DNA of 64,000 bases. Origin: an uncultured Anaerolineaceae bacterium. Lineage in GTDB: Bacteria > Chloroflexota > Limnocylindria > Limnocylindrales > CSP1-4. Below the pieces are notes generated by a model. The model was not told where the DNA came from and did no database searches. It saw nothing but the letters and a program-made list of their open reading frames with translations. How positions within the stretch are numbered: position 1 is the first letter of the stretch; every line of letters begins with the position of its first letter. The position numbers and the translations under genes are program-made. Shown here one piece after another: positions 1 to 64,000 of the stretch. The stretch spans positions 8 to 64,007 of the forward strand of contig CAZENL010000003.1 of the NCBI GenBank assembly GCA_964513505.1, given 5' to 3'.

Positions 1-44
1 GTCGCGGACGAACTGGGGCGACGCTGGATGACCCGGGGTGTTGT

Positions 45-70
45 GAACGCTCGTTCATGAACATGCGTTC
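45..70. promoter_or_regulatory. Two tandem LexA/SOS (Cheo-type) boxes, TGAAC-N4-GTTCA
   Basis: tGAACgctcGTTCa lies at 45-56 and tGAACatgcGTTCa at 59-70, 2 nt apart, in a locally AT-rich patch. Both fit the GAAC-N4-GTTC LexA consensus of Gram-positive, actinobacterial and Chloroflexi lineages. The minus strand of 1-44 has no ATG/GTG/TTG, so the regulated gene is off-window to the left. Confidence 0.5.
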
Positions 71-142
71 ATCATTGCCGTCCGCGCGGCCTTTGTCAAG
101 CCGGGGCGTCGTCCCGGTCCGCGACGCGCAAGGTTCGAAACC

Positions 143-1639
143 CTAGGCAGGCCACCACGAGCGCATCGGACGCAGCCAGCGCGGCCCGACCGCGCCCCAG
201 CTGCCGATCGCCTCGATGCCGGCGAACATCGTTGCGGGCGACGGGTCTGCGACGGCCGATCCACCATCCGGCGCCGCTCCTCGTCTGCCATGGAAGGGGC
301 GGTACCAAACCGGCGCGGCCGCCTCCCCTCTTGCGAAGCTGGAGGCGCTTCGCGTGAGCAGCGCCTCGACGTCCGGTGCGAGCCCCAGCGCGACCGCCCA
401 CGCGATCGCCTGGTCGGGCGTCGAGAGCCACGGCAGGCCGGCCGGCCCGACCGCATCGCGGACCGAGGAGGCCGACCGGAAGGTCATCTGGAGGGTTCGG
501 CGGTACGCGGCGAGCTGGGCTCGGACCCGGCCGCCCTCCGCGGATGGCTGCACCATCTTGGGCGCCAGCCAGTACGCCACAAGCCCGCCGAACAGCAGCC
601 CCAGGCCCAACCCTGTCTGGGAATCGGAGTATCCGTGGACGCCGGTTGACAGGAGCGCGATGCCCGCGACGACCGCGACTGCACCCGCGATGCGCCAGCG
701 AATCCGCGTCACGATCGGCATCGCGCCGAGCCACCCATGGCGACGTGCGTAGGTCTCCAGGAACGTGCCGAAGAACATCGGCGTGGCCAGCGCCCGTGCG
801 TCGCGAGCGCTGATGTGCAGCAACGGCGGAGCGCTCGGGGCATCCGTCCCCGCGTCAGGATCGGAGTCCGTCGCCGCGTCAGGGTCGGAGTCCGTCGCCG
901 CGTCGGGTCCGGATGCGGGCGCCGAGGCCGCGAGGGCTTCGGAGGCTTGCACCGGCGCCGCCTCGGGCGTCTGAGGCCGTGTCGCCGCCGCCAGGGCACG
1001 GGACGCGGGCGCGGGCAGCGCGTGCCCGGTCTGCGCCTCGTAGGCGCGGGCGATCGTGGCCGGATCCGCTCCCCCCGCCGACAGGAGCCCGTGCTCGCGC
1101 TCCTCGGTGGCCGCTGCGCCCGCCTGATCCGCCGGGGTCAGTGACGCTTCGCGAAGGACTGCCCCGACCATCGACTCGCCCGTCTCGATCAGGAACGGGA
1201 AATTCGTGTTCGACTGGGCATCCGCGTCCCACGGCGCGTGCCGGCGATGTCCCGCTGCCAATTCCAGCTGGCCGAGGAGCCACGCCTCGGCCTCCCCCGC
1301 GGGCTGCCGTCGGTTCTGCTGAACGCGTGGATCCATGGGACCCGCGCCGCCGATCTCGATCCCGATGTCGGCCCTGTCCCCCGTCACGCTCTCCGCCGCG
1401 AACCCGATCTCGCCGCGACTCGCCAGGTCCAGGAGGGCGGCCATGAAGGCGACGCGCGTGGGGGCTCCGTCGACGATCGCTGCCGACGCTGGCGTCATTC
1501 CCTCTGGAGGTGCCGCAAGCAGGATGGATGGGTCATCGATGGCGGTCGCCGCACGACCACGCCGGAGATGCACCAACGCCATGGAGCCGACGACGACCGC
1601 GAACCCGGCAAGGGTCCAGATGAGGAGCGTATCCGGCAT
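143..1639 (-). CDS. DUF2207-family integral membrane protein
   Basis: This is the ORF 143..1744 trimmed to the ATG at 1639 (MPDTLLIW...). It has an N-terminal TM helix and the motif PPEGMTPASAAIVDGAPTRVAFMAALLDLASRGEIGF, which is typical of the DUF2207 C-terminal region. Two further TM helices follow. The upstream 35 codons are Arg/Pro-rich and overlap nothing conserved. Confidence 0.75.
   Translation of the reverse strand: MPDTLLIWTLAGFAVVVGSMALVHLRRGRAATAIDDPSILLAAPPEGMTPASAAIVDGAPTRVAFMAALLDLASRGEIGFAAESVTGDRADIGIEIGGAGPMDPRVQQNRRQPAGEAEAWLLGQLELAAGHRRHAPWDADAQSNTNFPFLIETGESMVGAVLREASLTPADQAGAAATEEREHGLLSAGGADPATIARAYEAQTGHALPAPASRALAAATRPQTPEAAPVQASEALAASAPASGPDAATDSDPDAATDSDPDAGTDAPSAPPLLHISARDARALATPMFFGTFLETYARRHGWLGAMPIVTRIRWRIAGAVAVVAGIALLSTGVHGYSDSQTGLGLGLLFGGLVAYWLAPKMVQPSAEGGRVRAQLAAYRRTLQMTFRSASSVRDAVGPAGLPWLSTPDQAIAWAVALGLAPDVEALLTRSASSFARGEAAAPVWYRPFHGRRGAAPDGGSAVADPSPATMFAGIEAIGSWGAVGPRWLRPMRSWWPA
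851..898. repeat. In-frame 24-bp tandem repeat (2 full units plus a partial third)
   Basis: cgcgtcaggatcggagtccgtcgc and cgcgtcagggtcggagtccgtcgc differ at one position. On the minus strand they encode DAATDSDP DAATDSDP DAGTD inside the DUF2207 gene. Confidence 0.85.
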
Positions 1640-1706
1640 GACGGAGCATCCAATTCGGCGAGAACGCGGGACCTGGCGAGGTCGCGGGACCGGGCGCGCT
1701 CGAAGT

Positions 1707-2351
1707 CTACAGACGCCCCGGTTCGCTCGAGGCGTCGGCGGCACGCTCCATCGCCGGCACTCCCGCGGCGCGGCCGCTGACGAAGTCGTAGACCAGGCTG
1801 CTCCACGTCTCCAGCCGATCGTAGACGCGCAGCACCTCGCTCGGAGCCACGAACGCGCCCTCCAGCTTGTGCGTCTCGCGGATGGCCACCTCCCGGCCGT
1901 CCGCCTCCGCCACGCAGACGATGCCGAGGTGGACCTGGCCGACCGGGTCCGAGTCGTCGTTGAGCAGGCCGATCACGCGAAAGCTGGGCGTGAAATCGGC
2001 CACCAGCTCCTCCGACCACTCGCGTAACAAGCCGCCTTCTACCCCGCCGTCCTCCGGGTTGACGTGGCCGCCCACGCCGATCGACCAGCGCTCGTGCAAG
2101 CGCGCATCGGTGCCGGCGCTGGTGCGACGCATCAGGTAGATCCGGCCGCGGTCGCGCAGCACCAGGTACGGGATGACCTGCTTCCAGGACGGGTCCTGCT
2201 CCACGTCGCCGCGCGCGCGGTACGTGCCCTCGGCCGCGATGCGGTCCAGGTACGGCTGCACATTCCCATACATGACCCCGCGCCAGGTGGCTCCGCCAAG
2301 CAGCCGCGAGCGTGGCAGCCCCAGCACCAACTCGGTGGTTGCGTCACTCAT
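1707..2351 (-). CDS. NUDIX hydrolase family protein
   Basis: This is the ORF 1707..2441 trimmed to the ATG at 2351 (MSDATTELV...). It carries a Nudix box, GGHVNPEDGGVEGGLLREWSEELV (G-x5-E-x7-REW-x-EE-L). Confidence 0.8.
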   Translation of the reverse strand: MSDATTELVLGLPRSRLLGGATWRGVMYGNVQPYLDRIAAEGTYRARGDVEQDPSWKQVIPYLVLRDRGRIYLMRRTSAGTDARLHERWSIGVGGHVNPEDGGVEGGLLREWSEELVADFTPSFRVIGLLNDDSDPVGQVHLGIVCVAEADGREVAIRETHKLEGAFVAPSEVLRVYDRLETWSSLVYDFVSGRAAGVPAMERAADASSEPGRL

Positions 2352-2357
2352 GGCCTG

Positions 2358-2363
2358 ATCGTA
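2358..2363 (-). promoter_or_regulatory. -10-like hexamer TACGAT, 6 nt upstream of the NUDIX ATG (leaderless candidate)
   Basis: The minus strand reads cgcTACGATcaggccATG. This follows the pattern seen at several other starts in the window. Confidence 0.4.
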
Positions 2364-2370
2364 GCGGGAC

Positions 2371-2410
2371 AGACGAAAGCCCCGGATCGTGGGAGCGATA
2401 TCCGGGGCTT
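2371..2410 (-). terminator. Intrinsic terminator downstream of trpB2
   Basis: A perfect 11-bp inverted repeat, AAGCCCCGGAT (2377-2387) and ATCCGGGGCTT (2400-2410), encloses a 12-nt loop. On the minus-strand RNA it is followed by UUUCGUCUGU. It lies 59 nt after the trpB2 stop. Confidence 0.65.
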
Positions 2411-2469
2411 CCGTTGGCGGCCGATTCGGACGACCGTGCACGCATGACGCGCCCGGCCGTCAATCCGTT

Positions 2470-3831
2470 TCACATGCTCGGGACGGTCTCCATGGCCTCT
2501 TCGATCCGCGACTGCGGAAGCTCGTAGTCCTCCAGGGTTCCCGAGAGGTAGCGCTCGTACGAGGACAGGTCGAAGTGGCCGTGGCCGCTGAGGATGAAGA
2601 GGATCACCGGCGACGTGCCCTCTTCCTTGGCCTTGTTGGCGAGGTCCACGACCACGGAGATGGCGTGCGTTGGCTCGGGCGCCGGCAGGATGCCTTCGGT
2701 GCGGGCGAACAGGACGCCGGCCTCGAAGCTCTTGCGCTGGTGCACGGCATTGGCCTCGATGTGGCCATCCTCCTTGAGCAGCGAAACCAGCGGCGACATG
2801 CCGTGGTAGCGCAACCCGCCGGCATGGATCGGATCGGGCACGAAGTCGTGGCCCAACGTGTGCATCTTCACCAGCGGTGTCATCTGCGCCGTATCGCCGA
2901 AGTCGTAGCGGTACTCGCCGCGAGTCATGGAGGGCGCAGCCTCTGGCTCCACGGCGATGACGCGGTACTTCTTGCCCTCGCGGAAGCTGCGACCCAGCCA
3001 TGGGAACGCGAGGCCGGCGAAGTTGGAGCCGCCGCCGGCACAGCCCACGATCACATCCGGCTCTTCGCCCGCCATGGCCATCTGCTCGATCGATTCCAGG
3101 CCGATGACCGACTGGTGCAGCAGCACGAAGTCGAAGACGGAGCCCAGCGAGTACTTGGTCCCTGGATGCGTGACCGTGTCCTCGATGGCCTCGCTGATGG
3201 CGATTCCCAGCGAGCCGGTGTGGTCGGGGTGCTCGGAGAGGATCTTCTTCCCGTATTCCGTGTCGAAGCTCGGGCTTGGCACCACCTGGGCGCCATACGT
3301 CTCCATCAGGATCCGGCGATACGGCTTCTGGTCGTAGCTGGCCCTGACCATGTAGACCTTGACTTCCAGGTCGAACGCAGCTCCCGCGAACGCGAGCGCC
3401 GAGCCCCACTGGCCTGCGCCCGTCTCCGTCGCCAGGCGCGTCACGCCCTCCTGCTTGTTGTAGAACGCCTGCGGAATCGCGGTATTGGGCTTGTGGCTGC
3501 CGGATGGGCTGCCGCCCTCGTACTTGTAATAGATGTGCGCGGGCGTGCCCAACGCCTTCTCCAGCCGATGCGCGCGGTAGAGCGGTGAGGGACGGTAGAG
3601 CGCGTAGACCTGGCGGACAGGCTCCGGGATCTCGATCTCGCGGTCGGTGCTGACGACCTGCTTGATCAGCTCCATGGGGAACAGCGGTGCCAGGTCCGCG
3701 GGCCCGATGGGCTGGCCGGTGCCAGGATGCAGGACGGGCGGTGCCGGCTTCGGCAGGTCCGCCGCGATGTTGTACCAGCTGCGCGGAATGCGATCCTCGG
3801 TCAGCACGTACTTGGTCTGTTGCGTGGCCAT
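2470..3831 (-). CDS. trpB2: TrpB2-type tryptophan synthase beta-subunit-like PLP enzyme
   Basis: This is the ORF 2470..3963 trimmed to the ATG at 3831 (MATQQTKYVLTEDRIPRSWYNI...). It has the PLP-lysine motif KYEGGSPSGSHKPNTA and reads as a TrpB2-family sequence over its full length. Confidence 0.93.
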   Translation of the reverse strand: MATQQTKYVLTEDRIPRSWYNIAADLPKPAPPVLHPGTGQPIGPADLAPLFPMELIKQVVSTDREIEIPEPVRQVYALYRPSPLYRAHRLEKALGTPAHIYYKYEGGSPSGSHKPNTAIPQAFYNKQEGVTRLATETGAGQWGSALAFAGAAFDLEVKVYMVRASYDQKPYRRILMETYGAQVVPSPSFDTEYGKKILSEHPDHTGSLGIAISEAIEDTVTHPGTKYSLGSVFDFVLLHQSVIGLESIEQMAMAGEEPDVIVGCAGGGSNFAGLAFPWLGRSFREGKKYRVIAVEPEAAPSMTRGEYRYDFGDTAQMTPLVKMHTLGHDFVPDPIHAGGLRYHGMSPLVSLLKEDGHIEANAVHQRKSFEAGVLFARTEGILPAPEPTHAISVVVDLANKAKEEGTSPVILFILSGHGHFDLSSYERYLSGTLEDYELPQSRIEEAMETVPSM

Positions 3832-4087
3832 GTGACGGACCCTCCTGTGGCTCTGCTCCGGCAATCGTCCCGGTGCCGGAAAACACGTGACCGGCCTTCT
3901 GTCCTGCCGGGACGAAAGGCCGGTCCTTCCGCGGTACCACCCGTTTTCGGCGCAACGCCGCACTCACATGGTCTGGGCTCGCGGGTCCATTCCCCATCGC
4001 CACCGTCCCGGCTTCCACCAGCCGCCGGGTCTCTGTTCCGGTTGCGCGACGGGTACTCTTCCCGGTCGCTGCCCGTCTTCAGTTGTG
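3832..4087 (-). promoter_or_regulatory. T-box riboswitch leader, probable Trp (UGG) specifier
   Basis: The minus strand contains the canonical T-box sequence AAACGGGTGGTACCGCGG (core at 3930-3942). A hairpin, CCCGGC-GGCUGGUGGAA-GCCGGG, presents UGG followed by A (UGG at 4015-4017). A terminator helix lies downstream, and the leader sits directly 5' of trpB2. Confidence 0.8.
3879..3925 (-). terminator. T-box terminator helix
   Basis: On the minus strand, GACCGGCCUU...AAGGCCGGUC (arms at 3916-3925 and 3889-3898) is followed by ACGUGUUUUCC. The 5' arm overlaps the 3' side of the T-box antiterminator region. Confidence 0.6.
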
Positions 4088-4093
4088 CCTGGG

Positions 4094-4122
4094 AGTCTAG
4101 AGAGCCCCCATCGCGCCGTCAA
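4094..4122 (-). promoter_or_regulatory. Sigma-70-type promoter of the T-box/trpB2 unit
   Basis: The minus strand reads TTGACG (4117-4122), a 17-nt spacer, then TAGACT (4094-4099). Confidence 0.55.
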
Positions 4123-4158
4123 CGCGCACGAGGGCTCCCTCTCGACTCATGGAAGCGT

Positions 4159-4443
4159 TCAGTAGCTGGACGATTCCGCCTCATTTGCGATCCAGACCGA
4201 CGGCGCGGAGTCCACACCGGCGCGGTGCATCACGTCCGGCAGCGACGGATCCTGGGCGAACGCCTGCGCCCCGGCCAGCGTCGCGAAGTCGTTCACCACG
4301 ATCACCATGTTCGGATCGTCGGCCGCCCGATTGATCGCGTGGCCCGTGGCGCCGTGCCCGCGCCGTACCGCCTCGTGTTCCGTGAAGACCGGATACCACG
4401 CGTCGTAATCCGCGACATGGTGCGCGACGATGACCTTGACCAT
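4159..4443 (-). CDS. Small (94 aa) alpha/beta-barrel (ABM/Dabb-like) protein of unknown function
   Basis: The ATG at 4443 has a GGAGG Shine-Dalgarno sequence 8 nt upstream. The sequence MVKVIVAHHVADYDAWYPVFTEHEAVRRGHG...DPNMVIVVNDFATLAGAQAF has the pattern of small stress or 'cyclase'-annotated proteins. It is divergent from the MarR gene. Confidence 0.7.
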   Translation of the reverse strand: MVKVIVAHHVADYDAWYPVFTEHEAVRRGHGATGHAINRAADDPNMVIVVNDFATLAGAQAFAQDPSLPDVMHRAGVDSAPSVWIANEAESSSY

Positions 4444-4496
4444 GGAACGTGCCTCCGTCCACTTGACTGGGTCGACCGGACCCCATCCGCCGGTCC

Positions 4497-4513
4497 TTAG
4501 GGCCCTAACTATA
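4497..4513. promoter_or_regulatory. Perfect 12-bp palindrome TTAGGGCCCTAA abutting a TATAGT -10 (candidate MarR operator)
   Basis: The palindrome spans 4497-4508. On the minus strand TATAGT (4508-4513) lies immediately 5' of it, in the 102-bp divergent intergenic region between the small barrel-protein gene and the MarR gene. Confidence 0.5.
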
Positions 4514-4545
4514 TGCTACGGCCCCATATTGTCAACACCCTTATC

Positions 4546-5052
4546 ATGTCTTCCGTGACGAAGATCGAGATGCCGGACGACTTCTACGCGCAGACGCCGG
4601 ACGGCGATGCGCGGGCCACCGAAGCCGTGATGAACACGATTCGCACGGCGGACATGCTGTTCGACCGAATTGGCCGGCTGCTCCGTCCCCTGGGGGTGAG
4701 CGCGGCCGGAGGCCTGGTGCTCGGTCAGCTGCGCGACCGGGGTCCCATGTCGCCGTCGGAGCTGGGTGATCGGCTCATCGTCACGCGCGCAACGGTGACC
4801 GGACTGCTCGATTCCCTGGAACGTCGCGGGTTCATCCAGCGCGTGGCACACCCGACCGATCGCCGCAGTCTGGTGGTCGAGATCACGGCCGACGGGCTGG
4901 AGGTCCTCCAGCGCCTGCGGACCCTGGTGCACCACCACGAGAAGGCCTGGATGTCCGCCTTCGGCAACGACGAATTGGGCCGCTACATCCAGGTGCTCCA
5001 TCGCATCCAGGACTCCCTGTCGGCGACGGCGGAGGACGACTCGCCCGGCTGA
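4546..5052 (+). CDS. MarR family transcriptional regulator
   Basis: A winged-helix region, SPSELGDRLIVTRATVTGLLDSLERRGFIQRVAHPTDRRSLVVEITADG, supports the call. The start is either the ATG at 4546 or the ATG at 4513, and I cannot resolve which. Confidence 0.88.
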   Translation: MSSVTKIEMPDDFYAQTPDGDARATEAVMNTIRTADMLFDRIGRLLRPLGVSAAGGLVLGQLRDRGPMSPSELGDRLIVTRATVTGLLDSLERRGFIQRVAHPTDRRSLVVEITADGLEVLQRLRTLVHHHEKAWMSAFGNDELGRYIQVLHRIQDSLSATAEDDSPG

Positions 5053-5069
5053 TCCACCGCGGGAACGGA

Positions 5070-5603
5070 TCAGGTCTCGATCAGTCGTGCCTCGTGCAGG
5101 GATTCGTAATGGGGCGCGCCGTGCCCCAGGTCGCTGGCGAAGAGCACCACCCGATCACAGGTCCACGTCACGGCCGCCACGGCTCCGGGATCGCGGAGTG
5201 CCCGGACCAGCTGATACGTCGCGCGGCGGGCCACGGTGAGGTGCGGAGCGTGGCCCTTTGCCGGCCACGCCGTGCCGGTCTCCAGGCGTTCGCTGAGTGC
5301 CGTGGCCAGGCCCGCCGTTTCGTCCGCGCCACGGTCCAGGTTGAGCCACGCCACGCCGAGGCCTCCCCTCCCCGGCTGGCCGACCCGGCCACCGCCGGCG
5401 TCGGTGCGGATCTCGAATTGGTGCCGGTGGACGGCAATGTCGTCCAGCGCGGCACGCAGCTCCGGCAGGCGCGCCACCGGCGTCCCTCCCAGGAACAGCA
5501 CCGTCAGGTGGAGCGAATCGGGCGGCAGCCAGCGAACCTGCGGGTGCGGCTGGCGGAGGGGCGCAAGCGCGTCCGCGATTGCCGCAGCGGCGCTCTGCGG
5601 CAC
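5070..5603 (-). CDS. thpR: RNA 2',3'-cyclic phosphodiesterase (2H phosphoesterase, ThpR/LigT family)
   Basis: Two H-x-T-x motifs are present (LHLTVLF and PHLTVAR). The conserved N-terminal strand LRLFIALPVP lies upstream of the first canonical start (GTG at 5603). The true start is therefore probably a CTG at 5627 or 5642. Confidence 0.8.
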   Translation of the reverse strand: MPQSAAAAIADALAPLRQPHPQVRWLPPDSLHLTVLFLGGTPVARLPELRAALDDIAVHRHQFEIRTDAGGGRVGQPGRGGLGVAWLNLDRGADETAGLATALSERLETGTAWPAKGHAPHLTVARRATYQLVRALRDPGAVAAVTWTCDRVVLFASDLGHGAPHYESLHEARLIET

Positions 5604-5653
5604 AGGCAGGGCGATGAAGAGGCGCAGCTCCCCTTCGGCCAGCTCGCGGCTTC

Positions 5654-6415
5654 TCAGCGGACGGCCGCGGTCGCCGGCCGCTCCACGCCGATCAGGTCTA
5701 GCAACCCGAACAGGTCGTGGATCAGGGGGACGCCGTCCGGCGCGCGCCGCTCGCCATCGCCTGCGTGGGAATGGGTGTGCCGGTCGATCAGCACGGGCCT
5801 GATGCCGGCCGTTTGGGCGCCGCGGACATCGGCGCGCACCGAGTCGCCGACGTGGATCGCGGCAGGCGGCGCCACGCGCATCACCTCCAGGGCATGCTCG
5901 AAGATGCCGACGTGGGGTTTCAGGTAGCCCACCCGGGCGCTGACGATCAGGCCGTCGAAGTGGCGCGCCAGTTCCAGGTCGTGGAGCAGCTCCGGTGCCT
6001 GCCAGGACCAGTTGCTGATCACGGCCAGGCGGATGGCGTTGGCGCGCAGCGCATCAAGGGCCGGGATCACGTCCGGGAAGATCCACCAGGACGAGCGTCG
6101 CGCAAAGATCTCCTCGACGCGGCGGAAGAACGTCTCCGGAAGGTCCGGGTAGCCGAGCTTGGCGAAGACCCGTCCGTCCAGCGCGACCAGCCGCCGGTAG
6201 GAAGCCTCCGCGGTCGCTTCGAAGGGTCCCTCGTCCTCGCCCTCGGCGAACACCTCCTCGAAGGCCCGGTGAAAGTCGTCCGGGTCCACCTTCAGGCCGA
6301 ACTCGGGGAAGGCGACGGCGTACACGTCGCCCCAGCTCGGATGGGCGCGCACCAGCGTGTCACCCAGGTCCAGGAAGACGACTTCGGGGCGCGGCAACCG
6401 CGCGTGGCTGGTCAC
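5654..6415 (-). CDS. HAD superfamily hydrolase (subfamily IA-like)
   Basis: The sequence VVFLDLGDTLV...ISNWSW...VGYLKP...HVGDSVRADVRGAQTAG supplies HAD motifs I-IV. The start is the GTG at 6415. Confidence 0.88.
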   Translation of the reverse strand: MTSHARLPRPEVVFLDLGDTLVRAHPSWGDVYAVAFPEFGLKVDPDDFHRAFEEVFAEGEDEGPFEATAEASYRRLVALDGRVFAKLGYPDLPETFFRRVEEIFARRSSWWIFPDVIPALDALRANAIRLAVISNWSWQAPELLHDLELARHFDGLIVSARVGYLKPHVGIFEHALEVMRVAPPAAIHVGDSVRADVRGAQTAGIRPVLIDRHTHSHAGDGERRAPDGVPLIHDLFGLLDLIGVERPATAAVR

Positions 6416-6421
6416 CCGGCC

Positions 6422-6427
6422 AGTCTA
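6422..6427 (-). promoter_or_regulatory. -10 hexamer TAGACT, 6 nt upstream of the HAD GTG (leaderless candidate)
   Basis: The minus strand reads ccCTAGACTggccggGTGACC. Confidence 0.5.
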
Positions 6428-6451
6428 GGGAAGCGGCGCGGTTTGCGACGC

Positions 6452-6480
6452 TTGCAGGCTCCGGTCCCGCGACGTAGCGT
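6452..6480 (+). promoter_or_regulatory. Candidate promoter of the PBP-TelA-vWA-XpaC-AAA+ cluster
   Basis: TTGCAG (6452-6457), a 17-nt spacer and TAGCGT (6475-6480) lie about 120 nt upstream of the TTG start at 6601. The call is by eye only. Confidence 0.3.
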
Positions 6481-6600
6481 GTACCGGAACGTCACCCGCG
6501 CCGGTTCGGTCGCGCGGCCGATCGCACGACCCAATCGACCTTCTGCTCAAAGGACCACCCAATTGCCGGCGATCCCACGCGCCGACCGGCGCGATCCACG

Positions 6601-7725
6601 TTGACCAATCCTGCGCGCCGCTACGCGGCCATCGCCATCGCGATCGTGCTGATCATCGGGGTCAGCGCGGCCATCTTCTCGTCCGTGCGGGACCGGCTGG
6701 CACCATCCACAGTGCCCGTGCAGGGCCTGATCGGGTCTGAGAAGCTGCCCTTCTTCCAGGACGCGCGCGTGATCGCCGCGTTCAAGCGAGGCGGCTACGA
6801 CGTGACGGTCAGGACCTCCGGCTCACGGGCCATCGCCAACGCGGACCTGTCCCAGCAGGACTTCGGCTTCCCGGCCGGGAGCCCGGCTGCGGCGGAGATC
6901 CTCAAACGCAACCCCGGCAGCACCAGCGTGGTCCCGTTCTTCACGCCCATGGCGATCGCCTCGTGGCAGCCGATCGTTGACCTGCTCACGACCGCTGGTG
7001 TGGTCAAGCAGCAGGCCGGCTACCAAACGCTCGACATGGCCGCCTACATGGCCATGGTGGCCAAGGACACGCGCTGGAAGGACCTGCCGAACAACACCAC
7101 GTATTCGGTCAACAAGAGCATCCTCATCACGTCGACGGACGTGCGCAGCTCCAACTCCGCGGCGATGTACCTGTCCATCGCCAGTTACGTGGTCAACGGT
7201 GACAACATCGTCCAGAACGATGCCAACATCGACACCATCGTCCAGCAGACCGCTCCGCTCTTCCTGCGGCAGGGCTTCGTCGAAGCGAGCTCCGAAGAGC
7301 CGTTCGACGACTATCTCGTGCAGGGTATGGGCAAGGCGCCGCTGGTGATGATCTACGAGTCGCAGTTCATCGCGCGGGCAGCTGCCAATGACGGCAGCAT
7401 CACGCCGCAGATGGTGCTGCTCTACCCTGAACCGACGATCTACTCCAAGCACACCTTCGTGGGGCTCACGGCCGCCGGCAAGAGCTTTGGCGATTTCCTC
7501 AACACGGATCCGGAAGTACGCACCCTGGCCACCGACTATGGCTTCCGGACGTCCGACACGGCAGCCTTCCAGACCTTCGTGACCAGCCACCAGCTCAGCG
7601 TTCCGTCGAGCCTGAACGACGTGATCGAGCCGCCCACGTACGAGACGCTCGAGTCGATGATCACCCGCTTCGAAGCCCTCTACAGCGGCTCGCTGCCCTC
7701 CCCGGCTCCAGAAACCAGCCCATAG
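6601..7725 (+). CDS. Signal-anchored periplasmic-binding-protein (PBP) fold protein, orphan (no ABC partner)
   Basis: The start is TTG. The N-terminus, RRYAAIAIAIVLIIGVSAAIF, is a positive patch followed by a TM anchor. The remainder resembles the N-terminal domain of the 9097-10662 product and extracellular solute-binding proteins. Confidence 0.75.
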   Translation: MTNPARRYAAIAIAIVLIIGVSAAIFSSVRDRLAPSTVPVQGLIGSEKLPFFQDARVIAAFKRGGYDVTVRTSGSRAIANADLSQQDFGFPAGSPAAAEILKRNPGSTSVVPFFTPMAIASWQPIVDLLTTAGVVKQQAGYQTLDMAAYMAMVAKDTRWKDLPNNTTYSVNKSILITSTDVRSSNSAAMYLSIASYVVNGDNIVQNDANIDTIVQQTAPLFLRQGFVEASSEEPFDDYLVQGMGKAPLVMIYESQFIARAAANDGSITPQMVLLYPEPTIYSKHTFVGLTAAGKSFGDFLNTDPEVRTLATDYGFRTSDTAAFQTFVTSHQLSVPSSLNDVIEPPTYETLESMITRFEALYSGSLPSPAPETSP

Positions 7726-7760
7726 CCATCGCAGGCCCAAACGACCCAAAGGAGTTCCCG

Positions 7761-9074
7761 ATGACCGAATCGTCCCTGAACCTCGGCGATGGCACCTCGG
7801 CGCAGCCCGGGCAGCAATTGGCCGCCGCGGCGGCGCCGGCCACAACCGACGCGGCGACCCTGGAAGCGGCCACCCAGACGGCCACCCTGACCCTCACACC
7901 GCCGGACGCCGTGACCGCCGTGGCGCCGGACCAGGCCGCAGGCGCGGTCAAGCTTGACCCCGCCGAGACCGCCAAGCTGGACGGCATGGTGACGCGCTAC
8001 CTGGATGCCGTGACCACGCTGGACGTCCACGACGCGGCCTTCCAGGCCAAGGTGGACGACATCCAGAAGCTCGGCGACGCGGACATCAAGGCATCGGCGC
8101 AGGTCTCCAACCGGCTGCTGGACAAGCCGCTGGCGGCCATGTCGCAGGGTGGCGTTGGCGAGGGTTCGTCGATCTCCAAGTCGCTGCTCAACCTGCGCCA
8201 CACGGTCGAGGACCTGGACCCCTCCAGCGAGGGCGACCTGCTTTCCCCGCACAAGATCCTGGGCATCATCCCCTTCGGCGACAAGGTGCGCGACTACTTC
8301 CAGAAATACCAGTCCAGCCAGGCGCACCTCAACGCGATCATCACGTCGCTCTACCAGGGACAGGACGAGCTCCAGAAGGACAACGCGGACATCGAGCAGG
8401 AGAAGGCCAACCTGTGGGCCACCATGGGCCGCCTGCGGCAGTACGTCTACCTGGGCCAGAAGCTGGACGCGGCCCTGACCGCCCGCATCGCCACCATCGG
8501 GGCGACGGACGCGGATCGAGCCAAGGTGCTCAATGACGACCTGCTGTTCCCCGTCCGCCAGAAGGTCCAGGACCTGCTCACCCAGCTGGCCGTGAGCGTC
8601 CAGGGCTACCTGGCGCTTGACCTGATCCGGCGCAACAACGTCGAGTTGATCAAGGGCGTCGACCGCGCCACCACCACCACGGTCTCCGCACTGCGCACGG
8701 CGATCATCGTGGCCCAGGCCCTGGGCGACCAGAAGCTGGTGCTTGACCAGATCACGGCGCTCAACACCACCACCGGCTCGCTGATCGAGTCGACCGGCAA
8801 GATGCTGCGCCAGCAGTCGGCCGACATCAGCAAGCAGGCGTCGTCGGCGACCGTGGACGTGGCCAAGCTCCAGCAGGCGTTCCAGGACATCTACGCCACC
8901 ATGGACGAGATCGACGGCTTCAAGGTCAAGGCGCTGGACAACCTGGAGCAGACGATCACCGCGCTCTCGACCGAGATCGACAAGTCGCAGAGCTACGTGG
9001 ACCGGGCACGCGCCCAGGAACCCGCCACGCCCGGCCAGCCTGCGCTCGGCGACTCGGGCAGCTTCACCGGCTGA
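7761..9074 (+). CDS. telA: TelA / YaaN family toxic-anion-resistance protein
   Basis: An AAGGAG Shine-Dalgarno sequence precedes the ATG. The protein reads as TelA-like over its whole length (e.g. LFPVRQKVQDLLTQLAVSVQGYLALDLIRRNNVELIKGVDRATTTTVSALRTA). The N-terminal ~60 aa are low-complexity. Confidence 0.85.
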   Translation: MTESSLNLGDGTSAQPGQQLAAAAAPATTDAATLEAATQTATLTLTPPDAVTAVAPDQAAGAVKLDPAETAKLDGMVTRYLDAVTTLDVHDAAFQAKVDDIQKLGDADIKASAQVSNRLLDKPLAAMSQGGVGEGSSISKSLLNLRHTVEDLDPSSEGDLLSPHKILGIIPFGDKVRDYFQKYQSSQAHLNAIITSLYQGQDELQKDNADIEQEKANLWATMGRLRQYVYLGQKLDAALTARIATIGATDADRAKVLNDDLLFPVRQKVQDLLTQLAVSVQGYLALDLIRRNNVELIKGVDRATTTTVSALRTAIIVAQALGDQKLVLDQITALNTTTGSLIESTGKMLRQQSADISKQASSATVDVAKLQQAFQDIYATMDEIDGFKVKALDNLEQTITALSTEIDKSQSYVDRARAQEPATPGQPALGDSGSFTG

Positions 9075-9096
9075 CCCTGGGTCCGAGGTCCGATCC

Positions 9097-10662
9097 ATGC
9101 CCCGCCGCCTGACGGCATTCCTGCTGGCGCTGCTTCTGGGCGTCCTCGCGGCCGGCTGCAGCAGCGAGCCGGATAGTTCCAACACGCTCACGGTACTGGC
9201 GGGTTCGGAGCTCCAGGACCTCGCGCCGATGTTGCCGGACATCCAGCAGGCCACCGGCGTCAAGCTCGTGCTCAGCTACATCGGCACGCTCGACGGCGCC
9301 GAGCAGATCGCCAACGGCGATCCCTCCGATGCCGCCTGGTTCAGCCAGGGCAAGTACCTGCAGCTGCTGCCCAACACGGCCAGCCATATCAAGGCCTCGC
9401 AGTCGATCATGCTCAGCCCGGTGGTCATCGGCGTAAAGCAGTCGGTGGCTCGGAGTTTCGGCTGGGAGAACAACCCGAACGTGACCTGGAAGGACATCCA
9501 GGCGAAGTCGGCCGACGGATCGTTCACGTTCGCGATGACCAACCCGGCTGCCTCCAACAGCGGCTTCACCGCGCTGATCGGAGTCGCCTCCGCGCTCTCC
9601 GGCAGCTCGGACGCCATAGACACCGGCACCATCGACACGGCGGCTCTGACGCAGTTCTTCCGCGGACAGACCGTGACGGCCGGCAGCTCCGGCTTCCTGG
9701 CGGACACCTACGTGCGCCAGCAGGATTCGGTCGACGGGATGATCAACTACGAGTCCGTGCTGATGGGGCTCAACAATGCCGGCACCCTGCACGAGCCGCT
9801 CGACCTGATCTACCCCAAGGAAGGCATCGTCACCGCGGACTACCCGCTCATGCTCCTGAACGCGGACAAGCAGGCCGCGTACGACAAGGTCGTGGCCTAC
9901 CTCCGCACGCCGGATGTCCAGAAGCGAATCGAGTCAGACACCCTTCGCAGGCCCGCCGTGCCCGGCGTGGCAGTGGACCCGCGCTTCCCGACCAACCTGA
10001 TCGAGTTGCCCTTCCCGTCCAAGCTGGACACGATCAATGCCCTGCTGACGGTCTACCTGGATCAGATCCGCCAGCCCGCGTCGGCGATCTTCGTGCTGGA
10101 TGTCTCGGGCTCCATGGACGGCGACCGCCTCGATTCGCTCAAGACGGCGCTGAGTGCCCTGACCGGCACGGACACGTCCCTCACCGGCACGTTCGCGCGG
10201 TTCCGTGCGCGTGAGAACGTGACGTTCCTGACCTTCTCGACGGACGTGGATCCGCCGCAGGAGTTCACAATCGACGACACGGATCCGAACTCGGCCGACA
10301 TGCAGGCCATCCGGAGTTACATCGACAACCTGCAGGCAGGCGGTAGCACGGCCATCTACTCCGCGCTCGCCAAGGCCTACGACCTGGTTGGCCAGGCGCA
10401 GGCCGCCGACCCCAACCGGCTCTACTCGGTGGTGCTCATGACCGACGGCGAGAACAACAGCGGCCTCGACGAAGCCACCTGGCAGAGCCAGCTGGCGGCC
10501 CTGCCGGAGGCCGTCCGCAACGTGCACACCTACCCGATCCATTTCGGCGACAGCAGCCCCGAGGCCTTGCAGGCCATCGCGACGGCGACCGGAGGCAAGC
10601 TCTTCGACGCCCAGTCAACATCGCTGCAGACCATCTTCAAGCAGATCCGCGGCTACCAGTGA
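9097..10662 (+). CDS. Lipoprotein with an N-terminal PBP-fold domain and a C-terminal von Willebrand A (vWA) domain
   Basis: The signal peptide has a lipobox (LLLGVLAAGC). MIDAS residues are intact (FVLDVSGSMDG ... VVLMTDGENN). Confidence 0.85.
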   Translation: MPRRLTAFLLALLLGVLAAGCSSEPDSSNTLTVLAGSELQDLAPMLPDIQQATGVKLVLSYIGTLDGAEQIANGDPSDAAWFSQGKYLQLLPNTASHIKASQSIMLSPVVIGVKQSVARSFGWENNPNVTWKDIQAKSADGSFTFAMTNPAASNSGFTALIGVASALSGSSDAIDTGTIDTAALTQFFRGQTVTAGSSGFLADTYVRQQDSVDGMINYESVLMGLNNAGTLHEPLDLIYPKEGIVTADYPLMLLNADKQAAYDKVVAYLRTPDVQKRIESDTLRRPAVPGVAVDPRFPTNLIELPFPSKLDTINALLTVYLDQIRQPASAIFVLDVSGSMDGDRLDSLKTALSALTGTDTSLTGTFARFRARENVTFLTFSTDVDPPQEFTIDDTDPNSADMQAIRSYIDNLQAGGSTAIYSALAKAYDLVGQAQAADPNRLYSVVLMTDGENNSGLDEATWQSQLAALPEAVRNVHTYPIHFGDSSPEALQAIATATGGKLFDAQSTSLQTIFKQIRGYQ

Positions 10663-11444
10663 GCTTGCGCAACCGCCTCGAGACCTTTCTCTATTCGCGA
10701 CGCAACATCGCGGGCAGCCTGCTCGCGCTCGGCGGTCTGGCGCTCTTCTTCACCGGCCTCGTCAGCGGCCCGTTGTGGGCCCCCGTGGTCGTGGGGCTCT
10801 ACGCGATCGGCGTTTTGCTGGTCCCCGCAGAGAAACCGCTGGATCTGAGCATGGACAGCAGTGCCGATGCCGCCGCGGTCCGCGCCGGGCTGGATCGCCT
10901 GCTGGTGAACATCCGAGGGAGCGTTGCGGACGACATCTACGTCCGGGTCGCCAACATCTGCACATCCATCGAGGCCACCCTGGCTGCGGCGCCGACGGAC
11001 CTCGGCACCGCGGATCCCAACGTCTTCCTCATCCGCCAGACCGCACTGGATTACCTGCCCGCTGCCCTCTCCGCCTATCTGGCGCTGCCCCGGAGCTTCG
11101 CGGAGAGCAGCATCGCGGCGGGCGGCCTCACGCCGCACGATGAATTGCGGGACCAGTTGCGGCTCATGTCCGACAAGCTGCAGGAGGTCGCGGACGACAT
11201 CGCGCGCCACGACTCCGACCGGCTCCTTGCCAACGGCCGCTTCCTGGCCGAGAAGTTCGGCACCAGCTCGCTGGACGTGGCTGCGGCGCCGGCCGTCGCG
11301 CTGCCGCCGGCCGACGCAGAGGTCTCGGTGCCCGCGGAGGTGTCCGTGCCTGCCGCAGTGTCCGTGCCAGCCACGGCGGTCGCCGCTCCACCCGTCGCCG
11401 TGGAGCAGCCCGAGGTCGAGCGAGCGCGCGAGCGCACCCACTGA
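10659..11444 (+). CDS. XpaC-like (5-bromo-4-chloroindolyl phosphate hydrolysis protein family) 2-TM helical protein
   Basis: Its GTG start overlaps the upstream stop (GTGA). Two N-terminal TM helices (IAGSLLALGGLALFFTGLV and LWAPVVVGLYAIGVLLV) precede a helical cytoplasmic domain. The family assignment rests on architecture and on the known TelA-XpaC neighbourhood, not on a search. Confidence 0.6.
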   Translation: MSLRNRLETFLYSRRNIAGSLLALGGLALFFTGLVSGPLWAPVVVGLYAIGVLLVPAEKPLDLSMDSSADAAAVRAGLDRLLVNIRGSVADDIYVRVANICTSIEATLAAAPTDLGTADPNVFLIRQTALDYLPAALSAYLALPRSFAESSIAAGGLTPHDELRDQLRLMSDKLQEVADDIARHDSDRLLANGRFLAEKFGTSSLDVAAAPAVALPPADAEVSVPAEVSVPAAVSVPATAVAAPPVAVEQPEVERARERTH

Positions 11445-14251
11445 TGGCGGACACAGATCCGCCTGGTCTGAGCCTGGCCGTCGACTGGCTGCAGCGCAAC
11501 ATCGACGAACTGGCCCAGGTCACCCGGCGCGTCAATGCGCTTCCGGGCGCAACGCCGGGGCCGGCGGCGCCCGGCGTGCTGCCGGCAGTGACGGCCCAGG
11601 CGGGGGCTTCCCCGGATGAGCTCATGGCCGCGCTCGGAGCCGTGCCAGGTGCCGATCCGGCGACGGCTGCGGCGTCCACAGGCCCAGCCGCAATGCCCTC
11701 GGCCGCGCCCGAACCTGCGGCGCCAGCCACGGTGCCCGCGGCGACTCAGCCCGCGGCGACTCAGCCCGCGAGCACCACGCCGCTCCTCGATCAGCTCGGT
11801 CGGGATCTGACCAAGCTGGCCGCAGACGGGATGCTCACGCCCTGCATCGGCCGTGACGCCGAGATGGAGTGGCTGATCGAGGTCCTGTGCCGCACCGAGA
11901 AGCGCAACCCGGTCCTGCTGGGACCCGCGGGCGCCGGCAAGACCTCGATCGTGGAGGGCCTCGCCCAGCGCATCGCGGCGGGCAAGGTACCGGACCTGCT
12001 CAAAGGAACGCGCATCATCGAGATCCCGCTCGGCGGCCTGGTTGCCGGCACGCAGTACCGAGGCCAACTCGAGCAGCGCCTTCAGCAGCTGCTGGCGGAG
12101 GCCTCCCAGCCCGGCATCGTGCTGTTCTTCGACGAGATCCACCTCCTGGCGGGCGTCGGCCAGAGCGAGGGCGGCGTTGGCGCCGCCGAGCTGCTCAAAC
12201 CCGCCCTGGCGCGCGGCGACATCGCGGTCATCGGGGCAACCACGCCGGAGGCCTACCGCGCGTCCATCGAGAAGGACACCGCGCTCGCCCGGCGCTTCAC
12301 CACGATCTCCATCACCGAGCTCACCCGCGACCAGACGCGGCCGATCCTGCAGAACGTCCGCGACACGCTCCAGCGCGTCCGCGGGGTGACCGTCTCCGAC
12401 GACGCCCTGGACGTGCTGCTGGACTTCGCGGACACCTCGATCACCAACCGGCGTTTCCCGGACAAGGCCATCGACCTGCTCCAGCAGGCCGTGGCGCAGG
12501 CGGTCGTCGAAGGGCGGTCCACCGTCGACAAGGCCGATGCCCAGCGCACCACGGAGCTGTGGTCGGACCGCGCGTCGTCGGCGCCGACCCTGGAGCGCTT
12601 CGGCCGGGACCTGATCCGGCTGGCCAAGGCGGGGCAGCTGGGGCCGATCGTGGGCCGCGACAAGGAGATCCAGGCGATCATCGAGATCCTGATCCGCCAC
12701 TCCAAGCGCAACCCGATCCTCCTTGGACCTGCCGGCGCCGGCAAGACGGCCATCGTGGAGGGACTGGCCATCCGGATCGCGTCCGGCAACGTGCCGGCGC
12801 CCCTCCAGGGCGTGCGCCTCTTCGATGTCTCGCTGACGGCCCTTGCCAGCGCCGTGGCCACGGAGCCCTCGGTCATCGAGGACTTCCTGCTGGAGGCGCG
12901 GCACCCGTCCGTGATCCTCTTCCTGGACGAGATCCACGTCATTGCCTCGCCCGACGTGCGCCAGATCGGGGAGGCCCTCAAGCCGGCCCTGGCACGTGGC
13001 GAGATCGCCTGTATCGGTGCCACGACCGGCGAGGAGTACCAGGCCAGCATCGAGCCGGAGACCGCCCTGGCGCGCCGCTTCACGCCGATCGCGGTCGAGC
13101 CCATGGACCCGGCCGGCGTGAGGGCCGTGATGCTGTCCGTGGCCAAGAGCCTGGGCACGCTGCGGAACGTGGATGTCCAGGAGAGCGCGGTGGACCTGCT
13201 CATTGGTCTGGCCGACCGGTTCCTGCCCAATCGGTCGTTCCCGGACAAGGGCGTGGACGTGCTGGAGCAGTCAGTGGCCTACGCGGTCGCCAACGGACGC
13301 AGCGTGGTCGACGAGGCCACGGCCAGGGAAGCCGTGGCGGCCATGGTGGGCATGCCGCTGGACCCCACCGATTCGCTGGCCGCGCTCGCCGCGGAGATTG
13401 CTCGACGTGGACTGCTGGACGCCGCGAGCGCCTCGGCCCTCATCGCCCGCCTCCAGGTCACCATGCGCGGCCTGGACGCCGGCCGGCAGCGACCCGATGC
13501 CGTGGTCCTGTTGTATGGCGGTGCGGCCGGCAACGCCGATGCGCTCGCCGAGGCCGTGGCGCGGACGCTCTTCGGTCGCGGCACGGCCATCGTGGACGTG
13601 GAGCTCTCCGGCATGACCGGCGAGGAGTCCATCTCCTCGTTGCTCGGCTCGGCTCCCGGCCTCGTCGGATCGGACAGGGCGCTGCCCATGCAGGAGCTGC
13701 GCCGGTCGCCATGGCAGGTGCTGCTGCTGCGCGGCATCGACCGCTGTGCGGGCTCGATCAGGGAGACGGTCGCGGCGGCCCTCCAGGCGGGCGCCTTCAC
13801 CGATGCCATGGGCCGGACCATTCCGCTCGGGTCAACGGTCACCGTCCTGACGGCCCCGGCGCTGGATCCGGGAGCGGCCGCGGGCCAGGTGGACACCACG
13901 GCCCTGCTCCGAGCCGCGCTGGGCACCACGCTGGCCGATGCCTGTGACGTGATCACGGGCTCGCTCGCGGGCGTTGCACCGGGCGATCGGGCGACCTGGA
14001 TCCGCAGCCAGCTGCTGGCGCCCTTGGCCGACCGCTTCGAACAGCAGGGCTTCGAGGTCACGATCGATCAGGCACTCGTCGACTGGCTTGACCACCACCT
14101 GCCAACAGACGGCAGTCAGCCGGACGGATTCATCGACCGAACCGTTGCACCAGCCCTGGCAGCCGGGTTGAAACCGGCACACCGCAAGTACCTGGCAACC
14201 GTCACCAACGACGCCCCCACCCTCGTCGAAGCGGGCAAGTCCGCGGGCTGA
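11444..14251 (+). CDS. Atypical Clp/Hsp100-like AAA+ protein (D1 - D1 - degenerate D2)
   Basis: Its ATG overlaps the upstream stop (ATGA). Two complete D1-type modules are present: GRDAEMEW..LLGPAGAGKTSIVEGLA..IVLFFDEIHLL and GRDKEIQA..LLGPAGAGKTAIVEGLA..VILFLDEIHVI. The third, D2-like module has a dead Walker A (YGGAAGNAD) and a dead Walker B (LLLRGIDRC). The N-terminal ~110 aa are Ala/Pro-rich. Confidence 0.88.
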   Translation: MADTDPPGLSLAVDWLQRNIDELAQVTRRVNALPGATPGPAAPGVLPAVTAQAGASPDELMAALGAVPGADPATAAASTGPAAMPSAAPEPAAPATVPAATQPAATQPASTTPLLDQLGRDLTKLAADGMLTPCIGRDAEMEWLIEVLCRTEKRNPVLLGPAGAGKTSIVEGLAQRIAAGKVPDLLKGTRIIEIPLGGLVAGTQYRGQLEQRLQQLLAEASQPGIVLFFDEIHLLAGVGQSEGGVGAAELLKPALARGDIAVIGATTPEAYRASIEKDTALARRFTTISITELTRDQTRPILQNVRDTLQRVRGVTVSDDALDVLLDFADTSITNRRFPDKAIDLLQQAVAQAVVEGRSTVDKADAQRTTELWSDRASSAPTLERFGRDLIRLAKAGQLGPIVGRDKEIQAIIEILIRHSKRNPILLGPAGAGKTAIVEGLAIRIASGNVPAPLQGVRLFDVSLTALASAVATEPSVIEDFLLEARHPSVILFLDEIHVIASPDVRQIGEALKPALARGEIACIGATTGEEYQASIEPETALARRFTPIAVEPMDPAGVRAVMLSVAKSLGTLRNVDVQESAVDLLIGLADRFLPNRSFPDKGVDVLEQSVAYAVANGRSVVDEATAREAVAAMVGMPLDPTDSLAALAAEIARRGLLDAASASALIARLQVTMRGLDAGRQRPDAVVLLYGGAAGNADALAEAVARTLFGRGTAIVDVELSGMTGEESISSLLGSAPGLVGSDRALPMQELRRSPWQVLLLRGIDRCAGSIRETVAAALQAGAFTDAMGRTIPLGSTVTVLTAPALDPGAAAGQVDTTALLRAALGTTLADACDVITGSLAGVAPGDRATWIRSQLLAPLADRFEQQGFEVTIDQALVDWLDHHLPTDGSQPDGFIDRTVAPALAAGLKPAHRKYLATVTNDAPTLVEAGKSAG

Positions 14252-14441
14252 GCCTGCTCGCTATCCCTAGCTCGATGCGGAGTGGCGTGGGGATAACGAA
14301 GCAACGCAGCCGGGTGGCCAACGGGTGGCGGCGGTTGATCGCGTCCCGGCTCCGAAGGCCGTCAAGCCGCGTGAGCGGCAGGCCGAGGAGGCGGGACCGG
14401 CAACCGACGACAGGACCCGCAGGCACGTGACCCGCAGGCAC

Positions 14442-16079
14442 TCAGTCGTTGTAGAGGCGTTCCTCGATCAGCTTCTCCTGCACGGTCCGCCCGTTGGCGT
14501 CGAAGCAGGAGTACTCGAAGTGCTTCTGGAACTCCAGGTCGATCGAGTGCTGGCCGCCGCGGTTCTTCTCCACCGAGACGATGACCCACTCCCGGAAGCG
14601 CTGTGCCTGGTAGGGGTTGAACTCGATGTTGACCTTGGCGACGATGTTGTACTTCTCGTTGAGGATCAGGATGACGTCCGCCTCGTAGTTGATGGCGGAT
14701 GAGCCGCGCAGGTGGTAGTTGCGCAGGCGGGCCGCCTTGAGGCCCTCCTTGTCGGCAGCGACGATCGAGATCATCGGCACGTCCAGGGACAGCGCGATGT
14801 CCTTGAGGCCGTTGACGATGTAGGTGACCTTCTCCGTCTCCGTGTTCGGCTCCGGGATGACCGGCACCTTCTGCATGTAGTCCACGAAGACCACCAGCCG
14901 GCGGTCGCCGGAGAGCTGCTTGTAGCGCGTGATCAGCGAGCGCATGTTCTCGACGGTGCTGGTGGTCTGCGAGCCGCGCAGCAGGTAGAGATTCGGGCCG
15001 TAGCGCGCGATGCGCTCGAGCGCCGGCTTGAGGCGCGGGTTGGCGGACAGGTCGGCCGATTCGCCGCCCTGCGCGAGCCACGTCCCCAGGATCTCGCGGC
15101 GGACGTCCTGCAGCTTCACGCCGCCGGTCTTGGCGGGCAGCTGGGCGAGCACGGATTCCATGGCGATGATGCGGTTGAGGAGGTACTCCTCGTCGTGCTC
15201 GAAGCAGATGTACAGCACGCTGGCCTGTCCACCGAGGACGATGTTGCGGGCCATCTGCACGGCCATGGTGGTCTTGCCGGTGCCCTGCGCGCCGCCGATG
15301 AGCAGCAGCTCTCCAGCACGCAACCCACCGCCGATGGTCTTGTCCAGGGGCGTGAAGCCGAGCGGCACCGGCTGGTACTGGTCCACCGTGCCGGCGCTGA
15401 CCTTGTCCGCCAGCGTGCCGAGGACCTCTGTCGCGGAGCGCGGCTGGACCAGGGCAACCCCCGTGTCCACGGTCCAGGTCCGGTCGTCGGGCGCGGGCGC
15501 GGCAGGCACCGCCTTGGGAGCAGGCGGCATGGGGAAGGGCGGAGCGACGCGAGCCGGATGCTGGGCGAGTTCCGCTGGCTTCAGCTGCGGCGTTGACTCG
15601 CGGGGCACCTGCGGGAAGGCGCGCAGGCCCGCGGCAGCGGGTGCCGCGTCCAGGCGCGCGATCGACGTGGTCGATGGCCAGTCACCGTCGGGTAGCTCAG
15701 CCTCCGCCGCGGCATCGTCCGGGTTGACCTCCGGGCGGGCGGCCCACTGCTCAGTCGTGGCGAAGTCGGACGGCGGTGGCGGCTCGTACGCGGAAACGCC
15801 GTTGCCGGGGACGGGCGACGGTGCGTGCGGCTCCGGATCAACCGCCAGCTGGGCACGCGATCCCGACTCGAAACCGTCTCCATCGTCCTCGAAGGCAAAG
15901 GAGAGCGCGCCCGACGAGACGAACGGATCGTCTCGCTCCATCGGCGTGGCTTCCAGGCGCGGAAGAATGGCCGGTTGCCACGGGCGTGGCGCGTGGTCGA
16001 CATGGGCCGGCGCGGCCGTGCGAACCCCGGCGTCCTCGTCCCGCGTGTCGGGGTGACGGTTGAGTCGGCTGATCTTCAC
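14442..16079 (-). CDS. DnaB-C-terminal-domain (RecA-fold) ATPase with a disordered N-terminus
   Basis: The Walker A is LLIGGAQGTGKTTMAVQMA and the Walker B is LVVFVDYMQKV, followed by a DnaB/KaiC-like C-terminal region. The first ~240 aa are Pro/Ala/Asp-rich and lack the DnaB N-terminal helical domain. The start is either the GTG at 16079 or the ATG at 15941. Confidence 0.8.
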   Translation of the reverse strand: MKISRLNRHPDTRDEDAGVRTAAPAHVDHAPRPWQPAILPRLEATPMERDDPFVSSGALSFAFEDDGDGFESGSRAQLAVDPEPHAPSPVPGNGVSAYEPPPPSDFATTEQWAARPEVNPDDAAAEAELPDGDWPSTTSIARLDAAPAAAGLRAFPQVPRESTPQLKPAELAQHPARVAPPFPMPPAPKAVPAAPAPDDRTWTVDTGVALVQPRSATEVLGTLADKVSAGTVDQYQPVPLGFTPLDKTIGGGLRAGELLLIGGAQGTGKTTMAVQMARNIVLGGQASVLYICFEHDEEYLLNRIIAMESVLAQLPAKTGGVKLQDVRREILGTWLAQGGESADLSANPRLKPALERIARYGPNLYLLRGSQTTSTVENMRSLITRYKQLSGDRRLVVFVDYMQKVPVIPEPNTETEKVTYIVNGLKDIALSLDVPMISIVAADKEGLKAARLRNYHLRGSSAINYEADVILILNEKYNIVAKVNIEFNPYQAQRFREWVIVSVEKNRGGQHSIDLEFQKHFEYSCFDANGRTVQEKLIEERLYND

Positions 16080-16209
16080 GCTACCTCGACGCTGCGGTGC
16101 CCTGCGACTGAGGCGAAGCTACCAGTGGCGGGGCGCGTTCGGCAGCCTTCCGAACCTCCTACCTCCCTACAGCATCGGTACCAACCGGACTTGGCAGGCC
16201 AGGTCCGAA

Positions 16210-17628
16210 TCAGGCCGGCGTCTTGCCCAGGGCGTGCCAGTAATGCGCGATGGCATGCGTGCCGCCGTGGTAGTTGGCGAGCACCATCGATTCGTTGGGG
16301 GCGTGGGCATGGTCGTCCGGATTGGCGAAGCCCAGCAGGACCACGGGCAGCTTCAACATCGAGGCGAACGACGCGGCGGCGGGGATCGAGCCTCCACCGC
16401 GCGTGAACAGGGGCGCCTGTCCAAAGACCTCCTCCAGGACGGAGGCGGCCGCCTGGACCGCTGGATGGTCGACGCTCAACACGCTCCACATGCCCAGGTT
16501 GATCAGCTGCACGTCCACGTTGACGCCACGTGGCGCCAGCTCCAGGACCCGGTCACGGACCCGTTCGAACGTCCGCTGCGGGTCCATGTCAGCCACCAGC
16601 CGCGTGCTGATCTTGGCGTGTGCGTGCGCGGGGATGATGGTCTTGCTGCCCTCGCCCTCGAACCCGCCCCACAGCCCGTTGATGTCCAAGGTCGGCCGGG
16701 CACCGGTGCGTTCCAGCACGGTGTACTCCGGCTCGCCGAACAGCTCCGGCACGCCGGCGGACTGGCGGAATGCCTCGTCCTCCAGCGGCAGGCGCGCGAA
16801 CTCGGCCCGATCACGCTCCGTGAGCGGACGCACCTCGTCGTAGAAACCGGGCACGTCCACGCTGCCGGTCGGGGTCTTGAGGCCTGCCAGGATCGTGGCC
16901 AGCGCCTGCGCCGGGTTCTGGACATTGCCGCCGAAGCCGCCCGAATGCAGGTCGACCGGCGGACCGGTCACGTCGATCTGGGCGTACATCAGGCCGCGCA
17001 GCCCGATGCAGATCGCGGGCAGGTTGCCCTCGAAGAAGCCCGTGTCGCTGACGACCGCGAGATCGGCGCCGAGGCGATGCCGGTTGGCCTCCAGCCAGGC
17101 GTCGAAGTTGGTCGAGCCGGACTCCTCCTCGCCCTCGAAGACGTAGCGGACGTTCACGGGCAGGCGGCCCGCCGTCTTCAGCCACGCTCGCGCGGCCCAG
17201 AGGTGGAGATGCGCCTGGCCCTTGTCGTCGGCGGCGCCCCGGGCGTAGATGCGCCCGTCCTCGATGCGCGGCTCGAACGGCGGCCGCACCCACAGGTCCA
17301 GCGGGTCCACCGGCTGCACGTCGTAATGGCAGTAGACCAGGACGGTCGGCGCACCCTCTGCGTGGAGCCAGTCGGCGTAGAAGATCGGGTGGCCCGGGGT
17401 CGGCGAGATCTCGACGTTCTCGAGGCCGCTGGCGCGCGCGTGCTCGGCCATGAACTCGGCCGCCCGCAGCATGTCCTGCTGGCGCTCGCGCAGCGTCGAG
17501 ATGCTGGGGATCTCCAGGAAGGCCCGGTAGTCGTCCAGGCGCTCCTGCTGCGTCTGGTCGATCCAGGCGTCAACCGCCGCCAGCGTGCCGTCGTCCGCCG
17601 TTGTCTTGGCCAAACCTGTGCCTCCCAT
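16210..17628 (-). CDS. M20 family dipeptidase / metallohydrolase
   Basis: The sequence contains VYCHYDVQPVDP and ARGAADDKGQ, and its overall layout matches the ArgE/DapE/CPG2 family. Confidence 0.88.
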   Translation of the reverse strand: MGGTGLAKTTADDGTLAAVDAWIDQTQQERLDDYRAFLEIPSISTLRERQQDMLRAAEFMAEHARASGLENVEISPTPGHPIFYADWLHAEGAPTVLVYCHYDVQPVDPLDLWVRPPFEPRIEDGRIYARGAADDKGQAHLHLWAARAWLKTAGRLPVNVRYVFEGEEESGSTNFDAWLEANRHRLGADLAVVSDTGFFEGNLPAICIGLRGLMYAQIDVTGPPVDLHSGGFGGNVQNPAQALATILAGLKTPTGSVDVPGFYDEVRPLTERDRAEFARLPLEDEAFRQSAGVPELFGEPEYTVLERTGARPTLDINGLWGGFEGEGSKTIIPAHAHAKISTRLVADMDPQRTFERVRDRVLELAPRGVNVDVQLINLGMWSVLSVDHPAVQAAASVLEEVFGQAPLFTRGGGSIPAAASFASMLKLPVVLLGFANPDDHAHAPNESMVLANYHGGTHAIAHYWHALGKTPA

Positions 17629-17700
17629 TCACCGTCCTGTTGGTCGGCATTCAGGGTACCGCCGAAGCCGCCCGGCACGCCGCGCGGCACGTCCGCGCCG

Positions 17701-17735
17701 GAAAACGAAGAACCGGCCGCAGTGGCGACCGGTTC
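17701..17735 (-). terminator. Intrinsic terminator downstream of ftsH
   Basis: A GAACCGG / CCGGTTC stem (17710-17716 and 17729-17735) is followed on the minus-strand RNA by UUCGUUUUC. Confidence 0.55.
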
Positions 17736-17779
17736 CGTATCTCTGGTTGATGCGCTCCGGCCAAGGCCGGATGCCGGCG

Positions 17780-19765
<1,986 letters not shown>

Positions 19766-20016
19766 GGGAAAGAGGCCTCCGAAAGATCCCGTTGAGCCGC
19801 GCCGAACAGGGACTCCAGTATAAGACGGCTTTGGCTCACATCATCGATACGAGCCAGAAGTCCCGTTGGATGGGCGCACCTGCCGGTGGTTGGACCCACG
19901 GGAGACGGACGAGGCCGGGCCGGCGTTCCTCTCGCTCAGGGCGAGGCGAGGATCGGCGGCCGCGCTCGCGGCCGTCGAACGTCCGGCGTAGCGAGACAGT
20001 TCATGCACCGAAAGGT

Positions 20017-20091
20017 TGGTAGCGGAGGGCGGATTTGAACCACCGACCAAGGGCTTATGAGTCCCCTGCTCTACCACTGAGCTACTCCGCC
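20017..20091 (-). tRNA. tRNA with a CAU anticodon (elongator Met, or Ile2 if lysidine-modified)
   Basis: The 75-nt sequence GGCGGAGTAGCTCAGTGGTAGAGCAGGGGACTCATAAGCCCTTGGTCGGTGGTTCAAATCCGCCCTCCGCTACCA folds as a cloverleaf. CCA is encoded, and G1-U72 pair, so it is not an initiator. It resembles E. coli ileX in the anticodon-arm and variable region. Confidence 0.9.
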
Positions 20092-20124
20092 GCGACGGAC
20101 GATTCTAGCGCAGGGTCCGGGCCC

Positions 20125-20667
20125 TCAGGCGGTCAGCGCAAAGAGCATCTCGTCCATGAGCTCGCCGTGCTCATCCGTGCCGTGCCGCGGAAGCAACCGC
20201 TCGCAGCGGAAGCCGGCCCGGGTGAGAACCCGAGCAGAACGTTCATTGCGGGACAGCGCCACCGCCTCGATGCGTCCGATCCGGAGCGGGCCCAGGCAGT
20301 AGGCGATCACGCTGCCGAGCGCTTCCGCCATGTAGCCGTGGCCCCACTGCTCTGGCGCAAGGTCGTAGCCGACCTCGACCCGGCGGACCGGCTGCTCGAC
20401 AAGCCCGTAGTAGCCAATCGAACCGATCAGGGCTTCCTCATCCCGCAGGCTGATGCCCCAGCGCATGCCGGTGCCGTCGGCGATCAGGTCCAGGACGTAC
20501 CGGCGCAACTCCGCGTCGGCTGCGGCCAGATCGGCCGGTGCCGGAAATCCGGAACCGTGGACGATCTCCGGGCGCGAGAAATGCGCGAGGTACCAGGGGC
20601 CGTCGGCTGCCGTCAGTGGCCGCAGCCGCAGCCTCCGTGTCTCCAGGCCCGGAGGCACCGGAGTCAC
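20125..20667 (-). CDS. GNAT family N-acetyltransferase (RimJ/RimL-like)
   Basis: The sequence reads LETRRLRLRPLT...VGYDLAPEQWGHGYMAEA...RNERSARVLTRAGF. Confidence 0.88.
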   Translation of the reverse strand: MTPVPPGLETRRLRLRPLTAADGPWYLAHFSRPEIVHGSGFPAPADLAAADAELRRYVLDLIADGTGMRWGISLRDEEALIGSIGYYGLVEQPVRRVEVGYDLAPEQWGHGYMAEALGSVIAYCLGPLRIGRIEAVALSRNERSARVLTRAGFRCERLLPRHGTDEHGELMDEMLFALTA

Positions 20668-20672
20668 GCGGT

Positions 20673-20960
20673 TCAGGCAGGCGCGACCGCGTCGACCTTG
20701 GCGCGAGCGTCAGCGGGTGAAGTGAACCAGACCTTGTTGATCTCGGTATACGCGGACCACTTGGCCGGCAGCGATTCCTCCGGGAAGATGGCCTGGACGG
20801 AGCACTCGGGCTCACAGGCGCCGCAGTCGATGCACTCGTTCGGATCGATGTAGAGCATGCGATCGACGCCCTGGTCGTAATGGATGCAATCCACGGGGCA
20901 GACAGCCACGCAGGAAAGCTCCATGGTGTCGACGCATGGCTCAGCGATGACGTAGGTCAC
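20673..20960 (-). CDS. fdxA: Ferredoxin (7Fe/2x[4Fe-4S]-type, FdxA-like)
   Basis: The sequence has CVAVCPVDCI and CIDCGACEPEC cluster motifs. The start is GTG with a GGGGA sequence upstream. Confidence 0.9.
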   Translation of the reverse strand: MTYVIAEPCVDTMELSCVAVCPVDCIHYDQGVDRMLYIDPNECIDCGACEPECSVQAIFPEESLPAKWSAYTEINKVWFTSPADARAKVDAVAPA

Positions 20961-21148
20961 AGTTTCGTCCCCTTGTTGTCCTTGTCTTCGCGATCATCGC
21001 CAACTGGGGACACGGGCAACAGGGCCGGGTGGACCCTCCAAACGGGCGTGTCGGCACGACTGCCGGCGGGACCCTCTCATACGGGAAGTGCTCTGCGAGT
21101 CGTCCGGCAACCGTCACCGCCTGCGCCAGACGCTCGGTCAGAACGGGC

Positions 21149-21472
21149 TCAGGACGCGCGCGCCCTCGGACCCAGGAGTGACGCGACGAGGCCGTCCGCG
21201 TGGCGCTCGCGCTGGTTCACGGTCGGTGGTTTGACGGGGGGCCGAACCGGCTCGGGCAGCGGCGCAACCACGTCACCGGAGACGCGCAGCGGGCGCGGGA
21301 CGTCGCGCTGGGCGACCTGCGCGGCGTAGCTGGCGCGCTGCAACCGGCGTGCCCGCGCGTCCTGCCCGACCATCGTGCGAATGGGCCGGCGCTCCCGCTC
21401 CACGCCGGGTGACATGAGCGCGATCAAGGCCATGAGTCCGACGGCTGCGATCGCAAAAACGATGAGTTCCAC
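21149..21472 (-). CDS. Small membrane-anchored hypothetical protein
   Basis: The start is GTG with an AAAGGGG Shine-Dalgarno sequence. An N-terminal TM helix (MELIVFAIAAVGLMALIAL) is followed by an Arg/Pro-rich tail. I recognise no family. Confidence 0.45.
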   Translation of the reverse strand: MELIVFAIAAVGLMALIALMSPGVERERRPIRTMVGQDARARRLQRASYAAQVAQRDVPRPLRVSGDVVAPLPEPVRPPVKPPTVNQRERHADGLVASLLGPRARAS

Positions 21473-21663
21473 GGTTTGCCCCTTTCGTGATCAGGGAAGC
21501 GCGCGCGGCAACAAGCCGCAATAGCGCTTCCGGATGGGCGGGGCATGACCCGTTGGGTGGCCGCCACCCAGGGCGTGCTCCGCGAGCCCACGAGCGATGG
21601 GGTGCGCCGTTTAGGCGCCGGCGGGCACGATCAATGCAACCCAGGTCTGGCGGAGGCGACCGC

Positions 21664-21669
21664 TAGACT
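21664..21669 (+). promoter_or_regulatory. -10 hexamer TAGACT, 7 nt upstream of an ATG (21677) that opens a 14-codon uORF
   Basis: The sequence reads cgcTAGACTgccggccATG. The uORF (MASEIGVRMVITRL) stops at 21719-21721, overlapping the GTG at 21718 of the downstream gene (GTGA). Confidence 0.4.
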
Positions 21670-21717
21670 GCCGGCCATGGCCTCGGAGATCGGTGTGCGC
21701 ATGGTCATCACGCGCCT

Positions 21718-22707
21718 GTGAAAGACCCCGGAGCGTGGTCGCGGTGGGGCCCACCGCCCGACCCACAGCCCGCGCTTCCCAACAGCCGGCCCGGGCCCGC
21801 CTCCGTGGGACAGATCATCGAGGCAGGCGCGCGCGTCCTGCGTCGCCGCTGGAAGCCGCTGGTTGCCGCGGCGATCGTGTTCGGAGGAATCGGGCTGGTC
21901 ATCTCCGAGACGGCGTCGGCGCATTTCACCGAAGTATTCAGCCCCCTGCTGAGCACGGATCCGGTGACGAACGCGCCCGTCTTCAGCGCCACGGACGCGG
22001 ATATCGAGCGTCTCACCTGGGCGGCGCTGGCGAGCCTCGCGGGCTCCCTCATCGCGGCCGCGTCCCTCACCGTGTTCTCCGTCGTCGCATCGGTCTACGT
22101 GGAACGCGCGTACCACGGCGGCTCGACGTCGCTCCGTGCGGCGCTGTCGCACGCCCTGCGCCGCGCGCCGGTCGCGCTCGCGACCTGGCTGCTGACCACG
22201 CTGGTGATGATCGGGTTGATCGTGGCTGTCGTCCTGGTGGCGATCGCTTCGACCAGCATCTTCCCGGGAGACGCGCAGACCGGGGGCGGCATCGGCGTGC
22301 TGCTGGCGCTCATTGCGGGCGTCGCCGGCCTGGTGGCGGTGGTGGCGATCGGCGTGCGCTGGTCGGTCGCGACGGCTGTCGTGGCGCTCGAACCGGTCGG
22401 GCCGATCCAGGCGTTGCGCCGGGCCTGGCACCTGACGGGCGACAACACGTGGCGCGCGTTCGGACTGCAACTCCTGGTGGTGTTCGTGGTCACGATCGTC
22501 GCCGCGCTGATCTCGGAGATCCTGGCCGTGATCGCCGTCTTGTTCGTGAGCGACGGCTCGTCGCTCCAGTTCGGCGTCCAGGTCGGGCTCTCGGTGGCCG
22601 TGGCGCTCCTGACCGCGCCGGTCCTGCCGGTGATGCTGACGGCGCTCTATTTCGACCTGCGCGTCCGGCGCGATCGTCCCGAGCCCGCTCCGGGCCCGCA
22701 GCCCTAG
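21718..22707 (+). CDS. Polytopic membrane protein of unknown function
   Basis: A Pro-rich N-terminus is followed by about 6 hydrophobic segments. It resembles proteins annotated as GPDPase-membrane-domain or DUF-type. The family is uncertain. Confidence 0.65.
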   Translation: MKDPGAWSRWGPPPDPQPALPNSRPGPASVGQIIEAGARVLRRRWKPLVAAAIVFGGIGLVISETASAHFTEVFSPLLSTDPVTNAPVFSATDADIERLTWAALASLAGSLIAAASLTVFSVVASVYVERAYHGGSTSLRAALSHALRRAPVALATWLLTTLVMIGLIVAVVLVAIASTSIFPGDAQTGGGIGVLLALIAGVAGLVAVVAIGVRWSVATAVVALEPVGPIQALRRAWHLTGDNTWRAFGLQLLVVFVVTIVAALISEILAVIAVLFVSDGSSLQFGVQVGLSVAVALLTAPVLPVMLTALYFDLRVRRDRPEPAPGPQP

Positions 22708-22752
22708 CACTCGCAGCGGCATCGTCGCTCTCCCGGTTCCTTCGGCCCCCGC

Positions 22753-23241
22753 CTAGCCCCCGAACAGCAGCTTCAACCAGTCATCCAGTGGTGTCGTCGG
22801 GCTCGACGGCTCGTCCGAACTGCCGAGCGGCGTAATCGGTTGAGGATCCGGGGCGCCGGGCTCCAGCGCGAACGCGCGCTCCCGTGGCAGGCCCATGCCG
22901 AAGCCGCGCGCCTCGAACTGGAGGAACGCGTCCGTCTGGATGTAGGCGATCTCCGCCCGGCCGGCCGCGACCTGGGCGCGCAGCGCGGCGTTGGTGGCTT
23001 CCTCACGTGCCTGGCGTGCGTTCAGCGCATTCGAATCGGCGAGCGCCCGGCCGAACACGGCCACGAGCCAGATGGTGACCAGGATCCCGATGATGCCACC
23101 GAGCGTGCGACGCTCGCTGCCGCTGGCGCTGGGAAACGAGCTGCGAAGGCTGCGCCGGCCGCCGGACGGGAGCGGCCGTACCGATGCCGAAGCCGGCGTG
23201 ATGGGCTGTGGCGGCGACGATCTTCCGGGCAGCCGTGGCAT
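22753..23241 (-). CDS. Septum formation initiator (FtsB/DivIC-like) protein
   Basis: This is the ORF 22753..23604 trimmed to the ATG at 23241. It has a single TM helix (GGIIGILVTIWLVAVFG) followed by a coiled coil, and ends ...IAYIQTDAFLQFEARGFGMGLPRERAF, which is typical of the family. Confidence 0.72.
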   Translation of the reverse strand: MPRLPGRSSPPQPITPASASVRPLPSGGRRSLRSSFPSASGSERRTLGGIIGILVTIWLVAVFGRALADSNALNARQAREEATNAALRAQVAAGRAEIAYIQTDAFLQFEARGFGMGLPRERAFALEPGAPDPQPITPLGSSDEPSSPTTPLDDWLKLLFGG

Positions 23242-23248
23242 CCGGAGA

Positions 23249-23270
23249 GCGTAGCTGTCGACAGCTACGC
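23249..23270. promoter_or_regulatory. Perfect 22-bp palindrome GCGTAGCTGTCGACAGCTACGC
   Basis: It lies 8 nt upstream of the ftsB-like ATG and overlaps a TACGCT -10-like hexamer at 23248-23253 on the minus strand. It is about 75 nt upstream of the mrfA -10. Confidence 0.5.
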
Positions 23271-23345
23271 TGTCAACGTGCCGGCATCGTCGGAGTACGC
23301 CGGATTCGTGCGAGAAATGCAAGCTCAGGGGCTTGCGTGAGGGTC

Positions 23346-23351
23346 TAGACT
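23346..23351 (+). promoter_or_regulatory. -10 hexamer TAGACT upstream of mrfA
   Basis: The sequence reads gtcTAGACTgccgg, 20 nt before the ATG at 23372. This argues against the TTG at 23333 as the start. Confidence 0.4.
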
Positions 23352-23371
23352 GCCGGACACAAACCGAACAG

Positions 23372-25738
23372 ATGAGCGGTTTGTCTCCCGCGAGCGCCGC
23401 CCGCGGCAACGGAGGTCCCCACGCAGTGCGCCTGTACGAGCCGCTCGGTACCGCCCAGACGCTGGATCGATTCCTGGCCGACCCGATGGTCGCGGATGCG
23501 ATCGCGGTGCGCAGGGAGATTCCGGCCCGCCCCGCGATCCTGGAGCCGATGCCGGCGTGGCTGGATCCACGGCTGCGCCTTGCCTTGAGCCGTCGCGGCA
23601 TCACCTCTCTCTACTCCCACCAGGCGGAGGCCATCGCGGCCGTGCGCAACGGGGAGGACGTGGTCGTGGTCACGCCCACCGCGTCGGGCAAGTCGCTCTG
23701 CTACAACCTGCCGGTCCTCCAGGCGATTGCGGACGATCCGCAGTCCCGGGCGCTGTACCTCTTCCCCACCAAGGCGCTCGGCCAGGACCAGACCGCCGAG
23801 ATCCGGGAACTTGCGGCGCTCGCGGACATGGAGCTCTCCGCCGGCGTCTACGACGGGGACACCCCGGCGCCGATCCGCAGCACCATCCGAGCCGCCGGCC
23901 AGGTGGTGGTCACCAACCCGGACATGCTCCACTCGGCCATCCTTCCGCATCACACCAAGTGGTACCAGCTGTTCGAGCAGCTGCGTTACGTGGTGGTGGA
24001 CGAGGCGCACGCCTATCGCGGCGTCTTCGGCAGCCACGTCGCCAACGTGCTGCGCCGCCTGCTCCGCATCTGTGCCCACTACGGCACCAGCCCACGGATC
24101 GTCTGCTGCACGGCGACCATCGGGAACCCGGGCCAGCTCGCCGAGACGCTCACCGGACGCTCCCCCGTCCGCGTGGTCAACCGCAACGGCGCGCCGGCGG
24201 GCATCAAGCACATCGTGGTGCTCAACCCACGGCCGACGGACATCCGCATGGGCATCCGCCCGGGTCCGCTGGGGCTGTCCAAGCGAGCGGCGCTCACCTT
24301 CCTGCGGGCGGGTCGCCAGACGATCGTGTTCAGCAAGGCGCGGGTGGCCGTGGAGCTACTGCTCATCGGCCTGAAGGAGGCCCTGCGGGATGGCCGAGGC
24401 CCACTGGAGCGAGTCCGTGGCTATCGGAGCGGCTACCTGCCGTCGGAGCGGCGCGCGATCGAAGCGGGACTGCGCACCGGCGAGGTGCTGGGCGTGGTGA
24501 GCACCAATGCCCTGGAGCTGGGCATCGACATCGGCCGGCTGGACGTGGCGGTGCTGGCCGGGTATCCGGGCACGATCGCGGCCACGTGGCAGCAGATGGG
24601 GCGCGCCGGACGCCGCCAGGACGTGAGCGCGGCCATCCTGGTGTGCGGCGCGTCTGCCGTGGACCAGTACGTGGCCAATCACCCCGACTACCTCTTCGAG
24701 ACCTCGCCGGAAGAGGCGCGCCTGGACCCGGAGAACCTGCACGTACTGCTGGCGCATCTCCGGGCGGCCACCTTCGAATTGCCCTTCGACCCGGGCGACC
24801 ACTTCGGCGAAGCCAATGCGGACGATCTGCTGGCCTTCCTCGCCGAAGAGGGGCACGTCCGCCAGGCGGAGGACCAGCGCTGGTACTGGGCGAGCGAGAA
24901 CTTCCCGGCATCGGAGATCAGCCTTCGCGTGGCGTCGCCGGAGAACGTGGTGATCATCGATACGGGCGGGCCGCGCCCCCGCGTGATCGGCGAGGTGGAC
25001 CTCTTCGCCGCGCCGACGCTGGTCCACGAGAACGCCATCTACCTGCACGAGTCGCGGCAGTACCACGTGGACCGGCTCGAGTGGGGCGAGCGCAAGGCAT
25101 ACGTGCACCCGATCGACGTCGAGCACTACACCCAGGCGGAGTTGGCGGTGACGCTCAAGCCGCTGGAGGTCTTCGATTCGGCGCCCCTTGCGGCCGGCGA
25201 GCGAGTCCACGGCGAGGTGATGGTCACCACGCTGGCCACCATCTACAAGAAGCTCAAGCTCGAGACGCACGAGAACATCGGCTGGGGCCAGATCCACCTC
25301 CCGGAGACGGAGCTCCAGACCACCGCCTGGTGGCTGGGCGTGGAACCGGCGGCTGTCGCGAGCTGGCGCCGGGACGATCTCGATCGCGCGCTGGTGGGCG
25401 CCGGCAGGGCACTCCAGACGGTGGCCAGCGTGTTGCTGATGAGCGACCCACGTGACCTGGGGCTGGTGGCACAGGTCCGTTCGCCGCATGCGGAGCGGCC
25501 GGTGATCTACCTGTACGAGGCCGTGCCGGGCGGCGTGGGCCTGTCGCCGCGGCTGTTCGAGCGCACGGATGAGCTCCTGGAACGAGCGGTGGAGCTGATC
25601 GACGCCTGCCCGTGCGCGGACGGCTGTCCCGTCTGTGTCGGGCCACCGACGCAGGCCTCGTCGGTGAAGCGTGGCGCGGTCGCGTTGCTGCGGCTGGTGG
25701 CGGGTCGCGTGCCGGCGGCTACGCGACTCACGGCATGA
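23372..25738 (+). CDS. mrfA: DEAD/DEAH-box helicase with a C-terminal DUF1998 zinc module (MrfA/YprA family)
   Basis: Motifs are VVVTPTASGKSLCY (Walker A), VVVDEAHAYRG (DEAH) and a C-terminal CPCADGCPVCVGPP. Confidence 0.9.
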   Translation: MSGLSPASAARGNGGPHAVRLYEPLGTAQTLDRFLADPMVADAIAVRREIPARPAILEPMPAWLDPRLRLALSRRGITSLYSHQAEAIAAVRNGEDVVVVTPTASGKSLCYNLPVLQAIADDPQSRALYLFPTKALGQDQTAEIRELAALADMELSAGVYDGDTPAPIRSTIRAAGQVVVTNPDMLHSAILPHHTKWYQLFEQLRYVVVDEAHAYRGVFGSHVANVLRRLLRICAHYGTSPRIVCCTATIGNPGQLAETLTGRSPVRVVNRNGAPAGIKHIVVLNPRPTDIRMGIRPGPLGLSKRAALTFLRAGRQTIVFSKARVAVELLLIGLKEALRDGRGPLERVRGYRSGYLPSERRAIEAGLRTGEVLGVVSTNALELGIDIGRLDVAVLAGYPGTIAATWQQMGRAGRRQDVSAAILVCGASAVDQYVANHPDYLFETSPEEARLDPENLHVLLAHLRAATFELPFDPGDHFGEANADDLLAFLAEEGHVRQAEDQRWYWASENFPASEISLRVASPENVVIIDTGGPRPRVIGEVDLFAAPTLVHENAIYLHESRQYHVDRLEWGERKAYVHPIDVEHYTQAELAVTLKPLEVFDSAPLAAGERVHGEVMVTTLATIYKKLKLETHENIGWGQIHLPETELQTTAWWLGVEPAAVASWRRDDLDRALVGAGRALQTVASVLLMSDPRDLGLVAQVRSPHAERPVIYLYEAVPGGVGLSPRLFERTDELLERAVELIDACPCADGCPVCVGPPTQASSVKRGAVALLRLVAGRVPAATRLTA

Positions 25739-25927
25739 GTGGTGAGTTCGCCGGCCGCGGGGCCGCGACGGAGGCGCCACATGGCGCCTACGCCGCTCAC
25801 GACATAGCCATGGCCTCGGACCCCGTGAATATGCCGTGACTCGCGTAGACCGTGGCGGGTCGTGCCGCGCTGGCGGCCGGCCACTGTGACATCCGAGGTG
25901 GCACGGGCGGCGGCCAGCCTGCAGGCA

Positions 25928-27277
25928 ATGACCGACCAGGACCTGAGACTTCGTCGCCTTGCGCGCCTGCGGGAGCTGGAGCCGCGCGTTCGGCCGGCAA
26001 CGGAGCTCCTGCCGCCGGCGCCGCGGCCGGCGTCCCTGCACGGCGCGGAGCGGCTGGCGGAGGCCATCGGCGGCAGGGTGGTGGCCGGAAACGGAGGATC
26101 GTTCGTGGTCGTGGAGCGGGAGATCCACGCGCCGTTCGACCCGCGCCCGCTGGCACGCCTCCCCTTCCCCATCGATACCGATCGGCCGCTGTTCCTGCTG
26201 GACACGGAAACGACGGGCCTCGGAACCGCGGCTGGCACCGTGATCTTCCTCATCGGCATGGCCTGGTGGGACGGTCCGACGCTCCGCGTGGCCCAGCTCT
26301 GGCTGCCGGACCATCCGGACGAAGGTGCGTTCCTGGATGCACTGACGGCGTACATGCCGCCGGACGCGTGGCTGGTGACGTACAACGGCCGCACGTTCGA
26401 CTGGCCGCTGATCACCACCCGGTTCCGACTTTCTCGCCGCGCGCCACCGGAGCTGGCCGGCCACCTGGACCTCCTGCCGATCAGCCGCGTGTTGTTCAAG
26501 CATCGCCTTCCGGATGCGCGGCTCGCCTCGGTCGAGTACGGCGTGGCCGGCGTGCGACGCACCGGCGACCTGCCCGGCGCACTGATCCCGGATCGGTACT
26601 TCGGCTGGTTGCGGCGGGGAGAAGCGGAACCACTGCTGGAGGTCCTGGAGCACAACTACCAGGACGTGGTCTCCATGGCGCGCCTTCTTGCAGTCCTCAC
26701 CCTCCGACTCGCGGATCCGTCGGGTCACGCGGCGTCGCATCCGGGAGACCTCGTGGGGCTGGCGCGGGCGTACCGGCGGCGCGGCCGGCCGGAGGAGGCC
26801 CTCGCGTGCCTCGAATCGGCGCTGGCACTGCCGGATCCGGATCGGCCCGGGTGGGGCCCGGGTGCCGGCTTCGATCGCGGGCAGGCATGGCTGGACCAGG
26901 CCGCGCTCTTCTCTTCACAGGGGCGGCCAGAGGAGGCCGTCATCGCGTGGCAGGAGGCCGTGCGCTGCGGCGGCCGCACGGCCGTGATGGCCTGGATCGG
27001 ACTGGCCAAGCATCACGAACACCGGGCGCGGGATCCCCAGGGTGCCCTGGCGGCAGCCTTGGCAGCGGAACGTTTGGTCGCGCAGCGACGGGCACTCGGC
27101 CGTTTCGACGCGTTCGCCGAACGGGATCTCAGGCGGCGGCTAGTCCGCCTGCGCCGGCGCGTGGCGCGCCGACAGGCGCTGGCGGACCGCCGCCAGGTCA
27201 GGCACGCCAAGAAGGCCATGCTGTTCGACGGTGAGACTGGCGGCAGCGGCCGCGAACAGCAGGTGCCGGCGGCGTGA
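25928..27277 (+). CDS. mrfB: RNase H-fold DEDD exonuclease with a TPR-like C-terminus (MrfB/YprB family)
   Basis: Motifs are LFLLDTETTGL and VTYNGRTFDWPL, followed by a helical-repeat C-terminus. The start is either the ATG at 25928 or the GTG at 25862. Confidence 0.8.
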   Translation: MTDQDLRLRRLARLRELEPRVRPATELLPPAPRPASLHGAERLAEAIGGRVVAGNGGSFVVVEREIHAPFDPRPLARLPFPIDTDRPLFLLDTETTGLGTAAGTVIFLIGMAWWDGPTLRVAQLWLPDHPDEGAFLDALTAYMPPDAWLVTYNGRTFDWPLITTRFRLSRRAPPELAGHLDLLPISRVLFKHRLPDARLASVEYGVAGVRRTGDLPGALIPDRYFGWLRRGEAEPLLEVLEHNYQDVVSMARLLAVLTLRLADPSGHAASHPGDLVGLARAYRRRGRPEEALACLESALALPDPDRPGWGPGAGFDRGQAWLDQAALFSSQGRPEEAVIAWQEAVRCGGRTAVMAWIGLAKHHEHRARDPQGALAAALAAERLVAQRRALGRFDAFAERDLRRRLVRLRRRVARRQALADRRQVRHAKKAMLFDGETGGSGREQQVPAA

Positions 27278-28099
27278 GGCAACCCAGTCGGCTGCCTTGC
27301 CCGCGCGTGCGCCACCTCCAGCAATCCGGGCTGCCAGCAATGCCGCGAGTGCCACGTCACCTGCCCCCGTCGCGTCGGTCGTGGCCCTGGCGTCAACTGC
27401 CGGGTAGCGAATGACGCCGCCGGGACCGGCCGGCATCCGGAGGAGGATGCCACCGCGTTTGCCGGCGCTGAACAGGAGCTCCGTCTGGGGACCGAGCCAG
27501 CTTGCCGCTTGGTCGATCCGGTACTCGGGCGGCAGGTCGTGCAGGCTGACGCCCACGACGGATGCGCGCTTGAGCAACTCCGAGGCCCAAGGCGGTCGCC
27601 GGTGAACCGGCTCACCCGCGCGGAGATCCCGCAGCAGCCCCTGCCAGCCGAGCGCAACGGTCGCACCGAGCGGAGGGATCCGCGCCCAGTCCTCGGGCAC
27701 TTCGTCGGCAACGGGCGCCAGGAGCCACCCGGCCGCGGCTCTCCACGCTATGGGCAGAGCGGCCGCCGACACAGGATCGCTCACCTGCACGGCGGTCTGA
27801 ACCCGCCCCTCCGGTCGCTCCTCGTTGACGAACACCGGCCCGCGCACGAGCGGAACCGGCACCACGTCCACGCCAGCGGAGCGCAGCAGCTCAAGCTCGT
27901 CTGCCTCCATCGCCTCGTGGTCGAGGCCGATCAGTGCGGCGGTGCGGATGCCCAGGCGCGCGAGGGCGAGCGAGCCGTAGGTGACCCCGCCGCCGAGCCG
28001 CCAGCCCCGCCGATCGTCCGGCGTCAGGTCCCGCGACGCGCTTCCGACGACCACAACCGTCGGCACCGGACGGTCGAGCCCCGCGGGATCAGCCGCCAC
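27140..28099 (-). CDS. PfkB family carbohydrate kinase
   Basis: The sequence reads VVVVGSASRD...GGGVTYGSLALARLG...DATGAGDVALAALLA. The start is the GTG at 28099. Its 3' end overlaps mrfB convergently. Confidence 0.85.
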   Translation of the reverse strand: MAADPAGLDRPVPTVVVVGSASRDLTPDDRRGWRLGGGVTYGSLALARLGIRTAALIGLDHEAMEADELELLRSAGVDVVPVPLVRGPVFVNEERPEGRVQTAVQVSDPVSAAALPIAWRAAAGWLLAPVADEVPEDWARIPPLGATVALGWQGLLRDLRAGEPVHRRPPWASELLKRASVVGVSLHDLPPEYRIDQAASWLGPQTELLFSAGKRGGILLRMPAGPGGVIRYPAVDARATTDATGAGDVALAALLAARIAGGGARAGKAADWVASRRRHLLFAAAAASLTVEQHGLLGVPDLAAVRQRLSARHAPAQAD

Positions 28100-28111
28100 G
28101 GACGCCCCGCC

Positions 28112-28117
28112 TATACT
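28112..28117 (+). promoter_or_regulatory. -10 hexamer TATACT, 7 nt upstream of the ATG at 28125 (leaderless candidate)
   Basis: The sequence reads gccTATACTcgggtggATG. The same AT-rich octamer read on the other strand (GTATAG/TATAGG) could serve the divergent PfkB gene. Confidence 0.45.
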
Positions 28118-28124
28118 CGGGTGG

Positions 28125-28520
28125 ATGGCACTTCGAGACGGCGACCGGATGTATTTCTACGAGCTCCACGAGGGAGACGACGAGGTCTTCAGCGACGTGC
28201 TGCTCGCCCACGACTCCGAGTATGACGAGAACGAATTCCTGGAACTCGTGCTGGAGGCGCGCGCGGCGGTGCTGGACAAGTACGAAGAGGACACGCTCAG
28301 CGAGGCGATCGCCCACGAGCTGGAGAAGCGCCACGGCTTCCTGGCCATCGACGACAGCCAGTTGCGCGCCTCGGTCAGCGTCTCTGCCACTGATGACGAG
28401 ACGGTCATGGTGCCCGTCCAGGCCATCTCGTCACCCGGCATGAAGATGGGCGAGGACAACGACTTCCGCAGCCTGGTCCTGGACGTTGAGCCGGATGACG
28501 CCATGTGGGGCACCGACTAG
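28125..28520 (+). CDS. Acidic hypothetical protein (131 aa)
   Basis: This is the ORF 27981..28520 trimmed to the ATG at 28125. The sequence MALRDGDRMYFYELHEGDDEVFSDVLLAHDSEYDENEFLELV... is strongly Asp/Glu-rich. I recognise no family. Confidence 0.65.
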   Translation: MALRDGDRMYFYELHEGDDEVFSDVLLAHDSEYDENEFLELVLEARAAVLDKYEEDTLSEAIAHELEKRHGFLAIDDSQLRASVSVSATDDETVMVPVQAISSPGMKMGEDNDFRSLVLDVEPDDAMWGTD

Positions 28521-28535
28521 ACCGGCTGGCCCGCC

Positions 28536-29639
28536 TCAGACGTTGAACAGAATCTCGATGACGTCTCCGTCCGCAACTTTGTAGGTCTTGCCCTCGGACC
28601 GCAGCTTGCCGTGCTTGCGCGCCTCGGCCATGGACCCAAGCGTCAGCAGGTCGTCCATCGAGACCACCTCGGCGCGGATGAAGCCGCGGGCCAGGTCCGA
28701 ATGGATCGCGCCAGCCGCGTCCACTGACGTGCCGCCGTCCGCGATGGTCCAGGCACGGGTCTCGTCCGGGCCGGCCGTGAAGAAACTGATCAGGCCGAGC
28801 AGCTGGTAGCTCAAGCGGATCACCCGCTCCAGGCTCGATTCCGTGAGGCCCATCTCCTCCCGGAAGACGGCCGCCTCCTCGTCGTCCAGCTCGCCGATCT
28901 CCATCTCGATCTTGGCCGAGAGTGCCTCGACCATGGTCTGGCGGTGCTTCACGTGGGCGGTGCCGTCCGCAACCAGCTGGGCGCTGGCCGCGATGTCCGC
29001 CTCGCCAACGTTCAGCAGCACCAGCACCGGCTTCTCGGTCAGGAACCGGAAGCCGCGAACACGTTTGGCGTCATCGTCCGAGAGCTCCAGGTCGCGGATC
29101 GGCCGGCCGGCCGTCAGCGCGGGCAGCACCTGCTCCAGGACCTCCAGCTCGCGCTCGTTCGACTCGCGTTCCTGGGGAGTGCCGTGCATACCGCTCGTGC
29201 GCAGCTTCTGCACGCGCTTCTCGACCACGCCGAGATCCGCGAGCGTGAACTCCAGCTCCAGCTGTTCCACGTCCCGCCACGGATCGACCGATCCCGACGG
29301 ATGCGCCACGGATGGGTCCTGGAACGCCCGCACCACGTGGAGCAATGCGTCGGCGTTGCGCAACCGGGCGAGCTGATCGGCCGGGATGTCGGCCGAGAGC
29401 TGGCCTCCATCCGCCAGCGAAGGCGGCGCCGGCAGGTCGACATAGGTGACGTCGGCCGGGACCTCCTTCTTGGGCTTGAAAAGGGTGGTCAGCTTCGTCA
29501 GCCGCTCATCCGGCACCTTGACCACGCCCGTGTTGACGGTGAGCCCGCCGAAACCACCGGTCTCGGCGTGGCCGCGCGTCAGGGTGTTGAACACGGTGGT
29601 CTTGCCGGATCGGGCAAGGCCCACGATCGCGATCTGCAT
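28536..29639 (-). CDS. ychF: Redox-regulated ATPase YchF (Obg-like)
   Basis: The sequence has MQIAIVGLARSGKTTVFN and a C-terminal TGS-like end, GKTYKVADGDVIEILFNV. Confidence 0.93.
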   Translation of the reverse strand: MQIAIVGLARSGKTTVFNTLTRGHAETGGFGGLTVNTGVVKVPDERLTKLTTLFKPKKEVPADVTYVDLPAPPSLADGGQLSADIPADQLARLRNADALLHVVRAFQDPSVAHPSGSVDPWRDVEQLELEFTLADLGVVEKRVQKLRTSGMHGTPQERESNERELEVLEQVLPALTAGRPIRDLELSDDDAKRVRGFRFLTEKPVLVLLNVGEADIAASAQLVADGTAHVKHRQTMVEALSAKIEMEIGELDDEEAAVFREEMGLTESSLERVIRLSYQLLGLISFFTAGPDETRAWTIADGGTSVDAAGAIHSDLARGFIRAEVVSMDDLLTLGSMAEARKHGKLRSEGKTYKVADGDVIEILFNV

Positions 29640-29644
29640 CTCGC

Positions 29645-30667
29645 TCAGTAGCCTTTCGCGGCGTCAACGATGTTCTGCAGCGGCTCACCTGCCGCGAACG
29701 AACGCAGGTTCTCGCAGAACAGCTCGATGCTCCGATCCAGCACCCGTCCGCTGGACCACGAGGTATGCGGCGTCAGGATGAGATTCGGCACGTCGTAGAG
29801 GGAGGACTCGGCCGGCAGCGGTTCGTCGCGCAAGGCATCCAGCACCGCGCCACCCATTGGCCCGTCGCGGAGCGCGCGCACGAGCGCGCGTTCATCGACG
29901 AGGCGACCGCGGGCCACGTTGATCAGCCACGAGCCCGGCTTCATGCGCGCGAACATGGCCGCATCGAAGAGATCCTCCGTGCTCGGGGTGAGCGGCAGGG
30001 CCAGCACCACGAAATCGCTGATGGCCAGCAGGTCCGGCAACCGATCGGCGGGGAGGATCCGCACGCCGGGGAGTGTCGGGTCACCGCCGCCCGCCGAGCC
30101 TGCGACATCACGCCGCGTGGCCACGACCGTTGCTCCGAAGCTCGCCGCAAGCCGGGCCACGTCGCGACCGATCGAGCCGAAACCGACGATGCCGACGGTC
30201 ACCTCGCGCATCTCCGCGGCTTCCAGCGGCTGCCACGTCCGCTCGCGCTGCAGCTCCAGGAGCTGTGGCAGCCGGCGCACGACGGCCAGGATCATCATCA
30301 GCACGTACTCGGCGATGGGTTCGGAAAAGACACCCCGGGCGTTGGTGATGACCAGCCCACGCTCGGCGGCCTGCGGCGTCAGGACGCGCTCCACCCCGGC
30401 GGTGGCGGAATGGACCCAGCGGAGGTTCGGGCAGCGAGCCAGCAGACGGTCGAAGATCGTCGCCGGCAGCGGGCCGCGCAGCATGGCCTCCACGTCGGAC
30501 AGGTCGTCGTCCGTCAGTCCTTCTCGCGACACGGTGACCAGGCGAGCGCCTGGCGCCGCCTCCCGAATGCGTTCGAGGTCGCCCGCGCGGTAGCGGCCGG
30601 ACAGGATGGGCGTCAGCGCGATGGCCGCGGGCACGCCGCCCGGGCCGGTACCGGGTCCCGTGCTCAC
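29645..30667 (-). CDS. D-isomer-specific 2-hydroxyacid dehydrogenase family protein
   Basis: The sequence has an NAD fold (VGIVGFGSIGRDVARLA) and a catalytic region (NVARGRLVDE...LTPHTS). Its GTG start overlaps the upstream stop. Confidence 0.9.
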   Translation of the reverse strand: MSTGPGTGPGGVPAAIALTPILSGRYRAGDLERIREAAPGARLVTVSREGLTDDDLSDVEAMLRGPLPATIFDRLLARCPNLRWVHSATAGVERVLTPQAAERGLVITNARGVFSEPIAEYVLMMILAVVRRLPQLLELQRERTWQPLEAAEMREVTVGIVGFGSIGRDVARLAASFGATVVATRRDVAGSAGGGDPTLPGVRILPADRLPDLLAISDFVVLALPLTPSTEDLFDAAMFARMKPGSWLINVARGRLVDERALVRALRDGPMGGAVLDALRDEPLPAESSLYDVPNLILTPHTSWSSGRVLDRSIELFCENLRSFAAGEPLQNIVDAAKGY

Positions 30668-31974
30668 GCCGGTGCGGGAGCCTCCGCCGTCGAGTCCGTA
30701 GTGGTCGTCGGGCCAGTGGCGGTCGCAGGGTCCGTGGCGGCCGCACGGTCCGTGGCGGACAGCGGTGGAACCACGCGTCGCACCCAGGCCGCGGGATCGT
30801 CCATCTCGGCATCGGTGGGCAGTGCCTGCGGGCCATCCCAGAGGTGGCCCACCGCACGGTCGCCGCCGGCCTTGGCGACACCGGAGACGAACCGCTCGCC
30901 GCGCTTGTACTGGTCCATCTTCAGGTCCAGGCCGGTGAGGCGCGCCACGACGCGGTCGATCCCGCGCCGCTTCTGGGTGCGCCGCGCGTCGAAGCGGAGC
31001 CGCATGCCCGGCACGTCCGTCAAGACCTTGTCACCCACCTCGTCCATGACCCAGTCGCTGAAGCCCTCCAGCAGGCTCATGACCAGTTGCGTCTCGCGGA
31101 ACAGGCCGCGCTGCTCCGGGCTCATGAAGCCCGCGAAGCCACCCTCCGCGGCAGCGGAGCGCCAGCGCTCGGCCAGGTGCCGCAGGCCGCGAGACTGGAG
31201 ATGCTTGGCCTCCTCCAGGAACAGGGCGATCTGACGCTCGAGCCGATCCTTGAGGTACGGGCGCAGCCATGGGTGCGCCTCCATCTCGAACGCGTGGGTC
31301 GTCTCGTGCAGGGCGATCCAGACGCGGAACTCGTCCAGCGGGAGGCCCAGTTGCGCGGCCGCCTGGCGCACGTTCTCCTCCACGAACAACAGGCGGCCCG
31401 GCGTGCTCTCCGCCGACAGCAGCGCAACGTCGTACTGGCCGAGCACGCGGGTGCCGAGGTAGCCCAACACGAAGCCGATCTGACGCGTGGCCACGAAACG
31501 GTTGGCAAACGCGGCCACGGAAGCCCCCGCGCCGCGCGGCCGGTCCGGCGGAATGAGCATCTCCTCCAGGTGGCCGACGAGCTCCTGGAACATGACCATG
31601 TTCGCGCGCGCCCAGCCGTTGCGATCCACCACGGAGTGACGCTCCACCACGCCGGGGAGCGGCGCGCCGAGCCGTTCCTCCAAGAGCGGCACGATGCGGC
31701 TCATGGCCTGCTCGTATGCCGGTGCCGCGGCGTTCAACTCGGCTTTGCTGAGGTGCCCCGGCGAGTGGCGGAAGCGCTGCGCGGCGATCCGCTCGACCTG
31801 GTTCCAGTCGACCAGGCCGATGTTGTCCGAACGATCGGCACGATCCGCCATCCGGCGCCACAGGTAGCCCGCTCCGACCGCCAGCCCCACCTGCACCGTG
31901 CGGCTGCGGATCAGCCGGTCCGCGGCGATCCTGGCGTAGCTCCGGCTCGGCGCCGCGGTCCCGCGCGCGGTCAT
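30664..31974 (-). CDS. DUF2342-family zinc metalloprotease-like protein
   Basis: An HExxH motif is present (ALHETTHAFEM). The overall look matches the family often annotated as F420-biosynthesis-associated. There is an ATGA overlap with murI. Confidence 0.8.
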   Translation of the reverse strand: MTARGTAAPSRSYARIAADRLIRSRTVQVGLAVGAGYLWRRMADRADRSDNIGLVDWNQVERIAAQRFRHSPGHLSKAELNAAAPAYEQAMSRIVPLLEERLGAPLPGVVERHSVVDRNGWARANMVMFQELVGHLEEMLIPPDRPRGAGASVAAFANRFVATRQIGFVLGYLGTRVLGQYDVALLSAESTPGRLLFVEENVRQAAAQLGLPLDEFRVWIALHETTHAFEMEAHPWLRPYLKDRLERQIALFLEEAKHLQSRGLRHLAERWRSAAAEGGFAGFMSPEQRGLFRETQLVMSLLEGFSDWVMDEVGDKVLTDVPGMRLRFDARRTQKRRGIDRVVARLTGLDLKMDQYKRGERFVSGVAKAGGDRAVGHLWDGPQALPTDAEMDDPAAWVRRVVPPLSATDRAAATDPATATGPTTTTDSTAEAPAPA

Positions 31975-32855
31975 GCGGCGCCCGCCAGTTGCAGCGACTC
32001 GACCGCCGGGAAGAGGCTGCCAAAGAGCCGCTCCGCGGTTCGGCGGAACGCATGCACGTCTCCGGTCGTGTACTGCTGGTGGCTTGCCTCCGACGCGCCG
32101 GCCACCGCCAGCCCCTCCACTTCCAGCAGGCTCGCCAGGGCGCTGGCTGTGGCCAGGGCGGAGTCGATCACCGCGATGTCCGCGCCGCAGATGGCCTGGA
32201 TGATCGGTGCCAGCAACGGGTAGTGCGTGCAGCCCAGCAGCAGCGTGTCGATGCGCTCCGACGCGGGCAGGGGAAAGATGAACTCGCCGCGCGCGTCGCG
32301 TTCGCCGACCAGCGGCGAAAGCTGGCGCCGGACAAGGGCTTCCACGTCGGGGCCTTCCAGCCTGCCGGACTCGACCAGCGGCACCAGCTCCGGGGTCGCG
32401 TGCTCGTAGACCTCCACAAAGGGATTCTCGTCCTTGATGGCGTTGAAGTACGCATGCGACCGGACGGTGGCCTGCGTGGCGATCACGCCGACGCGACGGC
32501 TGCGCGTGGACAGGGCTGCGGCCGATGCGCCGGGCCGCACCACGCCCAGGATCGGGATGTCATAGCGGCGGCGCAACTCCCCCAGCGCCACGGCCGACGA
32601 GGTGTTGCAGGCGACCACGATCGCCTTGACGTCGCGGGACGCGAGCTCGTCGAGGCACTCGCCACTGAAGCGGATCACTTCGTCGTCCGTGCGTGGTCCG
32701 TAGGGCGCGCGCCCGTTGTCGCCGACGTAGATCGTCGATTCGCGCGGAAGCCTGCGGACCACCTCGCGCAGCACCGTCAACCCGCCGACGCCGGAGTCGA
32801 AGAAGCCGATGGGCCGCTCGTCCCCGATGCCGTTCAGCGCAGGCCGGCCACTCAC
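31971..32855 (-). CDS. murI: Glutamate racemase
   Basis: Motifs are FFDSGVGGLTV, VVACNTSS and LLGCTHYPLL. Confidence 0.95.
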   Translation of the reverse strand: MSGRPALNGIGDERPIGFFDSGVGGLTVLREVVRRLPRESTIYVGDNGRAPYGPRTDDEVIRFSGECLDELASRDVKAIVVACNTSSAVALGELRRRYDIPILGVVRPGASAAALSTRSRRVGVIATQATVRSHAYFNAIKDENPFVEVYEHATPELVPLVESGRLEGPDVEALVRRQLSPLVGERDARGEFIFPLPASERIDTLLLGCTHYPLLAPIIQAICGADIAVIDSALATASALASLLEVEGLAVAGASEASHQQYTTGDVHAFRRTAERLFGSLFPAVESLQLAGAA

Positions 32856-34012
32856 CGACGGCCGGCTGCGGCGAGCGCGGTCGCGGCACGAGCGGTCAGC
32901 GCCTTGGCCATGCGCCCAATGTCCTGGCTGATCCGCGCCGCGGGGTCGGCCAGGACGAAGGGGATGCCCTGGTTGTTGGCTTCGACGACCAGGCGTCCGC
33001 CGCTGACGACTTCGAACTCGGGCTTCCGGCCGATCTGCTCGGCCAGCTCTGCGGGCGTCATTCCGCCGGCGGAGTCGGAGCGGTTGACCACGTAGCGGAG
33101 CTTCTCGGGTGGATAGCCGATCTCCTGGTACGTGCGGCCCATCGCGCGCGTGTTGGCGATGGTGGTCGAGTCGTAGGTGACCACGTTGATGATCGTGTCG
33201 CTGGCGTCCAGGAACTGGAGGACCGCGTCGTTCAGGGCGGTGGGCGTGTCCACGATGATGATGTTGTAGATGCGCTTGAGCAGCGACAGCGTCTTGTCCA
33301 GATCACGCGTGGTGATCATCTCGGCCATCTCCACGCGCGGCGGCGCGAGCAGGATGTCGATCCCGGACGGATCCCGCCAGATGACCTCCTGGAGATCCGT
33401 CTCGGAGATGCGATCCGTCGGCAGCTGGAGCACGGACGGCGCCGATTCGGGCACGTGCAGCAGCGCGCGCAGGTCGCCGAACTGGAGGTTCCCGTCGATC
33501 AGCACCACCTTCAGCCCTTCGATCTGGCCCATGGAGACGGCCAGGTTGAACGCGATGGTGGTCTTGCCGACGCCGCCCTTGGGGGCAAAGATCGTGAAGG
33601 TGCGGGAGAGGCCCTCCGGCGACAGGGCCTTGTACTCGGCGCTGGCCGCCTGGATGGCGTTCATGAAGTCGAAGCCGGAGAACGGCATGGCCAGGACCTT
33701 CACCACGCCCATGCCCTGGCCGATCTTGATCGGCTTCTGCGGCACGGTCAGGGTGATGATCGGCAGATCGAAGCCCGCCTGGCGCACCCGCTCGGCCACC
33801 TCGAGCCCGTTGACCTTGCCCTGGAGCAGGGCGTCGACCATGAGGATGTCCGGCCGCACCTCGCGGATCTGGTCGATGACGTGGCGCCCGTCCGAGATGA
33901 CGTCGAGCAGCTTGACCTGGTCCTGGGCGTTCAGCAGGTTGCGGATGTACTGGGCAACCTGAGCCACGTCCTCCACGAGGAGGAGTCGGATCTGCGAAGA
34001 GGTGGAGGCCAC
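32852..34012 (-). CDS. Response-regulator receiver domain fused to a ParA/MinD-type ATPase (CpaE-like)
   Basis: This is the ORF 32852..34195 trimmed to the GTG at 34012 (VASTSSQIRLLLVEDV...). The REC domain has DILMVDALL. The P-loop is deviant-Walker-A-type (IFAPKGGVGKTTIAFNLA). Confidence 0.82.
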   Translation of the reverse strand: MASTSSQIRLLLVEDVAQVAQYIRNLLNAQDQVKLLDVISDGRHVIDQIREVRPDILMVDALLQGKVNGLEVAERVRQAGFDLPIITLTVPQKPIKIGQGMGVVKVLAMPFSGFDFMNAIQAASAEYKALSPEGLSRTFTIFAPKGGVGKTTIAFNLAVSMGQIEGLKVVLIDGNLQFGDLRALLHVPESAPSVLQLPTDRISETDLQEVIWRDPSGIDILLAPPRVEMAEMITTRDLDKTLSLLKRIYNIIIVDTPTALNDAVLQFLDASDTIINVVTYDSTTIANTRAMGRTYQEIGYPPEKLRYVVNRSDSAGGMTPAELAEQIGRKPEFEVVSGGRLVVEANNQGIPFVLADPAARISQDIGRMAKALTARAATALAAAGRR

Positions 34013-34019
34013 GGCCCGA

Positions 34020-34817
34020 CTATACCAACCGGCCGAGCAGGATCGCCCTATCCACCCCTGGTCCGAATGCGGACATCTGATGGTCCCCCGCCAGCATCTC
34101 CACGCCCAGGCCCGCTTCCGCCGCCATCCGCACGAGCTCAGACGACCCGACCAGGTGCAGACGATCGGTCCGTGCGGTGCGTTCCAAGGCGCCACCGTCG
34201 GCGGGCCACGCGTCGAAGAACTGGTGCAGCGTGACCGTGGCAGTCGCCGTGTCGTAGCGCGCGGAGGCCATTTTGGCGACGCGATCGGCGGTTTCCGGGT
34301 CGACGCGCAGCCATTCCAGCAGCAGCCGCCCGTCGTACAGGGACAGGTCCTCCGGGCTCGGCAGCCAGACGTCGACGACGGCCAGGCCGTCTGGGCGGAG
34401 GTGCGCCGCGAGCGTCCGCAGTGCTGCTACCTGCCGCTCACCATCGTCGAGCAGCATCAGGGTGTTGAGGGCCAGGATCGCCAGGCCGAAGCGCTGCTCC
34501 AGGCGAATCGCGGTCATGTCGGCATCGACGAGCGTCAGGCTGCCGCCGTGATCCCTGCCGCGCGACTCGCTCCATGCGCTCGCAGCCCGGGCGAGCATGT
34601 GCGCGTCGTCGTCCACGCCGGTGACGGCGTTGCCGGCTTCCGCCAGCGGGATCGCGATGCGGCCCGAACCCACGCCGAGCTCCAGGATGGGGCCACCCGT
34701 GCGTTGGGCAAGTGCCTGGTACAGCTCGACGTCGCCGGGATCGTCCAGGAGGTCCAGGTCGTAGTAGCGAGCGAGGGCCTCCGCGGCGGCTCCGGACTCG
34801 GGATGGCGTGGGCTCAC
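34020..34817 (-). CDS. Class I SAM-dependent methyltransferase
   Basis: This is trimmed to the GTG at 34817, which overlaps the upstream stop (GTGA). Motif I is ILELGVGSGRIAIPLA. Confidence 0.82.
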   Translation of the reverse strand: MSPRHPESGAAAEALARYYDLDLLDDPGDVELYQALAQRTGGPILELGVGSGRIAIPLAEAGNAVTGVDDDAHMLARAASAWSESRGRDHGGSLTLVDADMTAIRLEQRFGLAILALNTLMLLDDGERQVAALRTLAAHLRPDGLAVVDVWLPSPEDLSLYDGRLLLEWLRVDPETADRVAKMASARYDTATATVTLHQFFDAWPADGGALERTARTDRLHLVGSSELVRMAAEAGLGVEMLAGDHQMSAFGPGVDRAILLGRLV

Positions 34818-36070
34818 GCGGCTGAGGATCCGTCGGTGTCGCGGGCGACCCTGCCGTGGGGTTCGTCGTGGGGTTCGTCGTTGGGTTCGTGGTGGGATTC
34901 GCCGCGGAACTCGCGCCACGCCGCGGCGACCAGGTGCGGGTCAGCGAGCAGGTCGTAGGCCGTCTGGGCGATCAAGGTCGCCGCATCCAGGGTGGCCTGA
35001 TCTGCGCGTGGCGTCACGGCCGCGTCCCGGAACTGCGTGGAATGGCCGGGCGTGCCCTCGTCACAGATGGCGATGTCCGGGTGGATGGCCGGCACCAGCT
35101 GGCTGACATTGCCCATGTCCGTGCTGCCGATGGACGGATCCGGGCCGGCGTCGGCGAGCCCACGCGCCTCAAGGTTGGCGCGGAACGCCGCCGCGATGGC
35201 GCGGTTGTGCTTGATGGACAGGCTGGCGCCGGAGAAGACGGCCTCACCGTGGCAGTCGGAAGCCAGCGCCGCGGCCTTGACCAGGTCCGCGAAGCGCCCC
35301 TTGAGTTCCTCGAAATAGACGATGTCCGTGGCACGCACCATGAAACGGCCGACGGCGCGCGACGGGATGATGTTGGCGGCCGTACCACCTTCGACGACGA
35401 AGCCGTGGACGCGCGCCTCCGGCTTGAGCTGCTGGCGCCACAGGCCGATCGACGTGAAAAGCAGCACCAGCGCATCCAATGCGTTGCGACCCTTCCAGGG
35501 ATCCGCTGCGGCGTGTGCCGAGAGGCCCGTGAAGGTCACCTCCACGTCCACGCTGGCGAGGGCGTGCGACTCCACGTGCGTGCGGTCGCACGGGTGGAAC
35601 AGGAGGGCCGCGTCAAGCCCGTCGAAGAGGCCGTCATCGATCATGAATTGCTTGCCGGAGCCGCGTTCCTCCGCCGGCGTGCCCAGGAAGACCACCTCGC
35701 CGGCCCAATCATGTGCCACGGCCGCGAGGGCGATCGCCGCGCCGACGCCGCTGGCCGCCATGGTGTTGTGGCCACAGCCATGGCCAAGGCCGGGCAGGGC
35801 GTCGTACTCGGCGAGCACCCCGATCCGCGGTCCGTCCGGGCCGCGGCCGCCGGTCAACCGGCCACGAACGGCAGTCTCCAGGCTGCCGGCCGGATGTTCC
35901 ACGGCGTACCCGTGAGCGGCGACGGCTTCGGCGACCCAGGTAGCGGCCTGCCGCTCCTCGAAAGCGGGTTCCGGATGGGCGTGGATGCGATGCGAGAGCG
36001 CGAGAATCTCGGCACCCGCACCCTCCACGGCATCGGCGATGCGTGCCTTGACCTGTGGGTCAGCCGTCAT
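34814..36070 (-). CDS. M20D-type amidohydrolase
   Basis: The sequence has HAHPEPAFEE and GHGCGHN, plus a His/acidic repeat tail HHEPNDEPHDEPHG. Confidence 0.88.
   Translation of the reverse strand: MTADPQVKARIADAVEGAGAEILALSHRIHAHPEPAFEERQAATWVAEAVAAHGYAVEHPAGSLETAVRGRLTGGRGPDGPRIGVLAEYDALPGLGHGCGHNTMAASGVGAAIALAAVAHDWAGEVVFLGTPAEERGSGKQFMIDDGLFDGLDAALLFHPCDRTHVESHALASVDVEVTFTGLSAHAAADPWKGRNALDALVLLFTSIGLWRQQLKPEARVHGFVVEGGTAANIIPSRAVGRFMVRATDIVYFEELKGRFADLVKAAALASDCHGEAVFSGASLSIKHNRAIAAAFRANLEARGLADAGPDPSIGSTDMGNVSQLVPAIHPDIAICDEGTPGHSTQFRDAAVTPRADQATLDAATLIAQTAYDLLADPHLVAAAWREFRGESHHEPNDEPHDEPHGRVARDTDGSSAA
34856..34903. repeat. In-frame 12-bp tandem repeat (4 units)
   Basis: The units gtggggttcgtc x2, gttgggttcgtg and gtgggattcgcc encode the (H/D)EP(N/H)D tail of the M20D protein. 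Confidence 0.8.
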
Positions 36071-36083
36071 GGGCGCGGAGCCA

Positions 36084-37187
36084 TCACGGGCGCGGTCCCC
36101 CGAGTGCCACGGCGGCCACCAGCTCTGCGTGCGGTTCGAAACGGACCACGCCGCCGTCCCGCTTCTTGACCGCCAGCGCGCTGATCGCTTCCAGGACCGC
36201 GCGGTGGGCCGCCATGGCGGTGATCTCGGCGTGATCGTAGGGCGGTGAGACCTCGACCACGTCCATGCCGGCCAGCTCCACCTTCCCGACGATCCGTCGC
36301 ACGGCCCGCAGCAACTCGCGCGTCAGCAGCCCGCCGGGCTCCGGCGTCCCCGTCCCGGGCGCCATGCCCGGGTCGATCACGTCGATGTCCACAGACAGGT
36401 AGATCGCGTCAGCGCCGTCGAGCGCCTCGTCGATGGCCTGGTCGACCACCGCCTCCGCCCCTCGCTCCTCGATCTCGCGCATCAGGTGCCAGCGCATGCC
36501 CTGCTGCTTCATCCATGCGAAGACGTCCGGCGGCGGCCAGTACCCGCGCAGGCCGACCTGGACGAAGTTGCGACCCAGGACAGCGCCTGATTCGATCAGG
36601 CGGCGCATCGGCGTGCCGTGGCCGGCGAGAACGCCCCAGTCGCGATCCGCGGTGTCCGCATGGGCGTCGAAGTGAACGATTCCGATGGTCCGCGGCGCGC
36701 GAACCTGGGCAACCGCGGTGGCACTCGGCCAGGTGATGGAGTGGTCGCCGCCGAGGATGATCGGGACTGCGCCGGTCGAGGCCACCTCCAAGACCTTGCG
36801 GTAGATCACGGCATGCCCGCGTTCCAGCCACGCCGGCACGACGTTCGCGTCGCCCGCGTCGACGACGTCCAGATGCTCGAACGGCTCGATGTCCAGTTGC
36901 AGGGAGTAGCCGCCCTGCGTGTAGGTGGCCTGGCGGATGGCACGCGGTCCGAAACGTGCCCCCGGCCGGTAGCTGACGGCGTCATCGAACGGCGCACCAA
37001 TGATCGCCACGTCCGGGCGTCGCGCAGCGAGCTCAGCCGCCGATTCGATCACGGGTCGCTTGCAGTAGCTGACCGCGCCGCTGTAGTTGGGGATCTCGGG
37101 CGCATCGAACGTTGGGTACGGCCGATCCCAGCCGTTGCGCTTCGCGAAGTCGGGCAGGGACGGTTCCGGAGATCGGAACTGGGACAT
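36084..37187 (-). CDS. speB: Agmatinase / ureohydrolase family enzyme
   Basis: This is the ORF 36084..37580 trimmed to the ATG at 37187 (MSQFRSPEP...). Motifs are GGDHSIT, HFDAHADT and SVDIDVIDPGMAPGTGTPEPGG. Confidence 0.9.
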   Translation of the reverse strand: MSQFRSPEPSLPDFAKRNGWDRPYPTFDAPEIPNYSGAVSYCKRPVIESAAELAARRPDVAIIGAPFDDAVSYRPGARFGPRAIRQATYTQGGYSLQLDIEPFEHLDVVDAGDANVVPAWLERGHAVIYRKVLEVASTGAVPIILGGDHSITWPSATAVAQVRAPRTIGIVHFDAHADTADRDWGVLAGHGTPMRRLIESGAVLGRNFVQVGLRGYWPPPDVFAWMKQQGMRWHLMREIEERGAEAVVDQAIDEALDGADAIYLSVDIDVIDPGMAPGTGTPEPGGLLTRELLRAVRRIVGKVELAGMDVVEVSPPYDHAEITAMAAHRAVLEAISALAVKKRDGGVVRFEPHAELVAAVALGGPRP

Positions 37188-37261
37188 GGCGCGTACCTCG
37201 CGCGCGACGCACCGCCGGTTCCTGTGAAGGTCCAGCAGGGCGCGTGCCCGAATGCTACGCC

Positions 37262-37663
37262 CTATCGACGCAGGGTCAGGCTCAGCTCCACCAGGCCGGC
37301 CATGACGATCACGAACCCGGCGATCGGAAGGCTGAACGCGTCCAGGGCGCGAAGGACCACCAGCAGCGCCACGACCAGGGCACACAGGAGCGCCCGACGC
37401 CCTGCACGCAGCCAGTCTCCCTGGTGGGCGATCCGACGCCGCTGCGCGAAGCCGACCAGCCAGAACACGGGCCACAGCGTCGCGCCGACGGCGACCCCGA
37501 GCAGGATGGCACCCGCCATCTGGACGCTGGAATCGCCGACGGGCGACTGTGTGGTGAAGAGCCACGCCACGCCCGTCCACGCCGCAACGGCCGCGACGAT
37601 GAGGATCAGGTTGGCGACTCGGTCCCTGGCGTACACCGGGTCCGAGTCTACGGCCCCAGTCAT
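37262..37663 (-). CDS. Small 4-TM membrane protein of unknown function
   Basis: This is trimmed to the ATG at 37663, which overlaps the helicase-nuclease stop (ATGA). It has four hydrophobic segments. Confidence 0.62.
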   Translation of the reverse strand: MTGAVDSDPVYARDRVANLILIVAAVAAWTGVAWLFTTQSPVGDSSVQMAGAILLGVAVGATLWPVFWLVGFAQRRRIAHQGDWLRAGRRALLCALVVALLVVLRALDAFSLPIAGFVIVMAGLVELSLTLRR

Positions 37664-40600
37664 GCGGCGCTCTGCGGACAGATCTCCCGGTACGGGCAGA
37701 AGCCGCACGTCATGTAGTCCGGGCTTGCCGCGAAGTTGCCGGCACGGATGCCGTCCGCTGCCGTTTCCAGCGTCTTGCGGGCCTTCTCCAGACGCGCCGG
37801 GTCCGGCACGATCCGTCCAACGACGCCGCTCTCGAGGAAGCGCAGCTGCACGGCCGCCGGGAGGGCACCGGTCTCTGCCTCGTGGGCCAGTGCGTAGATC
37901 TGCAGCTGCAGCGAGTCCTTCGCCCGTTGGGTCGCCACCTTCTGGTCGCGAACGTCGCTGGACTTGTAGTCCGTGATGACGCTGCCTTCCGGCGTCTCGT
38001 CGACGCGGTCGTAGCGGCCGCGCACCAGGTCCCGTCCGAAGTGGACCGCGAAAGGCCGCTCCACGGCGATCGGGATCGACGCGTCCGGCCGCGCCTCGTC
38101 CATGAGGAAGTGCCGCAAGGCCCCCTGCCCGGCCGCGAACCGCGCGTCCTCATGGGCGCGTGACAGGAATCCCTCGCTGGACCAGTGCGTGGCAAACACG
38201 TCCAGCAGCTGTGCCTCCGTCATGGAGCGTCCGCGGATACGGGCCGTGTGGAATGCGGCAACCGCCTGGTGGAGCGCGTTTCCGAGGATGAGCGCGTGGT
38301 GGGGTGGCGTGGGAATGCGGACGATGTGACGCAGCCGGTACTTGAGCGGACAGGACAGGTAGTCGTCCACCTGTGAGTAGCTCAATGACAGGCTCGTCGG
38401 CTCTCCCGGAGCGACCTTGACGGGTGGCGGAGAGGGCTGCGCGGCCGCCGGCTGGCGGTTGCCGTCCAGCGCGGCAATCAGCTCGGCAAGCCCTCCTGCA
38501 GCCGCCGGCAGGATGGCCGGCTCCGGCTGGTCCAGGGCCTCCTGGATGAAGGGTGAGACGCGCCGGCGCCGCCCCGAAGCCGTCTCGTGCGAAGAGCTCA
38601 GGACCAGTTCATCCCGAGCCCGTGTCATGGCCACGTAGCAGAGCCTCCGCTCCTCCGCCCAGGCCACCTCCTCGATGTCCGAACGCAGTCGCAGCGCCTC
38701 CGGCATCGAAAGGCGGTGACGCCGGTCCCGCGAGGGAAAGCGGCCTTCCGTGAGGCCGGCGAGGAAGACCACAGGGAACTCAAGACCCTTGGCCTTGTGG
38801 ACGGTCAGCACCGAGACCGCCTCCTCGTCGGCCGGAGAGTCATCCGCGTGATCCGCCCCGGACTCCACGAGGACCTGAAGGTGCGGCACCAGGAACGGCA
38901 CGCGGTCCTCCGCCAGCAACGCGCCGTGCGCACGGACCACCTCGAAGAATCGCGCCACGTTGCGGAGAGCGGCATCGTCACCGCTCTCGGCGGATGCGAT
39001 GAGTGCCCCAAGCCGGCCGCTCCGCTTGAGCTGGCGGTACAGCACCTCCCAGGTGGGCATCTGGTGCGACGCCTCCACGGCGTCCCGAACGTCCGAGACG
39101 AGCCGTTCCAGGCCCTGCCGAGACCGGGATTGCAGGCGCAGCAGACCCGGTTGTTCCACCAGCTCCGTGGCGACCTCCCAGAAAGAGCGGTGGCGCCGCC
39201 GCGCAGTTTCCAGCAGTGCCGTCAGGTCCTGCCCGCCCAACCCGTACGGCTCTCCCGTGGCGACCGCGTAGAGATCCATCGAGCTGGTCGGATCCGCGAC
39301 GGTGCGCAGAAATGCCAACAGGTCCCGCACGTCTCGCCGCGCGTACAGGCCACTCGCGCCGCTGAAACGCCACGGGATGCCGCGCACGTCCAGGCTGCGC
39401 AGGAATCGGCGCGCGTCCCCGTTGGTGCGCACCAGGATGGCGATGTCCGACGGTGAGGCGCCTGCCTGGATGCGCTCGGCAACGGACGCTGCCACGCCGT
39501 CCGCTTCCGCCTCCTCGTTGCGATAGGCCACGTGCCGCACCGGCGCGGGCCGCTTGCCGCGACGCGTGGAGATGGGCTCCTTCTCCACGCCATCGTGCCC
39601 CTGCACGCGATGCGGCTCGTTGTGCCGGATCAGCCGTTGCGCCGCGGCCAGGATGGGCGTCCGCGAGCGGTAGTTGCGCCGCAGCACGATTCGGCGCAAT
39701 GCCGGGTAGACCCGTGCAAGGCCGAGCATGTTCTCCACGGCCGCGCCCCGGAACGCGTAGATCGCCTGGTCGTCATCCCCGACCACCATCACGTTGCCAC
39801 GTGCCCCGGCCACGGCGCGAACGAGTGCCAGCTGGACAGCGTTGGTGTCCTGGAACTCGTCCACCACGACGTAGCGGAAGCGATCCTGGATCTCCGCCCG
39901 GACCGCCGCCCGCTCCTCCAGGAGACGGACTGCCAGCGCCACCTGGTCCGCGAAGTCGATCAGGTTCCGCTCCGCCAGCAGCTCTTCATACCGGGAGAAC
40001 GCATGGGCGACCTCCCGGTGTCCGGCCGCTTCCTCGATGAGAGCCTCACAGGCCGAGGCCTGGGCAGAATCCGTGGCGCCCTCCAGGGCCGCACGCGAGC
40101 CCGCCTCGAGTTCCTGGGCAAAGGCCAGGTACTCCAGAGGCGAGATCTGTTCGTCCTTCGCCCGGCTGATCAGCTCCACGAGAGCGTCCAGGAAACGCGT
40201 CGGGTCCGCCAACGGCCGGTAGCGCTCCAGCCCGAGTTCGAAGAGGTGCTCCCGCAGGAGCACCTGGGACTCGGCGCGCCCGATGACGCGCGGTTCCGCG
40301 TTGCGGCCCAGCTCGAGCCCGAATTCCCGCAGGAGCCGGTCACCGAACGCGTGGAACGTGTGGATGGCAGCGTCCGCGCGGCCGTACGGCACGAGCACGT
40401 CCACGCGAGCCTGCATCTCCGCGGCGGCTGCGTCCGTGAACGTCAGGGCCAGGATCTCCGACGGCCGTGCCCGCTTGGTGGCGATGAGCCACGCCACGCG
40501 GCGGGTGATGACCTCTGTCTTGCCGGTGCCCGGTCCCGCGACCACGAGCAACGGCCCCTCCCCGTGCGTGACGGCCTGGCGCTGCTCGCGGTTGAGGCCG

Positions 40601-40701
40601 CGCAAGAGCGGGCGGACGCTGTCCAGCGAGACGGGCGGCTCCGCGCGCGATGGCCTTGGGGCGGCGGTGACGGGTCCGAGGAACTGCGATCGCATCGACA
40701 T
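37660..40701 (-). CDS. UvrD/PcrA-type SF1 helicase fused to a C-terminal PD-(D/E)XK (RecB/Cas4-like, Cys-cluster) nuclease
   Basis: This is trimmed to the ATG at 40701 (MSMRSQFLG...). Motifs are LLVVAGPGTGKTEV and YVVVDEFQDTN. The C-terminus has ...VITDYKSSD... and CGFCPYREIC. Confidence 0.9.
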   Translation of the reverse strand: MSMRSQFLGPVTAAPRPSRAEPPVSLDSVRPLLRGLNREQRQAVTHGEGPLLVVAGPGTGKTEVITRRVAWLIATKRARPSEILALTFTDAAAAEMQARVDVLVPYGRADAAIHTFHAFGDRLLREFGLELGRNAEPRVIGRAESQVLLREHLFELGLERYRPLADPTRFLDALVELISRAKDEQISPLEYLAFAQELEAGSRAALEGATDSAQASACEALIEEAAGHREVAHAFSRYEELLAERNLIDFADQVALAVRLLEERAAVRAEIQDRFRYVVVDEFQDTNAVQLALVRAVAGARGNVMVVGDDDQAIYAFRGAAVENMLGLARVYPALRRIVLRRNYRSRTPILAAAQRLIRHNEPHRVQGHDGVEKEPISTRRGKRPAPVRHVAYRNEEAEADGVAASVAERIQAGASPSDIAILVRTNGDARRFLRSLDVRGIPWRFSGASGLYARRDVRDLLAFLRTVADPTSSMDLYAVATGEPYGLGGQDLTALLETARRRHRSFWEVATELVEQPGLLRLQSRSRQGLERLVSDVRDAVEASHQMPTWEVLYRQLKRSGRLGALIASAESGDDAALRNVARFFEVVRAHGALLAEDRVPFLVPHLQVLVESGADHADDSPADEEAVSVLTVHKAKGLEFPVVFLAGLTEGRFPSRDRRHRLSMPEALRLRSDIEEVAWAEERRLCYVAMTRARDELVLSSSHETASGRRRRVSPFIQEALDQPEPAILPAAAGGLAELIAALDGNRQPAAAQPSPPPVKVAPGEPTSLSLSYSQVDDYLSCPLKYRLRHIVRIPTPPHHALILGNALHQAVAAFHTARIRGRSMTEAQLLDVFATHWSSEGFLSRAHEDARFAAGQGALRHFLMDEARPDASIPIAVERPFAVHFGRDLVRGRYDRVDETPEGSVITDYKSSDVRDQKVATQRAKDSLQLQIYALAHEAETGALPAAVQLRFLESGVVGRIVPDPARLEKARKTLETAADGIRAGNFAASPDYMTCGFCPYREICPQSAA

Positions 40702-40723
40702 GACGCGAGCCTCGGACCGTGCC

Positions 40724-40742
40724 GTGACAGCTAGCCTGTCAC
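40724..40742 (-). other. Intercistronic stem-loop (7-bp stem, 5-nt loop)
   Basis: GTGACAG-ctagc-CTGTCAC lies 5 nt after the TelA-paralog stop and 22 nt before the helicase ATG. No U-tract follows it. Confidence 0.4.
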
Positions 40743-40747
40743 ACGCC

Positions 40748-41683
40748 TCAACGCTTCCCGGACGACCCCACGGGCCAATCTCCGATGACGTGCTGCTTGA
40801 CGTCTTCCACGCGCTGGATCGCGGCAAAAACGTCGTCCCAGGCATCCTGGAGCGAGGCCGCGCCGACCCGGGCCGCGACGGCCGCCGCGGCGACACCACC
40901 GCCCTGCGCGGCTACGGCACGACCAACGTCCATCCGCTGCCGGAGTGCGTCGCCAACGAGCTGGGACGTGCGCAGGGCCGCGATCGTCGTGCCCGTTGCC
41001 GTGCGAACGGCGCCGATCAGGTCGCGGTTGTTCTGCTCCACGATGCGCAGCGCCGCGGAAGCCTGGAGCGCGACCGCAAGCTGGGTTGCCAGGTCCGCCC
41101 GCCGGCCGCGCAATGGCAGCAGGACGTCGTCCCGCACGAGCGCCGCCTCCTGCGGCCCGAGGTCCCGCAGGCGCTCCGAGAGGCGCTCGTCCATGCGCTC
41201 GGCCATGAAGGCATAGCGCTCGAGCATCTGGACCTGCGTCCGCAGCACGTGCTGTTCCTGGAGCAGCATGGCCGTGTCCTGCTCCAGGGCGCGGCTGCCG
41301 TCGCCGAGCGCCTGGAGGACATCGTCGATGCGGCGCCCGATCCGAGCCGAGCGCTTCGCATCCGTCCGCCCGGCCACGATCTCGTGCTGGAGCTCCTCCA
41401 CGCCCTCGCGCAGGCGCTTCAGATTGTCGGCAATCTCCGCCTGGAAGCGCACGTCCCGCCGTTCGGCCAGCCGTCGCTCGATGATTGATCCGGCCTGCAG
41501 CTCCGATGCGCCGAGACGGCCCATCTCGGCGATGGCGTTGTTGCGCGCGGGGTCGAAGCGGTCGCGCACCGCGGCGTTGACGAAATCCGTGGCAATGGTG
41601 TCGATCCGGGCCGCGATGTTGGCTGGGATGGACGGCGGCGTCCGTGGCTCAGCGTCCGCCGTCCCTCCCCGTGGGGTTGGCAG
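40748..41683 (-). CDS. Second TelA-family paralog (start codon unresolved)
   Basis: DDVLLPLRGRRADLATQLAVALQASAALRIVEQNNRDLIGAVRTATGTTIAALRTS aligns by eye with DDLLFPVRQKVQDLLTQLAVSVQGYLALDLIRRNNVELIKGVDRATTTTVSALRTA of the 7761-9074 TelA. The conserved core begins before the first in-frame ATG (41524) or GTG (41569) downstream of the flotillin stop. I give the CTG at 41683 as a provisional start. Confidence 0.7.
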   Translation of the reverse strand: MPTPRGGTADAEPRTPPSIPANIAARIDTIATDFVNAAVRDRFDPARNNAIAEMGRLGASELQAGSIIERRLAERRDVRFQAEIADNLKRLREGVEELQHEIVAGRTDAKRSARIGRRIDDVLQALGDGSRALEQDTAMLLQEQHVLRTQVQMLERYAFMAERMDERLSERLRDLGPQEAALVRDDVLLPLRGRRADLATQLAVALQASAALRIVEQNNRDLIGAVRTATGTTIAALRTSQLVGDALRQRMDVGRAVAAQGGGVAAAAVAARVGAASLQDAWDDVFAAIQRVEDVKQHVIGDWPVGSSGKR

Positions 41684-41693
41684 GTCCGTCGCG

Positions 41694-43235
41694 TCAGCCC
41701 CCGGTCTTGCCGTTGCCGGAGACCGCGGCCGGGTCGGCGGGGGCAGTGGCGGCGGCCGGCGGGGCCAGTCGCGTACGCGGCTTGGCCACCGGCGCGGCGT
41801 CGTGCGCGGCGCCGGTGCCGTTACCCGAGGCACCGTCGTCGTAGGCTGCACGCCCATTGGACTGGACCGGCGAGAGGGCCTGGCGAGCGAGCTGCGTGAG
41901 CACGCCGGCCTGCTTGATGACACTCCCCAGGGCCGCCGTCACGCCCTCCGCGCCGTTGAGCACGGTGAAGCTGCCGACGTGGTCGAAGGATGACGCGGCA
42001 GCCCGTACCACCTCCGGCAACTGCTCGGCAATCTGCTGGGCGATGACTGCTTCCTGGTTCTGGCTGAGTGCGGCCGCGCGGCGCTGGATGCCATCCGCCT
42101 CCGCTTCCATCCGGGCGCGGATCGCGTCCGCCTCGGCAATGCCCTTGGCGCGGATCGCGTCGCCCTCCGCCTCGCCGTTCATGCGCGTTGCGGCGGCCTG
42201 CGCCTCGGCCTGGATCTTGGTGGCCGCGGCCTGTGCCTCGGCTCGCAGCCGGACCTCCTGTGCCTCGCCTTCCGCCTGCCGGATGCGCACGTCGCGGCCG
42301 GCCGTGGCCAGCGTGGTCTGCTTGTACGCCTCCGCGTCTGCGGGCTTGCGCACGTCGACCTGGAGCTGCTGCTCCGTCTGCTGGGCCTGCAGCTCGGCGA
42401 CGCGGGTCTCTTCCTGCACGACCGCCTGCCGCGAGGTGGCCTGGGCGAGTGGTCCCTGCTGGGCGGCACGCTGAGCGGCCGTGTCCATCTCGGCCTGGTA
42501 GCCGGCCTTCTTGATCTCGGTCTCGCGGATCGACTCCGCGATCTGCGCGGCCGCGGTCTGCTCCTGGGCCACCGCGGTGCGATCGGCATTGGCGCGCGCG
42601 ATGCGCGCCTGCTGCTCGACCTGCGCCTGGTGCGGCACGGCCAGGTTCTCGATGTAGTTGCTGGGGCTGGTGATGGCCTGGATCTGGAAGCTGTCGATGA
42701 CCAGTCCGAAGGACTCCATCTCCACCGTGCAGCGCTCGCGGACCTGCTGGGCGAACTTGTCCTGGTCGCTGATCATCTCCTCGACGGTCATGGAGCCCGC
42801 GATCGCGCGCAGGTGGCCGACGAAGACGTTCTGGACCTTGGACTCGAGCTCGGCGGCGGGCCGGTCGAGGAATCGGCGGGCCGCGTTGGCGATCGAGCGG
42901 TAGTCGTCGCCGACCTTGTAGACCACCACGCCGCGCAGGTCGAGCCGGATCTTCTGCTGGCTGACGCAGGGAACCGTGATCTCGCTCTCGTGCGCCTCCA
43001 GGGAGAGCGTGCGCACCTTGGTGAGCCACGGGATGACCAGCGAGCCGCGGCCGGTGACGATGCGGAAGCCCATGCTCTCGCCGACGCCCTCGGGCCGCTG
43101 CGCGGTGCGCAGGCCGGAGATGATCAGCGCCTCGTCCGGCTCAGCGACCCGCCATGCCAGGCGGAACGTGGCCACGACGAGAAGGACAACGAGAAGAATC
43201 GCCACCACGACGATGACGAGGAGCGTGTCGCTCAT
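41694..43235 (-). CDS. Flotillin (SPFH/Band 7 domain) protein
   Basis: An N-terminal TM helix and SPFH domain are followed by a long Ala/Glu/Gln-rich flotillin repeat region (AEAQAAATKIQAEAQAAATRMNGEAEGDAIRAKGIAEADAIRARMEAEADGI). Confidence 0.9.
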   Translation of the reverse strand: MSDTLLVIVVVAILLVVLLVVATFRLAWRVAEPDEALIISGLRTAQRPEGVGESMGFRIVTGRGSLVIPWLTKVRTLSLEAHESEITVPCVSQQKIRLDLRGVVVYKVGDDYRSIANAARRFLDRPAAELESKVQNVFVGHLRAIAGSMTVEEMISDQDKFAQQVRERCTVEMESFGLVIDSFQIQAITSPSNYIENLAVPHQAQVEQQARIARANADRTAVAQEQTAAAQIAESIRETEIKKAGYQAEMDTAAQRAAQQGPLAQATSRQAVVQEETRVAELQAQQTEQQLQVDVRKPADAEAYKQTTLATAGRDVRIRQAEGEAQEVRLRAEAQAAATKIQAEAQAAATRMNGEAEGDAIRAKGIAEADAIRARMEAEADGIQRRAAALSQNQEAVIAQQIAEQLPEVVRAAASSFDHVGSFTVLNGAEGVTAALGSVIKQAGVLTQLARQALSPVQSNGRAAYDDGASGNGTGAAHDAAPVAKPRTRLAPPAAATAPADPAAVSGNGKTGG

Positions 43236-43459
43236 TGCGGAAGCCTCATGGTGTTGGTCGGTGTGACCTCAACGGTTCGGCCGCCGAGGCTGCCGGTCAC
43301 CAGCACCTGCGTGTGCTTCCTGATCGTCGCCTCATCGTCGGCCGCTCGCGCGAGAAATCGCTCGGTGCCCTGCCTGACCTCGACGAGCACTTCTCCGAGA
43401 TGCCCGGGTGTGATGTCGGCCGTGACGCGGCCCAGTTTTCCGACAATGTCGATGGCCAC
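43232..43459 (-). CDS. NfeD-like OB-fold protein (short, YuaF-like C-terminal domain only)
   Basis: The sequence reads GKLGRVTADITPGHLGEVLVEVRQGTERFLARA..IRKHTQVLV. Its stop overlaps the flotillin ATG (ATGA). The start is GTG with a GAGGG sequence upstream. Confidence 0.75.
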   Translation of the reverse strand: MAIDIVGKLGRVTADITPGHLGEVLVEVRQGTERFLARAADDEATIRKHTQVLVTGSLGGRTVEVTPTNTMRLPQ

Positions 43460-43559
43460 GTCTTGCCCTCGCCTCTGAACCTCGCGTTCGACAAGAGATG
43501 GTAGACCTATTGGTCAGGCCCGCAGGACGGGCCGGGGCTCCAGGAGGTGTCCCCGCCAC

Positions 43560-44072
43560 TCAGGCCGTGCCTGGACCCCCACTGCGTGCCTGGTTCAGGG
43601 CCTGCGTCTCCTCGTCGGAGAGCGCCTGATCGGACTGGCCGGCGGTGATCGCCTTGATGTACACGCGGGTTGTCTGGCGTGAGTGCAGGCTGGAGAGGAC
43701 GAATCCGTTGTCCTCGGCGTCCAGGAGCGCGAGGGCGAACGACAGGTTGCCCCCCGTGTCCTCGCGGAACGGGTTGAAACGCACCAACCCGGCGCTCTGG
43801 ACGGCGAGGCGACCTTGCGCTTCCACGGCCTTGGTGCGCGCGGCCAGGCCATGGACGTCCTTCGCCAGGCCGTCGAGGCGCTGCATCTGCGAGGAAAGGA
43901 TCTGATCGAGCGCCGGATCGTCCACGAGCGTCGGGCCGGGCGTCGACGCGTGGCCGTGAGACGGCCTGCGCGATGCCCGCAAGGCAAGCATGAGGGCGAT
44001 CAGCGCAACCAGGAGTCCGAGCAGGGCGATGAGGCCCGCATTCGCCTGGACCGCGTCGACGAATGCTTGCAT
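43560..44072 (-). CDS. DUF4446 family protein
   Basis: An N-terminal TM helix precedes GLVRFNPFREDTGGNLSFALALLDAEDNGFVLSSLHSRQTTRVYIK. I prefer the ATG at 44072 over the TTG at 44075. Confidence 0.8.
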   Translation of the reverse strand: MQAFVDAVQANAGLIALLGLLVALIALMLALRASRRPSHGHASTPGPTLVDDPALDQILSSQMQRLDGLAKDVHGLAARTKAVEAQGRLAVQSAGLVRFNPFREDTGGNLSFALALLDAEDNGFVLSSLHSRQTTRVYIKAITAGQSDQALSDEETQALNQARSGGPGTA

Positions 44073-44080
44073 CAAGCCTG

Positions 44081-44086
44081 AGTCTA
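44081..44086 (-). promoter_or_regulatory. -10 hexamer TAGACT, 8 nt upstream of the DUF4446 ATG (leaderless candidate)
   Basis: The minus strand reads ccgcTAGACTcaggcttgATG. Confidence 0.45.
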
Positions 44087-44178
44087 GCGGCGCGATCGGC
44101 GCACGATGCTATCCTCGGTGGCCGATCCGCTACCGTTGCGATCGCAGGATCCCCGCAAACCAGGAGGTTCCAGGCCCA

Positions 44179-44577
44179 GTGGCCAAGCGAACACGAGTCA
44201 CGCGCTCCGCCCCCGCACGACCGGGCACGCGTGGTGCCTCCAGCAAGGGCCAGTCCGGGCCGCGCCGCGATGCCGTCGCACCTCGACCGATCAGCGCTCC
44301 GCTCGCGCCGGCGCAGCCGCTGCCGTCGGCCGTGGGCGCCACGTCGCTCGTCGAGGTTCAGCCCGGGGCCGCTTCGACAGCCGCCATCTCGCGTTCGCTG
44401 CCCGGCCGCATCAAGGTAAAGCCCAACAGCCTGCTGGCCGCGCGCGCGGAGACGGAGTACGTCTACGTCGGCCGCGACCTGCGCCGCATCGTGATCGTCG
44501 GCGCGGGCATGTTCGGGACCCTCATCGTGCTCTGGATTCTCCTCGTGGTGCTGGGGCTCTCCGGCCTCTACGGCTGA
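44179..44577 (+). CDS. Basic hypothetical protein with a C-terminal TM anchor
   Basis: This is trimmed to the GTG at 44179, with a GGAGG sequence 11 nt upstream. The C-terminus is IVIVGAGMFGTLIVLWILLVVLGLSGLYG. Confidence 0.55.
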   Translation: MAKRTRVTRSAPARPGTRGASSKGQSGPRRDAVAPRPISAPLAPAQPLPSAVGATSLVEVQPGAASTAAISRSLPGRIKVKPNSLLAARAETEYVYVGRDLRRIVIVGAGMFGTLIVLWILLVVLGLSGLYG

Positions 44578-44660
44578 GCAGGCAGTCGCGCCCACGCGCG
44601 CCAGCCCCCACGCCCCGTCAATCGGTGCCTTTGGCACCTGATCCTGCCCAAGGTTGCTGC

Positions 44661-44666
44661 TAGCCT
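44661..44666 (+). promoter_or_regulatory. -10-like hexamer TAGCCT, 7 nt upstream of the GTG at 44674 (leaderless candidate)
   Basis: The sequence reads tgcTAGCCTcccgagcGTG. Confidence 0.35.
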
Positions 44667-44673
44667 CCCGAGC

Positions 44674-45834
44674 GTGAGGCTGCGGTTCCTGCGTTCGGCG
44701 ACTGCGGCGGCCGTCATCGCCGCGGCGGTGCTTGGCGCCACTTCAGCGACGGGCCGAGGTGCGACCGCCCCACGTGCCGCCCTGCTGCCGTTGCTGTTCA
44801 ACGAAGGCGCGATCCAGCAGGACGTGGACGACGGACTGATCTGGGACCGTAAGGGGACGTGGGAGACCACGCAGATCCTCCACGAACCGGGGCGGCTCGT
44901 GATGAGCGTGCGGATCACGCCACCAGATGCAGGCCTGCCGGACAACGGCGGCCCCGCGGTCCTGTTCGCGCGGCTGTCGCTGTTCGGCGGCATCGGCGAA
45001 ATCGGCTGGGGACAGCAAGCCGCGCCGATCGTCTGGGCCCCGCTGAAGGCCTGCATCGGAGCGTCGCCGTGCACCTACGAAGGGCGGATTGTGATCCCGA
45101 CCAAGGGCCTCTACCGCCCCGTGCAGGACCCGCGCGTCAGCAGCTTCGAGGCCGCCGTGGACCTGAGTCTCGTGCGCACGTTCAACCGGGGAGCGTTGCT
45201 CCAGGTCCTGCCGCTGGCCCCCGACGAGGTGACCTACCGAGACTCCGGAACGTTGGGACGGCCGCTCCCGACTTCTGGTCCCATCCCATCGTTCGCCGCC
45301 TTTCCAAGAGCCCTCGCGCGGCCGACCGGAGACCTCGGCGGCGCGCGTCTCGACTACGCGGCGGTCGTGGACCAGGTCCGCCATGACCTCGGCGACTCGA
45401 GCGCTCCTCTGCCGACCGTAACCGGCAGGCTGGACCTGCACCTCGACTGCCGTGCCACTGTCGTTGCGGTTCGCGATGCCGATTGGAACGTTGCCTTCTA
45501 CCGAGAAGGGCCGGCCAGGACCGTTCACGCGGACTTCTCGCTCCTCGATGGGCGCGATTGGACGGTCATGGTGTTCGGGGCCGTTGCCGCCACGTTCAGC
45601 ACGGCCGGCTCGGATGTGCTCTTGCAGGGCAACCTGACCTGCGGACGCAATTACGGCGACATCGTTGGGGCTGTCACGGCGACTGCGACCGACCTCCCGC
45701 CGCTACCTCCCACGGACACCGGTCCCTCTGCGAACCAGCAGGGGCGACCCGGCGTGCTTCTGGTGCTCACGACGGTGTTCTGCTGCGCCTGGCTGGTGAT
45801 GTTCGCGAAGATGGCGAGACGCCTCGTCAGTTGA
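44674..45834 (+). CDS. Secreted or cell-surface hypothetical protein with a C-terminal membrane anchor
   Basis: It has a signal peptide (MRLRFLRSATAAAVIAAAVLGATSA). A Pro-rich stalk (LPPLPPTDTGPSANQQ) is followed by a TM helix and a basic tail (KMARRLVS). Confidence 0.65.
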   Translation: MRLRFLRSATAAAVIAAAVLGATSATGRGATAPRAALLPLLFNEGAIQQDVDDGLIWDRKGTWETTQILHEPGRLVMSVRITPPDAGLPDNGGPAVLFARLSLFGGIGEIGWGQQAAPIVWAPLKACIGASPCTYEGRIVIPTKGLYRPVQDPRVSSFEAAVDLSLVRTFNRGALLQVLPLAPDEVTYRDSGTLGRPLPTSGPIPSFAAFPRALARPTGDLGGARLDYAAVVDQVRHDLGDSSAPLPTVTGRLDLHLDCRATVVAVRDADWNVAFYREGPARTVHADFSLLDGRDWTVMVFGAVAATFSTAGSDVLLQGNLTCGRNYGDIVGAVTATATDLPPLPPTDTGPSANQQGRPGVLLVLTTVFCCAWLVMFAKMARRLVS

Positions 45835-45947
45835 CCCGGATGCCACGCCGGCGCAACGAGATCGATCAGTTTTCGAGAAGCCATCCTGACCGCGGGTCCC
45901 TAGCATCAGGACCAACCCCACCCAATCCAGCCACTGAGGAACCAGCC

Positions 45948-46403
45948 ATGAATGCCAAGAGCGTCACCCCAACCGAGCCGAAGGCCGGGAAGTTCTCCGC
46001 CGACGAAATGGCGGCCATGAAGAGTCGCGCCAAGGAGCTGAAGGCGGAAGCACGCGCGAACGACGAGAAGGCCGAAGGGCTCCGCGCCGTGCTCGAGGCG
46101 ATCGCCGCCATGGACACCCCGGATCGCACGTTGGCCGAGCGGATCCACGCGATCGTCACCGCCACCGCGCCGCAGCTCGCGCCCAAGACGTGGTACGGGA
46201 TGCCCGCCTACGCCAGGGACGGCAAGCTGGTCTGCTTCTTCAAGAGCGCGCAGAAGTTCAACTCGAGGTACGCGACGCTCGGCTTCGAGGAAGCGGCGAA
46301 GCTCGACGAAGGCGCCATGTGGCCGACCTCATACGCGCTGACGAAGTTGACCGCCGCCGACGAGGCACGCATTGCCGCGCTCGTGAAGCAGGCTGCCGGC
46401 TGA
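45948..46403 (+). CDS. DUF1801 (YdhG-like) domain protein
   Basis: This is trimmed to the ATG at 45948, with a GAGGA Shine-Dalgarno sequence. The sequence reads ...TWYGMPAYARDGKLVCFFKSAQKFNSRYATLGF... Confidence 0.75.
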   Translation: MNAKSVTPTEPKAGKFSADEMAAMKSRAKELKAEARANDEKAEGLRAVLEAIAAMDTPDRTLAERIHAIVTATAPQLAPKTWYGMPAYARDGKLVCFFKSAQKFNSRYATLGFEEAAKLDEGAMWPTSYALTKLTAADEARIAALVKQAAG

Positions 46404-46414
46404 GCACCTGAGGG

Positions 46415-46903
46415 TCATGCCCAGACGAGGTAGGCGAACGTGAACGCGTCCGTGCTGCTGGTCGGACTGTGCGTGACCTTGACCCGAGCGGTGCGGGTGC
46501 CCCACGTGTTGCCACTGACCCGGTGCCGTGCCGTGACGCAGAGCCACGTGCCACGCGGGAGGGACGTGAACGGGATCTCGCTCGTCCGCGCGTTCCGAAG
46601 GGCATCGCGGCACGCGCTGAACGACGGCGTCCCGCCGGACATCTTGCGCATGCCGTACTCCGGCATCAGGTAAGGCTGCCCGCCGCACGGCCCGCCCTCG
46701 CACATGTCGTACAGGAGGTCGGGGCCGATGAGGTTCTCATGCCCGGCCTTGCCTCTGTCCAGGTCGAAGAACTGCATCACCCCGATGTTCCCGGAGCCCT
46801 GCCTGTGGACGGCGTGGGCCGCGTCGACCGCCGGCCCGGACATCACCACGACGAGCAGCGCGAGTGCCCCGGCGCCCGCTGCCAGGTTCAATCGACCACG
46901 CAT
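46415..46903 (-). CDS. Secreted Cys-containing hypothetical protein
   Basis: An AGGAGG Shine-Dalgarno sequence and a signal peptide (LNLAAGAGALALLVVVMSGPAVDAAHA) are present. I recognise no family. Confidence 0.7.
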   Translation of the reverse strand: MRGRLNLAAGAGALALLVVVMSGPAVDAAHAVHRQGSGNIGVMQFFDLDRGKAGHENLIGPDLLYDMCEGGPCGGQPYLMPEYGMRKMSGGTPSFSACRDALRNARTSEIPFTSLPRGTWLCVTARHRVSGNTWGTRTARVKVTHSPTSSTDAFTFAYLVWA

Positions 46904-47069
46904 GCCCGATTCCTCCTGACGATTCCTGCGTTACGGCGTGCCCCATCCCTGCACGCGTCGCCAACACGGAACCATTGAGCGCCGCCACGCTCGCGCGCAA
47001 GTGCTGAAGGTCCCTCCCGTCTGGGTCTGAGTTCCGCGCACGCGTCACCGGCGGCCGACCGGATCCGGC

Positions 47070-48584
47070 TCAGCTACCGGCAGCCTCTCGCTTCTGCTTG
47101 TCGGCGGTCTTCTTCTTGACCTCTTCCCGCTCGCGCATGACCTTGCCGGCGACGCGCATGGGGTCGACCGTCCGGGCACTGCCCACCGTTGGCGCAGCGC
47201 GGCGCGCGCCACCGTGCTCGCGTGCCTCAGTGCGGGCCTCGCGCAGTCGTTCCAGGCGCGCGCCGATCTGCGTCTCCATGCCCTGGTCGGACGGGCGGTA
47301 GTAGACGCGATCCTTGAGCGCGTCCGGCAGGTATTGCTGCTCCACGTCCGCGTTCTCGAAATCGTGCGGGTAGCGATAACCAACGCCGATCCCGTGGCGC
47401 TTCAGCAGCGGATTGCCGGCCGTCAGGAGGTGTGGCGGGACCTGCTGGGAGCCGTGGTCCTGGACGTCCGCCATGGCGGCCCAGTACGCGGTCCCGACAC
47501 GGTTCGACTTGGGCGCCGAGGCCACGTACGCCGTGGCCTGCGCGAGCGCGTACTGGGCTTCCGGCAGCCCGATGAAGTCCAGCGCCTGCATGGCCGCCAC
47601 GGCCACCTGGAGCGCCCGAGGATCGGCATTGCCCACGTCCTCTGACGCGCAGATGACGATGCGCCGGGCCACGAACTTGGGGTCCTCGCCGGCCGCGATC
47701 ATGGTCGCCAGCCAGTACAGCGACGCGTCCGGATCGTTGCCGCGCATGCTCTTGATGAACGCGCTGACGGTGCCGTAATGGCCGTCCCCGGCCCGGTCGT
47801 AGGAGAGGATCCGCTCCTGCGCCGCGCTCTCGACGATCTCGAGCGTGGGCGACACGGGCTTGGGCACGTCTGGGTCGTCCAGTCCGGCCATGGCCACCGC
47901 GGCTTCCAGCACGTTCAGCGCGGCCCGTGCGTCGCCGGCGCTGATCGCCACCAGGTGCTCGCGCGCCTCGTCCGGCAGCGTCGCCGCGCCGGCGAAGCCA
48001 GCCGCGCCAGCCAGTGCCCGGTCCACGATCGTGCCCACCTGCTCGTCGGTCAGCGGCTCCAGCCGGAAGACGCGCATGCGCGACAGCAGCGCCGAGTTGA
48101 CCTCGAAATAGGGGTTCTCCGTGGTGGCGCCGATCAACGTGATCGTGCCGTCCTCCACCTGCGGCAGGAGCGCGTCCTGCTGGGCCTTGTTGAAGCGGTG
48201 GATCTCGTCGAGGAAGAGCACGGTTGACCGACCGCCCTGGTCGATCCACTCGCGCGCCCCGGCGATCACGGCGCGGACGTCCGCCACGCCGCTCATCACC
48301 GCGCTCAAGGTCGCAAACGGCGCATCCACGGCGTCCGCCAGCAGCCTCGCCAGCGTGGTCTTGCCGGTCCCTGGCGGTCCCCACAGCACCATGGACGCCA
48401 GGTGGCCGCGCTGGATCATGCGGCGCAGCGCGCCGCGCTCCCCGACCAGGTGCTCCTGGCCGACGAAATCGTCCAGCTTCTGCGGCCGCATGCGCGCCGC
48501 GAGGGGCGCATGGCCGCCGCTGCCACTGAAGTCAAGAGTCGGGCGAATGGGGCTCGCGATCCCCGAAGGTCGGCGGGGCGGCAT
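47070..48584 (-). CDS. rarA: Replication-associated recombination protein A (RarA/MgsA), with a basic C-terminal extension
   Basis: The sequence has LDDFVGQEHL and [17 protein letters not shown], is MgsA-like throughout, and carries a Lys/Arg/Glu-rich tail of about 60 aa. Confidence 0.93.
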   Translation of the reverse strand: MPPRRPSGIASPIRPTLDFSGSGGHAPLAARMRPQKLDDFVGQEHLVGERGALRRMIQRGHLASMVLWGPPGTGKTTLARLLADAVDAPFATLSAVMSGVADVRAVIAGAREWIDQGGRSTVLFLDEIHRFNKAQQDALLPQVEDGTITLIGATTENPYFEVNSALLSRMRVFRLEPLTDEQVGTIVDRALAGAAGFAGAATLPDEAREHLVAISAGDARAALNVLEAAVAMAGLDDPDVPKPVSPTLEIVESAAQERILSYDRAGDGHYGTVSAFIKSMRGNDPDASLYWLATMIAAGEDPKFVARRIVICASEDVGNADPRALQVAVAAMQALDFIGLPEAQYALAQATAYVASAPKSNRVGTAYWAAMADVQDHGSQQVPPHLLTAGNPLLKRHGIGVGYRYPHDFENADVEQQYLPDALKDRVYYRPSDQGMETQIGARLERLREARTEAREHGGARRAAPTVGSARTVDPMRVAGKVMREREEVKKKTADKQKREAAGS

Positions 48585-48591
48585 GGTCCCG

Positions 48592-48597
48592 AGTCTA
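48592..48597 (-). promoter_or_regulatory. -10 hexamer TAGACT, 7 nt upstream of the rarA ATG (leaderless candidate)
   Basis: The minus strand reads ccaccTAGACTcgggaccATG. Confidence 0.5.
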
Positions 48598-48610
48598 GGT
48601 GGCCCCTGGC

Positions 48611-49786
48611 TCAGACGCAGCGTCGCGCCACGAAGGTCTTGCTTCCCGCGTGTTGCGGCGTGCCGGTGACGGTCGAGCCGACCAGCCAGAGTTGCTTGCC
48701 GTCGATGAGTGCCAGCCCGCTTGCTTCGCCCGGCGTGGGCACGGCGACCCGCGCGAACGCATGCCCGCTCGATTGCATGACCAGCGCGGAGTCCTTGTCG
48801 TTGGGCTTCGGATAGAAGCCGGCGGCCCAGATGCTCGAGCTGGACTTCACAGCCAGCGCGGTGAGCGAACTGATCGCGGGCGAGGGCGCCGACACCGCGG
48901 ACCAGGCGTGCCCGTTGTAGTGCTGGACCTCGGCGGTCGGAAGAAACTCGTTGATGGACTCTCCGACGGCATACACGTCACCGCTCGACGCGGCGTCCAC
49001 CGCAACCAGCATTCCCTGGCTCACCGGTTGGGCGGCGGCCACCTGCGACCAGGCGTGTCCGTCCCAGTGCTCGATCAGCCGCGCGGTGTCGCCATGGAAG
49101 ACGCTGCCGACTGCCCAGACGTCGTCCGAGGCCACCGCGTCGACGGCCGCGAAATGGCCAACTCCGAGGAAGCCTGACGTGTCGACCGGGAAGGTCTTCC
49201 ACGCCGTCCCGTCGTAGTGGAGCGCCAACGGATTGAACTGGTTAGTGCCAACCACCCAGATGTCTTTGGCGGATACGGCGGCAATGCCGGTGAACGCGGT
49301 GCTCGAGCCGGCTCCCTCGAGGGCGGATGGCGCCTTGACCACCTTCCACGCGTGGCCGTCCCAGTGCTCGATGAGCCCTTCGCCCGTGTGGAGGTCGCTC
49401 GCCTTGGTGACCGTGGTCCCCACCGCCCAGGCGTTCTTGGAGCTGATGGCCACGACCGCATCGAGCTCGGTGCCCACGCTCGGGATCGACGAAACCGTCC
49501 ATTTCGTGCCGTTGTAGTGCTCGATCAGTGACTTCGTTGCGTTGGACGGACCGTGATCTCCGACGGCCCAGATGTTGGATGGGGACGTGCCCGCAACCGC
49601 CAGCAAGTCGCTGAGCGCGCCCCCTCCGTTAGGGCTGGCGATGGTGACCCATTTGGACCCGCAGGCGGAGGCCGGCCCGGTGTCCCGGCTCGTCGCCGGA
49701 CCTGCCGCGGCACTGGCAGCCCACGGTGCGAACGCGGTGATGACCGCGAGCCAGCTGACGATGGCGAGACCTCGCGATGCCCTCAT
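48611..49786 (-). CDS. Secreted beta-propeller-like repeat protein
   Basis: This is the ORF 48611..50293 trimmed to the ATG at 49786 (MRASRGLAIVSWLAVITAFAPWAASAAA). It has at least 5 repeats with an (I/L)xH(W/Y)(D/N)GxxW core: IEHYNGTKW, IEHWDGHAW (twice), LHYDGTAW and QHYNGHAW. Confidence 0.75.
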   Translation of the reverse strand: MRASRGLAIVSWLAVITAFAPWAASAAAGPATSRDTGPASACGSKWVTIASPNGGGALSDLLAVAGTSPSNIWAVGDHGPSNATKSLIEHYNGTKWTVSSIPSVGTELDAVVAISSKNAWAVGTTVTKASDLHTGEGLIEHWDGHAWKVVKAPSALEGAGSSTAFTGIAAVSAKDIWVVGTNQFNPLALHYDGTAWKTFPVDTSGFLGVGHFAAVDAVASDDVWAVGSVFHGDTARLIEHWDGHAWSQVAAAQPVSQGMLVAVDAASSGDVYAVGESINEFLPTAEVQHYNGHAWSAVSAPSPAISSLTALAVKSSSSIWAAGFYPKPNDKDSALVMQSSGHAFARVAVPTPGEASGLALIDGKQLWLVGSTVTGTPQHAGSKTFVARRCV

Positions 49787-50009
49787 GGTGGCGGCTCCCG
49801 ATCTGCGTGGCGACGGCCGTCCGAGAATACTCACCCGCGCAACACGACACTCTTGAACCTCGGCCATCGCGCGCGGCTGCGGCGCGCCGGTCCCCGCAAC
49901 CGATCTGCGACCGTCCCGAGACGACGCCGGCACGTGCGCCCGGCTACCATCGACATCGGCCCGTCCGTCACCCACTGGTGCGGAGCGCCGCACGCCAAGG
50001 AGTACCGCT

Positions 50010-51215
50010 GTGCCCGATACGGTCCAGCTACGCATCCCGGGTCCGACTCCCCTCCCCGACTCCGTCCGCGAGGCCGGCTCGCGGCAGATGGTCAACCACC
50101 GGGGTCCGGAGTTCAAGGAACTGCTCGGCCGGGTCACGGCGGGCATGAAGAAGGGCTTCAAGACCGACGCCGAAGTCCTGATCCTCACGTCCTCGGGCAC
50201 CGGGGCCCTGGAGGCAGCCGTGGTCAACACGCTGTCGCCGGGTGACAGCGTCCTCTCCGTGAACATCGGGGTGTTCGGCGATCGATTCGCCAAGATCGCC
50301 CGCCGCTACGGCGCAGACGTCACCAGCCTGATGGTCGAGCACGGCCACGCCGTGGTTCCCGCCGCGGTCGCCGCTGAGCTCCGCAAGATGGCAGCGGACG
50401 GCAAGCCGGCCGTCGCCGTCCTGGTCACCTTCAACGAGACCTCCACCGGCGTGACCAATCCGCTCGAGGCGATCGCCGCCGAGATCCACGCCGCCGCTCC
50501 GGACGCGCTGATCCTGGTCGACGCGGTCAGCGGCCTGGGCGCCATCCCGCTGGAGATGGACGCCTGGGGCCTGGATGTCGTCACCACGGGCTCGCAGAAG
50601 AGCTGGATGGTGCCGCCGGGTCTGGCCATGGTCGCCCTGTCCAAGAAGGCCTGGGATGCCGTGGCAGTCGCGCAGATGCCACGCTTCTATTTCGACCTGA
50701 CGCTCCACCGCGACGCGCTGGTCAAGGGCGAGACGCCCTGGACCCCGGCCGTGTCGGTCGCGTTCGGTCTGGACGAGGGGCTCAAGCTGATCGAGGCAGA
50801 GGGCTACCCGGCCATCTTCGCCCGCCACGCGGCGTGCGCGGCGGCGGCCCGTGCCGGTCTCCAGGCGCTGGGAATCCGTCTGCTGGCGGATCCCGCGTTC
50901 GCGTCGAACACCGTCACCAGTGCCTGGCTGCCAGAAGGAATCGAGTGGTCGGCGCTGACCAAGGCTTGCCGGGCGCGCGGCCTGGTGCTGGCCGGTGGCC
51001 AGGGCCCGCTGACCGGCAAGATCTTCCGCGTCGGCCATCTGGGCAAGGTCAGCGTGGATGACATCGTGCTGTGCATGGAGATCCTGGAGGCGGCACTGAC
51101 CGAGTTGGGCGTTGCGGTCAAGCCCGGCGCGGGGGCCGCGGCTGCCGCCCAGGCCGGTCGCACCGCAGCCACCGGCGCGGCGGAGCGAGAGCCCGCTCTC
51201 GCCACCACCCGTTAG
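50010..51215 (+). CDS. Class V (AGT/SerC-like) pyridoxal-phosphate aminotransferase
   Basis: The start is GTG with an AAGGAG sequence. The PLP-lysine region is TTGSQKSWMVPPG. It is adjacent to serA, which suggests a phosphoserine/serine aminotransferase role. Confidence 0.88.
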   Translation: MPDTVQLRIPGPTPLPDSVREAGSRQMVNHRGPEFKELLGRVTAGMKKGFKTDAEVLILTSSGTGALEAAVVNTLSPGDSVLSVNIGVFGDRFAKIARRYGADVTSLMVEHGHAVVPAAVAAELRKMAADGKPAVAVLVTFNETSTGVTNPLEAIAAEIHAAAPDALILVDAVSGLGAIPLEMDAWGLDVVTTGSQKSWMVPPGLAMVALSKKAWDAVAVAQMPRFYFDLTLHRDALVKGETPWTPAVSVAFGLDEGLKLIEAEGYPAIFARHAACAAAARAGLQALGIRLLADPAFASNTVTSAWLPEGIEWSALTKACRARGLVLAGGQGPLTGKIFRVGHLGKVSVDDIVLCMEILEAALTELGVAVKPGAGAAAAAQAGRTAATGAAEREPALATTR

Positions 51216-51230
51216 GCGGCGGGGGCTGAG

Positions 51231-52820
51231 ATGACAGATCTCACCCCCTCCACCACCGGCCGGAAGCGCATCCTGGTCGTGGAGCCCCTCGCCGAAGAGG
51301 GGCTCGCGATCCTGCGCACCGACCACGACGTGGAGGTCCATACGGGTCTCGAGCGCAGCGAGTTCCTGCGCATCCTTCCCGAGTACGACGCGCTGCTCGT
51401 GCGCAGCCAGGTCCAGGCCGATGCCGAGGCCGTGGCCGCCGGCACGCGCCTGCAGGTCATCGGCCGCGCCGGCGTCGGCGTGGACAACATCGATCTCGCG
51501 GCCGCCACCGAGGCCGGCATCGTGGTCGTCAACGCCCCGACGGGCAACACGATCGCGGCAGCGGAGCACACGCTGGCCCTGCTGTTCGCGCTCGCACGCC
51601 ACATCCCGGCCGCGGACGCCTCGCTCCGGCGGGGCGAATGGAAGCGCTCGCAGTTCACCGGCCGTGAGCTGCGCGGCAAGACCCTGGGCATCATCGGACT
51701 CGGCAAGATCGGCATGGCCATCGCCGACCGCGCGCGCGGCTGGGAGATGGACGTCCTGGGCCACGACCCGTACGTCACGGAGGACGCGGCGGCACTCCAC
51801 GGAGTACGGCTGCTGCCGATGAAGGATCTGCTCGCCCAGGCGGACGCGGTCACGGTCCACGTCCCGCTGACGCGCTCGACGCGGGGCCTGATCGGCGCCG
51901 ACGAGATCGCCCTCATGAAGCCGGGCGCATTCCTGGTGAACGTCGCGCGTGGCGGCGTGATCGAGGAGGCCGCACTCGCGACCGCCCTGACAGAGGGCCG
52001 GCTTGGCGGCGCGGCGGTGGACGTCTTCACCGAGGAGCCGCCCAAGGATTCGCCACTCATGTCGGCGCCGCACACCATCCTCACGCCCCACCTGGGCGCG
52101 TCCACCGCGGAGGCCCAGACGCGGGTCGCCGTGGAAGCCGCGGAGCAGGTGCTGGACGTGCTGGCCGGACGGTCGGCTCGTTATGCCGTCAATGCGCCGC
52201 TCCTGACGCCGGAGACGGCCCAGGTGATCGCGCCGTACCTGCCGCTGGCACGCACGCTGGGTCAGCTGTATGCCCAGTTCGCGCCGGACCTGGAGAACCT
52301 CACCCTGGAAGTGGCGGGCGAGCTCGCCTCGCACGACACCACCCCGCTCGTCGCCGCGGCACTCTCCGGACTGCTGGAGCCGGCCAGCGAAGGACGCGTC
52401 AACGTCATCAACGCACCATCGCTCGCCAAGGCGCGCGGCATCAACCTGGTGGAGCGAAAGATCCCGGAGTCCGGCCGTTACACCTCCATGCTCAGCCTCA
52501 CCGGCTCGGCAACGGTGGGCGGCACGGTGGCCGCCGGAAAGTCCCGACTCGTCCGGCTGGAGGACTACTGGCTGGACATGGGCCCAAGTCCGAACATGCT
52601 CATCACCCGTCACCGCGACCGGCCGGGGACCATGGGCACCATCGGGCTGATGCTCGGCAAGGCGGACGTCAACATCAGTGCCATGCACCTGGCTCGCGGT
52701 GAGCCGCGCGCGGACGCATTGATGATCCTTGCCCTGGACGATGTGGTTCCCGCGGATGTCGCCGCAGGCATCCGATCGCAAGAGGCGGTCCTGGGACTGT
52801 GGCTGATCCGGCTCGACTAG
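51231..52820 (+). CDS. serA: D-3-phosphoglycerate dehydrogenase (long form with an ACT domain)
   Basis: The sequence has GRAGVGVDNIDL and GIIGLGKIGMAIA, and a C-terminal ACT-like region. Confidence 0.94.
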   Translation: MTDLTPSTTGRKRILVVEPLAEEGLAILRTDHDVEVHTGLERSEFLRILPEYDALLVRSQVQADAEAVAAGTRLQVIGRAGVGVDNIDLAAATEAGIVVVNAPTGNTIAAAEHTLALLFALARHIPAADASLRRGEWKRSQFTGRELRGKTLGIIGLGKIGMAIADRARGWEMDVLGHDPYVTEDAAALHGVRLLPMKDLLAQADAVTVHVPLTRSTRGLIGADEIALMKPGAFLVNVARGGVIEEAALATALTEGRLGGAAVDVFTEEPPKDSPLMSAPHTILTPHLGASTAEAQTRVAVEAAEQVLDVLAGRSARYAVNAPLLTPETAQVIAPYLPLARTLGQLYAQFAPDLENLTLEVAGELASHDTTPLVAAALSGLLEPASEGRVNVINAPSLAKARGINLVERKIPESGRYTSMLSLTGSATVGGTVAAGKSRLVRLEDYWLDMGPSPNMLITRHRDRPGTMGTIGLMLGKADVNISAMHLARGEPRADALMILALDDVVPADVAAGIRSQEAVLGLWLIRLD

Positions 52821-53587
52821 CGGGCGTCCACGGCTCGCTCGCACTCGTTCGGCATGGCGAATCGATCTGGGTGGCCCAGGACCGCTTCCAGGGCCAGTCA
52901 GATCCGCCGCTCTCACCGCTTGGGGAACGCCAGGCCGCGCTCGTTGGGGCGCGCCTGGCCGACCCAACGGCCAGCCCGGCCCTGCCGTTGCCCGGCTCGG
53001 CGCCCATCGGAATCTGGTACTCACCGCTGAAACGGGCCGCGTCCACGGCTGCGGCCATCGCTGCCGCGCGCGGCAATGACGTGCCGCTCCACGCCGATGC
53101 GCGGCTCATGGAGCTCGCGCAGGGAGCGTGGGAGGGCCTCACCAATGCGGAAGTGACGGCCCGATACGGCCCCGAGCTGGCCGCCTGGCGCGAGGACCCA
53201 TTGCACAACTGGGCCCCCGGCGGAGAGTCCATCCTGGACGGCTCGCGGCGCCTGCGCGGCGCTCTCGACGACGTGGTCGCGGCGCTCGGCGCGGCCGGGA
53301 CGTCCGCTGCGTACGGGACGGATCCGGTCCTCGGCTACGGAGGAGCAACGTCAGGCCGTCCATGGGCGATCGTGGCCGCCCACGACGGCGTTCTGCGGCT
53401 GGCACTGATGCATCTGATCGGCGTGCCGCTCGAACGCTACTGGAGCCTTCCCTTCGCGCTGTGTTCGGTCACGGTCGTGGAGATCAGCGGCGGTCGCGCC
53501 CGCCTGCGGGCCCACAACCTGGCGGAGCACCTGGCCTCACTGGCACTCCCAGCCCTGGCTGCCACCGACCGCGGCGGGGCGCTCTAG
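52799..53587 (+). CDS. Histidine phosphatase (phosphoglycerate mutase-like) family protein
   Basis: The sequence reads LALVRHGESIWVAQDRFQGQSDPPLSPLGERQA. The GTG at 52799 overlaps the serA end by 22 nt, and the start is somewhat uncertain. Confidence 0.8.
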   Translation: MADPARLAGVHGSLALVRHGESIWVAQDRFQGQSDPPLSPLGERQAALVGARLADPTASPALPLPGSAPIGIWYSPLKRAASTAAAIAAARGNDVPLHADARLMELAQGAWEGLTNAEVTARYGPELAAWREDPLHNWAPGGESILDGSRRLRGALDDVVAALGAAGTSAAYGTDPVLGYGGATSGRPWAIVAAHDGVLRLALMHLIGVPLERYWSLPFALCSVTVVEISGGRARLRAHNLAEHLASLALPALAATDRGGAL

Positions 53588-53615
53588 CCTCGGAGCGCGC
53601 CCGCCGGACCGCGAT

Positions 53616-55961
53616 CTACTTCGTCCGGCGCCGTAGCACCAGGCGGAACAAGCCCAGCCGGACCTTGCGGTAGGCGTTGCGCAGCGCCTCGGCGGTCGAG
53701 CCGGTGGGCATGCGGCGGGCATAGGTCAGCTCCACCTTGGCGTGCGCGACCACGTACAGCTCGGTCTTGATGCCCGGCAGAACCTCGCCCAGGGCGCCGG
53801 CGTACTCGTAGGCCGTCTGCGACGGATTGGTGGCATAGCCAAGCCGTGCGGCCAGGCGGGTCATGCGTTCGTACGCGGCATCCGGACCGCGAGCGCCCTG
53901 GCGCCGGCGCCGGAACGTTGCGATCAGCACCAACACCACGGCAAGCACCAGGAGTCCCGTGACGGCCAGCAGGCTGACCAGGCCCGTATCGGCCGGCGGT
54001 GGAGGCGTGAGCGGCTTGCCCCCGTTCGGGTCGTTCGGCTCGGGGAAGGCGGCCGGGTCCCGGACCGTCGGAGCGGCCGAGCTTCCGGCGCCCGGGCTCG
54101 TCGACGGATGCGCCACGGTCGTCCCCTGCGGCAGCGCGGTCGGCGTCCGCCCGTTTCCGTTGTTGCCCGGCGTGGGATCGAAGCGCAGCCACCCGTAGCC
54201 TGGGAAGTAGACCTCCACCCAGGCATGGGCGGCGCTGAGATCGACCTCGCGCGAGTTGTCCGCCATCAGGCGGCCCGGCAGGTAGCCCTCCACCAATCGC
54301 GCCGGAATGCCCTGGGTCCGCAGCAGCATGGTCATGGCCGAGGCGTAGTGCATGCAGTAGCCCACCTTGTGGACCAGCAGGCAGTCGACGATGCTCTCCC
54401 GGCCGCAGACCCCGCGCACGTCCGTGCTGTAGCGGAAGTTGGTGGTGTCGTTGAAGAACGTCTGCATCGCAAGCGCGATGTGGTACGGGTCGCGCTGGTC
54501 GGCACGCAGCTGGCTCACCAACTGGTTTGCCGTGTCATACGCAATCTGCCCGATGGAGTTCGGCTCGATCACGGTGTATGACTCCACCCAAGCCGGATAG
54601 GTGGTGCCGGCCGCAGCGAGCATGCTCGCGGTGACCCCCAACTTGGGATCCGTGCTCGGCACGGCGGACGTCACCGTGTAGCTGTCACCCGGGTCAACCG
54701 CTTGGGCCAGATCGATGCGCGCGAGCGTCGCGTCGGGCCCGACCGTACGAATGACGGTGTCGCGATCCACCTTGATGGGTGTCTCCGGCGCGAGCATCGT
54801 GCCGCCGGCCAGGGCCAGGGACGTCACGCGAGCACTGACCAGGCGGCGGCCCGGCGAGCTTGCGGTGATCTGCTCCGGGTTGTCGCCAAGGACATCCGCG
54901 TTGGTGGCCACGTCCTCCGAGCTGCTGACGTCCTGGTACCACGTCAGCCCATCGAAGCGGTCGAAAGCCGCGCCGCGCCAGTAGTACGCGCCGTTGTCGC
55001 TGGTCGTGGCGCGGAAGACGGGCTCGTCTGACGACTCCCAGATGCCGCGAATGGTCTCGGCTGACCCGAACAGACCGCCGATCTGCCGGGTCGTGCCCGT
55101 GACTCCGCCGACCAGGCGGTTGATGGAAACCGCCAGATTGGCGAGCGGATCATCCAGGTCACGCCAGAAGCTCTGGAGCGGCGCGGACGATGCGGTCGCG
55201 GCCAGCAGCACCGAGCCCACCAACGTGAACGCCACGAACAAGGCGCCGCCGCGCAGCAGCAGCGCACCCGCCTCGGAACCTGCGATGTGCCGCCGCCGCC
55301 AGCCCTGCTCCTGCTGGACCAGGTTCAGGCGGATGAGCAGCAGCATGGAAGCGACCGCGAGGACGATCAGGTGGATGTACTGGACCTTGATCGTGATCGA
55401 CATGTTGATCAGCAGCACCAGCCCGATGGCGGTCACGGCCGGCATGGCGCGGTTGCGTCGGAACACGTTGTACGCGGAGAAGTAGCCGGTCGTGAACGCG
55501 ATGGCGCCGACCACCAGCACGAATGCGGACGTCTCGGTGGAACGGGCACCCAGCACGAAGACATCGCTCACGAACAGCCCGAACGAGTCGCTCAGCTCGC
55601 GCAGGCGGCCGAGCAGCGTCGAGGCGGACGAGATGGCATTGGCGGACAAGACCAGCACCAGACCTGCCCCGAACACGCCGGCCACCAGATGCGCACGAGC
55701 GGTGCGCACGTGGGACTTGCCGAAGACCAGGCCCATGGCCCCCGCCAGCAGCAGCAGGCCGGGCAGGAACGCCGTCTGGCTGCCACCCAGCGGCGCATCG
55801 CCGACCCAGCGCGAATCGTCGACGGCCACGCCGACCGTGAAGAGCATCACGGCCAGCAGCAACACGCTCAGCCAACCCTGATGCGGCCCGGCGATCAGCT
55901 GTTGGAGGCGCGAGACCGGTGGCTCGGCGAAACGGTTGCGGGGATTGGTGACGGCGGTCAT
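53616..55961 (-). CDS. Transglutaminase-domain membrane protein (TgpA-like)
   Basis: A multi-TM N-terminal half precedes a transglutaminase core (GYCMHYASAMTMLLRTQGIPARLVEGY ... AHAWVEVYFPGYGWLRFDPTP). Confidence 0.9.
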   Translation of the reverse strand: MTAVTNPRNRFAEPPVSRLQQLIAGPHQGWLSVLLLAVMLFTVGVAVDDSRWVGDAPLGGSQTAFLPGLLLLAGAMGLVFGKSHVRTARAHLVAGVFGAGLVLVLSANAISSASTLLGRLRELSDSFGLFVSDVFVLGARSTETSAFVLVVGAIAFTTGYFSAYNVFRRNRAMPAVTAIGLVLLINMSITIKVQYIHLIVLAVASMLLLIRLNLVQQEQGWRRRHIAGSEAGALLLRGGALFVAFTLVGSVLLAATASSAPLQSFWRDLDDPLANLAVSINRLVGGVTGTTRQIGGLFGSAETIRGIWESSDEPVFRATTSDNGAYYWRGAAFDRFDGLTWYQDVSSSEDVATNADVLGDNPEQITASSPGRRLVSARVTSLALAGGTMLAPETPIKVDRDTVIRTVGPDATLARIDLAQAVDPGDSYTVTSAVPSTDPKLGVTASMLAAAGTTYPAWVESYTVIEPNSIGQIAYDTANQLVSQLRADQRDPYHIALAMQTFFNDTTNFRYSTDVRGVCGRESIVDCLLVHKVGYCMHYASAMTMLLRTQGIPARLVEGYLPGRLMADNSREVDLSAAHAWVEVYFPGYGWLRFDPTPGNNGNGRTPTALPQGTTVAHPSTSPGAGSSAAPTVRDPAAFPEPNDPNGGKPLTPPPPADTGLVSLLAVTGLLVLAVVLVLIATFRRRRQGARGPDAAYERMTRLAARLGYATNPSQTAYEYAGALGEVLPGIKTELYVVAHAKVELTYARRMPTGSTAEALRNAYRKVRLGLFRLVLRRRTK

Positions 55962-57223
55962 CGGACGGATGCCGCCATGCGCCCACCGACCGTGATCATC
56001 TGGTCCGCCAGCGGGACCCGGGGTACCAGCACGTACGACTTGAGCTCGTGCTCGGCCAGCGTGTAGCGCAACGCGCGCAGCGCGTGAGCACGGCTCTCGA
56101 CGAGCGCCGGGCTGAGCCCTCCCGTGCCCTCCAGCGACGCCTGGTCGTGGGCTGACGGATCCAGCAGGATCACCACCGCGACCACACCCCGGGTGCGCAG
56201 GGTCGTGAGCGGCCGGATCCAGCTGCGATCCAGCGACGGAGTGATGACCACCGCGGTCATGCCCCTGCGCAGGCGCGGCAGCGTGTCCGTGAGCAGATCG
56301 CGCAACGGCGTGGAACCCACGGGTTGCACCGCCGCCAGCAACTGCATCACCTTCTGGTGCTGTCGAGCGCCGCGGTCGACGGGCAGGATCACGCGACGCT
56401 GGCCCTCGGCGGCCATGGCAACGGAGCGGTTGTCGACCAGCGCGCGAGCGGACACGGACGCGGCGACGCGCACGGCGGTCTCCACGGTCGCGTCGTCACC
56501 GCTGCCCGTATGCACCCGGGAATCGAGGTCCAGGATCAGCCACACGTCCGCGGTCTGCTCCAGCTCGAACTCCTTGACCTGGAGCTCCTGGTGCCGCGCG
56601 GAGCTCTTCCAGTGGATCCGGTTGTAGGCATCACCGGGAACGTACCCGCGCACGCTGGTCACCAGCGGCGAGGTCTGGATGGTTCGTTCCGGGTTGGTGC
56701 TGCTGCCCTCGATCGAGGCCGGTGGCAGGCGCCAGCGCGTGAGCACCTCTGCCACGGGATACACCACCACCGTGGTTCCCGAGCCGACGCTGGCCGACGA
56801 TTCGAAGAGGCCGAACGGGTCGCCCGTGCGAACCACCATGGGATCCACCTGGTAGTGGCCGCGCCGCACCAGCGGCACGCGGGCCACCCAGGAACGCTCC
56901 TGTCGCGGTCCGACGGAGATCGCCCGCCCGGGCAGCGGCGTTGGCAGCGTGGAGGGATTGAAGACCTCCAGCCACAGCTTGGGGAGGCGGCTGGCGTTGC
57001 GCACGGTGTAGGTGGCGCGCAGCATGTCGCCGACCTGCGCGTAGCGCCGGTCCAGGGAGTAGCCGGCCTCCAGGTCCGAGAGGCCGAAGCGGGTCAGCAC
57101 GTAGCCGCCGCCGATGGCCAGGATGCCCAGGTAGACCAGGAAAAAGACGAAGTCGGCACCGGTCGAGAACGCGCCGATCACCAGGACCAGCGCGACGATG
57201 GCGAACTCCAGCCGCCGAATCAT
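55958..57223 (-). CDS. DUF58 domain protein
   Basis: The sequence reads RGYVPGDAYNRIHWKSSARHQELQVKEFE..DVWLILD. There is a 4-nt overlap with the downstream transglutaminase gene. Confidence 0.88.
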   Translation of the reverse strand: MIRRLEFAIVALVLVIGAFSTGADFVFFLVYLGILAIGGGYVLTRFGLSDLEAGYSLDRRYAQVGDMLRATYTVRNASRLPKLWLEVFNPSTLPTPLPGRAISVGPRQERSWVARVPLVRRGHYQVDPMVVRTGDPFGLFESSASVGSGTTVVVYPVAEVLTRWRLPPASIEGSSTNPERTIQTSPLVTSVRGYVPGDAYNRIHWKSSARHQELQVKEFELEQTADVWLILDLDSRVHTGSGDDATVETAVRVAASVSARALVDNRSVAMAAEGQRRVILPVDRGARQHQKVMQLLAAVQPVGSTPLRDLLTDTLPRLRRGMTAVVITPSLDRSWIRPLTTLRTRGVVAVVILLDPSAHDQASLEGTGGLSPALVESRAHALRALRYTLAEHELKSYVLVPRVPLADQMITVGGRMAASVR

Positions 57224-57259
57224 GGACCGGGACCGCCTCAGGACCGAGCGCCGACGGCG

Positions 57260-58390
57260 CTACGCCGGCCGAACCGAGGGGCGGCCACTCCGTGCCGGCG
57301 GCGCCTCCACCGGGATGGCGTCCAGGAGTTCCCGCACGATCAGCCGCGGATCCACGTCGCGAATCGACGCCGCCGTCTTGATGATCAGGCGGTGCGCGAG
57401 CGCGGGCTCGGCCAGCTCCTTGACGTCGTCGGGGATGACGTAGTCGCGACCCGCCAGCGCGGCATAGGCCTGTCCTGCCCGGTACAACGCCAGCGAGCCG
57501 CGCGGCGACGCGCCCAGGTAGACGTCGGGGTGAGTCCGGGTCGCGTTCACCAGCCGCACGATGTACTCGGAGACGACCGGGTCCACGTAGATCTCGCGGA
57601 CGCCGTCTTGCATGGTGATCAGGTCTTCCACGCTGGCCACCTCCTCGATGGCCTCCAGCGGATGCGCCCGCTTCTGCTGGTCGAGGATCAACATCTCCTC
57701 GAGCGGCTGCGGATAGCCCATGCGCAAGCGGAGCATGAAGCGGTCCAGCTGGGCCTCCGGCAGCGCGAACGTGCCTTCGTACTCGATGGGGTTCTGGGTG
57801 GCGATGACCAGGAACGGAACCGGCATCGGATAGGTGGTGCCGTCAACCGTCATGTGCCGCTCTTCCATGGACTCGAGCAGCGCCGACTGGGTCTTGGGGG
57901 TGGCGCGGTTGATCTCGTCCGCGAGCACGATCTGGCTCATGATCGGGCCGGGCCGGAACTCGAACTCCTGGGTCTTCTGGTTGTAGATGCTCAGGCCCGT
58001 GACGTCCGTGGGGAGCAGGTCCGGCGTGAACTGGATGCGCCGGAAGCTGCAGCCGAGCGACTTGGCGATGGCCTTGGCGAGCACGGTCTTGCCGGTTCCG
58101 GGCACGTCCTCTATCAGCAGGTGGCCCTGGCACAGCAGCGCGACCAGCGCGAGGCGCACTTCGCGATGCTTGCCGACGATGACGCGCTCGACATTCGCGG
58201 CAACTTTCTCGCCGGATTCACGGATGCTGGTCACTGGCTCGGTCCTCGTTCGCTGCCCTGGGTTCGCATCGACGGGTCCCCACAGCCCGGATTCCGGCGG
58301 CGCGTTGTGGGATGGTACGTCGGATGCCACCGGTTGGTTCCATGGTGCAGGTTCGGGGAGCCCAGGCGCCGGACCCAGTGGAATGGCCAT
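57260..58390 (-). CDS. moxR: MoxR-type AAA+ ATPase
   Basis: The sequence reads [18 protein letters not shown] and [23 protein letters not shown]. The N-terminal ~50 aa are Pro-rich, so the start may be further downstream. Confidence 0.88.
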
Positions 58391-58447
58391 CTACCCGGAG
58401 ACGCTGCGCCCGGACCGTCCGTGACGCCGCGGCGAGAGTGCCCTGGC

Positions 58448-59992
58448 TCAGCCGCCGCTGTGCTGCCGGAGGTACAGACTCATCAGGTCGCCGCCCATCG
58501 GAACCGCGCGCTGGCTACCGGTCCCTGCCCGCTCCACGATCACGGCCACCGCGATCTGCGGGTTGTCCGCTGGCGCAAAGCCGATGAACCAGCTGTTGGG
58601 GTTGCGGCCGGTGCCGAGTTCGGCCGTGCCGCTCTTGCCGGCCGTGGTGACGCCGGGGACCGCGGCGCCGCCTGCGTAGCCCGCTGAGAAGGGGCCGTTG
58701 ACAGCCCGGACCATGGCATCGCGGATCTCCGCGGCCGTGTTGGCGCTCATCGCCTGGCGGATCTCCGACGGGTCGATGGTGCGGACCCGCCCGGCGGCCG
58801 ACTCGAGCCGGTCGACGAGCGTCGGTTTCATCAGCACGCCATTGTTGCCGATCGCGCAGGCCACCAGCGCCATCTGGAGCGGCGTGGCCAGCACCTGGGC
58901 CTGCCCGTAGGCGGCGTTGGCCAGCTCGACCTGGTCCTGAAAGCCGTCCAGCGGCCCATTGCCGTCGGTGACCTGGCTGGTCGAGGTTGGCAACTCGAAT
59001 GGAATCGGTTGTCCGAATCCCAGCGCGGCCGCCCAGCGCTGGAGGTTGGCGGCACCCGTGTCGAGCGCCACGTGCGCGAAGTAGATGTTGCTGGAGACCT
59101 CGGTCGCCTCCGGAAACGTGAGCGGGTGGTCCAGCTGCACCGTTCGCGGGGCGTCGTGGATGGTGAAACCCTGCACCTTGAAGCCGGTCCGGTACTGGGC
59201 CGGCTGACGGTCGTAGGTGGTCTGCGGCGTGATGGACCCGGACTCGAGGGCCGCCGTTGCGGTCACCATCTTGAACACGGAACCGGGCACGTAGAGGCCC
59301 TGCGTGGCGCGATTCAGCAGCGGCGAACCAGGATTTGCGCGCAGCTGATCCAGGTAGTCGCGCGCCGTTGAGATGTCCGCCAGCTGATTCGGATCAAACG
59401 ACGGCGTGCTGGCCATGGCCAGGATCCGGCCGGTGCTCGGCTCGATGGCCACCACGGCACCGCGATCGTTGCCGAGCAACCGGACCGCCTCCTGCTGGAG
59501 TCGCAGGTCAACCGAGAGGTGCAGGTCGCTCGGGTCGTAGGGGTCGGCGCGGAACTTGCGCAGCAGCTGGTCGGCCGCGCCCGACTGGTCCAGGCCGATC
59601 AGCTCGCTGTTCCAGGCGTTCTCGAGGCCAGAGGTCCCGAAGAGGAGGCTCTTGTAGCCGACGATCGGGGCCATCTCGGGGTACGGGTACCGTCGAGTGC
59701 GCGCCTGGGCACTCCCCACGGTCTGCGCCACGACCACGCCCTGGCTGTCGTAGATGGTGCCGCGTGGCGCGCTCCGTTCGGCGGCCTGTGACAGCGGATT
59801 GGCAGGATCCGCGGTGAGCGGTCCCGCCTGCACGATTTGCCACCAGCCGAGGCCCGCCGCGAGGCCCGCGTACAGCAGCACGATCACCAGTGAGAGGCGC
59901 ACCAGCGCGGTGCCTATTCCCGGCGCGGTATTGCCCCCCGCTCGACCGGGGTCCGCGGGGCTCAGCCCGTTCTCCGAGCCGCCGGTCACCAC
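58448..59992 (-). CDS. pbpA: Class B penicillin-binding protein (PBP2/PbpA-type transpeptidase)
   Basis: It has SxxK (GSVFK), SxN (SSN) and KSG (KSGTAE) motifs and an N-terminal TM helix. Confidence 0.92.
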   Translation of the reverse strand: MVTGGSENGLSPADPGRAGGNTAPGIGTALVRLSLVIVLLYAGLAAGLGWWQIVQAGPLTADPANPLSQAAERSAPRGTIYDSQGVVVAQTVGSAQARTRRYPYPEMAPIVGYKSLLFGTSGLENAWNSELIGLDQSGAADQLLRKFRADPYDPSDLHLSVDLRLQQEAVRLLGNDRGAVVAIEPSTGRILAMASTPSFDPNQLADISTARDYLDQLRANPGSPLLNRATQGLYVPGSVFKMVTATAALESGSITPQTTYDRQPAQYRTGFKVQGFTIHDAPRTVQLDHPLTFPEATEVSSNIYFAHVALDTGAANLQRWAAALGFGQPIPFELPTSTSQVTDGNGPLDGFQDQVELANAAYGQAQVLATPLQMALVACAIGNNGVLMKPTLVDRLESAAGRVRTIDPSEIRQAMSANTAAEIRDAMVRAVNGPFSAGYAGGAAVPGVTTAGKSGTAELGTGRNPNSWFIGFAPADNPQIAVAVIVERAGTGSQRAVPMGGDLMSLYLRQHSGG

Positions 59993-61539
59993 TGCACCTC
60001 GTGATCCGGCTCGCTCTTGGGGACGAACGCCGAATCCTCGAACTCCGGCTCAAGGTCCGGCGCGACATTCGGCGGCGGGAGCTGGCGCTGCGGAGGCGGG
60101 ATTGCGCGCGCGTGCCGAAGGGGCGGCGGCAGGACGCGGCCGAGACCGCGGTCGCTGAGCGCCAGCAGCAGTCCGACCACGATCGCGTTGGCCAGCAGCG
60201 ACGAGCCGCCGTAGCTGATGAACGGCAGCGTGATCCCGGTGAGTGGCACCAGCTTGAGGTTGCCCCCGATGATGAGACCCGCCTGGAGCACGATGACCAG
60301 CGTCAGGCCGGTCGCCAGGAGCGCCTGGAACTCGTCGCCGGCACGCGCGGCGATGTGGAAGCCGCGCGCCGCGATCAGCAGGTAGAGGGCACAGATGGCC
60401 AGCGCTCCGACCAGCCCCAACTCCTCTCCCAGGGCCGCGAACACGAAGTCCGTGTGGATGGCCGGGATCGCCGGAACGCTGCCGACCTGCGGCAGGCCGG
60501 CGCCAAGGCCCGTCCCGAGCACGCCTCCCCGGCCGAAGGCGTACAGACCCCGGATGACCTGGTAGCCCGCCCCGAGCGGATCGGCGAACGGGTCGAGCCA
60601 GATGTCCACGCGGGTCCGGACACGCCCGACCAGCTCGTAGAGCAGCACGCTGCCGAGGACGAAGAGAACCATCCCCAGGAGCACGTAGGACAGGCGCCTC
60701 GTGGCCACGTAGAGCAGGCCAAGGAAGACGGAGAAGAAGAGCAGCGCCGCGCCAAGGTCACTCTGGAAGATCACCACGGCCATGGCGATTCCCCACATGC
60801 CCAGCATCGGCAGCAGGTATTGGAGCGGCGGCAGGCTGACCGGACCCACGCGCCAGCTCTGGCCGGCGAGCAATTGCCGGTTGTCGGCCAGGTACGCGGC
60901 AAGGAACACCACCAGGATGACTTTCAGCAGTTCCGACGGCTGTCCGGTGAACGGACCGATCGTCAGCGAAAGGCGCGCGCCGTTGACCTCGTCGCCGAGC
61001 ACGAACACCAGCAGCAGCAGGCCGATGCCGGCCGCGGCCCAGGTGTAGCGGTAGTAGCGCAGCCAGCCGTCTTGCCGGACGAACACGGCGATCAATGCCA
61101 TCAATGCCAGGGACACACACAGCCAGAACAGCTGGAGCGGTGCCAGCTCCAGCCGCGCCCCGAAGATCTGCTGGACCACCAGGTCCTGCGGCAGCCTCTC
61201 CATGAGCAGCAACGACAAGCCACCGAGCATGGCAACCGCCGGCAACAGGATCTGGTCCATGTGCCGTCCGGTCACCACGAACGCCACGTGGATCACCGCG
61301 AGCACCGCCGCGTAGCTCAGCAACGGGGAGAAATCCCCCGCGGTGATGGTGCCGGCCCGCAGTGAGGCGAGGCTCATCCAGCCAACGAACAGGGTCAGTC
61401 CCACCAGCAGCAGCAGGCCGAATTCGCGCTGCCTGGCACGCGGCCGGATACCGGCACGCCAGACTCCGCGGCGCACGGCGCTGGCTCGGTCATCCATGCG
61501 CTGGCGGGCGCCCGCGATCCCGGGTGTGGCCCCGCTCAC
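59986..61539 (-). CDS. rodA: SEDS family peptidoglycan glycosyltransferase (RodA/FtsW)
   Basis: It is a protein of about 10 TM helices with FtsW/RodA/SpoVE sequence character throughout. There is a 7-nt overlap with the PBP gene. Confidence 0.9.
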   Translation of the reverse strand: MSGATPGIAGARQRMDDRASAVRRGVWRAGIRPRARQREFGLLLLVGLTLFVGWMSLASLRAGTITAGDFSPLLSYAAVLAVIHVAFVVTGRHMDQILLPAVAMLGGLSLLLMERLPQDLVVQQIFGARLELAPLQLFWLCVSLALMALIAVFVRQDGWLRYYRYTWAAAGIGLLLLVFVLGDEVNGARLSLTIGPFTGQPSELLKVILVVFLAAYLADNRQLLAGQSWRVGPVSLPPLQYLLPMLGMWGIAMAVVIFQSDLGAALLFFSVFLGLLYVATRRLSYVLLGMVLFVLGSVLLYELVGRVRTRVDIWLDPFADPLGAGYQVIRGLYAFGRGGVLGTGLGAGLPQVGSVPAIPAIHTDFVFAALGEELGLVGALAICALYLLIAARGFHIAARAGDEFQALLATGLTLVIVLQAGLIIGGNLKLVPLTGITLPFISYGGSSLLANAIVVGLLLALSDRGLGRVLPPPLRHARAIPPPQRQLPPPNVAPDLEPEFEDSAFVPKSEPDHEVQW

Positions 61540-61599
61540 GGTGCCGCGCCCCGTGCCTGCGGATGCCGGTCCCGCCGCGTCATCGCCAGCCCTGCCGCG

Positions 61600-62064
61600 T
61601 CATCGGCGGCCTCGTGGCTCCCGCTCGGTGACCGGCGGGCGCTCCAGCCGTAGTCGGACGCTGCCCAGGCCGATCTCATCACCGTAGCCAAGGGGAACCA
61701 CGCCCTGGACCGGCTGGCCGTTGAGGAACGTCCCGTTGGTCGAGCCACGATCCTCCAGGAACCAGACGCGCCCGCGGAAGGTGAGCATCGCGTGGTCGGC
61801 GGAAACAAACTCGTCGTCGACCATGACGCTGTTGTTCACGTCGCGCCCGAGCGTGGTGACCGCGTCAAGGGGAAGCGAGGCGCCCGCGGGCGGCTGGCCC
61901 TGCGGCGAGGCGATCACCAGCAGACGCCCGAGCGGGCTGCTGGCCCCGCGCACCGCCGCCCGGATGTCCCGCCAGAGCAGCCGGACGACGACGAAGAAGA
62001 ACACATAGATCAGCGCCACGAAAGCGAGGCGCAGAACCCACAGGCTGAGCGTGAACGGATCCAT
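61600..62064 (-). CDS. fhaB: Membrane-anchored FHA domain protein (FhaB/FipA-like)
   Basis: An N-terminal TM helix precedes an FHA core (TLGRDVNNSVMVDDEFVSADHAMLTFRGRVWFLEDRGSTNGTFLNG). Confidence 0.88.
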   Translation of the reverse strand: MDPFTLSLWVLRLAFVALIYVFFFVVVRLLWRDIRAAVRGASSPLGRLLVIASPQGQPPAGASLPLDAVTTLGRDVNNSVMVDDEFVSADHAMLTFRGRVWFLEDRGSTNGTFLNGQPVQGVVPLGYGDEIGLGSVRLRLERPPVTEREPRGRR

Positions 62065-62082
62065 TGGCGCTCCGGCGCCCGA

Positions 62083-63033
62083 TCAGGCGTGCGGCTGGAT
62101 GGTCAGCGTCGAGTTTCCCAGCCGGAGCACATCTCCGCTTCCGAGCACGATCTCGCGCACCCGCGATCCGTTCACGAACGAGCCGTTGGTGCTGCCGAGA
62201 TCGGTGAAGACCAGGTTTCCCTGGCGGGCGGACAGCTGTCCGTGGTGGCGCGAGACGCGCTCGTCGCGGAGCACGATCTCGTTGTCCGTGCCACGGCCGA
62301 TGCGCGCCGTTCCGCCGCGGAAGTCACAGGACGCCACGAACGCGCCCTGGGTGCGCACTTCGATTCGCGCCAGGGGCGGCAGAGCCATCGGCGCGGGCAC
62401 CGACTCGGTTGGGGTCAACGTGGCGGAGGGCGGCGGACCGGAGGGCGGCGGGGCGGCCGCGGTTACCGGCGGAGGCAAGTCGGCTGGGAGCTGAGGCGGC
62501 ACGGGCACCGGAAATGAGGCCGGCGACATGGCCGGCTGGGGTCCCCAGGCCGGAGAGACGACCGGCGCGACATGGACACCGCCCACCCCGAATACGCCCG
62601 TGCCGTGCCGGCCAACCGGCGCCCGCGCAGTTCCCAGGTCCATCTCGCCACCCGCGCCAGGACCATCCACCATCTCGGAGACCACGTCCATGTCGGCAAC
62701 CTGGATCCGCGGCGTGGCTTCGATGGCCACCGTCGGCCGCGCCAGCAGCCGGTAGCCGCGGGCGCGCGCTCGGGCGTGCAGCGCGTCGGCAAGCTCGTTC
62801 TCCAGGGTTTGCCGATAGCCGTCGAAGCCCTTGGCGTCTGCCGGGTTGAGTCGCACGCGGTAACGCGTCGGTACGTACGCGTGGTCGCCGCTGAAGACGC
62901 GGCCCGTATCCATGGCGCGCTCCAGCTTGCGCTGGATCTGGATCGGCTGGAGCGACGCGTGGAAGAGCCTGGCCGCAGGTCTCTCGAAGAGCCGCTCGAG
63001 CAACCGTTCGATCGCAGCGAAGGGGCGCGTCAT
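62083..63033 (-). CDS. fhaA: DUF3662 + FHA domain protein (FhaA-like)
   Basis: This is trimmed to the ATG at 63033 (MTRPFAAIERLLERLFE...). A Pro-rich linker precedes a C-terminal FHA domain (IGRGTDNEIVLRDERVSRHHGQLSARQGNLVFTDLGSTNGSFVNG). Confidence 0.88.
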   Translation of the reverse strand: MTRPFAAIERLLERLFERPAARLFHASLQPIQIQRKLERAMDTGRVFSGDHAYVPTRYRVRLNPADAKGFDGYRQTLENELADALHARARARGYRLLARPTVAIEATPRIQVADMDVVSEMVDGPGAGGEMDLGTARAPVGRHGTGVFGVGGVHVAPVVSPAWGPQPAMSPASFPVPVPPQLPADLPPPVTAAAPPPSGPPPSATLTPTESVPAPMALPPLARIEVRTQGAFVASCDFRGGTARIGRGTDNEIVLRDERVSRHHGQLSARQGNLVFTDLGSTNGSFVNGSRVREIVLGSGDVLRLGNSTLTIQPHA

Positions 63034-63210
63034 GGGGCGGCGGAGCTTACCAGAGGGGTCTGAAAACGCTCCGCGCGAGGATGGATTGGGCGTGCGGTAC
63101 GGGGTGGAGCAGGACCATCGCAAGGCGTCACCGGTACCCCTTTGTGACTAACACTCCGCGATCCAGAGCGCAGCATGCGCCCGAAAGCACACGAGGTCAG
63201 CCCGCGGTCC

Positions 63211-64000
63211 ATGCCTGGTACGCACATCGAATCGTTCTGCGAGCGATGCGGCACAAAGTACGCCTTCGAGCAGCCGGTTCAGCGCGCCCGCATCCTGAAG
63301 GGCCTCGGCCGCACGCTGGGGTTCCTCCCCGAGGAGGAAGCATCCGAGACGGCCGCGGTGACCGCGCGCGACCCGTTCCACGGCCTGTTCCGCTTCTGCC
63401 TGGAGTGCCGCCAGTACACCTGCCCCGCCTGCTGGAATGAACAGGCCGGCTTCTGCCAGGGCTGCGTGCCGCTGCCGGAAAGCCGCGACATGGGAGATGC
63501 GGAGGCGTTCGCCGCGGTCGAGGCCGCCACGCACGTTCGCGAGGCGCTCGCGGAGATCCGCACGCTCGGCCAGGCCGAAGCGTGGCCGGACGCGGACCTG
63601 CCGCAGCTGGAGGTCGTGGCCGAGCCGGAGGTCGTGGCCGAGCCGGAGGTCGTGGCCGAGCCGGAGGTCGTTGCCGAGCCGGAGGTCGTGGCCGAGCCGG
63701 AGCCCGTTCCAACGTATCAACCGCTCATGCTCGTCCCGGAGAGTGCCGCCGAGGACGATGCTGCTCTGGCTGCCGTGGACGCCGTCGCCGAACCTGCGCC
63801 ATTCACGCTCGCGGCCCAGCCGACGCCTGGAGTCGTCCTGGACGACGAGCTCTTTGCGGGTCCCTGGGACGATGACGCATCGATCGCAGACGACTCGGAG
63901 ACGGTCGAAGACTGGTCGGTCCTCGCCGCAGAGATCGAGCCTGTGCCGTTGGCCGCCGAGGCTGAGCCGGAGTCCGAGCCAGAACAGGAGCCGATGGCCG
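63211..64000 (+). CDS. Zinc-ribbon protein with an acidic PEVVAE repeat region (3' end beyond the window)
   Basis: This gene is not in the ORF track because no stop falls in the window. The ATG at 63211 opens a stop-free frame to 64000 with GC-rich third positions. It has four CxxC pairs (CERC, CLEC, CPAC, CQGC) followed by a Glu/Pro/Ala/Val-rich region. Confidence 0.75.
   Translation, partial: MPGTHIESFCERCGTKYAFEQPVQRARILKGLGRTLGFLPEEEASETAAVTARDPFHGLFRFCLECRQYTCPACWNEQAGFCQGCVPLPESRDMGDAEAFAAVEAATHVREALAEIRTLGQAEAWPDADLPQLEVVAEPEVVAEPEVVAEPEVVAEPEVVAEPEPVPTYQPLMLVPESAAEDDAALAAVDAVAEPAPFTLAAQPTPGVVLDDELFAGPWDDDASIADDSETVEDWSVLAAEIEPVPLAAEAEPESEPEQEPMA
63610..63699. repeat. In-frame 18-bp tandem repeat, 5 units
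   Basis: The unit gaggtcgtggccgagccg occurs five times, with one g-to-t variant in unit 4. It encodes (EVVAEP)x5. Confidence 0.9.

What the first reader, a model, noticed from the sequence alone, without database searches (positions are those of the whole stretch)
3832..4122. Trp-specific T-box leader controlling a stand-alone trpB2
Seen on the minus strand:
- The promoter reads TTGACG-17-TAGACT.
- A hairpin, CCCGGC[GGCUGGUGGAA]GCCGGG, exposes UGG followed by a purine.
- The invariant T-box sequence GGGUGGUACCGCG is present.
- A competing terminator (GACCGGCCUU...AAGGCCGGUC followed by UGUUUU) precedes the SD-ATG of trpB2.
- The specifier lies only about 75 nt from the T-box, so the leader is of the short, glyQS-like type without stem II. 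The specifier appears to sit in or near a terminal loop, as described for shortened actinobacterial T-boxes.

Inference: TrpB2 (indole salvage) would be switched on by uncharged tRNA-Trp.
Basis: partly seen in the sequence, partly recalled or inferred. Interest (0 to 1): 0.6.

Follow-up and report, generated by a model that had tools for sequence, protein, structure and literature searches.

The report
Tryptophan T-box switch before trpB2

Summary
The T-box is real. Rfam RF00230 matches window 3905-4078 (minus strand) at 73.8 bits, E 4e-14 for the whole window, but below the curated cut-off of 93. The gene behind it is a TrpB2-type synthase.

The true specifier is a different UGG (3987-3989, GAA-UGG-A), so the Trp call is right but for the wrong reason. 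UGG is at this position in 39 of 39 related leaders.

The organism is a Limnocylindrales-like Chloroflexota, not an actinobacterium.

Most relatives keep them, and the module was lost at least twice. The short form is under purifying selection.

A strong terminator (-32.8 kcal/mol) competes with a weak antiterminator (-5.5 kcal/mol). It is followed by ACGUG-UUUU.

A peat metatranscriptome contig covers the leader exactly and breaks at the first U. This fits premature termination.

A T-box before a 'trpB-like' gene in Chloroflexi was reported in 2008, so the kind is known. [quoted passage not shown]

The parts
4094..4122 (-). Sigma-70-type promoter: TTGACG (4117-4122), 17-nt spacer, TAGACT (4094-4099). 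The predicted transcription start is near 4087.
   Evidence: the only site in the region, with 0 expected in shuffles. The same TTGAC(G/C)-17-TAGA(C/G)T is kept at the same distance from Stem I in L001, L032, L056, L062, L093 and L109.
3976..4072 (-). Full-length Stem I. It contains the K-turn/GA motif (4061-4072 with 3976-3985), the 5' side of the specifier loop AAGAGUA (4054-4060), the AG bulge ACAGAGA (4030-4036) and the distal hairpin (4007-4029).
   Evidence: RF00230 alignment. Covariation on 6 leaders: 96% of cells paired, 6 pairs changed on both sides, 0 of 500 shuffles as good, and slid controls at 24-47% paired.
4007..4029 (-). Stem I distal hairpin CCCGGC[GGCUGGUGGAA]GCCGGG, which docks on the tRNA elbow.
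   Evidence: The model aligns it to the consensus distal loop GgUUGGUGaaA at posterior probability '*'. The loop motif is invariant in relatives.
3986..3992 (-). 3' side of the specifier loop, GAA-UGG-A. The specifier codon UGG (Trp) is at 3987-3989 and the conserved purine at 3986.
   Evidence: Model alignment. UGG is at this position in 5 of 5 relatives scanned with Rfam and in 39 of 39 leaders overall. The next base is A in 28, G in 9 and C in 2.
3966..3975 (-). 10-nt linker that replaces the Stem II and IIA/B pseudoknot domain.
   Evidence: 40 model positions are replaced by 1 nt. The alignment with long-form relatives shows a clean deletion of about 110-170 nt.
3944..3965 (-). Stem III with its flanking purines: GAGUG-CGGCG UUG CGCCG-AAAA, matching the RRRxG-Stem III-AA motif.
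   Evidence: The motif is as defined in PMC7583486. In relatives Stem III varies in length but keeps its pairing.
3908..3943 (-). Antiterminator: helix A1 (CGGG/CCCG), the 7-nt T-box bulge UGGUACC (UGGN with N = U), and helix A2. The T-box core is at 3930-3942.
   Evidence: Energy of the antiterminator fold is -5.5 kcal/mol. The bulge reads UGGU in 32 leaders and UGGC in 8, never A or G.
3889..3925 (-). Terminator hairpin: 15-16 bp with loop CGGCA. Its 5' strand is the 3' strand of the antiterminator.
   Evidence: Folds at -32.8 kcal/mol. L058 and L110 carry the compensatory change CCGACC/GGUCGG.
3878..3888 (-). Tail ACGUG-UUUU-CC. The U-tract is at 3880-3883.
   Evidence: Most relatives have UUUU or UUUUU here; about 9 have a decayed tract. 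The RNA contig in X18 stops matching exactly at 3883.
3858..3879 (-). Second small hairpin, CCGGCA-CCGGGACGAU-UGCCGG, between the U-tract and the SD. Its function is unknown.
   Evidence: Present in all relatives as CGGCC-CCGGAACGA-GGCCG, with an A-U to C-G compensatory change. L110 has a different sequence that still forms a hairpin.
3829..3846 (-). SD AGGAGGG (3840-3846) and the ATG start codon (3829-3831).
   Evidence: The SD is not sequestered in the terminator-state fold. No conserved pairing partner was found in the leader.
2470..3831 (-). trpB2: a 453-aa TrpB2-type, PLP-dependent tryptophan synthase beta homolog.
   Evidence: NF009057 at 724 bits (cut-off 366) and TIGR01415 at 626.6 bits (cut-off 518.85). 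Canonical trpB TIGR00263 scores only 144.7 bits (cut-off 392). The best solved structures are long TrpB2-like chains 6hul_B, 4qys_B and 6hte_B.

Best explanation
Window 3832 to about 4087 (minus strand) is the leader RNA of trpB2. It is a class-typical, transcription-attenuating T-box riboswitch specific for tRNA-Trp.

Proposed mechanism:
1. Transcription starts at the TTGACG-17-TAGACT promoter.
2. Stem I binds tRNA-Trp at two points. The anticodon CCA pairs with the specifier UGG (3987-3989). The tRNA elbow stacks on the AG-bulge/distal-loop platform (4007-4036).
3. If the tRNA is uncharged, its 3' NCCA end pairs with the UGGU bulge and stabilises the weak antiterminator (3908-3943), helped by Stem III and its purines. 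RNA polymerase then reads on into trpB2.
4. If the tRNA is charged, the much stronger terminator (3889-3925) forms and transcription stops in the ACGUGUUUU tail.

TrpB2, which makes tryptophan from indole and is thought to salvage indole, is therefore made when tRNA-Trp charging falls.

This copy belongs to a Limnocylindrales-type (Chloroflexota) leader family that always precedes trpB2. It is a derived short form: the Stem II/IIA-B domain has been deleted, giving it the glyQS architecture with a Trp specifier.

Shown here: the sequence and structure elements, their conservation and covariation, and the presence of the leader RNA in situ.
Inferred: tRNA binding, charge sensing, and termination as the regulated step.
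For: - RF00230 match covering model positions 1-219, 73.8 bits, E 4e-16 locally and 4.2e-14 window-wide.
- Every core motif is in the right order: K-turn, AGUA/GAA S-turn, UGG followed by a purine, AGAGA, distal loop, RRRxG-Stem III-AA, and the T-box core with a UGGN bulge (motif definitions from PMC7583486).
- Stem I covaries: 96% of cells paired, 6 double changes, 0 of 500 shuffles as good.
- UGG is at the specifier in 39 of 39 related leaders, followed by a purine in 37 of 39.
- The leader is followed by trpB2 in 27 of 27 metagenome copies with enough downstream sequence, and in 6 genome copies.
- The bulge reads UGGU (32) or UGGC (8), pyrimidines only. This is what a G discriminator predicts. 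TBDB reports that 46% of Trp T-boxes have U opposite G73.
- The terminator is at -32.8 kcal/mol against -5.5 kcal/mol for the antiterminator, and the two share a strand. The terminator shows a compensatory change in L058 and L110.
- Purifying selection on the short form: between WIN and L001, 4-fold sites in trpB2 are 52% identical. Stem I is 87% identical (91 of 105) and the antiterminator-terminator segment is 59 of 60 identical.
- RNA: the peat metatranscriptome X18 holds a contig identical to 3883-4057. It is the only substantial RNA contig in the first 20 kb of the window, it breaks at the first U of the U-tract, and nothing lies on the trpB2 CDS. In relatives, read-through contigs into the CDS also exist.
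- Precedent: a T-box before a 'trpB-like' gene in Dehalococcoides (PMC2494555).
Against: - The score is below Rfam's gathering cut-off (73.8 against 93).
- The U-tract is short (4 U) and separated from the stem by 5 nt. The simple terminator scan does not call it, and in L001, L032 and L058 the tract has decayed. Termination may therefore be weak or need a factor.
- Stem II, which normally supports the codon-anticodon pairing, is missing. Only glycine T-boxes are documented to function without it (PMC7583486).
- The RNA evidence rests on one low-depth assembled contig whose far side is unrelated sequence. It could be a chimera or a strain variant rather than a true 3' end.
Confidence: 0.82

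Rival explanations
1. Decaying relic: after losing Stem II/IIA-B the leader no longer binds tRNA-Trp productively. It would act only as a constitutive partial terminator or an inert 5' UTR.
For: - The Rfam score is below the cut-off.
- Stem II is absent in a non-glycine T-box. Deleting the pseudoknot in an ileS T-box cut tRNA binding about 1,200-fold (PMC7583486).
- The T-box has been lost outright in most related trpB2 loci, so selection for it is not universal.
- The U-tract has decayed in the sister leader L001.
Against: - The short form is far better conserved between WIN and L001 (87% in Stem I, 59 of 60 in the switch) than neutral 4-fold sites (52%).
- All tRNA-contacting motifs are intact.
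- Stem I is full length with the elbow platform. According to the review, this binds tRNA without Stem II.
- A second, independent short form exists (L093).
Confidence: 0.1
2. Translational, or mainly translational, T-box: the switch controls ribosome access to the SD rather than transcription. This would resemble actinobacterial ileS leaders, or the T-box-bulge:RBS pairing seen in sister leaders.
For: - The U-tract is weak and offset.
- Long-form relatives carry a covarying complement of the T-box core at the RBS.
- The host has high G+C, where canonical terminators are scarce.
Against: - In this window the SD lies 43 nt beyond the hairpin and is not part of it. It is largely unpaired in the terminator-state fold.
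- Pairing between the T-box core and the RBS is no better than in shuffled sequence (-12.3 against a mean of -14.8 kcal/mol; 165 of 200 shuffles as good).
- WIN and L001 share no pairing partner for the RBS.
- The RNA contig ends at the U-tract.
Confidence: 0.06
3. One reading: a shortened Stem I whose terminal-loop UGG (within 4007-4029) is the specifier, as in truncated actinobacterial T-boxes.
For: The loop does contain UGG followed by a purine.
Against: - The covariance model aligns this loop to the distal-loop consensus shared by T-boxes of all specificities, and finds a complete specifier loop downstream.
- The K-turn, S-turn and proximal helices covary as in a full Stem I.
- The loop motif is invariant, whereas GAA-UGG-R sits in the canonical specifier position in 39 of 39 leaders.
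Confidence: 0.02

Closest known systems
T-box leaders before trpE and a 'trpB-like' gene in Dehalococcoides (Chloroflexi), Wels et al. 2008 (PMC2494555)
   Same: Same phylum, same riboswitch family, same amino-acid logic, and the same type of regulated gene (a TrpB-like synthase outside a classical trp operon).
   Different: - A different class of Chloroflexota (Limnocylindrales-like, high G+C, from soil and peat).
- This copy lacks the Stem II domain.
- I did not compare sequences with the Dehalococcoides leaders directly.
glyQS / glyQ glycine T-boxes (B. subtilis, G. kaustophilus, O. iheyensis; PDB 4LCK, 4MGN, 6POM as cited in PMC7583486)
   Same: Same architecture: a long Stem I with K-turn and elbow platform, a short single-stranded linker, Stem III, and an antiterminator/terminator switch. 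There is no Stem II or IIA/B. Control is by transcription attenuation.
   Different: - The specifier is UGG (Trp), not GGC (Gly).
- The review explains the absence of Stem II in glycine leaders by the all-G/C codon-anticodon pair. Here one of the three pairs is U-A.
- The short form here is a recent derivative of a Stem II-bearing ancestor.
Actinobacterial translational ileS T-boxes (M. tuberculosis, N. farcinica; PMC7583486)
   Same: High-G+C hosts and the same T-box discriminator core.
   Different: - Those leaders have a truncated Stem I without the distal platform, depend on Stem II, and hide the SD inside the sequestrator hairpin.
- This leader has a full Stem I, no Stem II, and its SD lies well outside the hairpin.
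Trp T-boxes of Firmicutes (trpS, the trp operon, Trp transporters such as trpX; TBDB PMC7778990, PMC9382623)
   Same: UGG specifier. UGGU bulge paired to G73 of tRNA-Trp by a G-U wobble, as in 46% of Trp T-boxes in TBDB.
   Different: - The regulated gene is trpB2.
- There is no Stem II.
- The leader scores below the Rfam cut-off.

Membership tests
T-box leader (Rfam RF00230) | Covariance-model score at or above the curated gathering score (93 bits) | tested here: not met
   73.8 bits. There is no hit at the gathering threshold, but E is 4e-16 locally and 4.2e-14 window-wide with a full-length model match. The shortfall corresponds to the 40 deleted Stem II/IIA-B positions. All relatives also score below the cut-off, at 50.5-89.4 bits.
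T-box leader (Rfam RF00230) | Stem I with a K-turn, a specifier loop (S-turn AGUA/GAA, codon, then a purine), an AG bulge and a distal loop | tested here: met
   Model alignment, coordinates, and covariation with 96% of cells paired and 0 of 500 shuffles as good.
T-box leader (Rfam RF00230) | Conserved T-box sequence forming an antiterminator with a 7-nt UGGNACC bulge, mutually exclusive with a terminator or sequestrator | tested here: met
   AACGGGUGGUACCGCG at 3930-3945. The antiterminator (-5.5 kcal/mol) and terminator (-32.8 kcal/mol) share 3908-3925.
T-box leader (Rfam RF00230) | Stem III flanked by the RRRxG ... AA purines (discriminator domain) | tested here: met
   GAGUG-CGGCGUUGCGCCG-AAAA at 3944-3965. 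Motif definition from PMC7583486.
T-box leader (Rfam RF00230) | The specifier matches the amino acid of the regulated gene | tested here: met
   UGG (Trp) before trpB2. This holds in 39 of 39 leaders, and trpB2 follows in 27 of 27 metagenome copies with enough downstream sequence.
T-box leader (Rfam RF00230) | The N of UGGN pairs with the discriminator base of the cognate tRNA of the same genome | not testable with these tools
Indirect evidence: N is U in 32 leaders and C in 8, never a purine. This fits G73, as TBDB reports for Trp T-boxes.
T-box leader (Rfam RF00230) | Read-through that depends on uncharged tRNA | not testable with these tools
   This needs in vitro transcription or a reporter assay. 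The only indirect evidence is RNA: a leader-only contig ending at the U-tract.
glyQS-type (Stem II-less) T-box sub-class | No Stem II or IIA/B; Stem I joined to Stem III by a short linker | tested here: met
   A 10-nt linker (3966-3975) where long-form relatives have 110-170 nt containing Stem II, an S-turn and the F-box CCAGCGUUA.
glyQS-type (Stem II-less) T-box sub-class | Glycine specifier GGC upstream of a glycyl-tRNA synthetase gene | tested here: not met
   The specifier is UGG and the gene is trpB2. It shares the glyQS leader's architecture but is not a member of that sub-class.
Actinobacterial translational T-box (ileS type) | Truncated Stem I lacking the distal platform, with the specifier near the terminal loop | tested here: not met
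   Full 97-nt Stem I with an AG bulge and a distal loop.
Actinobacterial translational T-box (ileS type) | The SD is sequestered in the hairpin that competes with the anti-sequestrator | tested here: not met
   The SD (3840-3846) lies 43 nt 3' of the hairpin and is not specifically paired.
TrpB2 (TrpB-like PLP enzyme, NF009057 / TIGR01415) | Score above the family cut-offs and below the canonical TrpB1 cut-off | tested here: met
   724 bits against a cut-off of 366, and 626.6 against 518.85. TIGR00263 scores 144.7 against 392.45. The top solved structures are TrpB2-like chains.

The most novel reading that the evidence does not exclude
The short leader may be a fully functional, naturally Stem II-less T-box for tryptophan, a non-glycine amino acid. 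It derives from a Stem II-bearing ancestor. The same loss happened at least twice in this clade (WIN/L001 and, independently, L093). If it works, nature has already done the deletion experiment, and Stem II/IIA-B would be dispensable whenever a long Stem I meets a sufficiently strong codon-anticodon pair (UGG:CCA).

In the same family, the long-form sisters appear to add a second control layer that I have not seen described. The T-box bulge UGGN pairs with an NCCA-like element placed between the SD and the start codon. This window has lost that layer.
Probability: 0.45. Interest if true: 0.5.

Novelty: new variant of a known kind. Interest (0 to 1): 0.3.

Why it matters
As a Trp T-box before trpB2 in Chloroflexota, this is ordinary. 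The pairing was reported in 2008 and has been seen repeatedly in this scan.

Two things give it modest value:

- **A natural test of the Stem II explanation.** The current structural explanation holds that Stem II can be absent only when the codon-anticodon helix is very strong, as in glycine leaders. Here there are natural matched pairs of leaders, long (with Stem II) and short (without), that have the same specifier, the same discriminator domain and the same regulated gene. They are ready-made material for testing that explanation.
- **An annotation gap.** Every member of this Limnocylindrales leader family scores below Rfam's cut-off. Standard annotation therefore misses them, and T-box regulons in soil Chloroflexota are probably under-counted.

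Tried and rejected
I therefore could not list the genome's other T-boxes, find its tRNA-Trp, or check for trpA, trpB1 or trpE.
- ARAGORN on the window and on all 116 fetched loci found only tRNA-Met, tRNA-Pro and tRNA-Gly, with no tRNA-Trp.
- The idea that the conserved GUG in the tail ACGUG, which has the SD-like GAAGG 8 nt upstream, starts a leader ORF was rejected. The GUG is not conserved (ACGUU, ACGUC and ACGAG in L084, L112 and L099), and it is out of frame with trpB2.
- Anti-RBS pairing was tested in this window's own leader and rejected.
- GGGUCC after the SD is complementary to GGACCC next to the specifier, but this is not conserved in L001. I treated it as chance.
- A looser T-box motif search over the whole of all 80 related loci found no hidden T-boxes further upstream. 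The one exception is an unrelated motif in L050 that Rfam did not support.
- Vitreschak 2008 and Gutierrez-Preciado 2009 are not held in the library. Their catalogues of Trp T-box targets and of Stem II-less leaders could not be checked.
- The 97 unrelated letters on the X18 contig could not be identified, because only 30 of them are shown.
Full report
**1. What is in the sequence**

On the minus strand between the stop of a 94-aa ORF (4159) and the ATG of a 453-aa ORF (3831), I read the following in order:
- a TTGACG-17-TAGACT promoter (4122-4094);
- a long imperfect helix;
- the sequence GGGUGGUACCGCG (3942-3930);
- a GC-rich hairpin (3925-3889);
- ACGUGUUUUCC;
- a second small hairpin (3879-3858);
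- AGGAGGG (3846-3840) and the ATG.

The promoter is the only sigma-70-like site in 3700-4300, and none occurred in 50 shuffles. The same simple scan called no terminator, because the U-run is short and offset.

**2. Is it a T-box?**

At Rfam's gathering threshold the window yields only a tRNA. With permissive filters, RF00230 matches 3905-4078 (minus strand) over model positions 1-219 at 73.8 bits. The curated cut-off is 93. E is 4e-16 in the 600-nt scan and 4.2e-14 for the whole window. The missing bits correspond to one block: 40 consensus positions (Stem II and the IIA/B pseudoknot) are replaced by a single nucleotide. Everything else aligns at high posterior probability.

**3. Where the specifier really is**

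The consensus for that loop across all T-boxes is GgUUGGUGaaA, and it is preceded by the AGAGA bulge. Together these two motifs form the platform that stacks on the tRNA elbow (PMC7583486). The UGG there is a family-wide feature and carries no information about amino-acid specificity.

The specifier loop is further 3'. Its 5' side is AAGAGUA (4060-4054). Its 3' side is GAA-UGG-A (3992-3986), closed by CGGG/CCCG and the K-turn (GCAGCGA...CGAGC). The specifier is therefore UGG at 3989-3987, followed by the usual purine, and lies 47 nt from the T-box core. The suggestion of a terminal-loop specifier 'as in shortened actinobacterial T-boxes' is contradicted, because Stem I is full length.

**4. 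The gene**

The ORF 3831-2470 is a TrpB2-type enzyme:
- NF009057 scores 724 bits (cut-off 366) and TIGR01415 scores 626.6 (cut-off 518.85). Canonical trpB TIGR00263 scores only 144.7 (cut-off 392).
- Its best solved relatives are long TrpB2-like chains (6hul_B, 4qys_B, 6hte_B). TrpB1 chains score 132 bits or less.

There is no trpB paralog elsewhere in the window. The neighbours are not trp genes:
- upstream, a 94-aa ORF with no family match, a MarR regulator, a LigT-like phosphoesterase and a HAD hydrolase;
- downstream, a 214-aa protein with no family match.

A weak terminator-like site lies between trpB2 and that downstream gene. 'Stand-alone' is therefore fair for this window.

**5. Host and relatives**

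The 80 closest trpB2 loci in the species-representative genomes are almost all Chloroflexota MAGs labelled Limnocylindrales, Chloroflexia or Anaerolineae, at 72-90% protein identity. The host is therefore not an actinobacterium.

Only 6 of these 80 loci have a T-box motif just upstream of trpB2: L001, L032, L053, L056, L062, and L058, which is cut by its contig end. In many of the others, a LigT-like gene ends 70-150 nt before trpB2, which leaves no room for a leader. In L053 and L056 the T-box sits exactly between LigT and trpB2.

On a TrpB2 tree the T-box-bearing genes form three separate clusters, and at least 3-4 gains or losses are needed to explain this. Because the antiterminator and terminator are nearly identical in all clusters, an ancestral leader with repeated loss is the simplest reading.

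Rfam scores the five complete relatives at 50.5-89.4 bits, all below the cut-off. In each one it places UGG at the specifier.

**6. A wider sample**

A metagenome scan with the conserved 40-mer of the antiterminator/terminator returned 33 further copies.
- In all 27 with enough downstream sequence, trpB2 starts 105-115 nt after the T-box core.
- Across 39 leaders with Stem I, the specifier is UGG in 39. The next base is A in 28, G in 9 and C in 2.
- The bulge is UGGU in 32 leaders and UGGC in 8, never a purine.

Only a G discriminator pairs with both U and C. TBDB reports that 46% of Trp T-boxes have U opposite the G73 of tRNA-Trp (PMC7778990).

One caution applies. The 40-mer itself is identical by construction in the metagenome set. 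The conservation that counts as evidence is outside it: Stem I, the specifier, the tail, the RBS and the gene.

**7. Structure support**

On six leaders the Stem I structure has 96% of cells paired and 6 pairs with changes on both sides. None of 500 shuffles reaches this, and sliding the 3' partners drops pairing to 24-47%.

Stem III varies in length but keeps its pairing and its RRRxG/AA flanks. The terminator shows a compensatory CCGACC/GGUCGG in L058 and L110.

The terminator hairpin folds at -32.8 kcal/mol, against -5.5 kcal/mol for the antiterminator fold, and they share a strand. This is the usual arrangement, in which the antiterminator forms only when tRNA stabilises it.

**8. The short form**

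Most leaders have 139-251 nt between the specifier and the T-box core. According to Rfam this stretch holds Stem II with its S-turn and the IIA/B element with the F-box.

The window (and L104, which is the same sequence), L001 and L093 have only 47-66 nt. WIN and L001 are sisters (100/100 support). L093 is nested inside a long-form clade (100/99 support) on the other side of the tree. The module was therefore lost at least twice.

The short form is not simply decaying. Between WIN and L001, four-fold degenerate sites of trpB2 are only 52% identical. Stem I is 87% identical (91 of 105) and the antiterminator-terminator segment is 59 of 60 identical.

The review literature attributes natural absence of Stem II to glycine T-boxes and explains it by the strong GGC:GCC pairing (PMC7583486). 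I found no description of a Stem II-less Trp T-box, but the two main comparative catalogues are not held in the library. I therefore cannot exclude that one has been described.

**9. Which step is regulated?**

The SD lies 43 nt beyond the hairpin. It is not specifically paired in the terminator-state fold and has no conserved partner in WIN or L001. That argues against a sequestrator mechanism here.

The tail ACGUG-UUUU is a weak terminator by E. coli rules. Most relatives have UUUU or UUUUU, and about nine have a decayed tract.

RNA data help somewhat:
- A peat metatranscriptome (X18) contains a 272-nt contig whose 175 nt match 3883-4057 without a single difference. It then continues into 97 unrelated, low-G+C letters exactly after the first U of the tract, which is 6 nt past the stem.
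- Over the first 20 kb of the window this is the only substantial RNA contig. Nothing lies on the trpB2 CDS.
- This is what a stable, prematurely terminated leader would look like. The foreign tail could be a library chimera at an RNA 3' end.
- It rests on one low-depth assembled contig, so I treat it as suggestive only.
- A contig from a relative in another run (X25) also stops matching at 3883, but that could simply be sequence divergence. Contigs from other relatives read through into the CDS (X26, X32), so both RNA forms exist in the family.

I conclude that transcription attenuation is the most likely mechanism (about 0.7 given that it is a T-box). It may depend on a factor such as NusA or NusG.

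**10. Side finding in the sisters, not in this window**

I tested this.
- In most long-form leaders the RBS reads GGAGGUACCACC(G), followed within 1-5 nt by the start codon. GGUACCACC is the exact complement of the T-box core GGUGGUACC. Duplex energies are -17 to -26 kcal/mol, and 5% or fewer of shuffles do as well in many leaders.
- The pairing covaries. 21 UGGU leaders have GGUACCAC.
- The three independent UGGC lineages have GGUGCCAC (L086, L097), GCCACCCG (L058, L110), or GCCAAUCGAU opposite AUCGGGUGGC (L032, L103).
- In effect the RBS carries an NCCA-like element that pairs with the UGGN bulge in the way the tRNA 3' end does.
- This differs from known translational T-boxes, where the SD sits inside the hairpin that corresponds to the terminator (PMC7583486).
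- The window and L001 lack this element (-12.3 kcal/mol against a shuffle mean of -14.8; 165 of 200 shuffles as good).

A second conserved hairpin between the U-tract and the SD (3879-3858 in the window) has compensatory changes and no explanation.

**11. Comparison with what is known, and verdict**

Wels et al. 2008 already listed T-boxes before trpE and a 'trpB-like' gene in Dehalococcoides (PMC2494555). Several earlier follow-ups in this scan reached the same conclusion for other Chloroflexota windows.

[quoted passage not shown] It has the glyQS architecture without being a glycine leader. It is not of the actinobacterial translational type.

The finding is correct in substance, wrong in one anatomical detail, and largely ordinary. 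The Stem II-less Trp architecture, derived twice from long-form ancestors, is a modest variant that is worth a bench comparison.

Noticed in passing
L053:2890-3003, L062, L084-L115 (relatives); absent at window 3829-3850: In long-form sister leaders the RBS reads GGAGGUACCACC(G), the exact complement of the T-box core GGUGGUACC. It covaries with the bulge: UGGC leaders have GGUGCCAC, GCCACCCG or GCCAAUCGAU. This suggests the T-box bulge doubles as an anti-RBS by pairing with an NCCA-like element, adding a translational layer to the terminator.
   Followed up: partly
window 3858-3879 (minus strand): A conserved second hairpin lies between the U-tract and the SD. It is CCGGCA...UGCCGG here and CGGCC...GGCCG in relatives, and L110 has a different sequence with the same fold. 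Compensatory changes support it. Its function is unknown.
   Followed up: partly
L002-L080 versus L001, L032, L053, L056, L058, L062: The T-box is present before only a minority of closely related trpB2 genes. It occurs in three separate clusters of the TrpB2 tree. Elsewhere a LigT-like gene abuts trpB2 with a gap of 70-150 nt. Repeated loss of the leader is the simplest reading.
   Followed up: partly
window 4159-5052: Relative to the conserved HAD-LigT-[T-box]-trpB2 order, this genome has a MarR-family regulator gene (4513-5052, plus strand) and a 94-aa ORF with no family match (4159-4443, minus strand) inserted between LigT and the T-box promoter.
   Followed up: no
window 1707-2351 (minus strand): A 214-aa protein with no Pfam or NCBIfam match lies downstream of trpB2 here and in 51 of the 80 related loci, at 54-84% identity. 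A weak terminator-like site (2379-2396) separates it from trpB2.
   Followed up: no
window 3905-4078; L001, L032, L053, L056, L062: Every T-box of this Limnocylindrales family scores below Rfam's gathering cut-off (50.5-89.4 bits against 93). Routine Rfam-based annotation would miss the whole family.
   Followed up: yes
L002, L016, L025, L030, L033: Contigs carrying near-identical Limnocylindrales-type trpB2 are filed under MAGs labelled Patescibacteria, Acidobacteriota (Polarisedimenticolia), Eisenbacteria and Verrucomicrobiia. They nest inside the Chloroflexota clades, so binning contamination is likely.
   Followed up: no
window 3883 / run X18: The X18 metatranscriptome contig joins the leader, which ends at the first U of the tract, to 97 unrelated low-G+C letters. 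In RNA sense these start GUAUGGAAUCAGGAGGGAUAC, which looks like the 5' end of another mRNA with an SD. It may be a template-switch chimera marking a real RNA 3' end.
   Followed up: partly
L050:677-689 (minus strand): A T-box-like motif GAGTGGCACCGCG occurs on the opposite strand, 1.5 kb from trpB2, in a relative without a trpB2 leader. Rfam gave no hit at E up to 0.001.
   Followed up: no

Follow-up and report, generated by a model that had tools for sequence, protein, structure and literature searches.

What could a TelA protein, two exported PBP-domain proteins, a small membrane protein, and a Clp-like AAA+ protein do together? The question is raised by five same-strand genes, here called g1 to g5, in a 64-kb stretch of DNA from a Limnocylindria-type member of the Chloroflexota (“the window” refers to this whole stretch). 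An initial annotation had read them as a coupled five-gene cluster encoding a candidate undescribed envelope stress or conflict system. In agreement with that description, searches of PADLOC, NCBIfam, and such literature as could be searched turned up no system name for this combination of genes.

Operon organization

The five ORFs were confirmed at the positions first assigned to them (Table 1), and their layout is that of a single predicted operon. Gaps of 35 and 22 nt separate g1 from g2 and g2 from g3, and a GGAG lies 7 nt upstream of the g2 (TelA) ATG. The stop and start codons of g3 and g4 overlap by 4 nt in a GTGA configuration; the g4/g5 junction, initially given as ATGA, is instead TGATG, i.e., a 1-nt overlap. 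The unit is preceded by a 185-nt intergenic region and closed by a convergent gene (14442–16079), both as annotated. The upstream pair that had been noted, TTGCAG (6452–6457) and TAGCGT (6475–6480) with a 17-nt spacer, is present, but with a −10 hexamer that fits at only three of six positions it does not exceed what chance would give. A promoter scan of positions 5500–16500 returned zero sites meeting the scan criteria, and the upstream region had no match in Rfam. The leader (6470–6605) has a folding z of −2.29.

Table 1. Predicted features of the g1–g5 operon; nucleotide positions are those of the window.
Feature	Residues (aa)	Position (nt)	Strand	Basis
Upstream intergenic region and operon 5′ leader (185 nt)		6416–6600	+	Sequence read
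g1, N-terminal signal/anchor and divergent extracytoplasmic PBP-like domain	374 in total	6601–7725	+	Hydrophobic segment, hhalign
g2, TelA (toxic anion resistance family), cytoplasmic		7761–9074	+	PF05816
g2 TelA domain	93–414	8037–9002	+	PF05816
g3, lipoprotein, type II PBP and vWA		9097–10662	+	SBP_bac_11 E 7e-17; VWA E 6e-15
g3 signal peptide to Cys21		9097–9159	+	Ends LAAG-C21
g3 type II PBP domain	31–280	9187–9936	+	SBP_bac_11
g3 vWA domain, MIDAS intact	331–516	10087–10644	+	VWA
g4, two-TM helical protein, no Pfam model for family		10659–11444	+	AF2, hydrophobic segments
g4 TM hairpin	16–58	10704–10832	+	Hydrophobic segments
g4 cytoplasmic helical bundle	67–200	10857–11258	+	AF2
g4 disordered tail, terminus RERTH	201–261	11259–11441	+	Sequence, AF2
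g5, atypical Clp/Hsp100-type AAA+, three modules		11444–14251	+	NCBIfam, PDB alignment
g5 conserved N-terminal helix, then Pro/Ala linker	8–30	11465–11533	+	Conservation, family members
g5 D1, predicted active	103–362	11750–12529	+	Motif conservation
g5 second D1, Walker A/B kept, no aromatic pore loop	378–640	12575–13363	+	Motif conservation
g5 degenerate D2, no Walker A or B	643–806	13370–13861	+	Motif conservation

A conserved four-gene core

The tight coupling and co-conservation proposed at the outset are borne out: dozens of loci, spread over several phyla, share this gene order, meaning that the clustering is more than chance. What is conserved across phyla, however, is not the five-gene unit first described but a four-gene core in the order g1 (PBP paralog), TelA, g3 (PBP+vWA lipoprotein), and g4 (two-TM protein). 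This order occurs in the Chloroflexota, Beta- and Gammaproteobacteria, one cyanobacterium, and one actinomycete. Among 34 g4-anchored genome loci it is found in ~22, including Competibacteraceae, another Gammaproteobacterium, and a Synechococcaceae cyanobacterium, and it is also seen on further metagenome contigs. Cultured hosts include Sphaerotilus, Variovorax, and Nonomuraea. The RefSeq labels of the four genes are only hypothetical, toxic anion resistance, substrate-binding and VWA, and hypothetical, respectively. Identities across genome-anchored Chloroflexota loci are roughly 44–78%, mostly 60–78%.

TelA and g4 also occur as a pair alone (L018, L023, L025, and L032), so that the minimal conserved unit is a predicted cytoplasmic TelA plus g4, usually extended to four genes. 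Among the loci examined, the AAA+ protein is a partner of the module only in Limnocylindria-type metagenome-assembled genomes; the module of this lineage appears to have gained a dedicated Clp-like AAA+.

Two exported PBP-domain proteins

The analysis of hydrophobic segments upholds the layered envelope topology proposed for the five products. In g1, the single such segment spans residues 4–31 (nt 6610–6693). The protein is an orphan, with no match in Pfam, NCBIfam, or PDB, and its initial reading as a PBP protein is supported by a profile–profile comparison with g3 orthologs (hhalign probability 78.5%, E 1.7e-5, 247 columns), which identifies g1 as a paralog, much diverged, of the PBP domain in g3. 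The two share the motifs GSE, SNS, QG/GSSG, YES, and YP. Orthologs of g1 at 16 loci are 42–70% identical.

Cys21 of g3 is kept in all orthologs for which the alignment extends to the N-terminus. The vWA MIDAS, described at first as intact, is invariant at D335, S337, S339, T418, and D450 in 17 orthologs. The same 17 sequences conserve a C-terminal FKxIRGYQ motif, in which F514–K515 and I517–Q521 are invariant and residue 516 is variable. The operon thus encodes two predicted paralogous exported PBP-domain proteins: g1, membrane-anchored, and g3, a lipoprotein fused to vWA.

What these domains bind bears on one possible function. The PBP part of g3 belongs to SBP_bac_11 and has a weak ModA-like match in PDB (E 3e-4), making ModA-type oxyanion (molybdate) binders the closest solved relatives of the module's PBP domains. 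The operon could be a module for sensing, scavenging, or homeostasis of phosphate or another oxyanion: the PBPs would capture phosphate, a similar oxyanion, or else a phosphoester, with the counter-metal held at the vWA MIDAS, and TelA and g4 would link capture to a response in the membrane or the cytoplasm. The very name of TelA marks it as a determinant of resistance to a toxic anion, tellurite. Several independent phosphate-type neighborhoods fit as well: the Sphaerotilus module is preceded at 5 nt by PhoX and followed by an ExeM/NucH nuclease, a GDPD gene lies upstream of the module in Competibacteraceae, PPK2 overlaps the AAA+ stop codon in L041, and phosphoesterases lie a few kilobases from the module at another locus. 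Such neighbors are nevertheless a minority, with zero in the window. Moreover, none of the loci examined has a permease or ABC ATPase in or beside the module, PstS-type models gave no match, and the Clp-like unfoldase is left without a role. We consider this function unlikely.

TelA and its membrane-hairpin partner

The PF05816 profile matches g2 over positions 3–331 of 332 (E 7.8e-89). The first ~90 residues, rich in Ala, Thr, and Pro, fall outside the match, and the protein has zero hydrophobic segments. Sequence and profile searches found no solved relative of g2, and its single-sequence AF2 model, all long helices, has a pLDDT of 45.9, too low for use; any role of TelA in membrane remodeling is consequently argued from the literature and from family context. 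A second TelA paralog is encoded elsewhere in the window, directly 3′ of a flotillin gene, a setting that supports the envelope role proposed below.

The AF2 model of g4 (pLDDT 74.7) has helices at residues 3–54, 67–85, 91–110, 120–141, 159–182, and 186–200. The extracytoplasmic loop of the hairpin is only ~2 residues long, so any signal received by g4 would have to pass through TM–TM contacts. The label “XpaC-like” given to g4 stands for its architecture and its adjacency to TelA but not for demonstrated homology: zero members of the g4 family match PF10112, and hhalign against genuine XpaC gives a probability of 3.7%. Searches of Pfam, NCBIfam, PDB, and Foldseek with g4 returned no match. 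With 1312 clusters at E<1e-3 among 1.84 billion representatives, g4 founds a large protein family that lacks a Pfam model.

An atypical Clp-like AAA+ protein

The view that g5 is not an ordinary ClpB or ClpC proved sound. The ClpV, ClpB, and ClpA models of NCBIfam match it in three stretches, all below cut-off, and even the top match, TssH/ClpV (E 9e-146), is below the equivalog cut-off. The Pfam matches include neither Clp_N nor ClpB_D2-small, and there is no M domain. Across 30 family members, the pore-loop Tyr is found in module 1 only, and Walker A and B are kept in modules 1 and 2, both D1 modules with predicted activity, and lost in module 3. The predicted layout of this dedicated AAA+, which has zero hydrophobic segments, is D1, D1′, and a dead D2.

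In an AAA+-anchored scan, TelA-cluster genes adjoin the AAA+ gene in 20 of 22 informative loci; L076 and L080 have the AAA+ without an adjacent TelA cluster. The adjacency outlasts rearrangements of gene order at 48–65% identity, including convergent arrangements (L064, L070, L075, L077, and L079, and also L038 and L014).

The C-terminus of g4 tracks the presence of the AAA+ in these sequences. An ERERVH-type ending, a motif defined post hoc, occurs in 10 of 17 AAA+-linked loci versus 0 of 11 AAA+-less loci that have room for an AAA+ gene (Fisher p = 0.0016), and in 11 of 14 additional AAA+-linked g4 genes. In one AAA+-linked subclade, the terminus is [KR]I[VL] instead; g4 of L041 has neither ending.

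These patterns bear on whether g5 could be a general quality-control chaperone, a ClpB/ClpC paralog that merely sits beside an unrelated TelA cluster. Its similarity to the ClpC/ClpB D1 is strong (E 1e-83, PDB alignment to ClpC), its relatives are labeled “ClpC” by JGI, and the L076 and L080 genes stand apart from TelA. The missing Clp domains, the sub-threshold equivalog scores, and the family-wide loss of D2 Walker motifs point the other way, as do the persistent adjacency to the TelA cluster and the co-variation of the g4 tail, making a bystander chaperone very improbable.

Possible functions

We propose that the operon encodes an envelope-spanning stress module centered on TelA, in which a sensor acts on TelA as a membrane effector and the AAA+ serves as reset or trigger; we put the probability of this reading at about 0.5. 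The role of the module is probably the sensing and repair of envelope damage. Outside the membrane, g1 and g3 would recognize a small anion as ligand, a partner that depends on metal, or both, and report to a g4/TelA complex via the membrane-embedded segments. TelA would then act on the cytoplasmic side of the membrane, protecting or reorganizing it. This step parallels the Firmicutes, where TelA and XpaC alter susceptibility to nisin, tellurite, and daptomycin and the xpaC deletion phenotype requires intact telA (PMC6811118; PMC12791056). The AAA+ may dock on, or thread, the disordered ERERVH-ended tail of g4 and thereby release, recycle, or disassemble the g4–TelA assembly, by analogy with ClpV and the T6SS sheath or Vps4 and ESCRT-III.

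The dependence of the xpaC phenotype on telA would also fit a restrained effector, as expected if the operon were a conflict system, directed against phage or otherwise, that works by abortive infection or entry exclusion. Detection of the invader would then fall to the external PBP and vWA domains. TelA would serve as a membrane-active effector, potentially toxic, that g4 restrains until the AAA+ takes g4 away and so fires it. Comparative genomics ties the Ter gene set that includes TelA to phage and xenobiotic exclusion (PMC7824862). Some settings agree: the Variovorax copy lies on a megaplasmid ~2.4 kb from a Wadjet system, the Sphaerotilus copy is carried by a 303-kb plasmid, and PIN and SWIM genes flank L038. 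The conflict role raised in the initial annotation, however, gained no specific pointer. PADLOC gave zero matches for g1–g4 and only generic, weak P-loop matches for g5; no relative was found among IMG/VR viral contigs; and the Limnocylindria flanks are housekeeping genes (HAD hydrolase, M20 peptidase, aldehyde dehydrogenase, and pyruvate kinase), with synteny conserved at L028. The Chloroflexota orthologs also lack, at the identities given above, the hypervariability usual in invader sensors. A conflict role is thus improbable.

Comparison with known systems

The closest parallel to the proposed stress module is the xpaC–telA (yaaN) pair of the Bacillota, known as xpaC–yaaN in Bacillus subtilis, lmo1966–lmo1967 in Listeria monocytogenes, and xpaC–telA in Enterococcus faecium. 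In both, a PF05816 TelA adjoins a small protein with an N-terminal TM region and a ~150-aa cytoplasmic helical domain, and the genes are co-transcribed, for the module as predicted from gene layout. The TelA+g4-only version strengthens the likeness, and the Bacillota pair has the envelope phenotypes described above. Unlike xpaC–telA, the module has a g4 with no detectable XpaC homology, reverses the order (g4 follows TelA), embeds the pair with two exported PBP proteins, one vWA-fused, and, in this lineage, adds the AAA+.

Ter/TerY(TerF)-vWA systems likewise combine TelA with a vWA protein in a membrane-linked stress module, proposed to form a structure beneath the membrane that reacts to xenobiotics or to phage (PMC7824862). 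No TerB, TerC, or TerD genes were found in or beside the cluster, there is no kinase/phosphatase pair, and the vWA protein is an exported PBP-fused lipoprotein, whereas TerY/TerF is cytoplasmic. The comparative genomics of Ter and TelA was reportedly treated by Anantharaman, Iyer, and Aravind in 2012, in work that may already cover TelA–vWA neighborhoods.

With the class 1 Clp/Hsp100 unfoldases devoted to recycling a dedicated structure (ClpV/TssH of type VI secretion, ClpB, and ClpC), g5 shares a D1 with pore-loop YRG, AAA_lid_9, and a D2-type AAA_2; like ClpV, it is encoded alongside its presumed substrate. It differs in its duplicated D1, in a D2 that is catalytically dead judging by its lost motifs, and in the short conserved helix and Pro/Ala linker that replace the N domain.

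MoxR–vWA pairs and ternary conflict systems, which Kaur et al. are said to have described in 2020, also combine an intact-MIDAS vWA, an AAA+, and variable sensor domains. By contrast, g5 is Clp-type (its bpMoxR match is 25 bits against a 27-bit cut-off), and most of the lineages that carry the module lack the AAA+. Because the vWA of g3 is predicted to be extracytoplasmic and g5 cytoplasmic, the two cannot form the usual direct MoxR-type pair.

Lastly, the Psp and Lia responses (PspA–PspBC and LiaH–LiaI) lack external PBP and vWA components, and the module lacks a PspA/ESCRT-III-family protein, TelA being of a different family. The logic is nonetheless shared, in that a small membrane anchor would recruit a cytoplasmic helical effector, and in other genomes the cytoplasmic domain of g4 is fused to the envelope-stress modules PspC and LiaF-TM.

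Organization of the operon

The five-gene cluster is a real, uncharacterised, envelope-spanning unit, consisting of a TelA and membrane-anchor pair to which putative exported sensors (PBP/vWA paralogs) have been joined and, in one lineage, an AAA+ protein with a new Clp/Hsp100 layout. We refer to its genes as g1 (signal-anchored PBP-like protein), g2 (TelA), g3 (PBP+vWA lipoprotein), g4 (helical protein with two transmembrane [TM] segments) and g5 (AAA+ protein). The initial annotation had placed five same-strand ORFs here, and all were found at exactly the predicted coordinates. The gaps between g1 and g2 (35 nt) and between g2 and g3 (22 nt) are likewise as predicted, and the first of these includes a GGAG sequence 7 nt ahead of the TelA ATG. 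The g3 and g4 genes share the expected GTGA overlap; at the g4/g5 junction, where ATGA had been proposed, the sequence reads TGATG, i.e., a 1-nt overlap.

Features of the window and of relative loci, with coordinates
Feature	Coordinates	Strand	Remark
g1, PBP-like protein	6601-7725		
g2, TelA	7761-9074		
g3, PBP+vWA lipoprotein	9097-10662		
g4, 2-TM protein	10659-11444		
g5, AAA+ protein	11444-14251		
DnaB_C/KaiC/RecA-like convergent gene, 545 aa	14442-16079	-	ATPase core after first ~230 residues
UvrD/PD-(D/E)XK helicase-nuclease ORF	37660-40899	-	same strand, after second TelA paralog
Second, divergent TelA paralog	40748-41923	-	PF05816 E 7e-22; E 2e-36 versus TelA profile
Flotillin gene, Band_7 + Flot	41694-43235	-	second TelA paralog directly downstream
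Fusions of the g4 domain (PspC; LiaF-TM and vWA in single cases)	L034:9914-11823		also representative proteins P0158, P0159, P0162, P0174, P0187, P0199, P0242, P0248
Loci of the multi-g4 subclade (L015, L017, L019, L071)	e.g., L017:7442-8119, 8138-8812, 11494-12330		

The hexamer pair TTGCAG-17-TAGCGT, noted earlier in the 185-nt upstream region, is present at 6452-6480 but fails the promoter scan. The scan found no qualifying promoter in 5500-16500; the pair therefore carries no weight, and a sigma-70 promoter was rejected. The leader (6470-6605) folds as a long hairpin (-56.3 kcal/mol, z = -2.29 versus shuffles), and a riboswitch was rejected on the lack of an Rfam match in the operon leader. 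A terminator scan found none downstream of g5. As proposed, a convergent gene closes the unit. The N-terminal part of its DnaB_C/KaiC-like product is rich in Pro, Ala and Asp and has no domain match; the product falls far short of the cut-offs for DnaB equivalogs and weakly matches mad8 in PADLOC (E 2e-7). This gene is syntenic in locus L028 and identical in locus L049.

A hydropathy scan of all five products bore out the layered topology that had been suggested: a single hydrophobic segment lies at the N-terminus of g1, g3 starts with a signal peptide (Cys21), a TM hairpin is present in g4, and neither TelA nor the AAA+ protein has a hydrophobic segment.

A conserved four-gene core

A scan anchored on g4, with one genome per species, yielded 34 loci, mostly from Chloroflexota/Limnocylindrales MAGs, with two from Gammaproteobacteria, one from a cyanobacterium and one from a Trueperaceae genome. 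The order g1-TelA-g3-g4 is kept in about 22 of the 34 (tblastn), including the proteobacterial and cyanobacterial loci, while L018, L023, L025 and L032 have TelA and g4 alone. The four genes also occur in cultured Sphaerotilus sulfidivorans, Variovorax sp. SRS16 and Nonomuraea gerenzanensis; the annotated records (Sphaerotilus and Variovorax) name the products only as hypothetical, toxic anion resistance, vWA (or “substrate-binding and VWA”) domain-containing and, again, hypothetical proteins. The Variovorax TelA is only 27% identical to that of the window, yet the gene order is kept. All four genes are also found on a further metagenome contig, where their stop and start codons overlap. In loci without the AAA+ gene, the operon stops at g4, and the next gene is convergent or unrelated (histidine kinase, GH15 glycosidase, anthranilate synthase, aldehyde dehydrogenase, pyruvate kinase); no substitute ATPase was seen after g4 in these loci.

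A metagenome scan anchored on the AAA+ protein, using a motif specific to its dead D2 module, gave 36 loci. TelA-cluster genes adjoin the AAA+ gene in 20 of the 22 loci with informative flanks, five of them in convergent arrangements (L064, L070, L075, L077 and L079); L076 and L080 have the AAA+ gene without the TelA cluster. All five genes, followed by PPK2, are present in L041, and in L038 an AAA+ ortholog (48% identical) is convergent with TelA, g4 and PBP/vWA genes. At 90% identity, the AAA+ family splits into at least 120 clusters, whose named members are all from Limnocylindria-type MAGs. On these data, the core comprises four genes and is ancient, and the AAA+ gene was added in one lineage, with clear ties to the module. 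The unit as initially described is real, co-conserved and envelope-spanning, but only four of its five genes form the conserved core.

Two further observations concern individual loci. In a variant arrangement (L038:3028-7668, L064, L070, L077, L079), genes for a PBP+vWA protein, g4 and TelA lie on one strand with the AAA+ gene convergent; the PBP+vWA protein is longer (648 aa) and very divergent (25% identity to g3), and g1 was not detected in L038, L070 or L079, while L064 and L077 end within TelA. Separately, in MAG loci assembled from long reads (L028, L012, L015, L020, L022) the cluster is in many frame-shifted pieces. In L028 (contig CAWGBA010000011.1), which is syntenic with the window, the breaks reach the flanking DnaB-like and peptidase genes. 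These frame shifts are probably assembly indel errors, not marks of pseudogenes.

Architecture of the AAA+ protein

The description of g5 as a triple-module, Clp-like AAA+ protein was right: it has a D1 module, a second D1 and a D2-type module. Its Pfam matches are AAA and AAA_lid_9, in two stretches each, and AAA_2, and it aligns to D1 and, weakly, D2 of ClpC and ClpB. Judged by its sequence, g5 belongs to the Clp/Hsp100 class 1 AAA+ superfamily. It is not an ordinary ClpB or ClpC, being far under every Clp equivalog cut-off and without Clp_N, M and D2-small domains (bits/equivalog cut-off: TssH 487/885, ClpB 480/1232, ClpA 446/993, ClpG 441/1900); neither a Clp_N nor a D2-small domain was found in g5 or in 120 relatives.

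Across 30 family members, an N-terminal helix (GLDLAxxWLQRNLDEL) is conserved and is followed by a Pro/Ala linker. The first module has Walker A and B motifs and the pore loop AGTQYRGQLEER; the second keeps both Walker motifs and is without an aromatic pore loop. The third has lost both, with a variable GGAAGNAD in place of Walker A and LRGIDRC in place of Walker B. On this motif pattern, the protein is a new Clp/Hsp100 layout, with a duplicated D1 and a predicted pseudo-ATPase D2. That g5 is an ordinary Clp chaperone, or a chance neighbor of the TelA cluster, is excluded by the conservation data together with this architecture.

The exported proteins and a possible oxyanion link

The g3 product combines SBP_bac_11 (62.3 bits versus a cut-off of 25) and VWA (E 6e-15) Pfam domains. 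Its MIDAS is intact, as first claimed, with D335, S337, S339, T418 and D450 invariant in 17 orthologs; in the same set, the conserved C-terminal FKxIRGYQ is invariant apart from residue 516. The lipobox Cys is kept in every ortholog whose aligned stretch reaches the N-terminus. By contrast with g3, g1 has no Pfam, NCBIfam or PDB match. A g1 profile built from 17 orthologs was compared with the g3 PBP domain; 247 columns align (hhalign probability 78.5%, E 1.7e-5), and the two have the loop motifs GSE, SNS, GSSG/QG, YES and YP in common. In our reading, g1 is anchored in the membrane and is probably a divergent paralog of the PBP domain of g3.

When the g3 profile was compared with solved structures, the PBP half was weakly ModA-like (E 3e-4 to 5e-3). 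An oxyanion or phosphate role is suggested by these ModA-like PBPs and by PhoX, NucH, GDPD and PPK2 neighbors in separate lineages, although a permease is present in no locus examined. In Sphaerotilus (L035:2819-12568), PhoX ends 5 nt ahead of g1 and an ExeM/NucH nuclease gene lies downstream; in a Competibacteraceae genome (L027:3190-4482), a GDPD gene lies upstream of the module; and in L041 a PPK2 gene (10751-11569) overlaps the AAA+ stop codon. Such phosphate-type neighbors in unrelated lineages hint at a phosphate or oxyanion connection.

Genomic neighbors and the question of defence

That the module is a defence or conflict system is a less likely alternative. A Wadjet system lies near the Variovorax copy, PIN-domain and SWIM-domain genes lie beside the L038 cluster, and two copies are plasmid-borne; however, g1-g4 have no matches in PADLOC-DB 2.0 (g5 has only weak generic P-loop matches, the best being to IetA, E 5e-10, about 80 residues), the Limnocylindria locus lies among housekeeping genes, and no g4 relatives were found among viral contigs in IMG/VR, on which ground a viral origin was rejected. 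The initial annotation had spoken of an “envelope stress or conflict system”; the envelope-spanning unit stands, but nothing yet favors conflict over envelope/oxyanion stress.

The g4 family, a partner of TelA

The g4 protein has no match in Pfam, NCBIfam, PADLOC or the PDB, and nothing under E 0.2 was found among solved structures, either by phmmer against the PDB or by Foldseek with an AF2 model. The model (pLDDT 74.7) has a TM helical hairpin, then a helical bundle predicted to be cytoplasmic (aa 67-200), and the tail is disordered. An exhaustive HMMER search gave a family of 1312 clusters at 50% identity, and g4 adjoins TelA in nearly all loci. The partner of TelA outside the Firmicutes is usually a member of a large family that has no Pfam model.

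The cytoplasmic domain of g4 is fused to PspC in 7 of 37 sampled representatives; in these fusions, of ~350 aa, it is joined C-terminally to PspC. LiaF-TM and vWA are each the fusion partner in a single case, and in a Trueperaceae MAG the gene for a PspC fusion adjoins a small vWA gene (211 aa).

The label “XpaC-like” first given to g4 holds for architecture (TM segments plus a cytoplasmic helical domain) and for adjacency to TelA, but as analogy rather than demonstrated homology. PF10112, which gave 214 bits for an XpaC sequence used as positive control, matched 0 of 23 close relatives (E up to 10) and 0 of 37 distant representatives (E up to 0.01). Against that control sequence, 69% identical to real B. 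subtilis XpaC and used to obtain genuine XpaC sequences, the g4 family gave an hhalign probability of 0.7%. With 41 g4 relatives and 18 genuine XpaC sequences, both alignments of low diversity, the probability was 3.7% (pairwise E 0.012). We therefore do not claim homology. The 60 aligned columns are colinear and centered on the g4 motif YLPxxLxxYLxLP. In a Bacillus genome (L037:3764-5785), the gene after TelA encodes not XpaC but a membrane protein of the DUF3974 family, which aligns weakly to g4 in the motif region where XpaC aligns (E 3e-5; eight sequences searched). These alignments offer a lead, namely that the g4 family, XpaC and DUF3974 may belong to one superfamily of TelA anchors.

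TelA and the membrane

To our knowledge, TelA has been tied for decades to tellurite, nisin and daptomycin resistance, and we know of no mechanism. The g2 product is a full-length TelA (PF05816, E 8e-89, 298.5 bits versus a cut-off of 30, profile positions 3-331 of 332). No solved relative was found in the PDB by sequence or profile, and a single-sequence AF2 model of TelA has a pLDDT of 45.9. Elsewhere in the window, a second TelA gene is found beside a flotillin gene, and a flotillin gene also lies near the four-gene cluster of Variovorax (L044); both fit a membrane-organisation role.

In Listeria, mutation of telA raises sensitivity to both nisin and tellurite, and xpaC-telA is induced along with the Psp/Lia response (PMC12791056). 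In E. faecium, deletion of xpaC has two effects, both of which require an intact telA: an 8-fold drop in the daptomycin MIC and a redistribution of anionic lipid domains (PMC6811118). This dependence suggests that the anchor protein restrains TelA. In the classification of Aravind and colleagues, TelA is one of the components that form sub-membrane structures (PMC7824862).

A g4 tail that co-varies with the AAA+ protein

Where g4 is linked to the AAA+ gene, it has an acidic, low-complexity tail of about 40-50 residues that ends in ERERVH/R; g4 of the window ends in RERTH. An ERERVH-type terminus is present in 10 of 17 AAA+-linked loci versus 0 of 11 AAA+-less loci with room for the gene (first set; Fisher p = 0.0016, for a motif that was defined post hoc), and in 11 of 14 g4 genes directly upstream of the AAA+ gene in the AAA+-anchored set. 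In one Limnocylindria subclade, two or three g4 paralogs flank the AAA+ gene and end in [KR]I[VL] or EKVRVV, not ERERVH. An unfoldase, or its docking domain, would be expected to recognise just such a tail, disordered and with a conserved terminus. We infer a physical link between g4 and the AAA+ protein, for which tail co-variation is the strongest support in these data.

Proposed mechanism and comparison with known systems

Operon structure, co-conservation, topology, the intact MIDAS, the AAA+ motif pattern and tail co-variation are established here. In the mechanism that we propose, the exported g1 and g3 would detect an anionic ligand or a metal-dependent partner, and TM contacts would relay the signal to g4 and TelA. 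TelA would act on the membrane, and the AAA+ protein would release or recycle the g4-TelA complex through the g4 tail. A bolder joint reading, to which we give roughly a one-in-five chance, is that the unit represents an unrecognised class of AAA+-driven membrane-maintenance machine and that the g4 family, XpaC and DUF3974 form one ancient TelA-anchor superfamily. In such a machine, the g4 anchor would hold a TelA assembly beneath the membrane, the exported PBP/vWA sensors would gate it, and the unfoldase, with its D1-D1'-dead D2 layout, would pull the ERERVH tail of g4, thereby firing or recycling the assembly.

Two exported ligand-binding proteins are commonly coupled to the TelA and anchor pair, and one lineage has added a dedicated unfoldase, with which the presumed docking tail co-varies. 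This provides a testable parts list of anchor, effector, sensors and reset motor, and the four-gene core could be deleted in its cultured hosts.

The initial annotation could name no system of this make-up, and we likewise found no named system with this gene set in PADLOC, NCBIfam or the literature searched; the 2012 Ter/TelA comparative-genomics survey may list TelA-vWA neighborhoods. A literature search pairing toxic anion resistance with von Willebrand found only a vault review, and a search on “substrate-binding and VWA domain-containing” proteins found nothing. A 2026 preprint naming TelA and vWA was set aside, as its TelA is an unrelated LXG toxin. The Ter operon (terZABCDEF) has TerB, TerC and TerD, whereas no genes for these proteins are among those at 4.5-17.6 kb of the window (MarR, LigT-like, HAD, the five cluster genes, the DnaB_C-like ATPase and an M20 peptidase). 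MoxR-vWA systems have a MoxR-type partner, whereas g5 is Clp-type, with bpMoxR only sub-threshold (25.3 bits versus a cut-off of 27). If the machine reading is true, the long-enigmatic TelA family would gain a mechanism, and the unit would be a bacterial counterpart of Vps4/ESCRT-III or of ClpV/sheath recycling.

Follow-up and report, generated by a model that had tools for sequence, protein, structure and literature searches.

What does a Clp-like AAA+ protein with two first ATPase modules and a dead last one do beside a gene for TelA? The question is raised by a gene at 11444..14251 on the forward strand of the window (the whole 64,000-nucleotide stretch analyzed), which we characterized from its open reading frame, Pfam matches, PDB alignments, and 118 full-length homologues. 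Its reading frame is unbroken across 935 codons, and from the N to the C terminus the 935-aa product consists of a conserved helix, an Ala/Pro-rich linker, two D1-type modules (D1a and D1b), and a pseudo-D2 (D2'). Pfam returned AAA twice, the D1 lid AAA_lid_9 twice, and AAA_2 once (aa 688 to 803; E = 2.9e-9). A sequence-only reading had proposed this layout; the motifs that it quoted are all in the translation, and the observation was confirmed in every detail. Across independent assemblies, 118 full-length homologues keep the three-module architecture. All genomic matches to the family were Chloroflexota MAGs of the Limnocylindria; the window and all of the relatives are metagenome assemblies, and no member of the family is known outside uncultured Limnocylindria. 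These comparisons indicate that the gene encodes a genuine but unusual Clp/Hsp100 relative whose first ATPase module is doubled and whose last is predicted to be catalytically dead.

D1a and D1b differ in their ATP sites and pore loops

D1a (aa 111 to 379; 11774..12580, forward strand), defined by alignment with ClpC D1, carries Walker A K166, Walker B D230-E231, Tyr205 within AGTQYRGQ, R283-R284, and an AAA_lid_9. D1b (aa 380 to 640; 12581..13363, forward strand), defined by alignment with D1a and ClpC D1, carries Walker A K434, Walker B D495-E496, R544-R545, and the second AAA_lid_9. Each module has a pre-D1 motif (LGRDL...IGRDAEMEW at aa 118 in D1a and FGRDL...VGRDKEIQA at aa 386 in D1b), GPAGAGKT (aa 160 and aa 428), and DEIH (aa 230 and aa 495), and LKPALARG(D/E)I..IGATT is found twice. 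Aligned as an internal repeat, D1a and D1b are 48% identical over 258 aa (E = 6e-78), far beyond chance, and this identity and the second AAA_lid_9 support the claim of two consecutive D1-type modules. D1a matched ClpC D1 with 231 bits in the PDB alignment. The concern that the second module might really be a D2 did not hold, as D1b alone matched the D1 of S. aureus ClpC with 157 bits and its D2 with only 2 bits. There is no ClpB/ClpC M-domain between the modules, as had been noted, the gap from lid 1 to D1b being only ~20 aa. Lid 2 leads directly into the D1-D2 linker, and the linker between modules 2 and 3 is ClpA-like.

At the pore-loop position D1a has AGTQYRGQLEQR (aa 201), whereas D1b has ASAVATEPSVIED (aa 468), so only the first module has the pore-loop Tyr context (Tyr205), as described earlier, and the D1b loop is non-aromatic. 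Across the family, the Walker A, Walker B, and RR (Arg finger) residues of D1b are intact in 118/118 members, and pore loops 1 and 2 of D1b are shortened and non-aromatic, with 3-aa and 4-aa deletions fixed in all 118. D1a shows the reverse pattern: its loop carries the AGT(Q/K)YRG motif canonical for translocation, with the pore Tyr retained in 115/118, but 26/118 have lost Walker A, Walker B, and RR jointly, through substitutions that follow three different patterns. The D1a ATP site is complete in 92/118, including the window's own protein. On these counts D1b, not D1a, is the predicted invariant ATPase of the family, and in the window's own protein two rings, D1a included, may be active.

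The third module keeps a D2 fold without Walker motifs

D2' (aa 641 to 935; 13364..14251, forward strand) was defined by the ClpC D2 alignment and the AAA_2 match and has dead Walker A and B sites, the conserved Arg of FTDAMGR, and a degenerate small domain. The region from aa 622 to 804 matched ClpC D2 with 50 bits, with GGAAGNAD at Walker A where ClpC D2 has GPTGVGKT and RGIDRC at Walker B where ClpC D2 has DEIEKA. The third module had been described as a Clp D2 that lost both Walker motifs, with misaligned catalytic residues named as a possible error. The D2 alignment upholds the description, and Walker A/B is present in 0/118 family members; Arg791 is present in 118/118. The D2' pore loop reads GSAPGLVGSD in the window protein (Tyr to Leu), and GSAPGL(V/I)GS is invariant in the family. 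An (I/L/V)G(F/L) ClpP-docking loop is not conserved, since the tripeptide occurs between aa 800 and 860 in 14/118 members, which looks like chance.

A conserved helix stands at the N terminus

The N-terminal helix (aa 8 to 33; 11465..11542, forward strand), GLSLAVDWLQRNIDELAQVTRRVNAL, recurs across the family as a ~25-aa GLDLAFxWLQRNLDELTxAxRR motif that is constant among homologues with variable flanks. It is followed by a low-complexity Ala/Pro/Ser linker (aa 34 to 110; 11543..11773, forward strand) whose length varies among homologues, full-length members having between about 68 and 211 aa upstream of D1a. Pfam found no Clp_N domain in the N terminus (E <= 0.01), in keeping with the proposal that a short helix and an Ala/Pro-rich linker replace the N-domain. 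The helix is presumed to be a docking element in place of the Clp N-domain.

Relationship to known Clp proteins and origin of the duplication

No curated Clp model of NCBIfam reached its cut-off with the protein (ClpV1, 487 bits against a cut-off of 885; ClpB, 480 against 1232; ClpA, 446 against 993; ClpG, 441 against 1900; ClpK, 428 against 1900), and the statement that it is not a canonical Hsp100 is therefore correct. Of the class I Hsp100 hallmarks, a D1 with AAA_lid_9 and GxxGxGKT and hhhhDE motifs is present twice, but a competent D2 (GPTGVGKT, DE) is absent, though the fold aligns. The protein shares with ClpC, ClpA, and ClpB a D1 with AAA_lid_9, the AGTxYRG loop, the D1-D2 linker, and the D2 fold but differs from them in its duplicated D1, a D2 without Walker A/B, and the absence of Clp_N, the M-domain, and the ClpP loop. 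Searches with PADLOC defence models gave only generic partial P-loop matches for the AAA+ protein (IetA and TRIP13; E >= 5e-10) and none for TelA, X, vWA, or U374, the proteins encoded with it.

In a neighbor-joining tree of D1 modules, D1a and D1b each formed a monophyletic group in 60/60 bootstraps and together did so in 59/60; identity within the D1a and D1b clades is 62 to 66%, with invariant motifs. The sister group is a larger clade of two-module proteins of 700 to 770 aa with a D1 and a pseudo-D2 (P0242-P0291, metagenomic and auto-named ClpC). These proteins also have a dead D2 Walker A/B and no M-domain, fall below the cut-offs of the NCBIfam ClpV, ClpB, ClpA, ClpK, and ClpG models, and share 30 to 37% identity with D2' over 250 to 300 aa. 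They differ in having a single D1, whose pore loop lacks an aromatic residue in 75/77, in retaining a GYVGY Tyr loop in the dead D2 where D2' has Leu, and in not being encoded beside TelA; at two of three loci the next gene is TY-Chap1/CesT/YbjN-like, with type III CRISPR genes nearby. This clade shows the same division of roles, an active D1 without an aromatic loop and a dead D2 with a Tyr loop.

Because the dead Walker A/B is common to these relatives, which are sister in the tree, the loss of D2 catalysis is older than the D1 duplication. The phylogeny traces the family to a single tandem duplication of D1 in an ancestor whose D1 was active and whose D2 was already dead. After the duplication, as the alignments show, the copies specialized, D1a with the Tyr pore loop and D1b with an inviolate ATP site and both channel loops trimmed; D2' stayed non-catalytic, a ring whose invariant channel loop contains Leu, and the short conserved helix on its flexible linker substituted for the Clp N-domain. 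Two successive D1 modules, each with AAA_lid_9, also occur in P0338 (Streptococcus dentiloxodontae WP_447449066.1), P0292, and P0331, but the D2 of P0338 is active and accompanied by a ClpB_D2-small domain, and the other two have no D2. Since their modules fall outside the D1a-plus-D1b clade (59/60), these layouts look like independent duplications.

The AAA+ gene belongs to a conserved TelA-X operon

The constant partner of the AAA+ gene is telA (7761..9074, forward strand; Pfam TelA, PF05816, E = 7.8e-89), of the toxic anion resistance family. Between the two lie a gene for a lipoprotein with SBP_bac_11 and vWA domains by Pfam (9097..10662, forward strand), an optional member of the operon, and gene X (10659..11444, forward strand). 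The stop codon of the SBP-vWA gene overlaps the start of X (GTGA), and the stop of X overlaps the AAA+ start (TGATG). TelA, X, and AAA+ are adjacent in 5/5 gene-called contigs and at almost every one of 36 loci; TelA adjoins AAA+ in all sufficiently flanked loci except one (L027, with a downstream flank of ~1.9 kb), and in another (L014) tblastn found no X between them. On the question of whether D1-D1 proteins always neighbor TelA and vWA genes, the TelA half held within this family, with X as a further constant neighbor, but the vWA half did not, as the SBP-vWA gene occurs in about two-thirds of related loci. The five-gene form of the operon begins with U374 (6601..7725, forward strand), which co-occurs with the SBP-vWA gene and encodes an N-terminally anchored protein without a Pfam domain. 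U374 orthologues (40 to 49% identical) are found in Sphaerotilus and Nonomuraea, where U374-TelA-vWA-X cassettes lack the AAA+ gene. Genes for FtsH and other quality-control proteins lie near the operon. From this arrangement, the AAA+ gene is predicted to be translationally coupled to X in a conserved TelA-X-AAA+ operon.

By family alignment and AF2, X (261 aa) has a two-TM hairpin, a ~150-aa helical bundle, and a disordered tail from aa ~206 on that ends in ERERTH. The tail spans 16 to 73 aa in the family, and 106/120 members have an ERERV(H/R)-type end, scored by that pattern with conservative variants allowed; one subclade (e.g., L002) has a short tail ending in QTRIV. Members of the X family occur only in the AAA+ lineage, apart from tail-less homologues in the AAA+-less cassettes of Sphaerotilus and Nonomuraea, which end 5 to 8 aa past the helical domain, so that the correlation of tail with AAA+ rests on two out-group cassettes. 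Pfam gave no match to X at E <= 10, the XpaC family included, and the AF2 model (pLDDT 77) had no PDB fold match.

TelA is a widespread "tellurite/toxic anion resistance" protein tied to envelope and antibiotic stress. XpaC is a two-TM protein, as X is, and we know of no AAA+ partner described for the Firmicutes TelA-XpaC pair. In Enterococcus faecium, xpaC and telA influence daptomycin binding as well as phospholipid microdomains, with a telA-dependent phenotype for xpaC (PMC6811118). The operon resembles that pair in encoding TelA beside a small protein with a link to membrane and antibiotic stress (PMC6811118), but X, although similar in topology, gave no Pfam match to the XpaC family (PF10112). 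Our TelA model was only moderate (pLDDT 67) and contains two helices of 77 to 91 residues; its structural matches were not significant (E 0.06 to 0.5, TM <= 0.3 on the query), the best being ClyA (E = 0.06) and Vipp1 (E = 0.24), so an ESCRT-III analogy lacks structural support.

Proposed function and alternatives

The TelA-X partnership suggests a dedicated remodelling motor whose construction differs from that of all motors studied so far, and the conserved gene order and overlapping start and stop codons argue for a dedicated role. We infer that the protein most likely remodels the TelA-X membrane module independently of ClpP. We hold with about even confidence that the protein is a lineage-specific, three-tiered Hsp100/Clp-type machine that serves a TelA-X membrane-stress module and is neither a general chaperone nor a ClpP partner. 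It would assemble as a hexamer in which D1b is the motor, with nucleotide-driven protomer movements transmitted to gripping loops in the tiers on either side. It would be recruited to, or thread, the long disordered C-terminal tail of X ending in ERERV(H/R), and would remodel, disassemble, or extract the TelA-X complex beneath the membrane without a protease, a job that could be likened to that of Vps4 on ESCRT-III or NSF on SNAREs. The coupling of the D1b motor to flanking loops is a conjecture; to our knowledge, no translocase moves substrate by a motor ring without gripping loops. Only tentatively do we propose that motor and grip are split between rings, with D1b, its gripping loops lost, driving substrate through D1a and D2', rings whose channel loops are conserved but which can be catalytically dead, and with the machine recruited by the X tail to remodel TelA assemblies.

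Stacked rings that divide their work are found in NSF, p97/Cdc48, and Pex1/Pex6, where a non-hydrolysing ring is kept and serves assembly or substrate handling. Those proteins are of the classical AAA+ clade with two tiers rather than three, and their aromatic pore loops are on the active ring, whereas the always-active D1b has none. Structural rings have precedents in NSF D2 and p97 D1, and this bears on a different reading, that the protein does not thread but acts as a scaffold or nucleotide-dependent switch in which ATP use by D1b only assembles or releases TelA-X and the pore loops are a static binding collar for a partner's tail. Such a switch would account for channel loops that stay conserved even where two of three rings are dead (26/118) and for an active ring, D1b, that has no gripping loops, a pattern that the two-module relatives share. 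The complete D1a ATP site in 92/118, the D1a loop canonical for translocation, and the long unstructured tail of X, the starting handle that threading motors need, speak against it, and we regard it as a serious but minority possibility.

We find it improbable that the protein works as a ClpB/ClpG/ClpK-like disaggregase for stress in general and is encoded beside TelA by chance. Its strong partial matches to the ClpB, ClpG, and ClpK models and the nearby quality-control genes, FtsH among them, would fit, but it lacks an N-domain and the M-domain that would couple it to Hsp70, and its D2 is dead. The order of its gene relative to TelA and X is maintained throughout the family with overlapping start and stop codons, and the family is limited to one Chloroflexota class. 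We think it quite unlikely that it is an ordinary ClpC/ClpA-type unfoldase delivering substrates, perhaps X or TelA, to ClpP. The JGI auto-annotation does name it "ATP-dependent Clp protease ATP-binding subunit ClpC," ClpC is its best PDB match, and the absence of an M-domain is ClpA-like. However, D2 is the ClpP-docking ring and the main motor in ClpA, and here it is catalytically dead in 118/118; moreover, the IGF/L-type loop is not conserved, Clp_N is absent, and the curated Clp models score it far under their cut-offs. We reject as scarcely credible an assembly artefact or a decaying gene, which metagenome origin might invite, since the modules are only 48% identical and form separate clades across independent assemblies and the frame is intact.

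Implications for AAA+ mechanics and for TelA

Current hand-over-hand models hold that substrate-gripping pore loops are moved by ATP turnover in their own ring. In this family D1a loops were kept while the ATP site was discarded repeatedly, in 26/118 members by three separate routes. Were these proteins to thread their substrates, one tier would have to transmit force to another, and a separation of motor from grip, if true, would amount to a form of AAA+ mechanochemical coupling unseen in any characterized translocase. The remodelling of TelA, if true, would provide the first biochemical handle on TelA activity. The AAA+ protein, as a dedicated ATPase partner, and the X tail, as a candidate recognition element, offer an experimental way into TelA.

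Identification of the three modules of the Clp-like ATPase

The open reading frame at 11444-14251 on the plus strand comprises 935 codons with an unbroken frame, lies in DNA of about 70% G+C, and encodes a Clp-like AAA+ protein with an N-terminal helix, a linker, and three modules that we call D1a, D1b, and D2'. Pfam analysis assigned two AAA domains, two AAA_lid_9 domains, which are the lid specific to the D1 of Hsp100 proteins, and one AAA_2 domain (residues 688 to 803). When we aligned the protein to solved structures, residues 103 to 362 matched D1 of S. aureus ClpC with 231 bits, and residues 622 to 804 matched the D2 of the same protein with 50 bits. D1a and D1b are 48% identical over 258 residues (E = 6e-78). 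On its own, D1b scored 157 bits against D1 of ClpC and 2 bits against D2 and is therefore a second D1, as the sequence-only reading had proposed, rather than the D2 that would have overturned it.

That reading had also taken the third module for a Clp D2 without Walker motifs. Where ClpC D2 has GPTGVGKT and DEIEKA, the aligned module has GGAAGNAD and RGIDRC, respectively, and neither Walker motif occurs at this position in any of 118 full-length family members, a family-wide loss that argues against misaligned catalytic residues. There is no M-domain in the protein, including between the modules, and Pfam found no Clp_N domain. Instead, the N terminus has a conserved helix (GLDLAFxWLQRNLDELTxAxRR) and, behind it, a low-complexity linker that varies in length, an arrangement that bears out the suggestion that a helix and linker replace the N-domain. 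These results confirm the D1-D1-dead-D2 layout and support its interpretation.

Conservation and division of roles among the modules

By word-indexed searching we retrieved over 100 full-length homologues (48 to 77% identity), automatically named "ClpC" or "AAA family ATPase [Candidatus Limnocylindrales]", and we counted motifs over the 118 full-length members. D1b retained Walker A, Walker B, and the RR arginine fingers in all 118, with an aromatic residue anywhere in the pore loop in only one. D1a had a pore-loop aromatic residue in 115 of 118, and both Walker motifs and the RR fingers were present in 92 of 118. In the other 26 members the D1a ATP site is gone, with Walker A, Walker B, and both arginine fingers missing together, and the loss took three substitution routes (GPDGIGKA/EGVD, APEGTGRT/PDIH, and APAGTGKT/DDVD). 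D1b also carries two fixed deletions, found in 118/118, of three residues in pore loop 1 and of four residues between Walker B and LKPAL, the pore-loop-2 region. D2' retained Arg791 in every member and an aromatic residue at the tyrosine position in none. Its invariant loop LLGSAPGL(V/I)GS(D/E) corresponds to the GYVG loop of D2 with the tyrosine changed to leucine, and FTDAMGR is a second invariant motif.

Distribution and origin of the family

We scanned GTDB, one genome per species, with two peptide patterns specific to D2' and recovered 31 loci, all in Chloroflexota metagenome-assembled genomes labeled Limnocylindrales or "Chloroflexia". When 1.84 billion cluster representatives were searched exhaustively with HMMER, only one full-length protein with three modules came up, together with fragments. 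After these, the best matches were 77 clusters of proteins of 690 to 800 residues with a single Walker A, which are two-module relatives. These relatives have the same dead D2 Walker A and B as D2' but keep the GYVGY loop, and their single active D1 lacks the aromatic pore residue in 75 of 77. In bootstrapped neighbor-joining trees of D1 modules, D1a and D1b were each monophyletic in 60 of 60 replicates and grouped together in 59 of 60, with the two-module clade as sister to the pair. The simplest history consistent with these sequences is that, within the Limnocylindria lineage, an ancestor with one D1 and a pseudo-D2 duplicated its D1 once in tandem, after which the copies specialized.

D1-D1 layouts elsewhere appear to be of independent origin. 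A Streptococcus dentiloxodontae protein (P0338, WP_447449066.1) has two D1 modules followed by an active D2 with ClpB_D2-small, and two other proteins (P0292 and P0331) have an N-region and two D1 modules without a D2. A search of the plasmid collection for the two-module family returned canonical ClpB and ClpV only. At three two-module loci (L038, 1455-4083; L039, 1714-4357; and L037, 8001-10238), a TY-Chap1/CesT/YbjN-like chaperone gene came next in two, and those two adjoin type III CRISPR-associated genes (RT-Cas1, Cas2, Csx3, and RAMP). The two-module ATPase and the chaperone-like gene may form a CRISPR-linked accessory pair.

The TelA operon and its neighbors

The ATPase gene is the last of a same-strand run on the plus strand: U374 (6601-7725), which encodes an N-terminally anchored protein without a Pfam domain; telA (7761-9074; Pfam TelA, E = 7.8e-89); a lipoprotein gene with solute-binding and vWA domains (SBP-vWA, 9097-10662); X (10659-11444), which encodes a protein with two transmembrane helices; and the ATPase. 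The SBP-vWA and X genes overlap at a GTGA junction, and the X and ATPase genes at a TGATG junction. Scanning the operon for promoters and terminators gave nothing above chance expectation, and the PADLOC defense-system models gave no system match for it. We surveyed gene context with tblastn in 36 loci and by gene calling in five related contigs. TelA lies beside the ATPase in every related locus with enough flank, L027 being the sole exception. X is present in most of the surveyed loci; it is divergent in the L005 clade (shown for L005), and tblastn found none in L014. U374 and SBP-vWA are jointly present or jointly absent in most loci, which gives a five-gene and a three-gene form of the operon.

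The same operon, at 99 to 100% protein identity, is on a 40.8-kb metagenome contig (L001; ENA ERZ27245389 k141_565937); P0001, which represents the cluster, and the ATPase of the window differ at three residues or more. The convergent neighbor (14442-16079, minus strand) encodes about 230 Pro/Ala-rich disordered residues and then a DnaB_C/KaiC-type RecA-fold ATPase with a weak match to the PADLOC mad8 model (E = 2.4e-7); it is not kept beside the ATPase elsewhere, L017 being a partial exception. The M20 peptidase and FtsH genes a few kilobases downstream (16210-19765, minus strand), also found in L001, are ordinary housekeeping genes. A second, divergent TelA paralogue (within 40748-43235, minus strand; Pfam TelA, E = 6.8e-22) is 27% identical to the operon TelA and lies directly downstream of a flotillin gene (Band_7 and Flot, 41694-43235), another pairing of TelA with a membrane scaffold in the same genome. 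A gene for a 1,079-residue UvrD-helicase and PD-(D/E)XK nuclease fusion (AddA/PcrA-like; 37660-40899, minus strand) adjoins this pair.

Protein X, TelA, and the cassette without the ATPase

X has 388 detectable relatives, all annotated as hypothetical and none with a Pfam domain. X comprises a conserved LYSRRN motif, a transmembrane hairpin, a helical bundle of about 150 residues, and a low-complexity tail of 16 to 73 residues (median, 49) with a C-terminal motif, E-R-E-R-V-(H/R) or conservative variants of it, in 106 of 120. Although X gave a usable AF2 model (pLDDT 77), a Foldseek comparison with the PDB yielded no match below E = 0.3, and profile searching of PDB sequences was likewise negative. 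TelA has no solved homologue by sequence. Its model was moderate and showed two very long helices, but the Foldseek matches were not significant, so an ESCRT-III/PspA or ClyA fold is not supported.

The best annotated TelA relatives in the plasmid collection belong to a four-gene cassette, U374-TelA-(SBP)vWA-X, in the same order as in the window. It is found on plasmid NZ_CP035710 of Sphaerotilus sulfidivorans (Betaproteobacteria; 5746-10462) and in Nonomuraea gerenzanensis (Actinomycetota; NZ_LT559118, ~6938-11297), with 40 to 54% identity for U374, TelA, and SBP-vWA and 34 to 38% for X. The X profile matched the Sphaerotilus X protein by hhalign with E = 5e-29. This cassette, present across three phyla, seems undescribed, with U374 and X annotated as hypothetical. 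Other TelA genes occur in a classical TerD cluster (Curtobacterium) or alone (Arthrobacter). Neither cassette locus has an AAA+ gene, and both X proteins end 5 to 8 residues past the helical domain; therefore, the tail and its terminal motif appear only where the ATPase is present. This co-distribution, seen with two out-group cassettes, is the best available clue to the target of the ATPase.

Proposed role and relation to known families

The architecture and evolutionary history are well established; the function we infer. That the operon is conserved, that its genes are translationally coupled, and that the X tail is distributed with the ATPase all point to a machine dedicated to the TelA-X module. 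From the motif pattern, D1b would be the obligatory motor, while D1a, and perhaps D2', would supply the substrate-contacting loops, and docking would fall to the linker-borne N-terminal helix instead of an N-domain. Threading AAA+ motors start on long unstructured tails with a conserved end, and the X tail, which is long and unstructured and has such an end, could be the start point. The ATPase may then extract or unfold X, or disassemble TelA oligomers, to reset the TelA-X module. Coupling to ClpP is unlikely, given the dead D2 and the lack of a ClpP docking loop conserved among the 118 members. The xpaC phenotype of E. faecium, which concerns daptomycin binding and phospholipid microdomains, is seen only with intact telA (PMC6811118), a dependence that fits a small membrane protein acting on TelA as a modulating partner.

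Its D1 modules and the fold of its D2 place the protein in the Hsp100/Clp superfamily, as a divergent member. Of the traits that define ClpA, ClpB, ClpC, and ClpV, it lacks the N-domain, the M-domain, an active D2, and the ClpP loop, and it falls short of the curated score cutoffs, which upholds the view that this is not a canonical Hsp100 architecture. Its nearest relatives are the unnamed clade with one D1 and a pseudo-D2. In giving stacked rings different jobs it functionally recalls NSF, p97, and Pex1/6, in which, however, the active ring is the ring with the aromatic loops. The full-text literature that we searched describes neither this architecture nor a TelA-AAA+ link. The PSP survey mentions neither TelA nor Clp, and we rejected as precedent a paper on oral Actinobacteria, in which the vWA systems are of the MoxR type and the "TelA" is a toxin of no relation. 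This family, known from sequences of uncultured bacteria, bears on AAA+ mechanism and on the biology of TelA.
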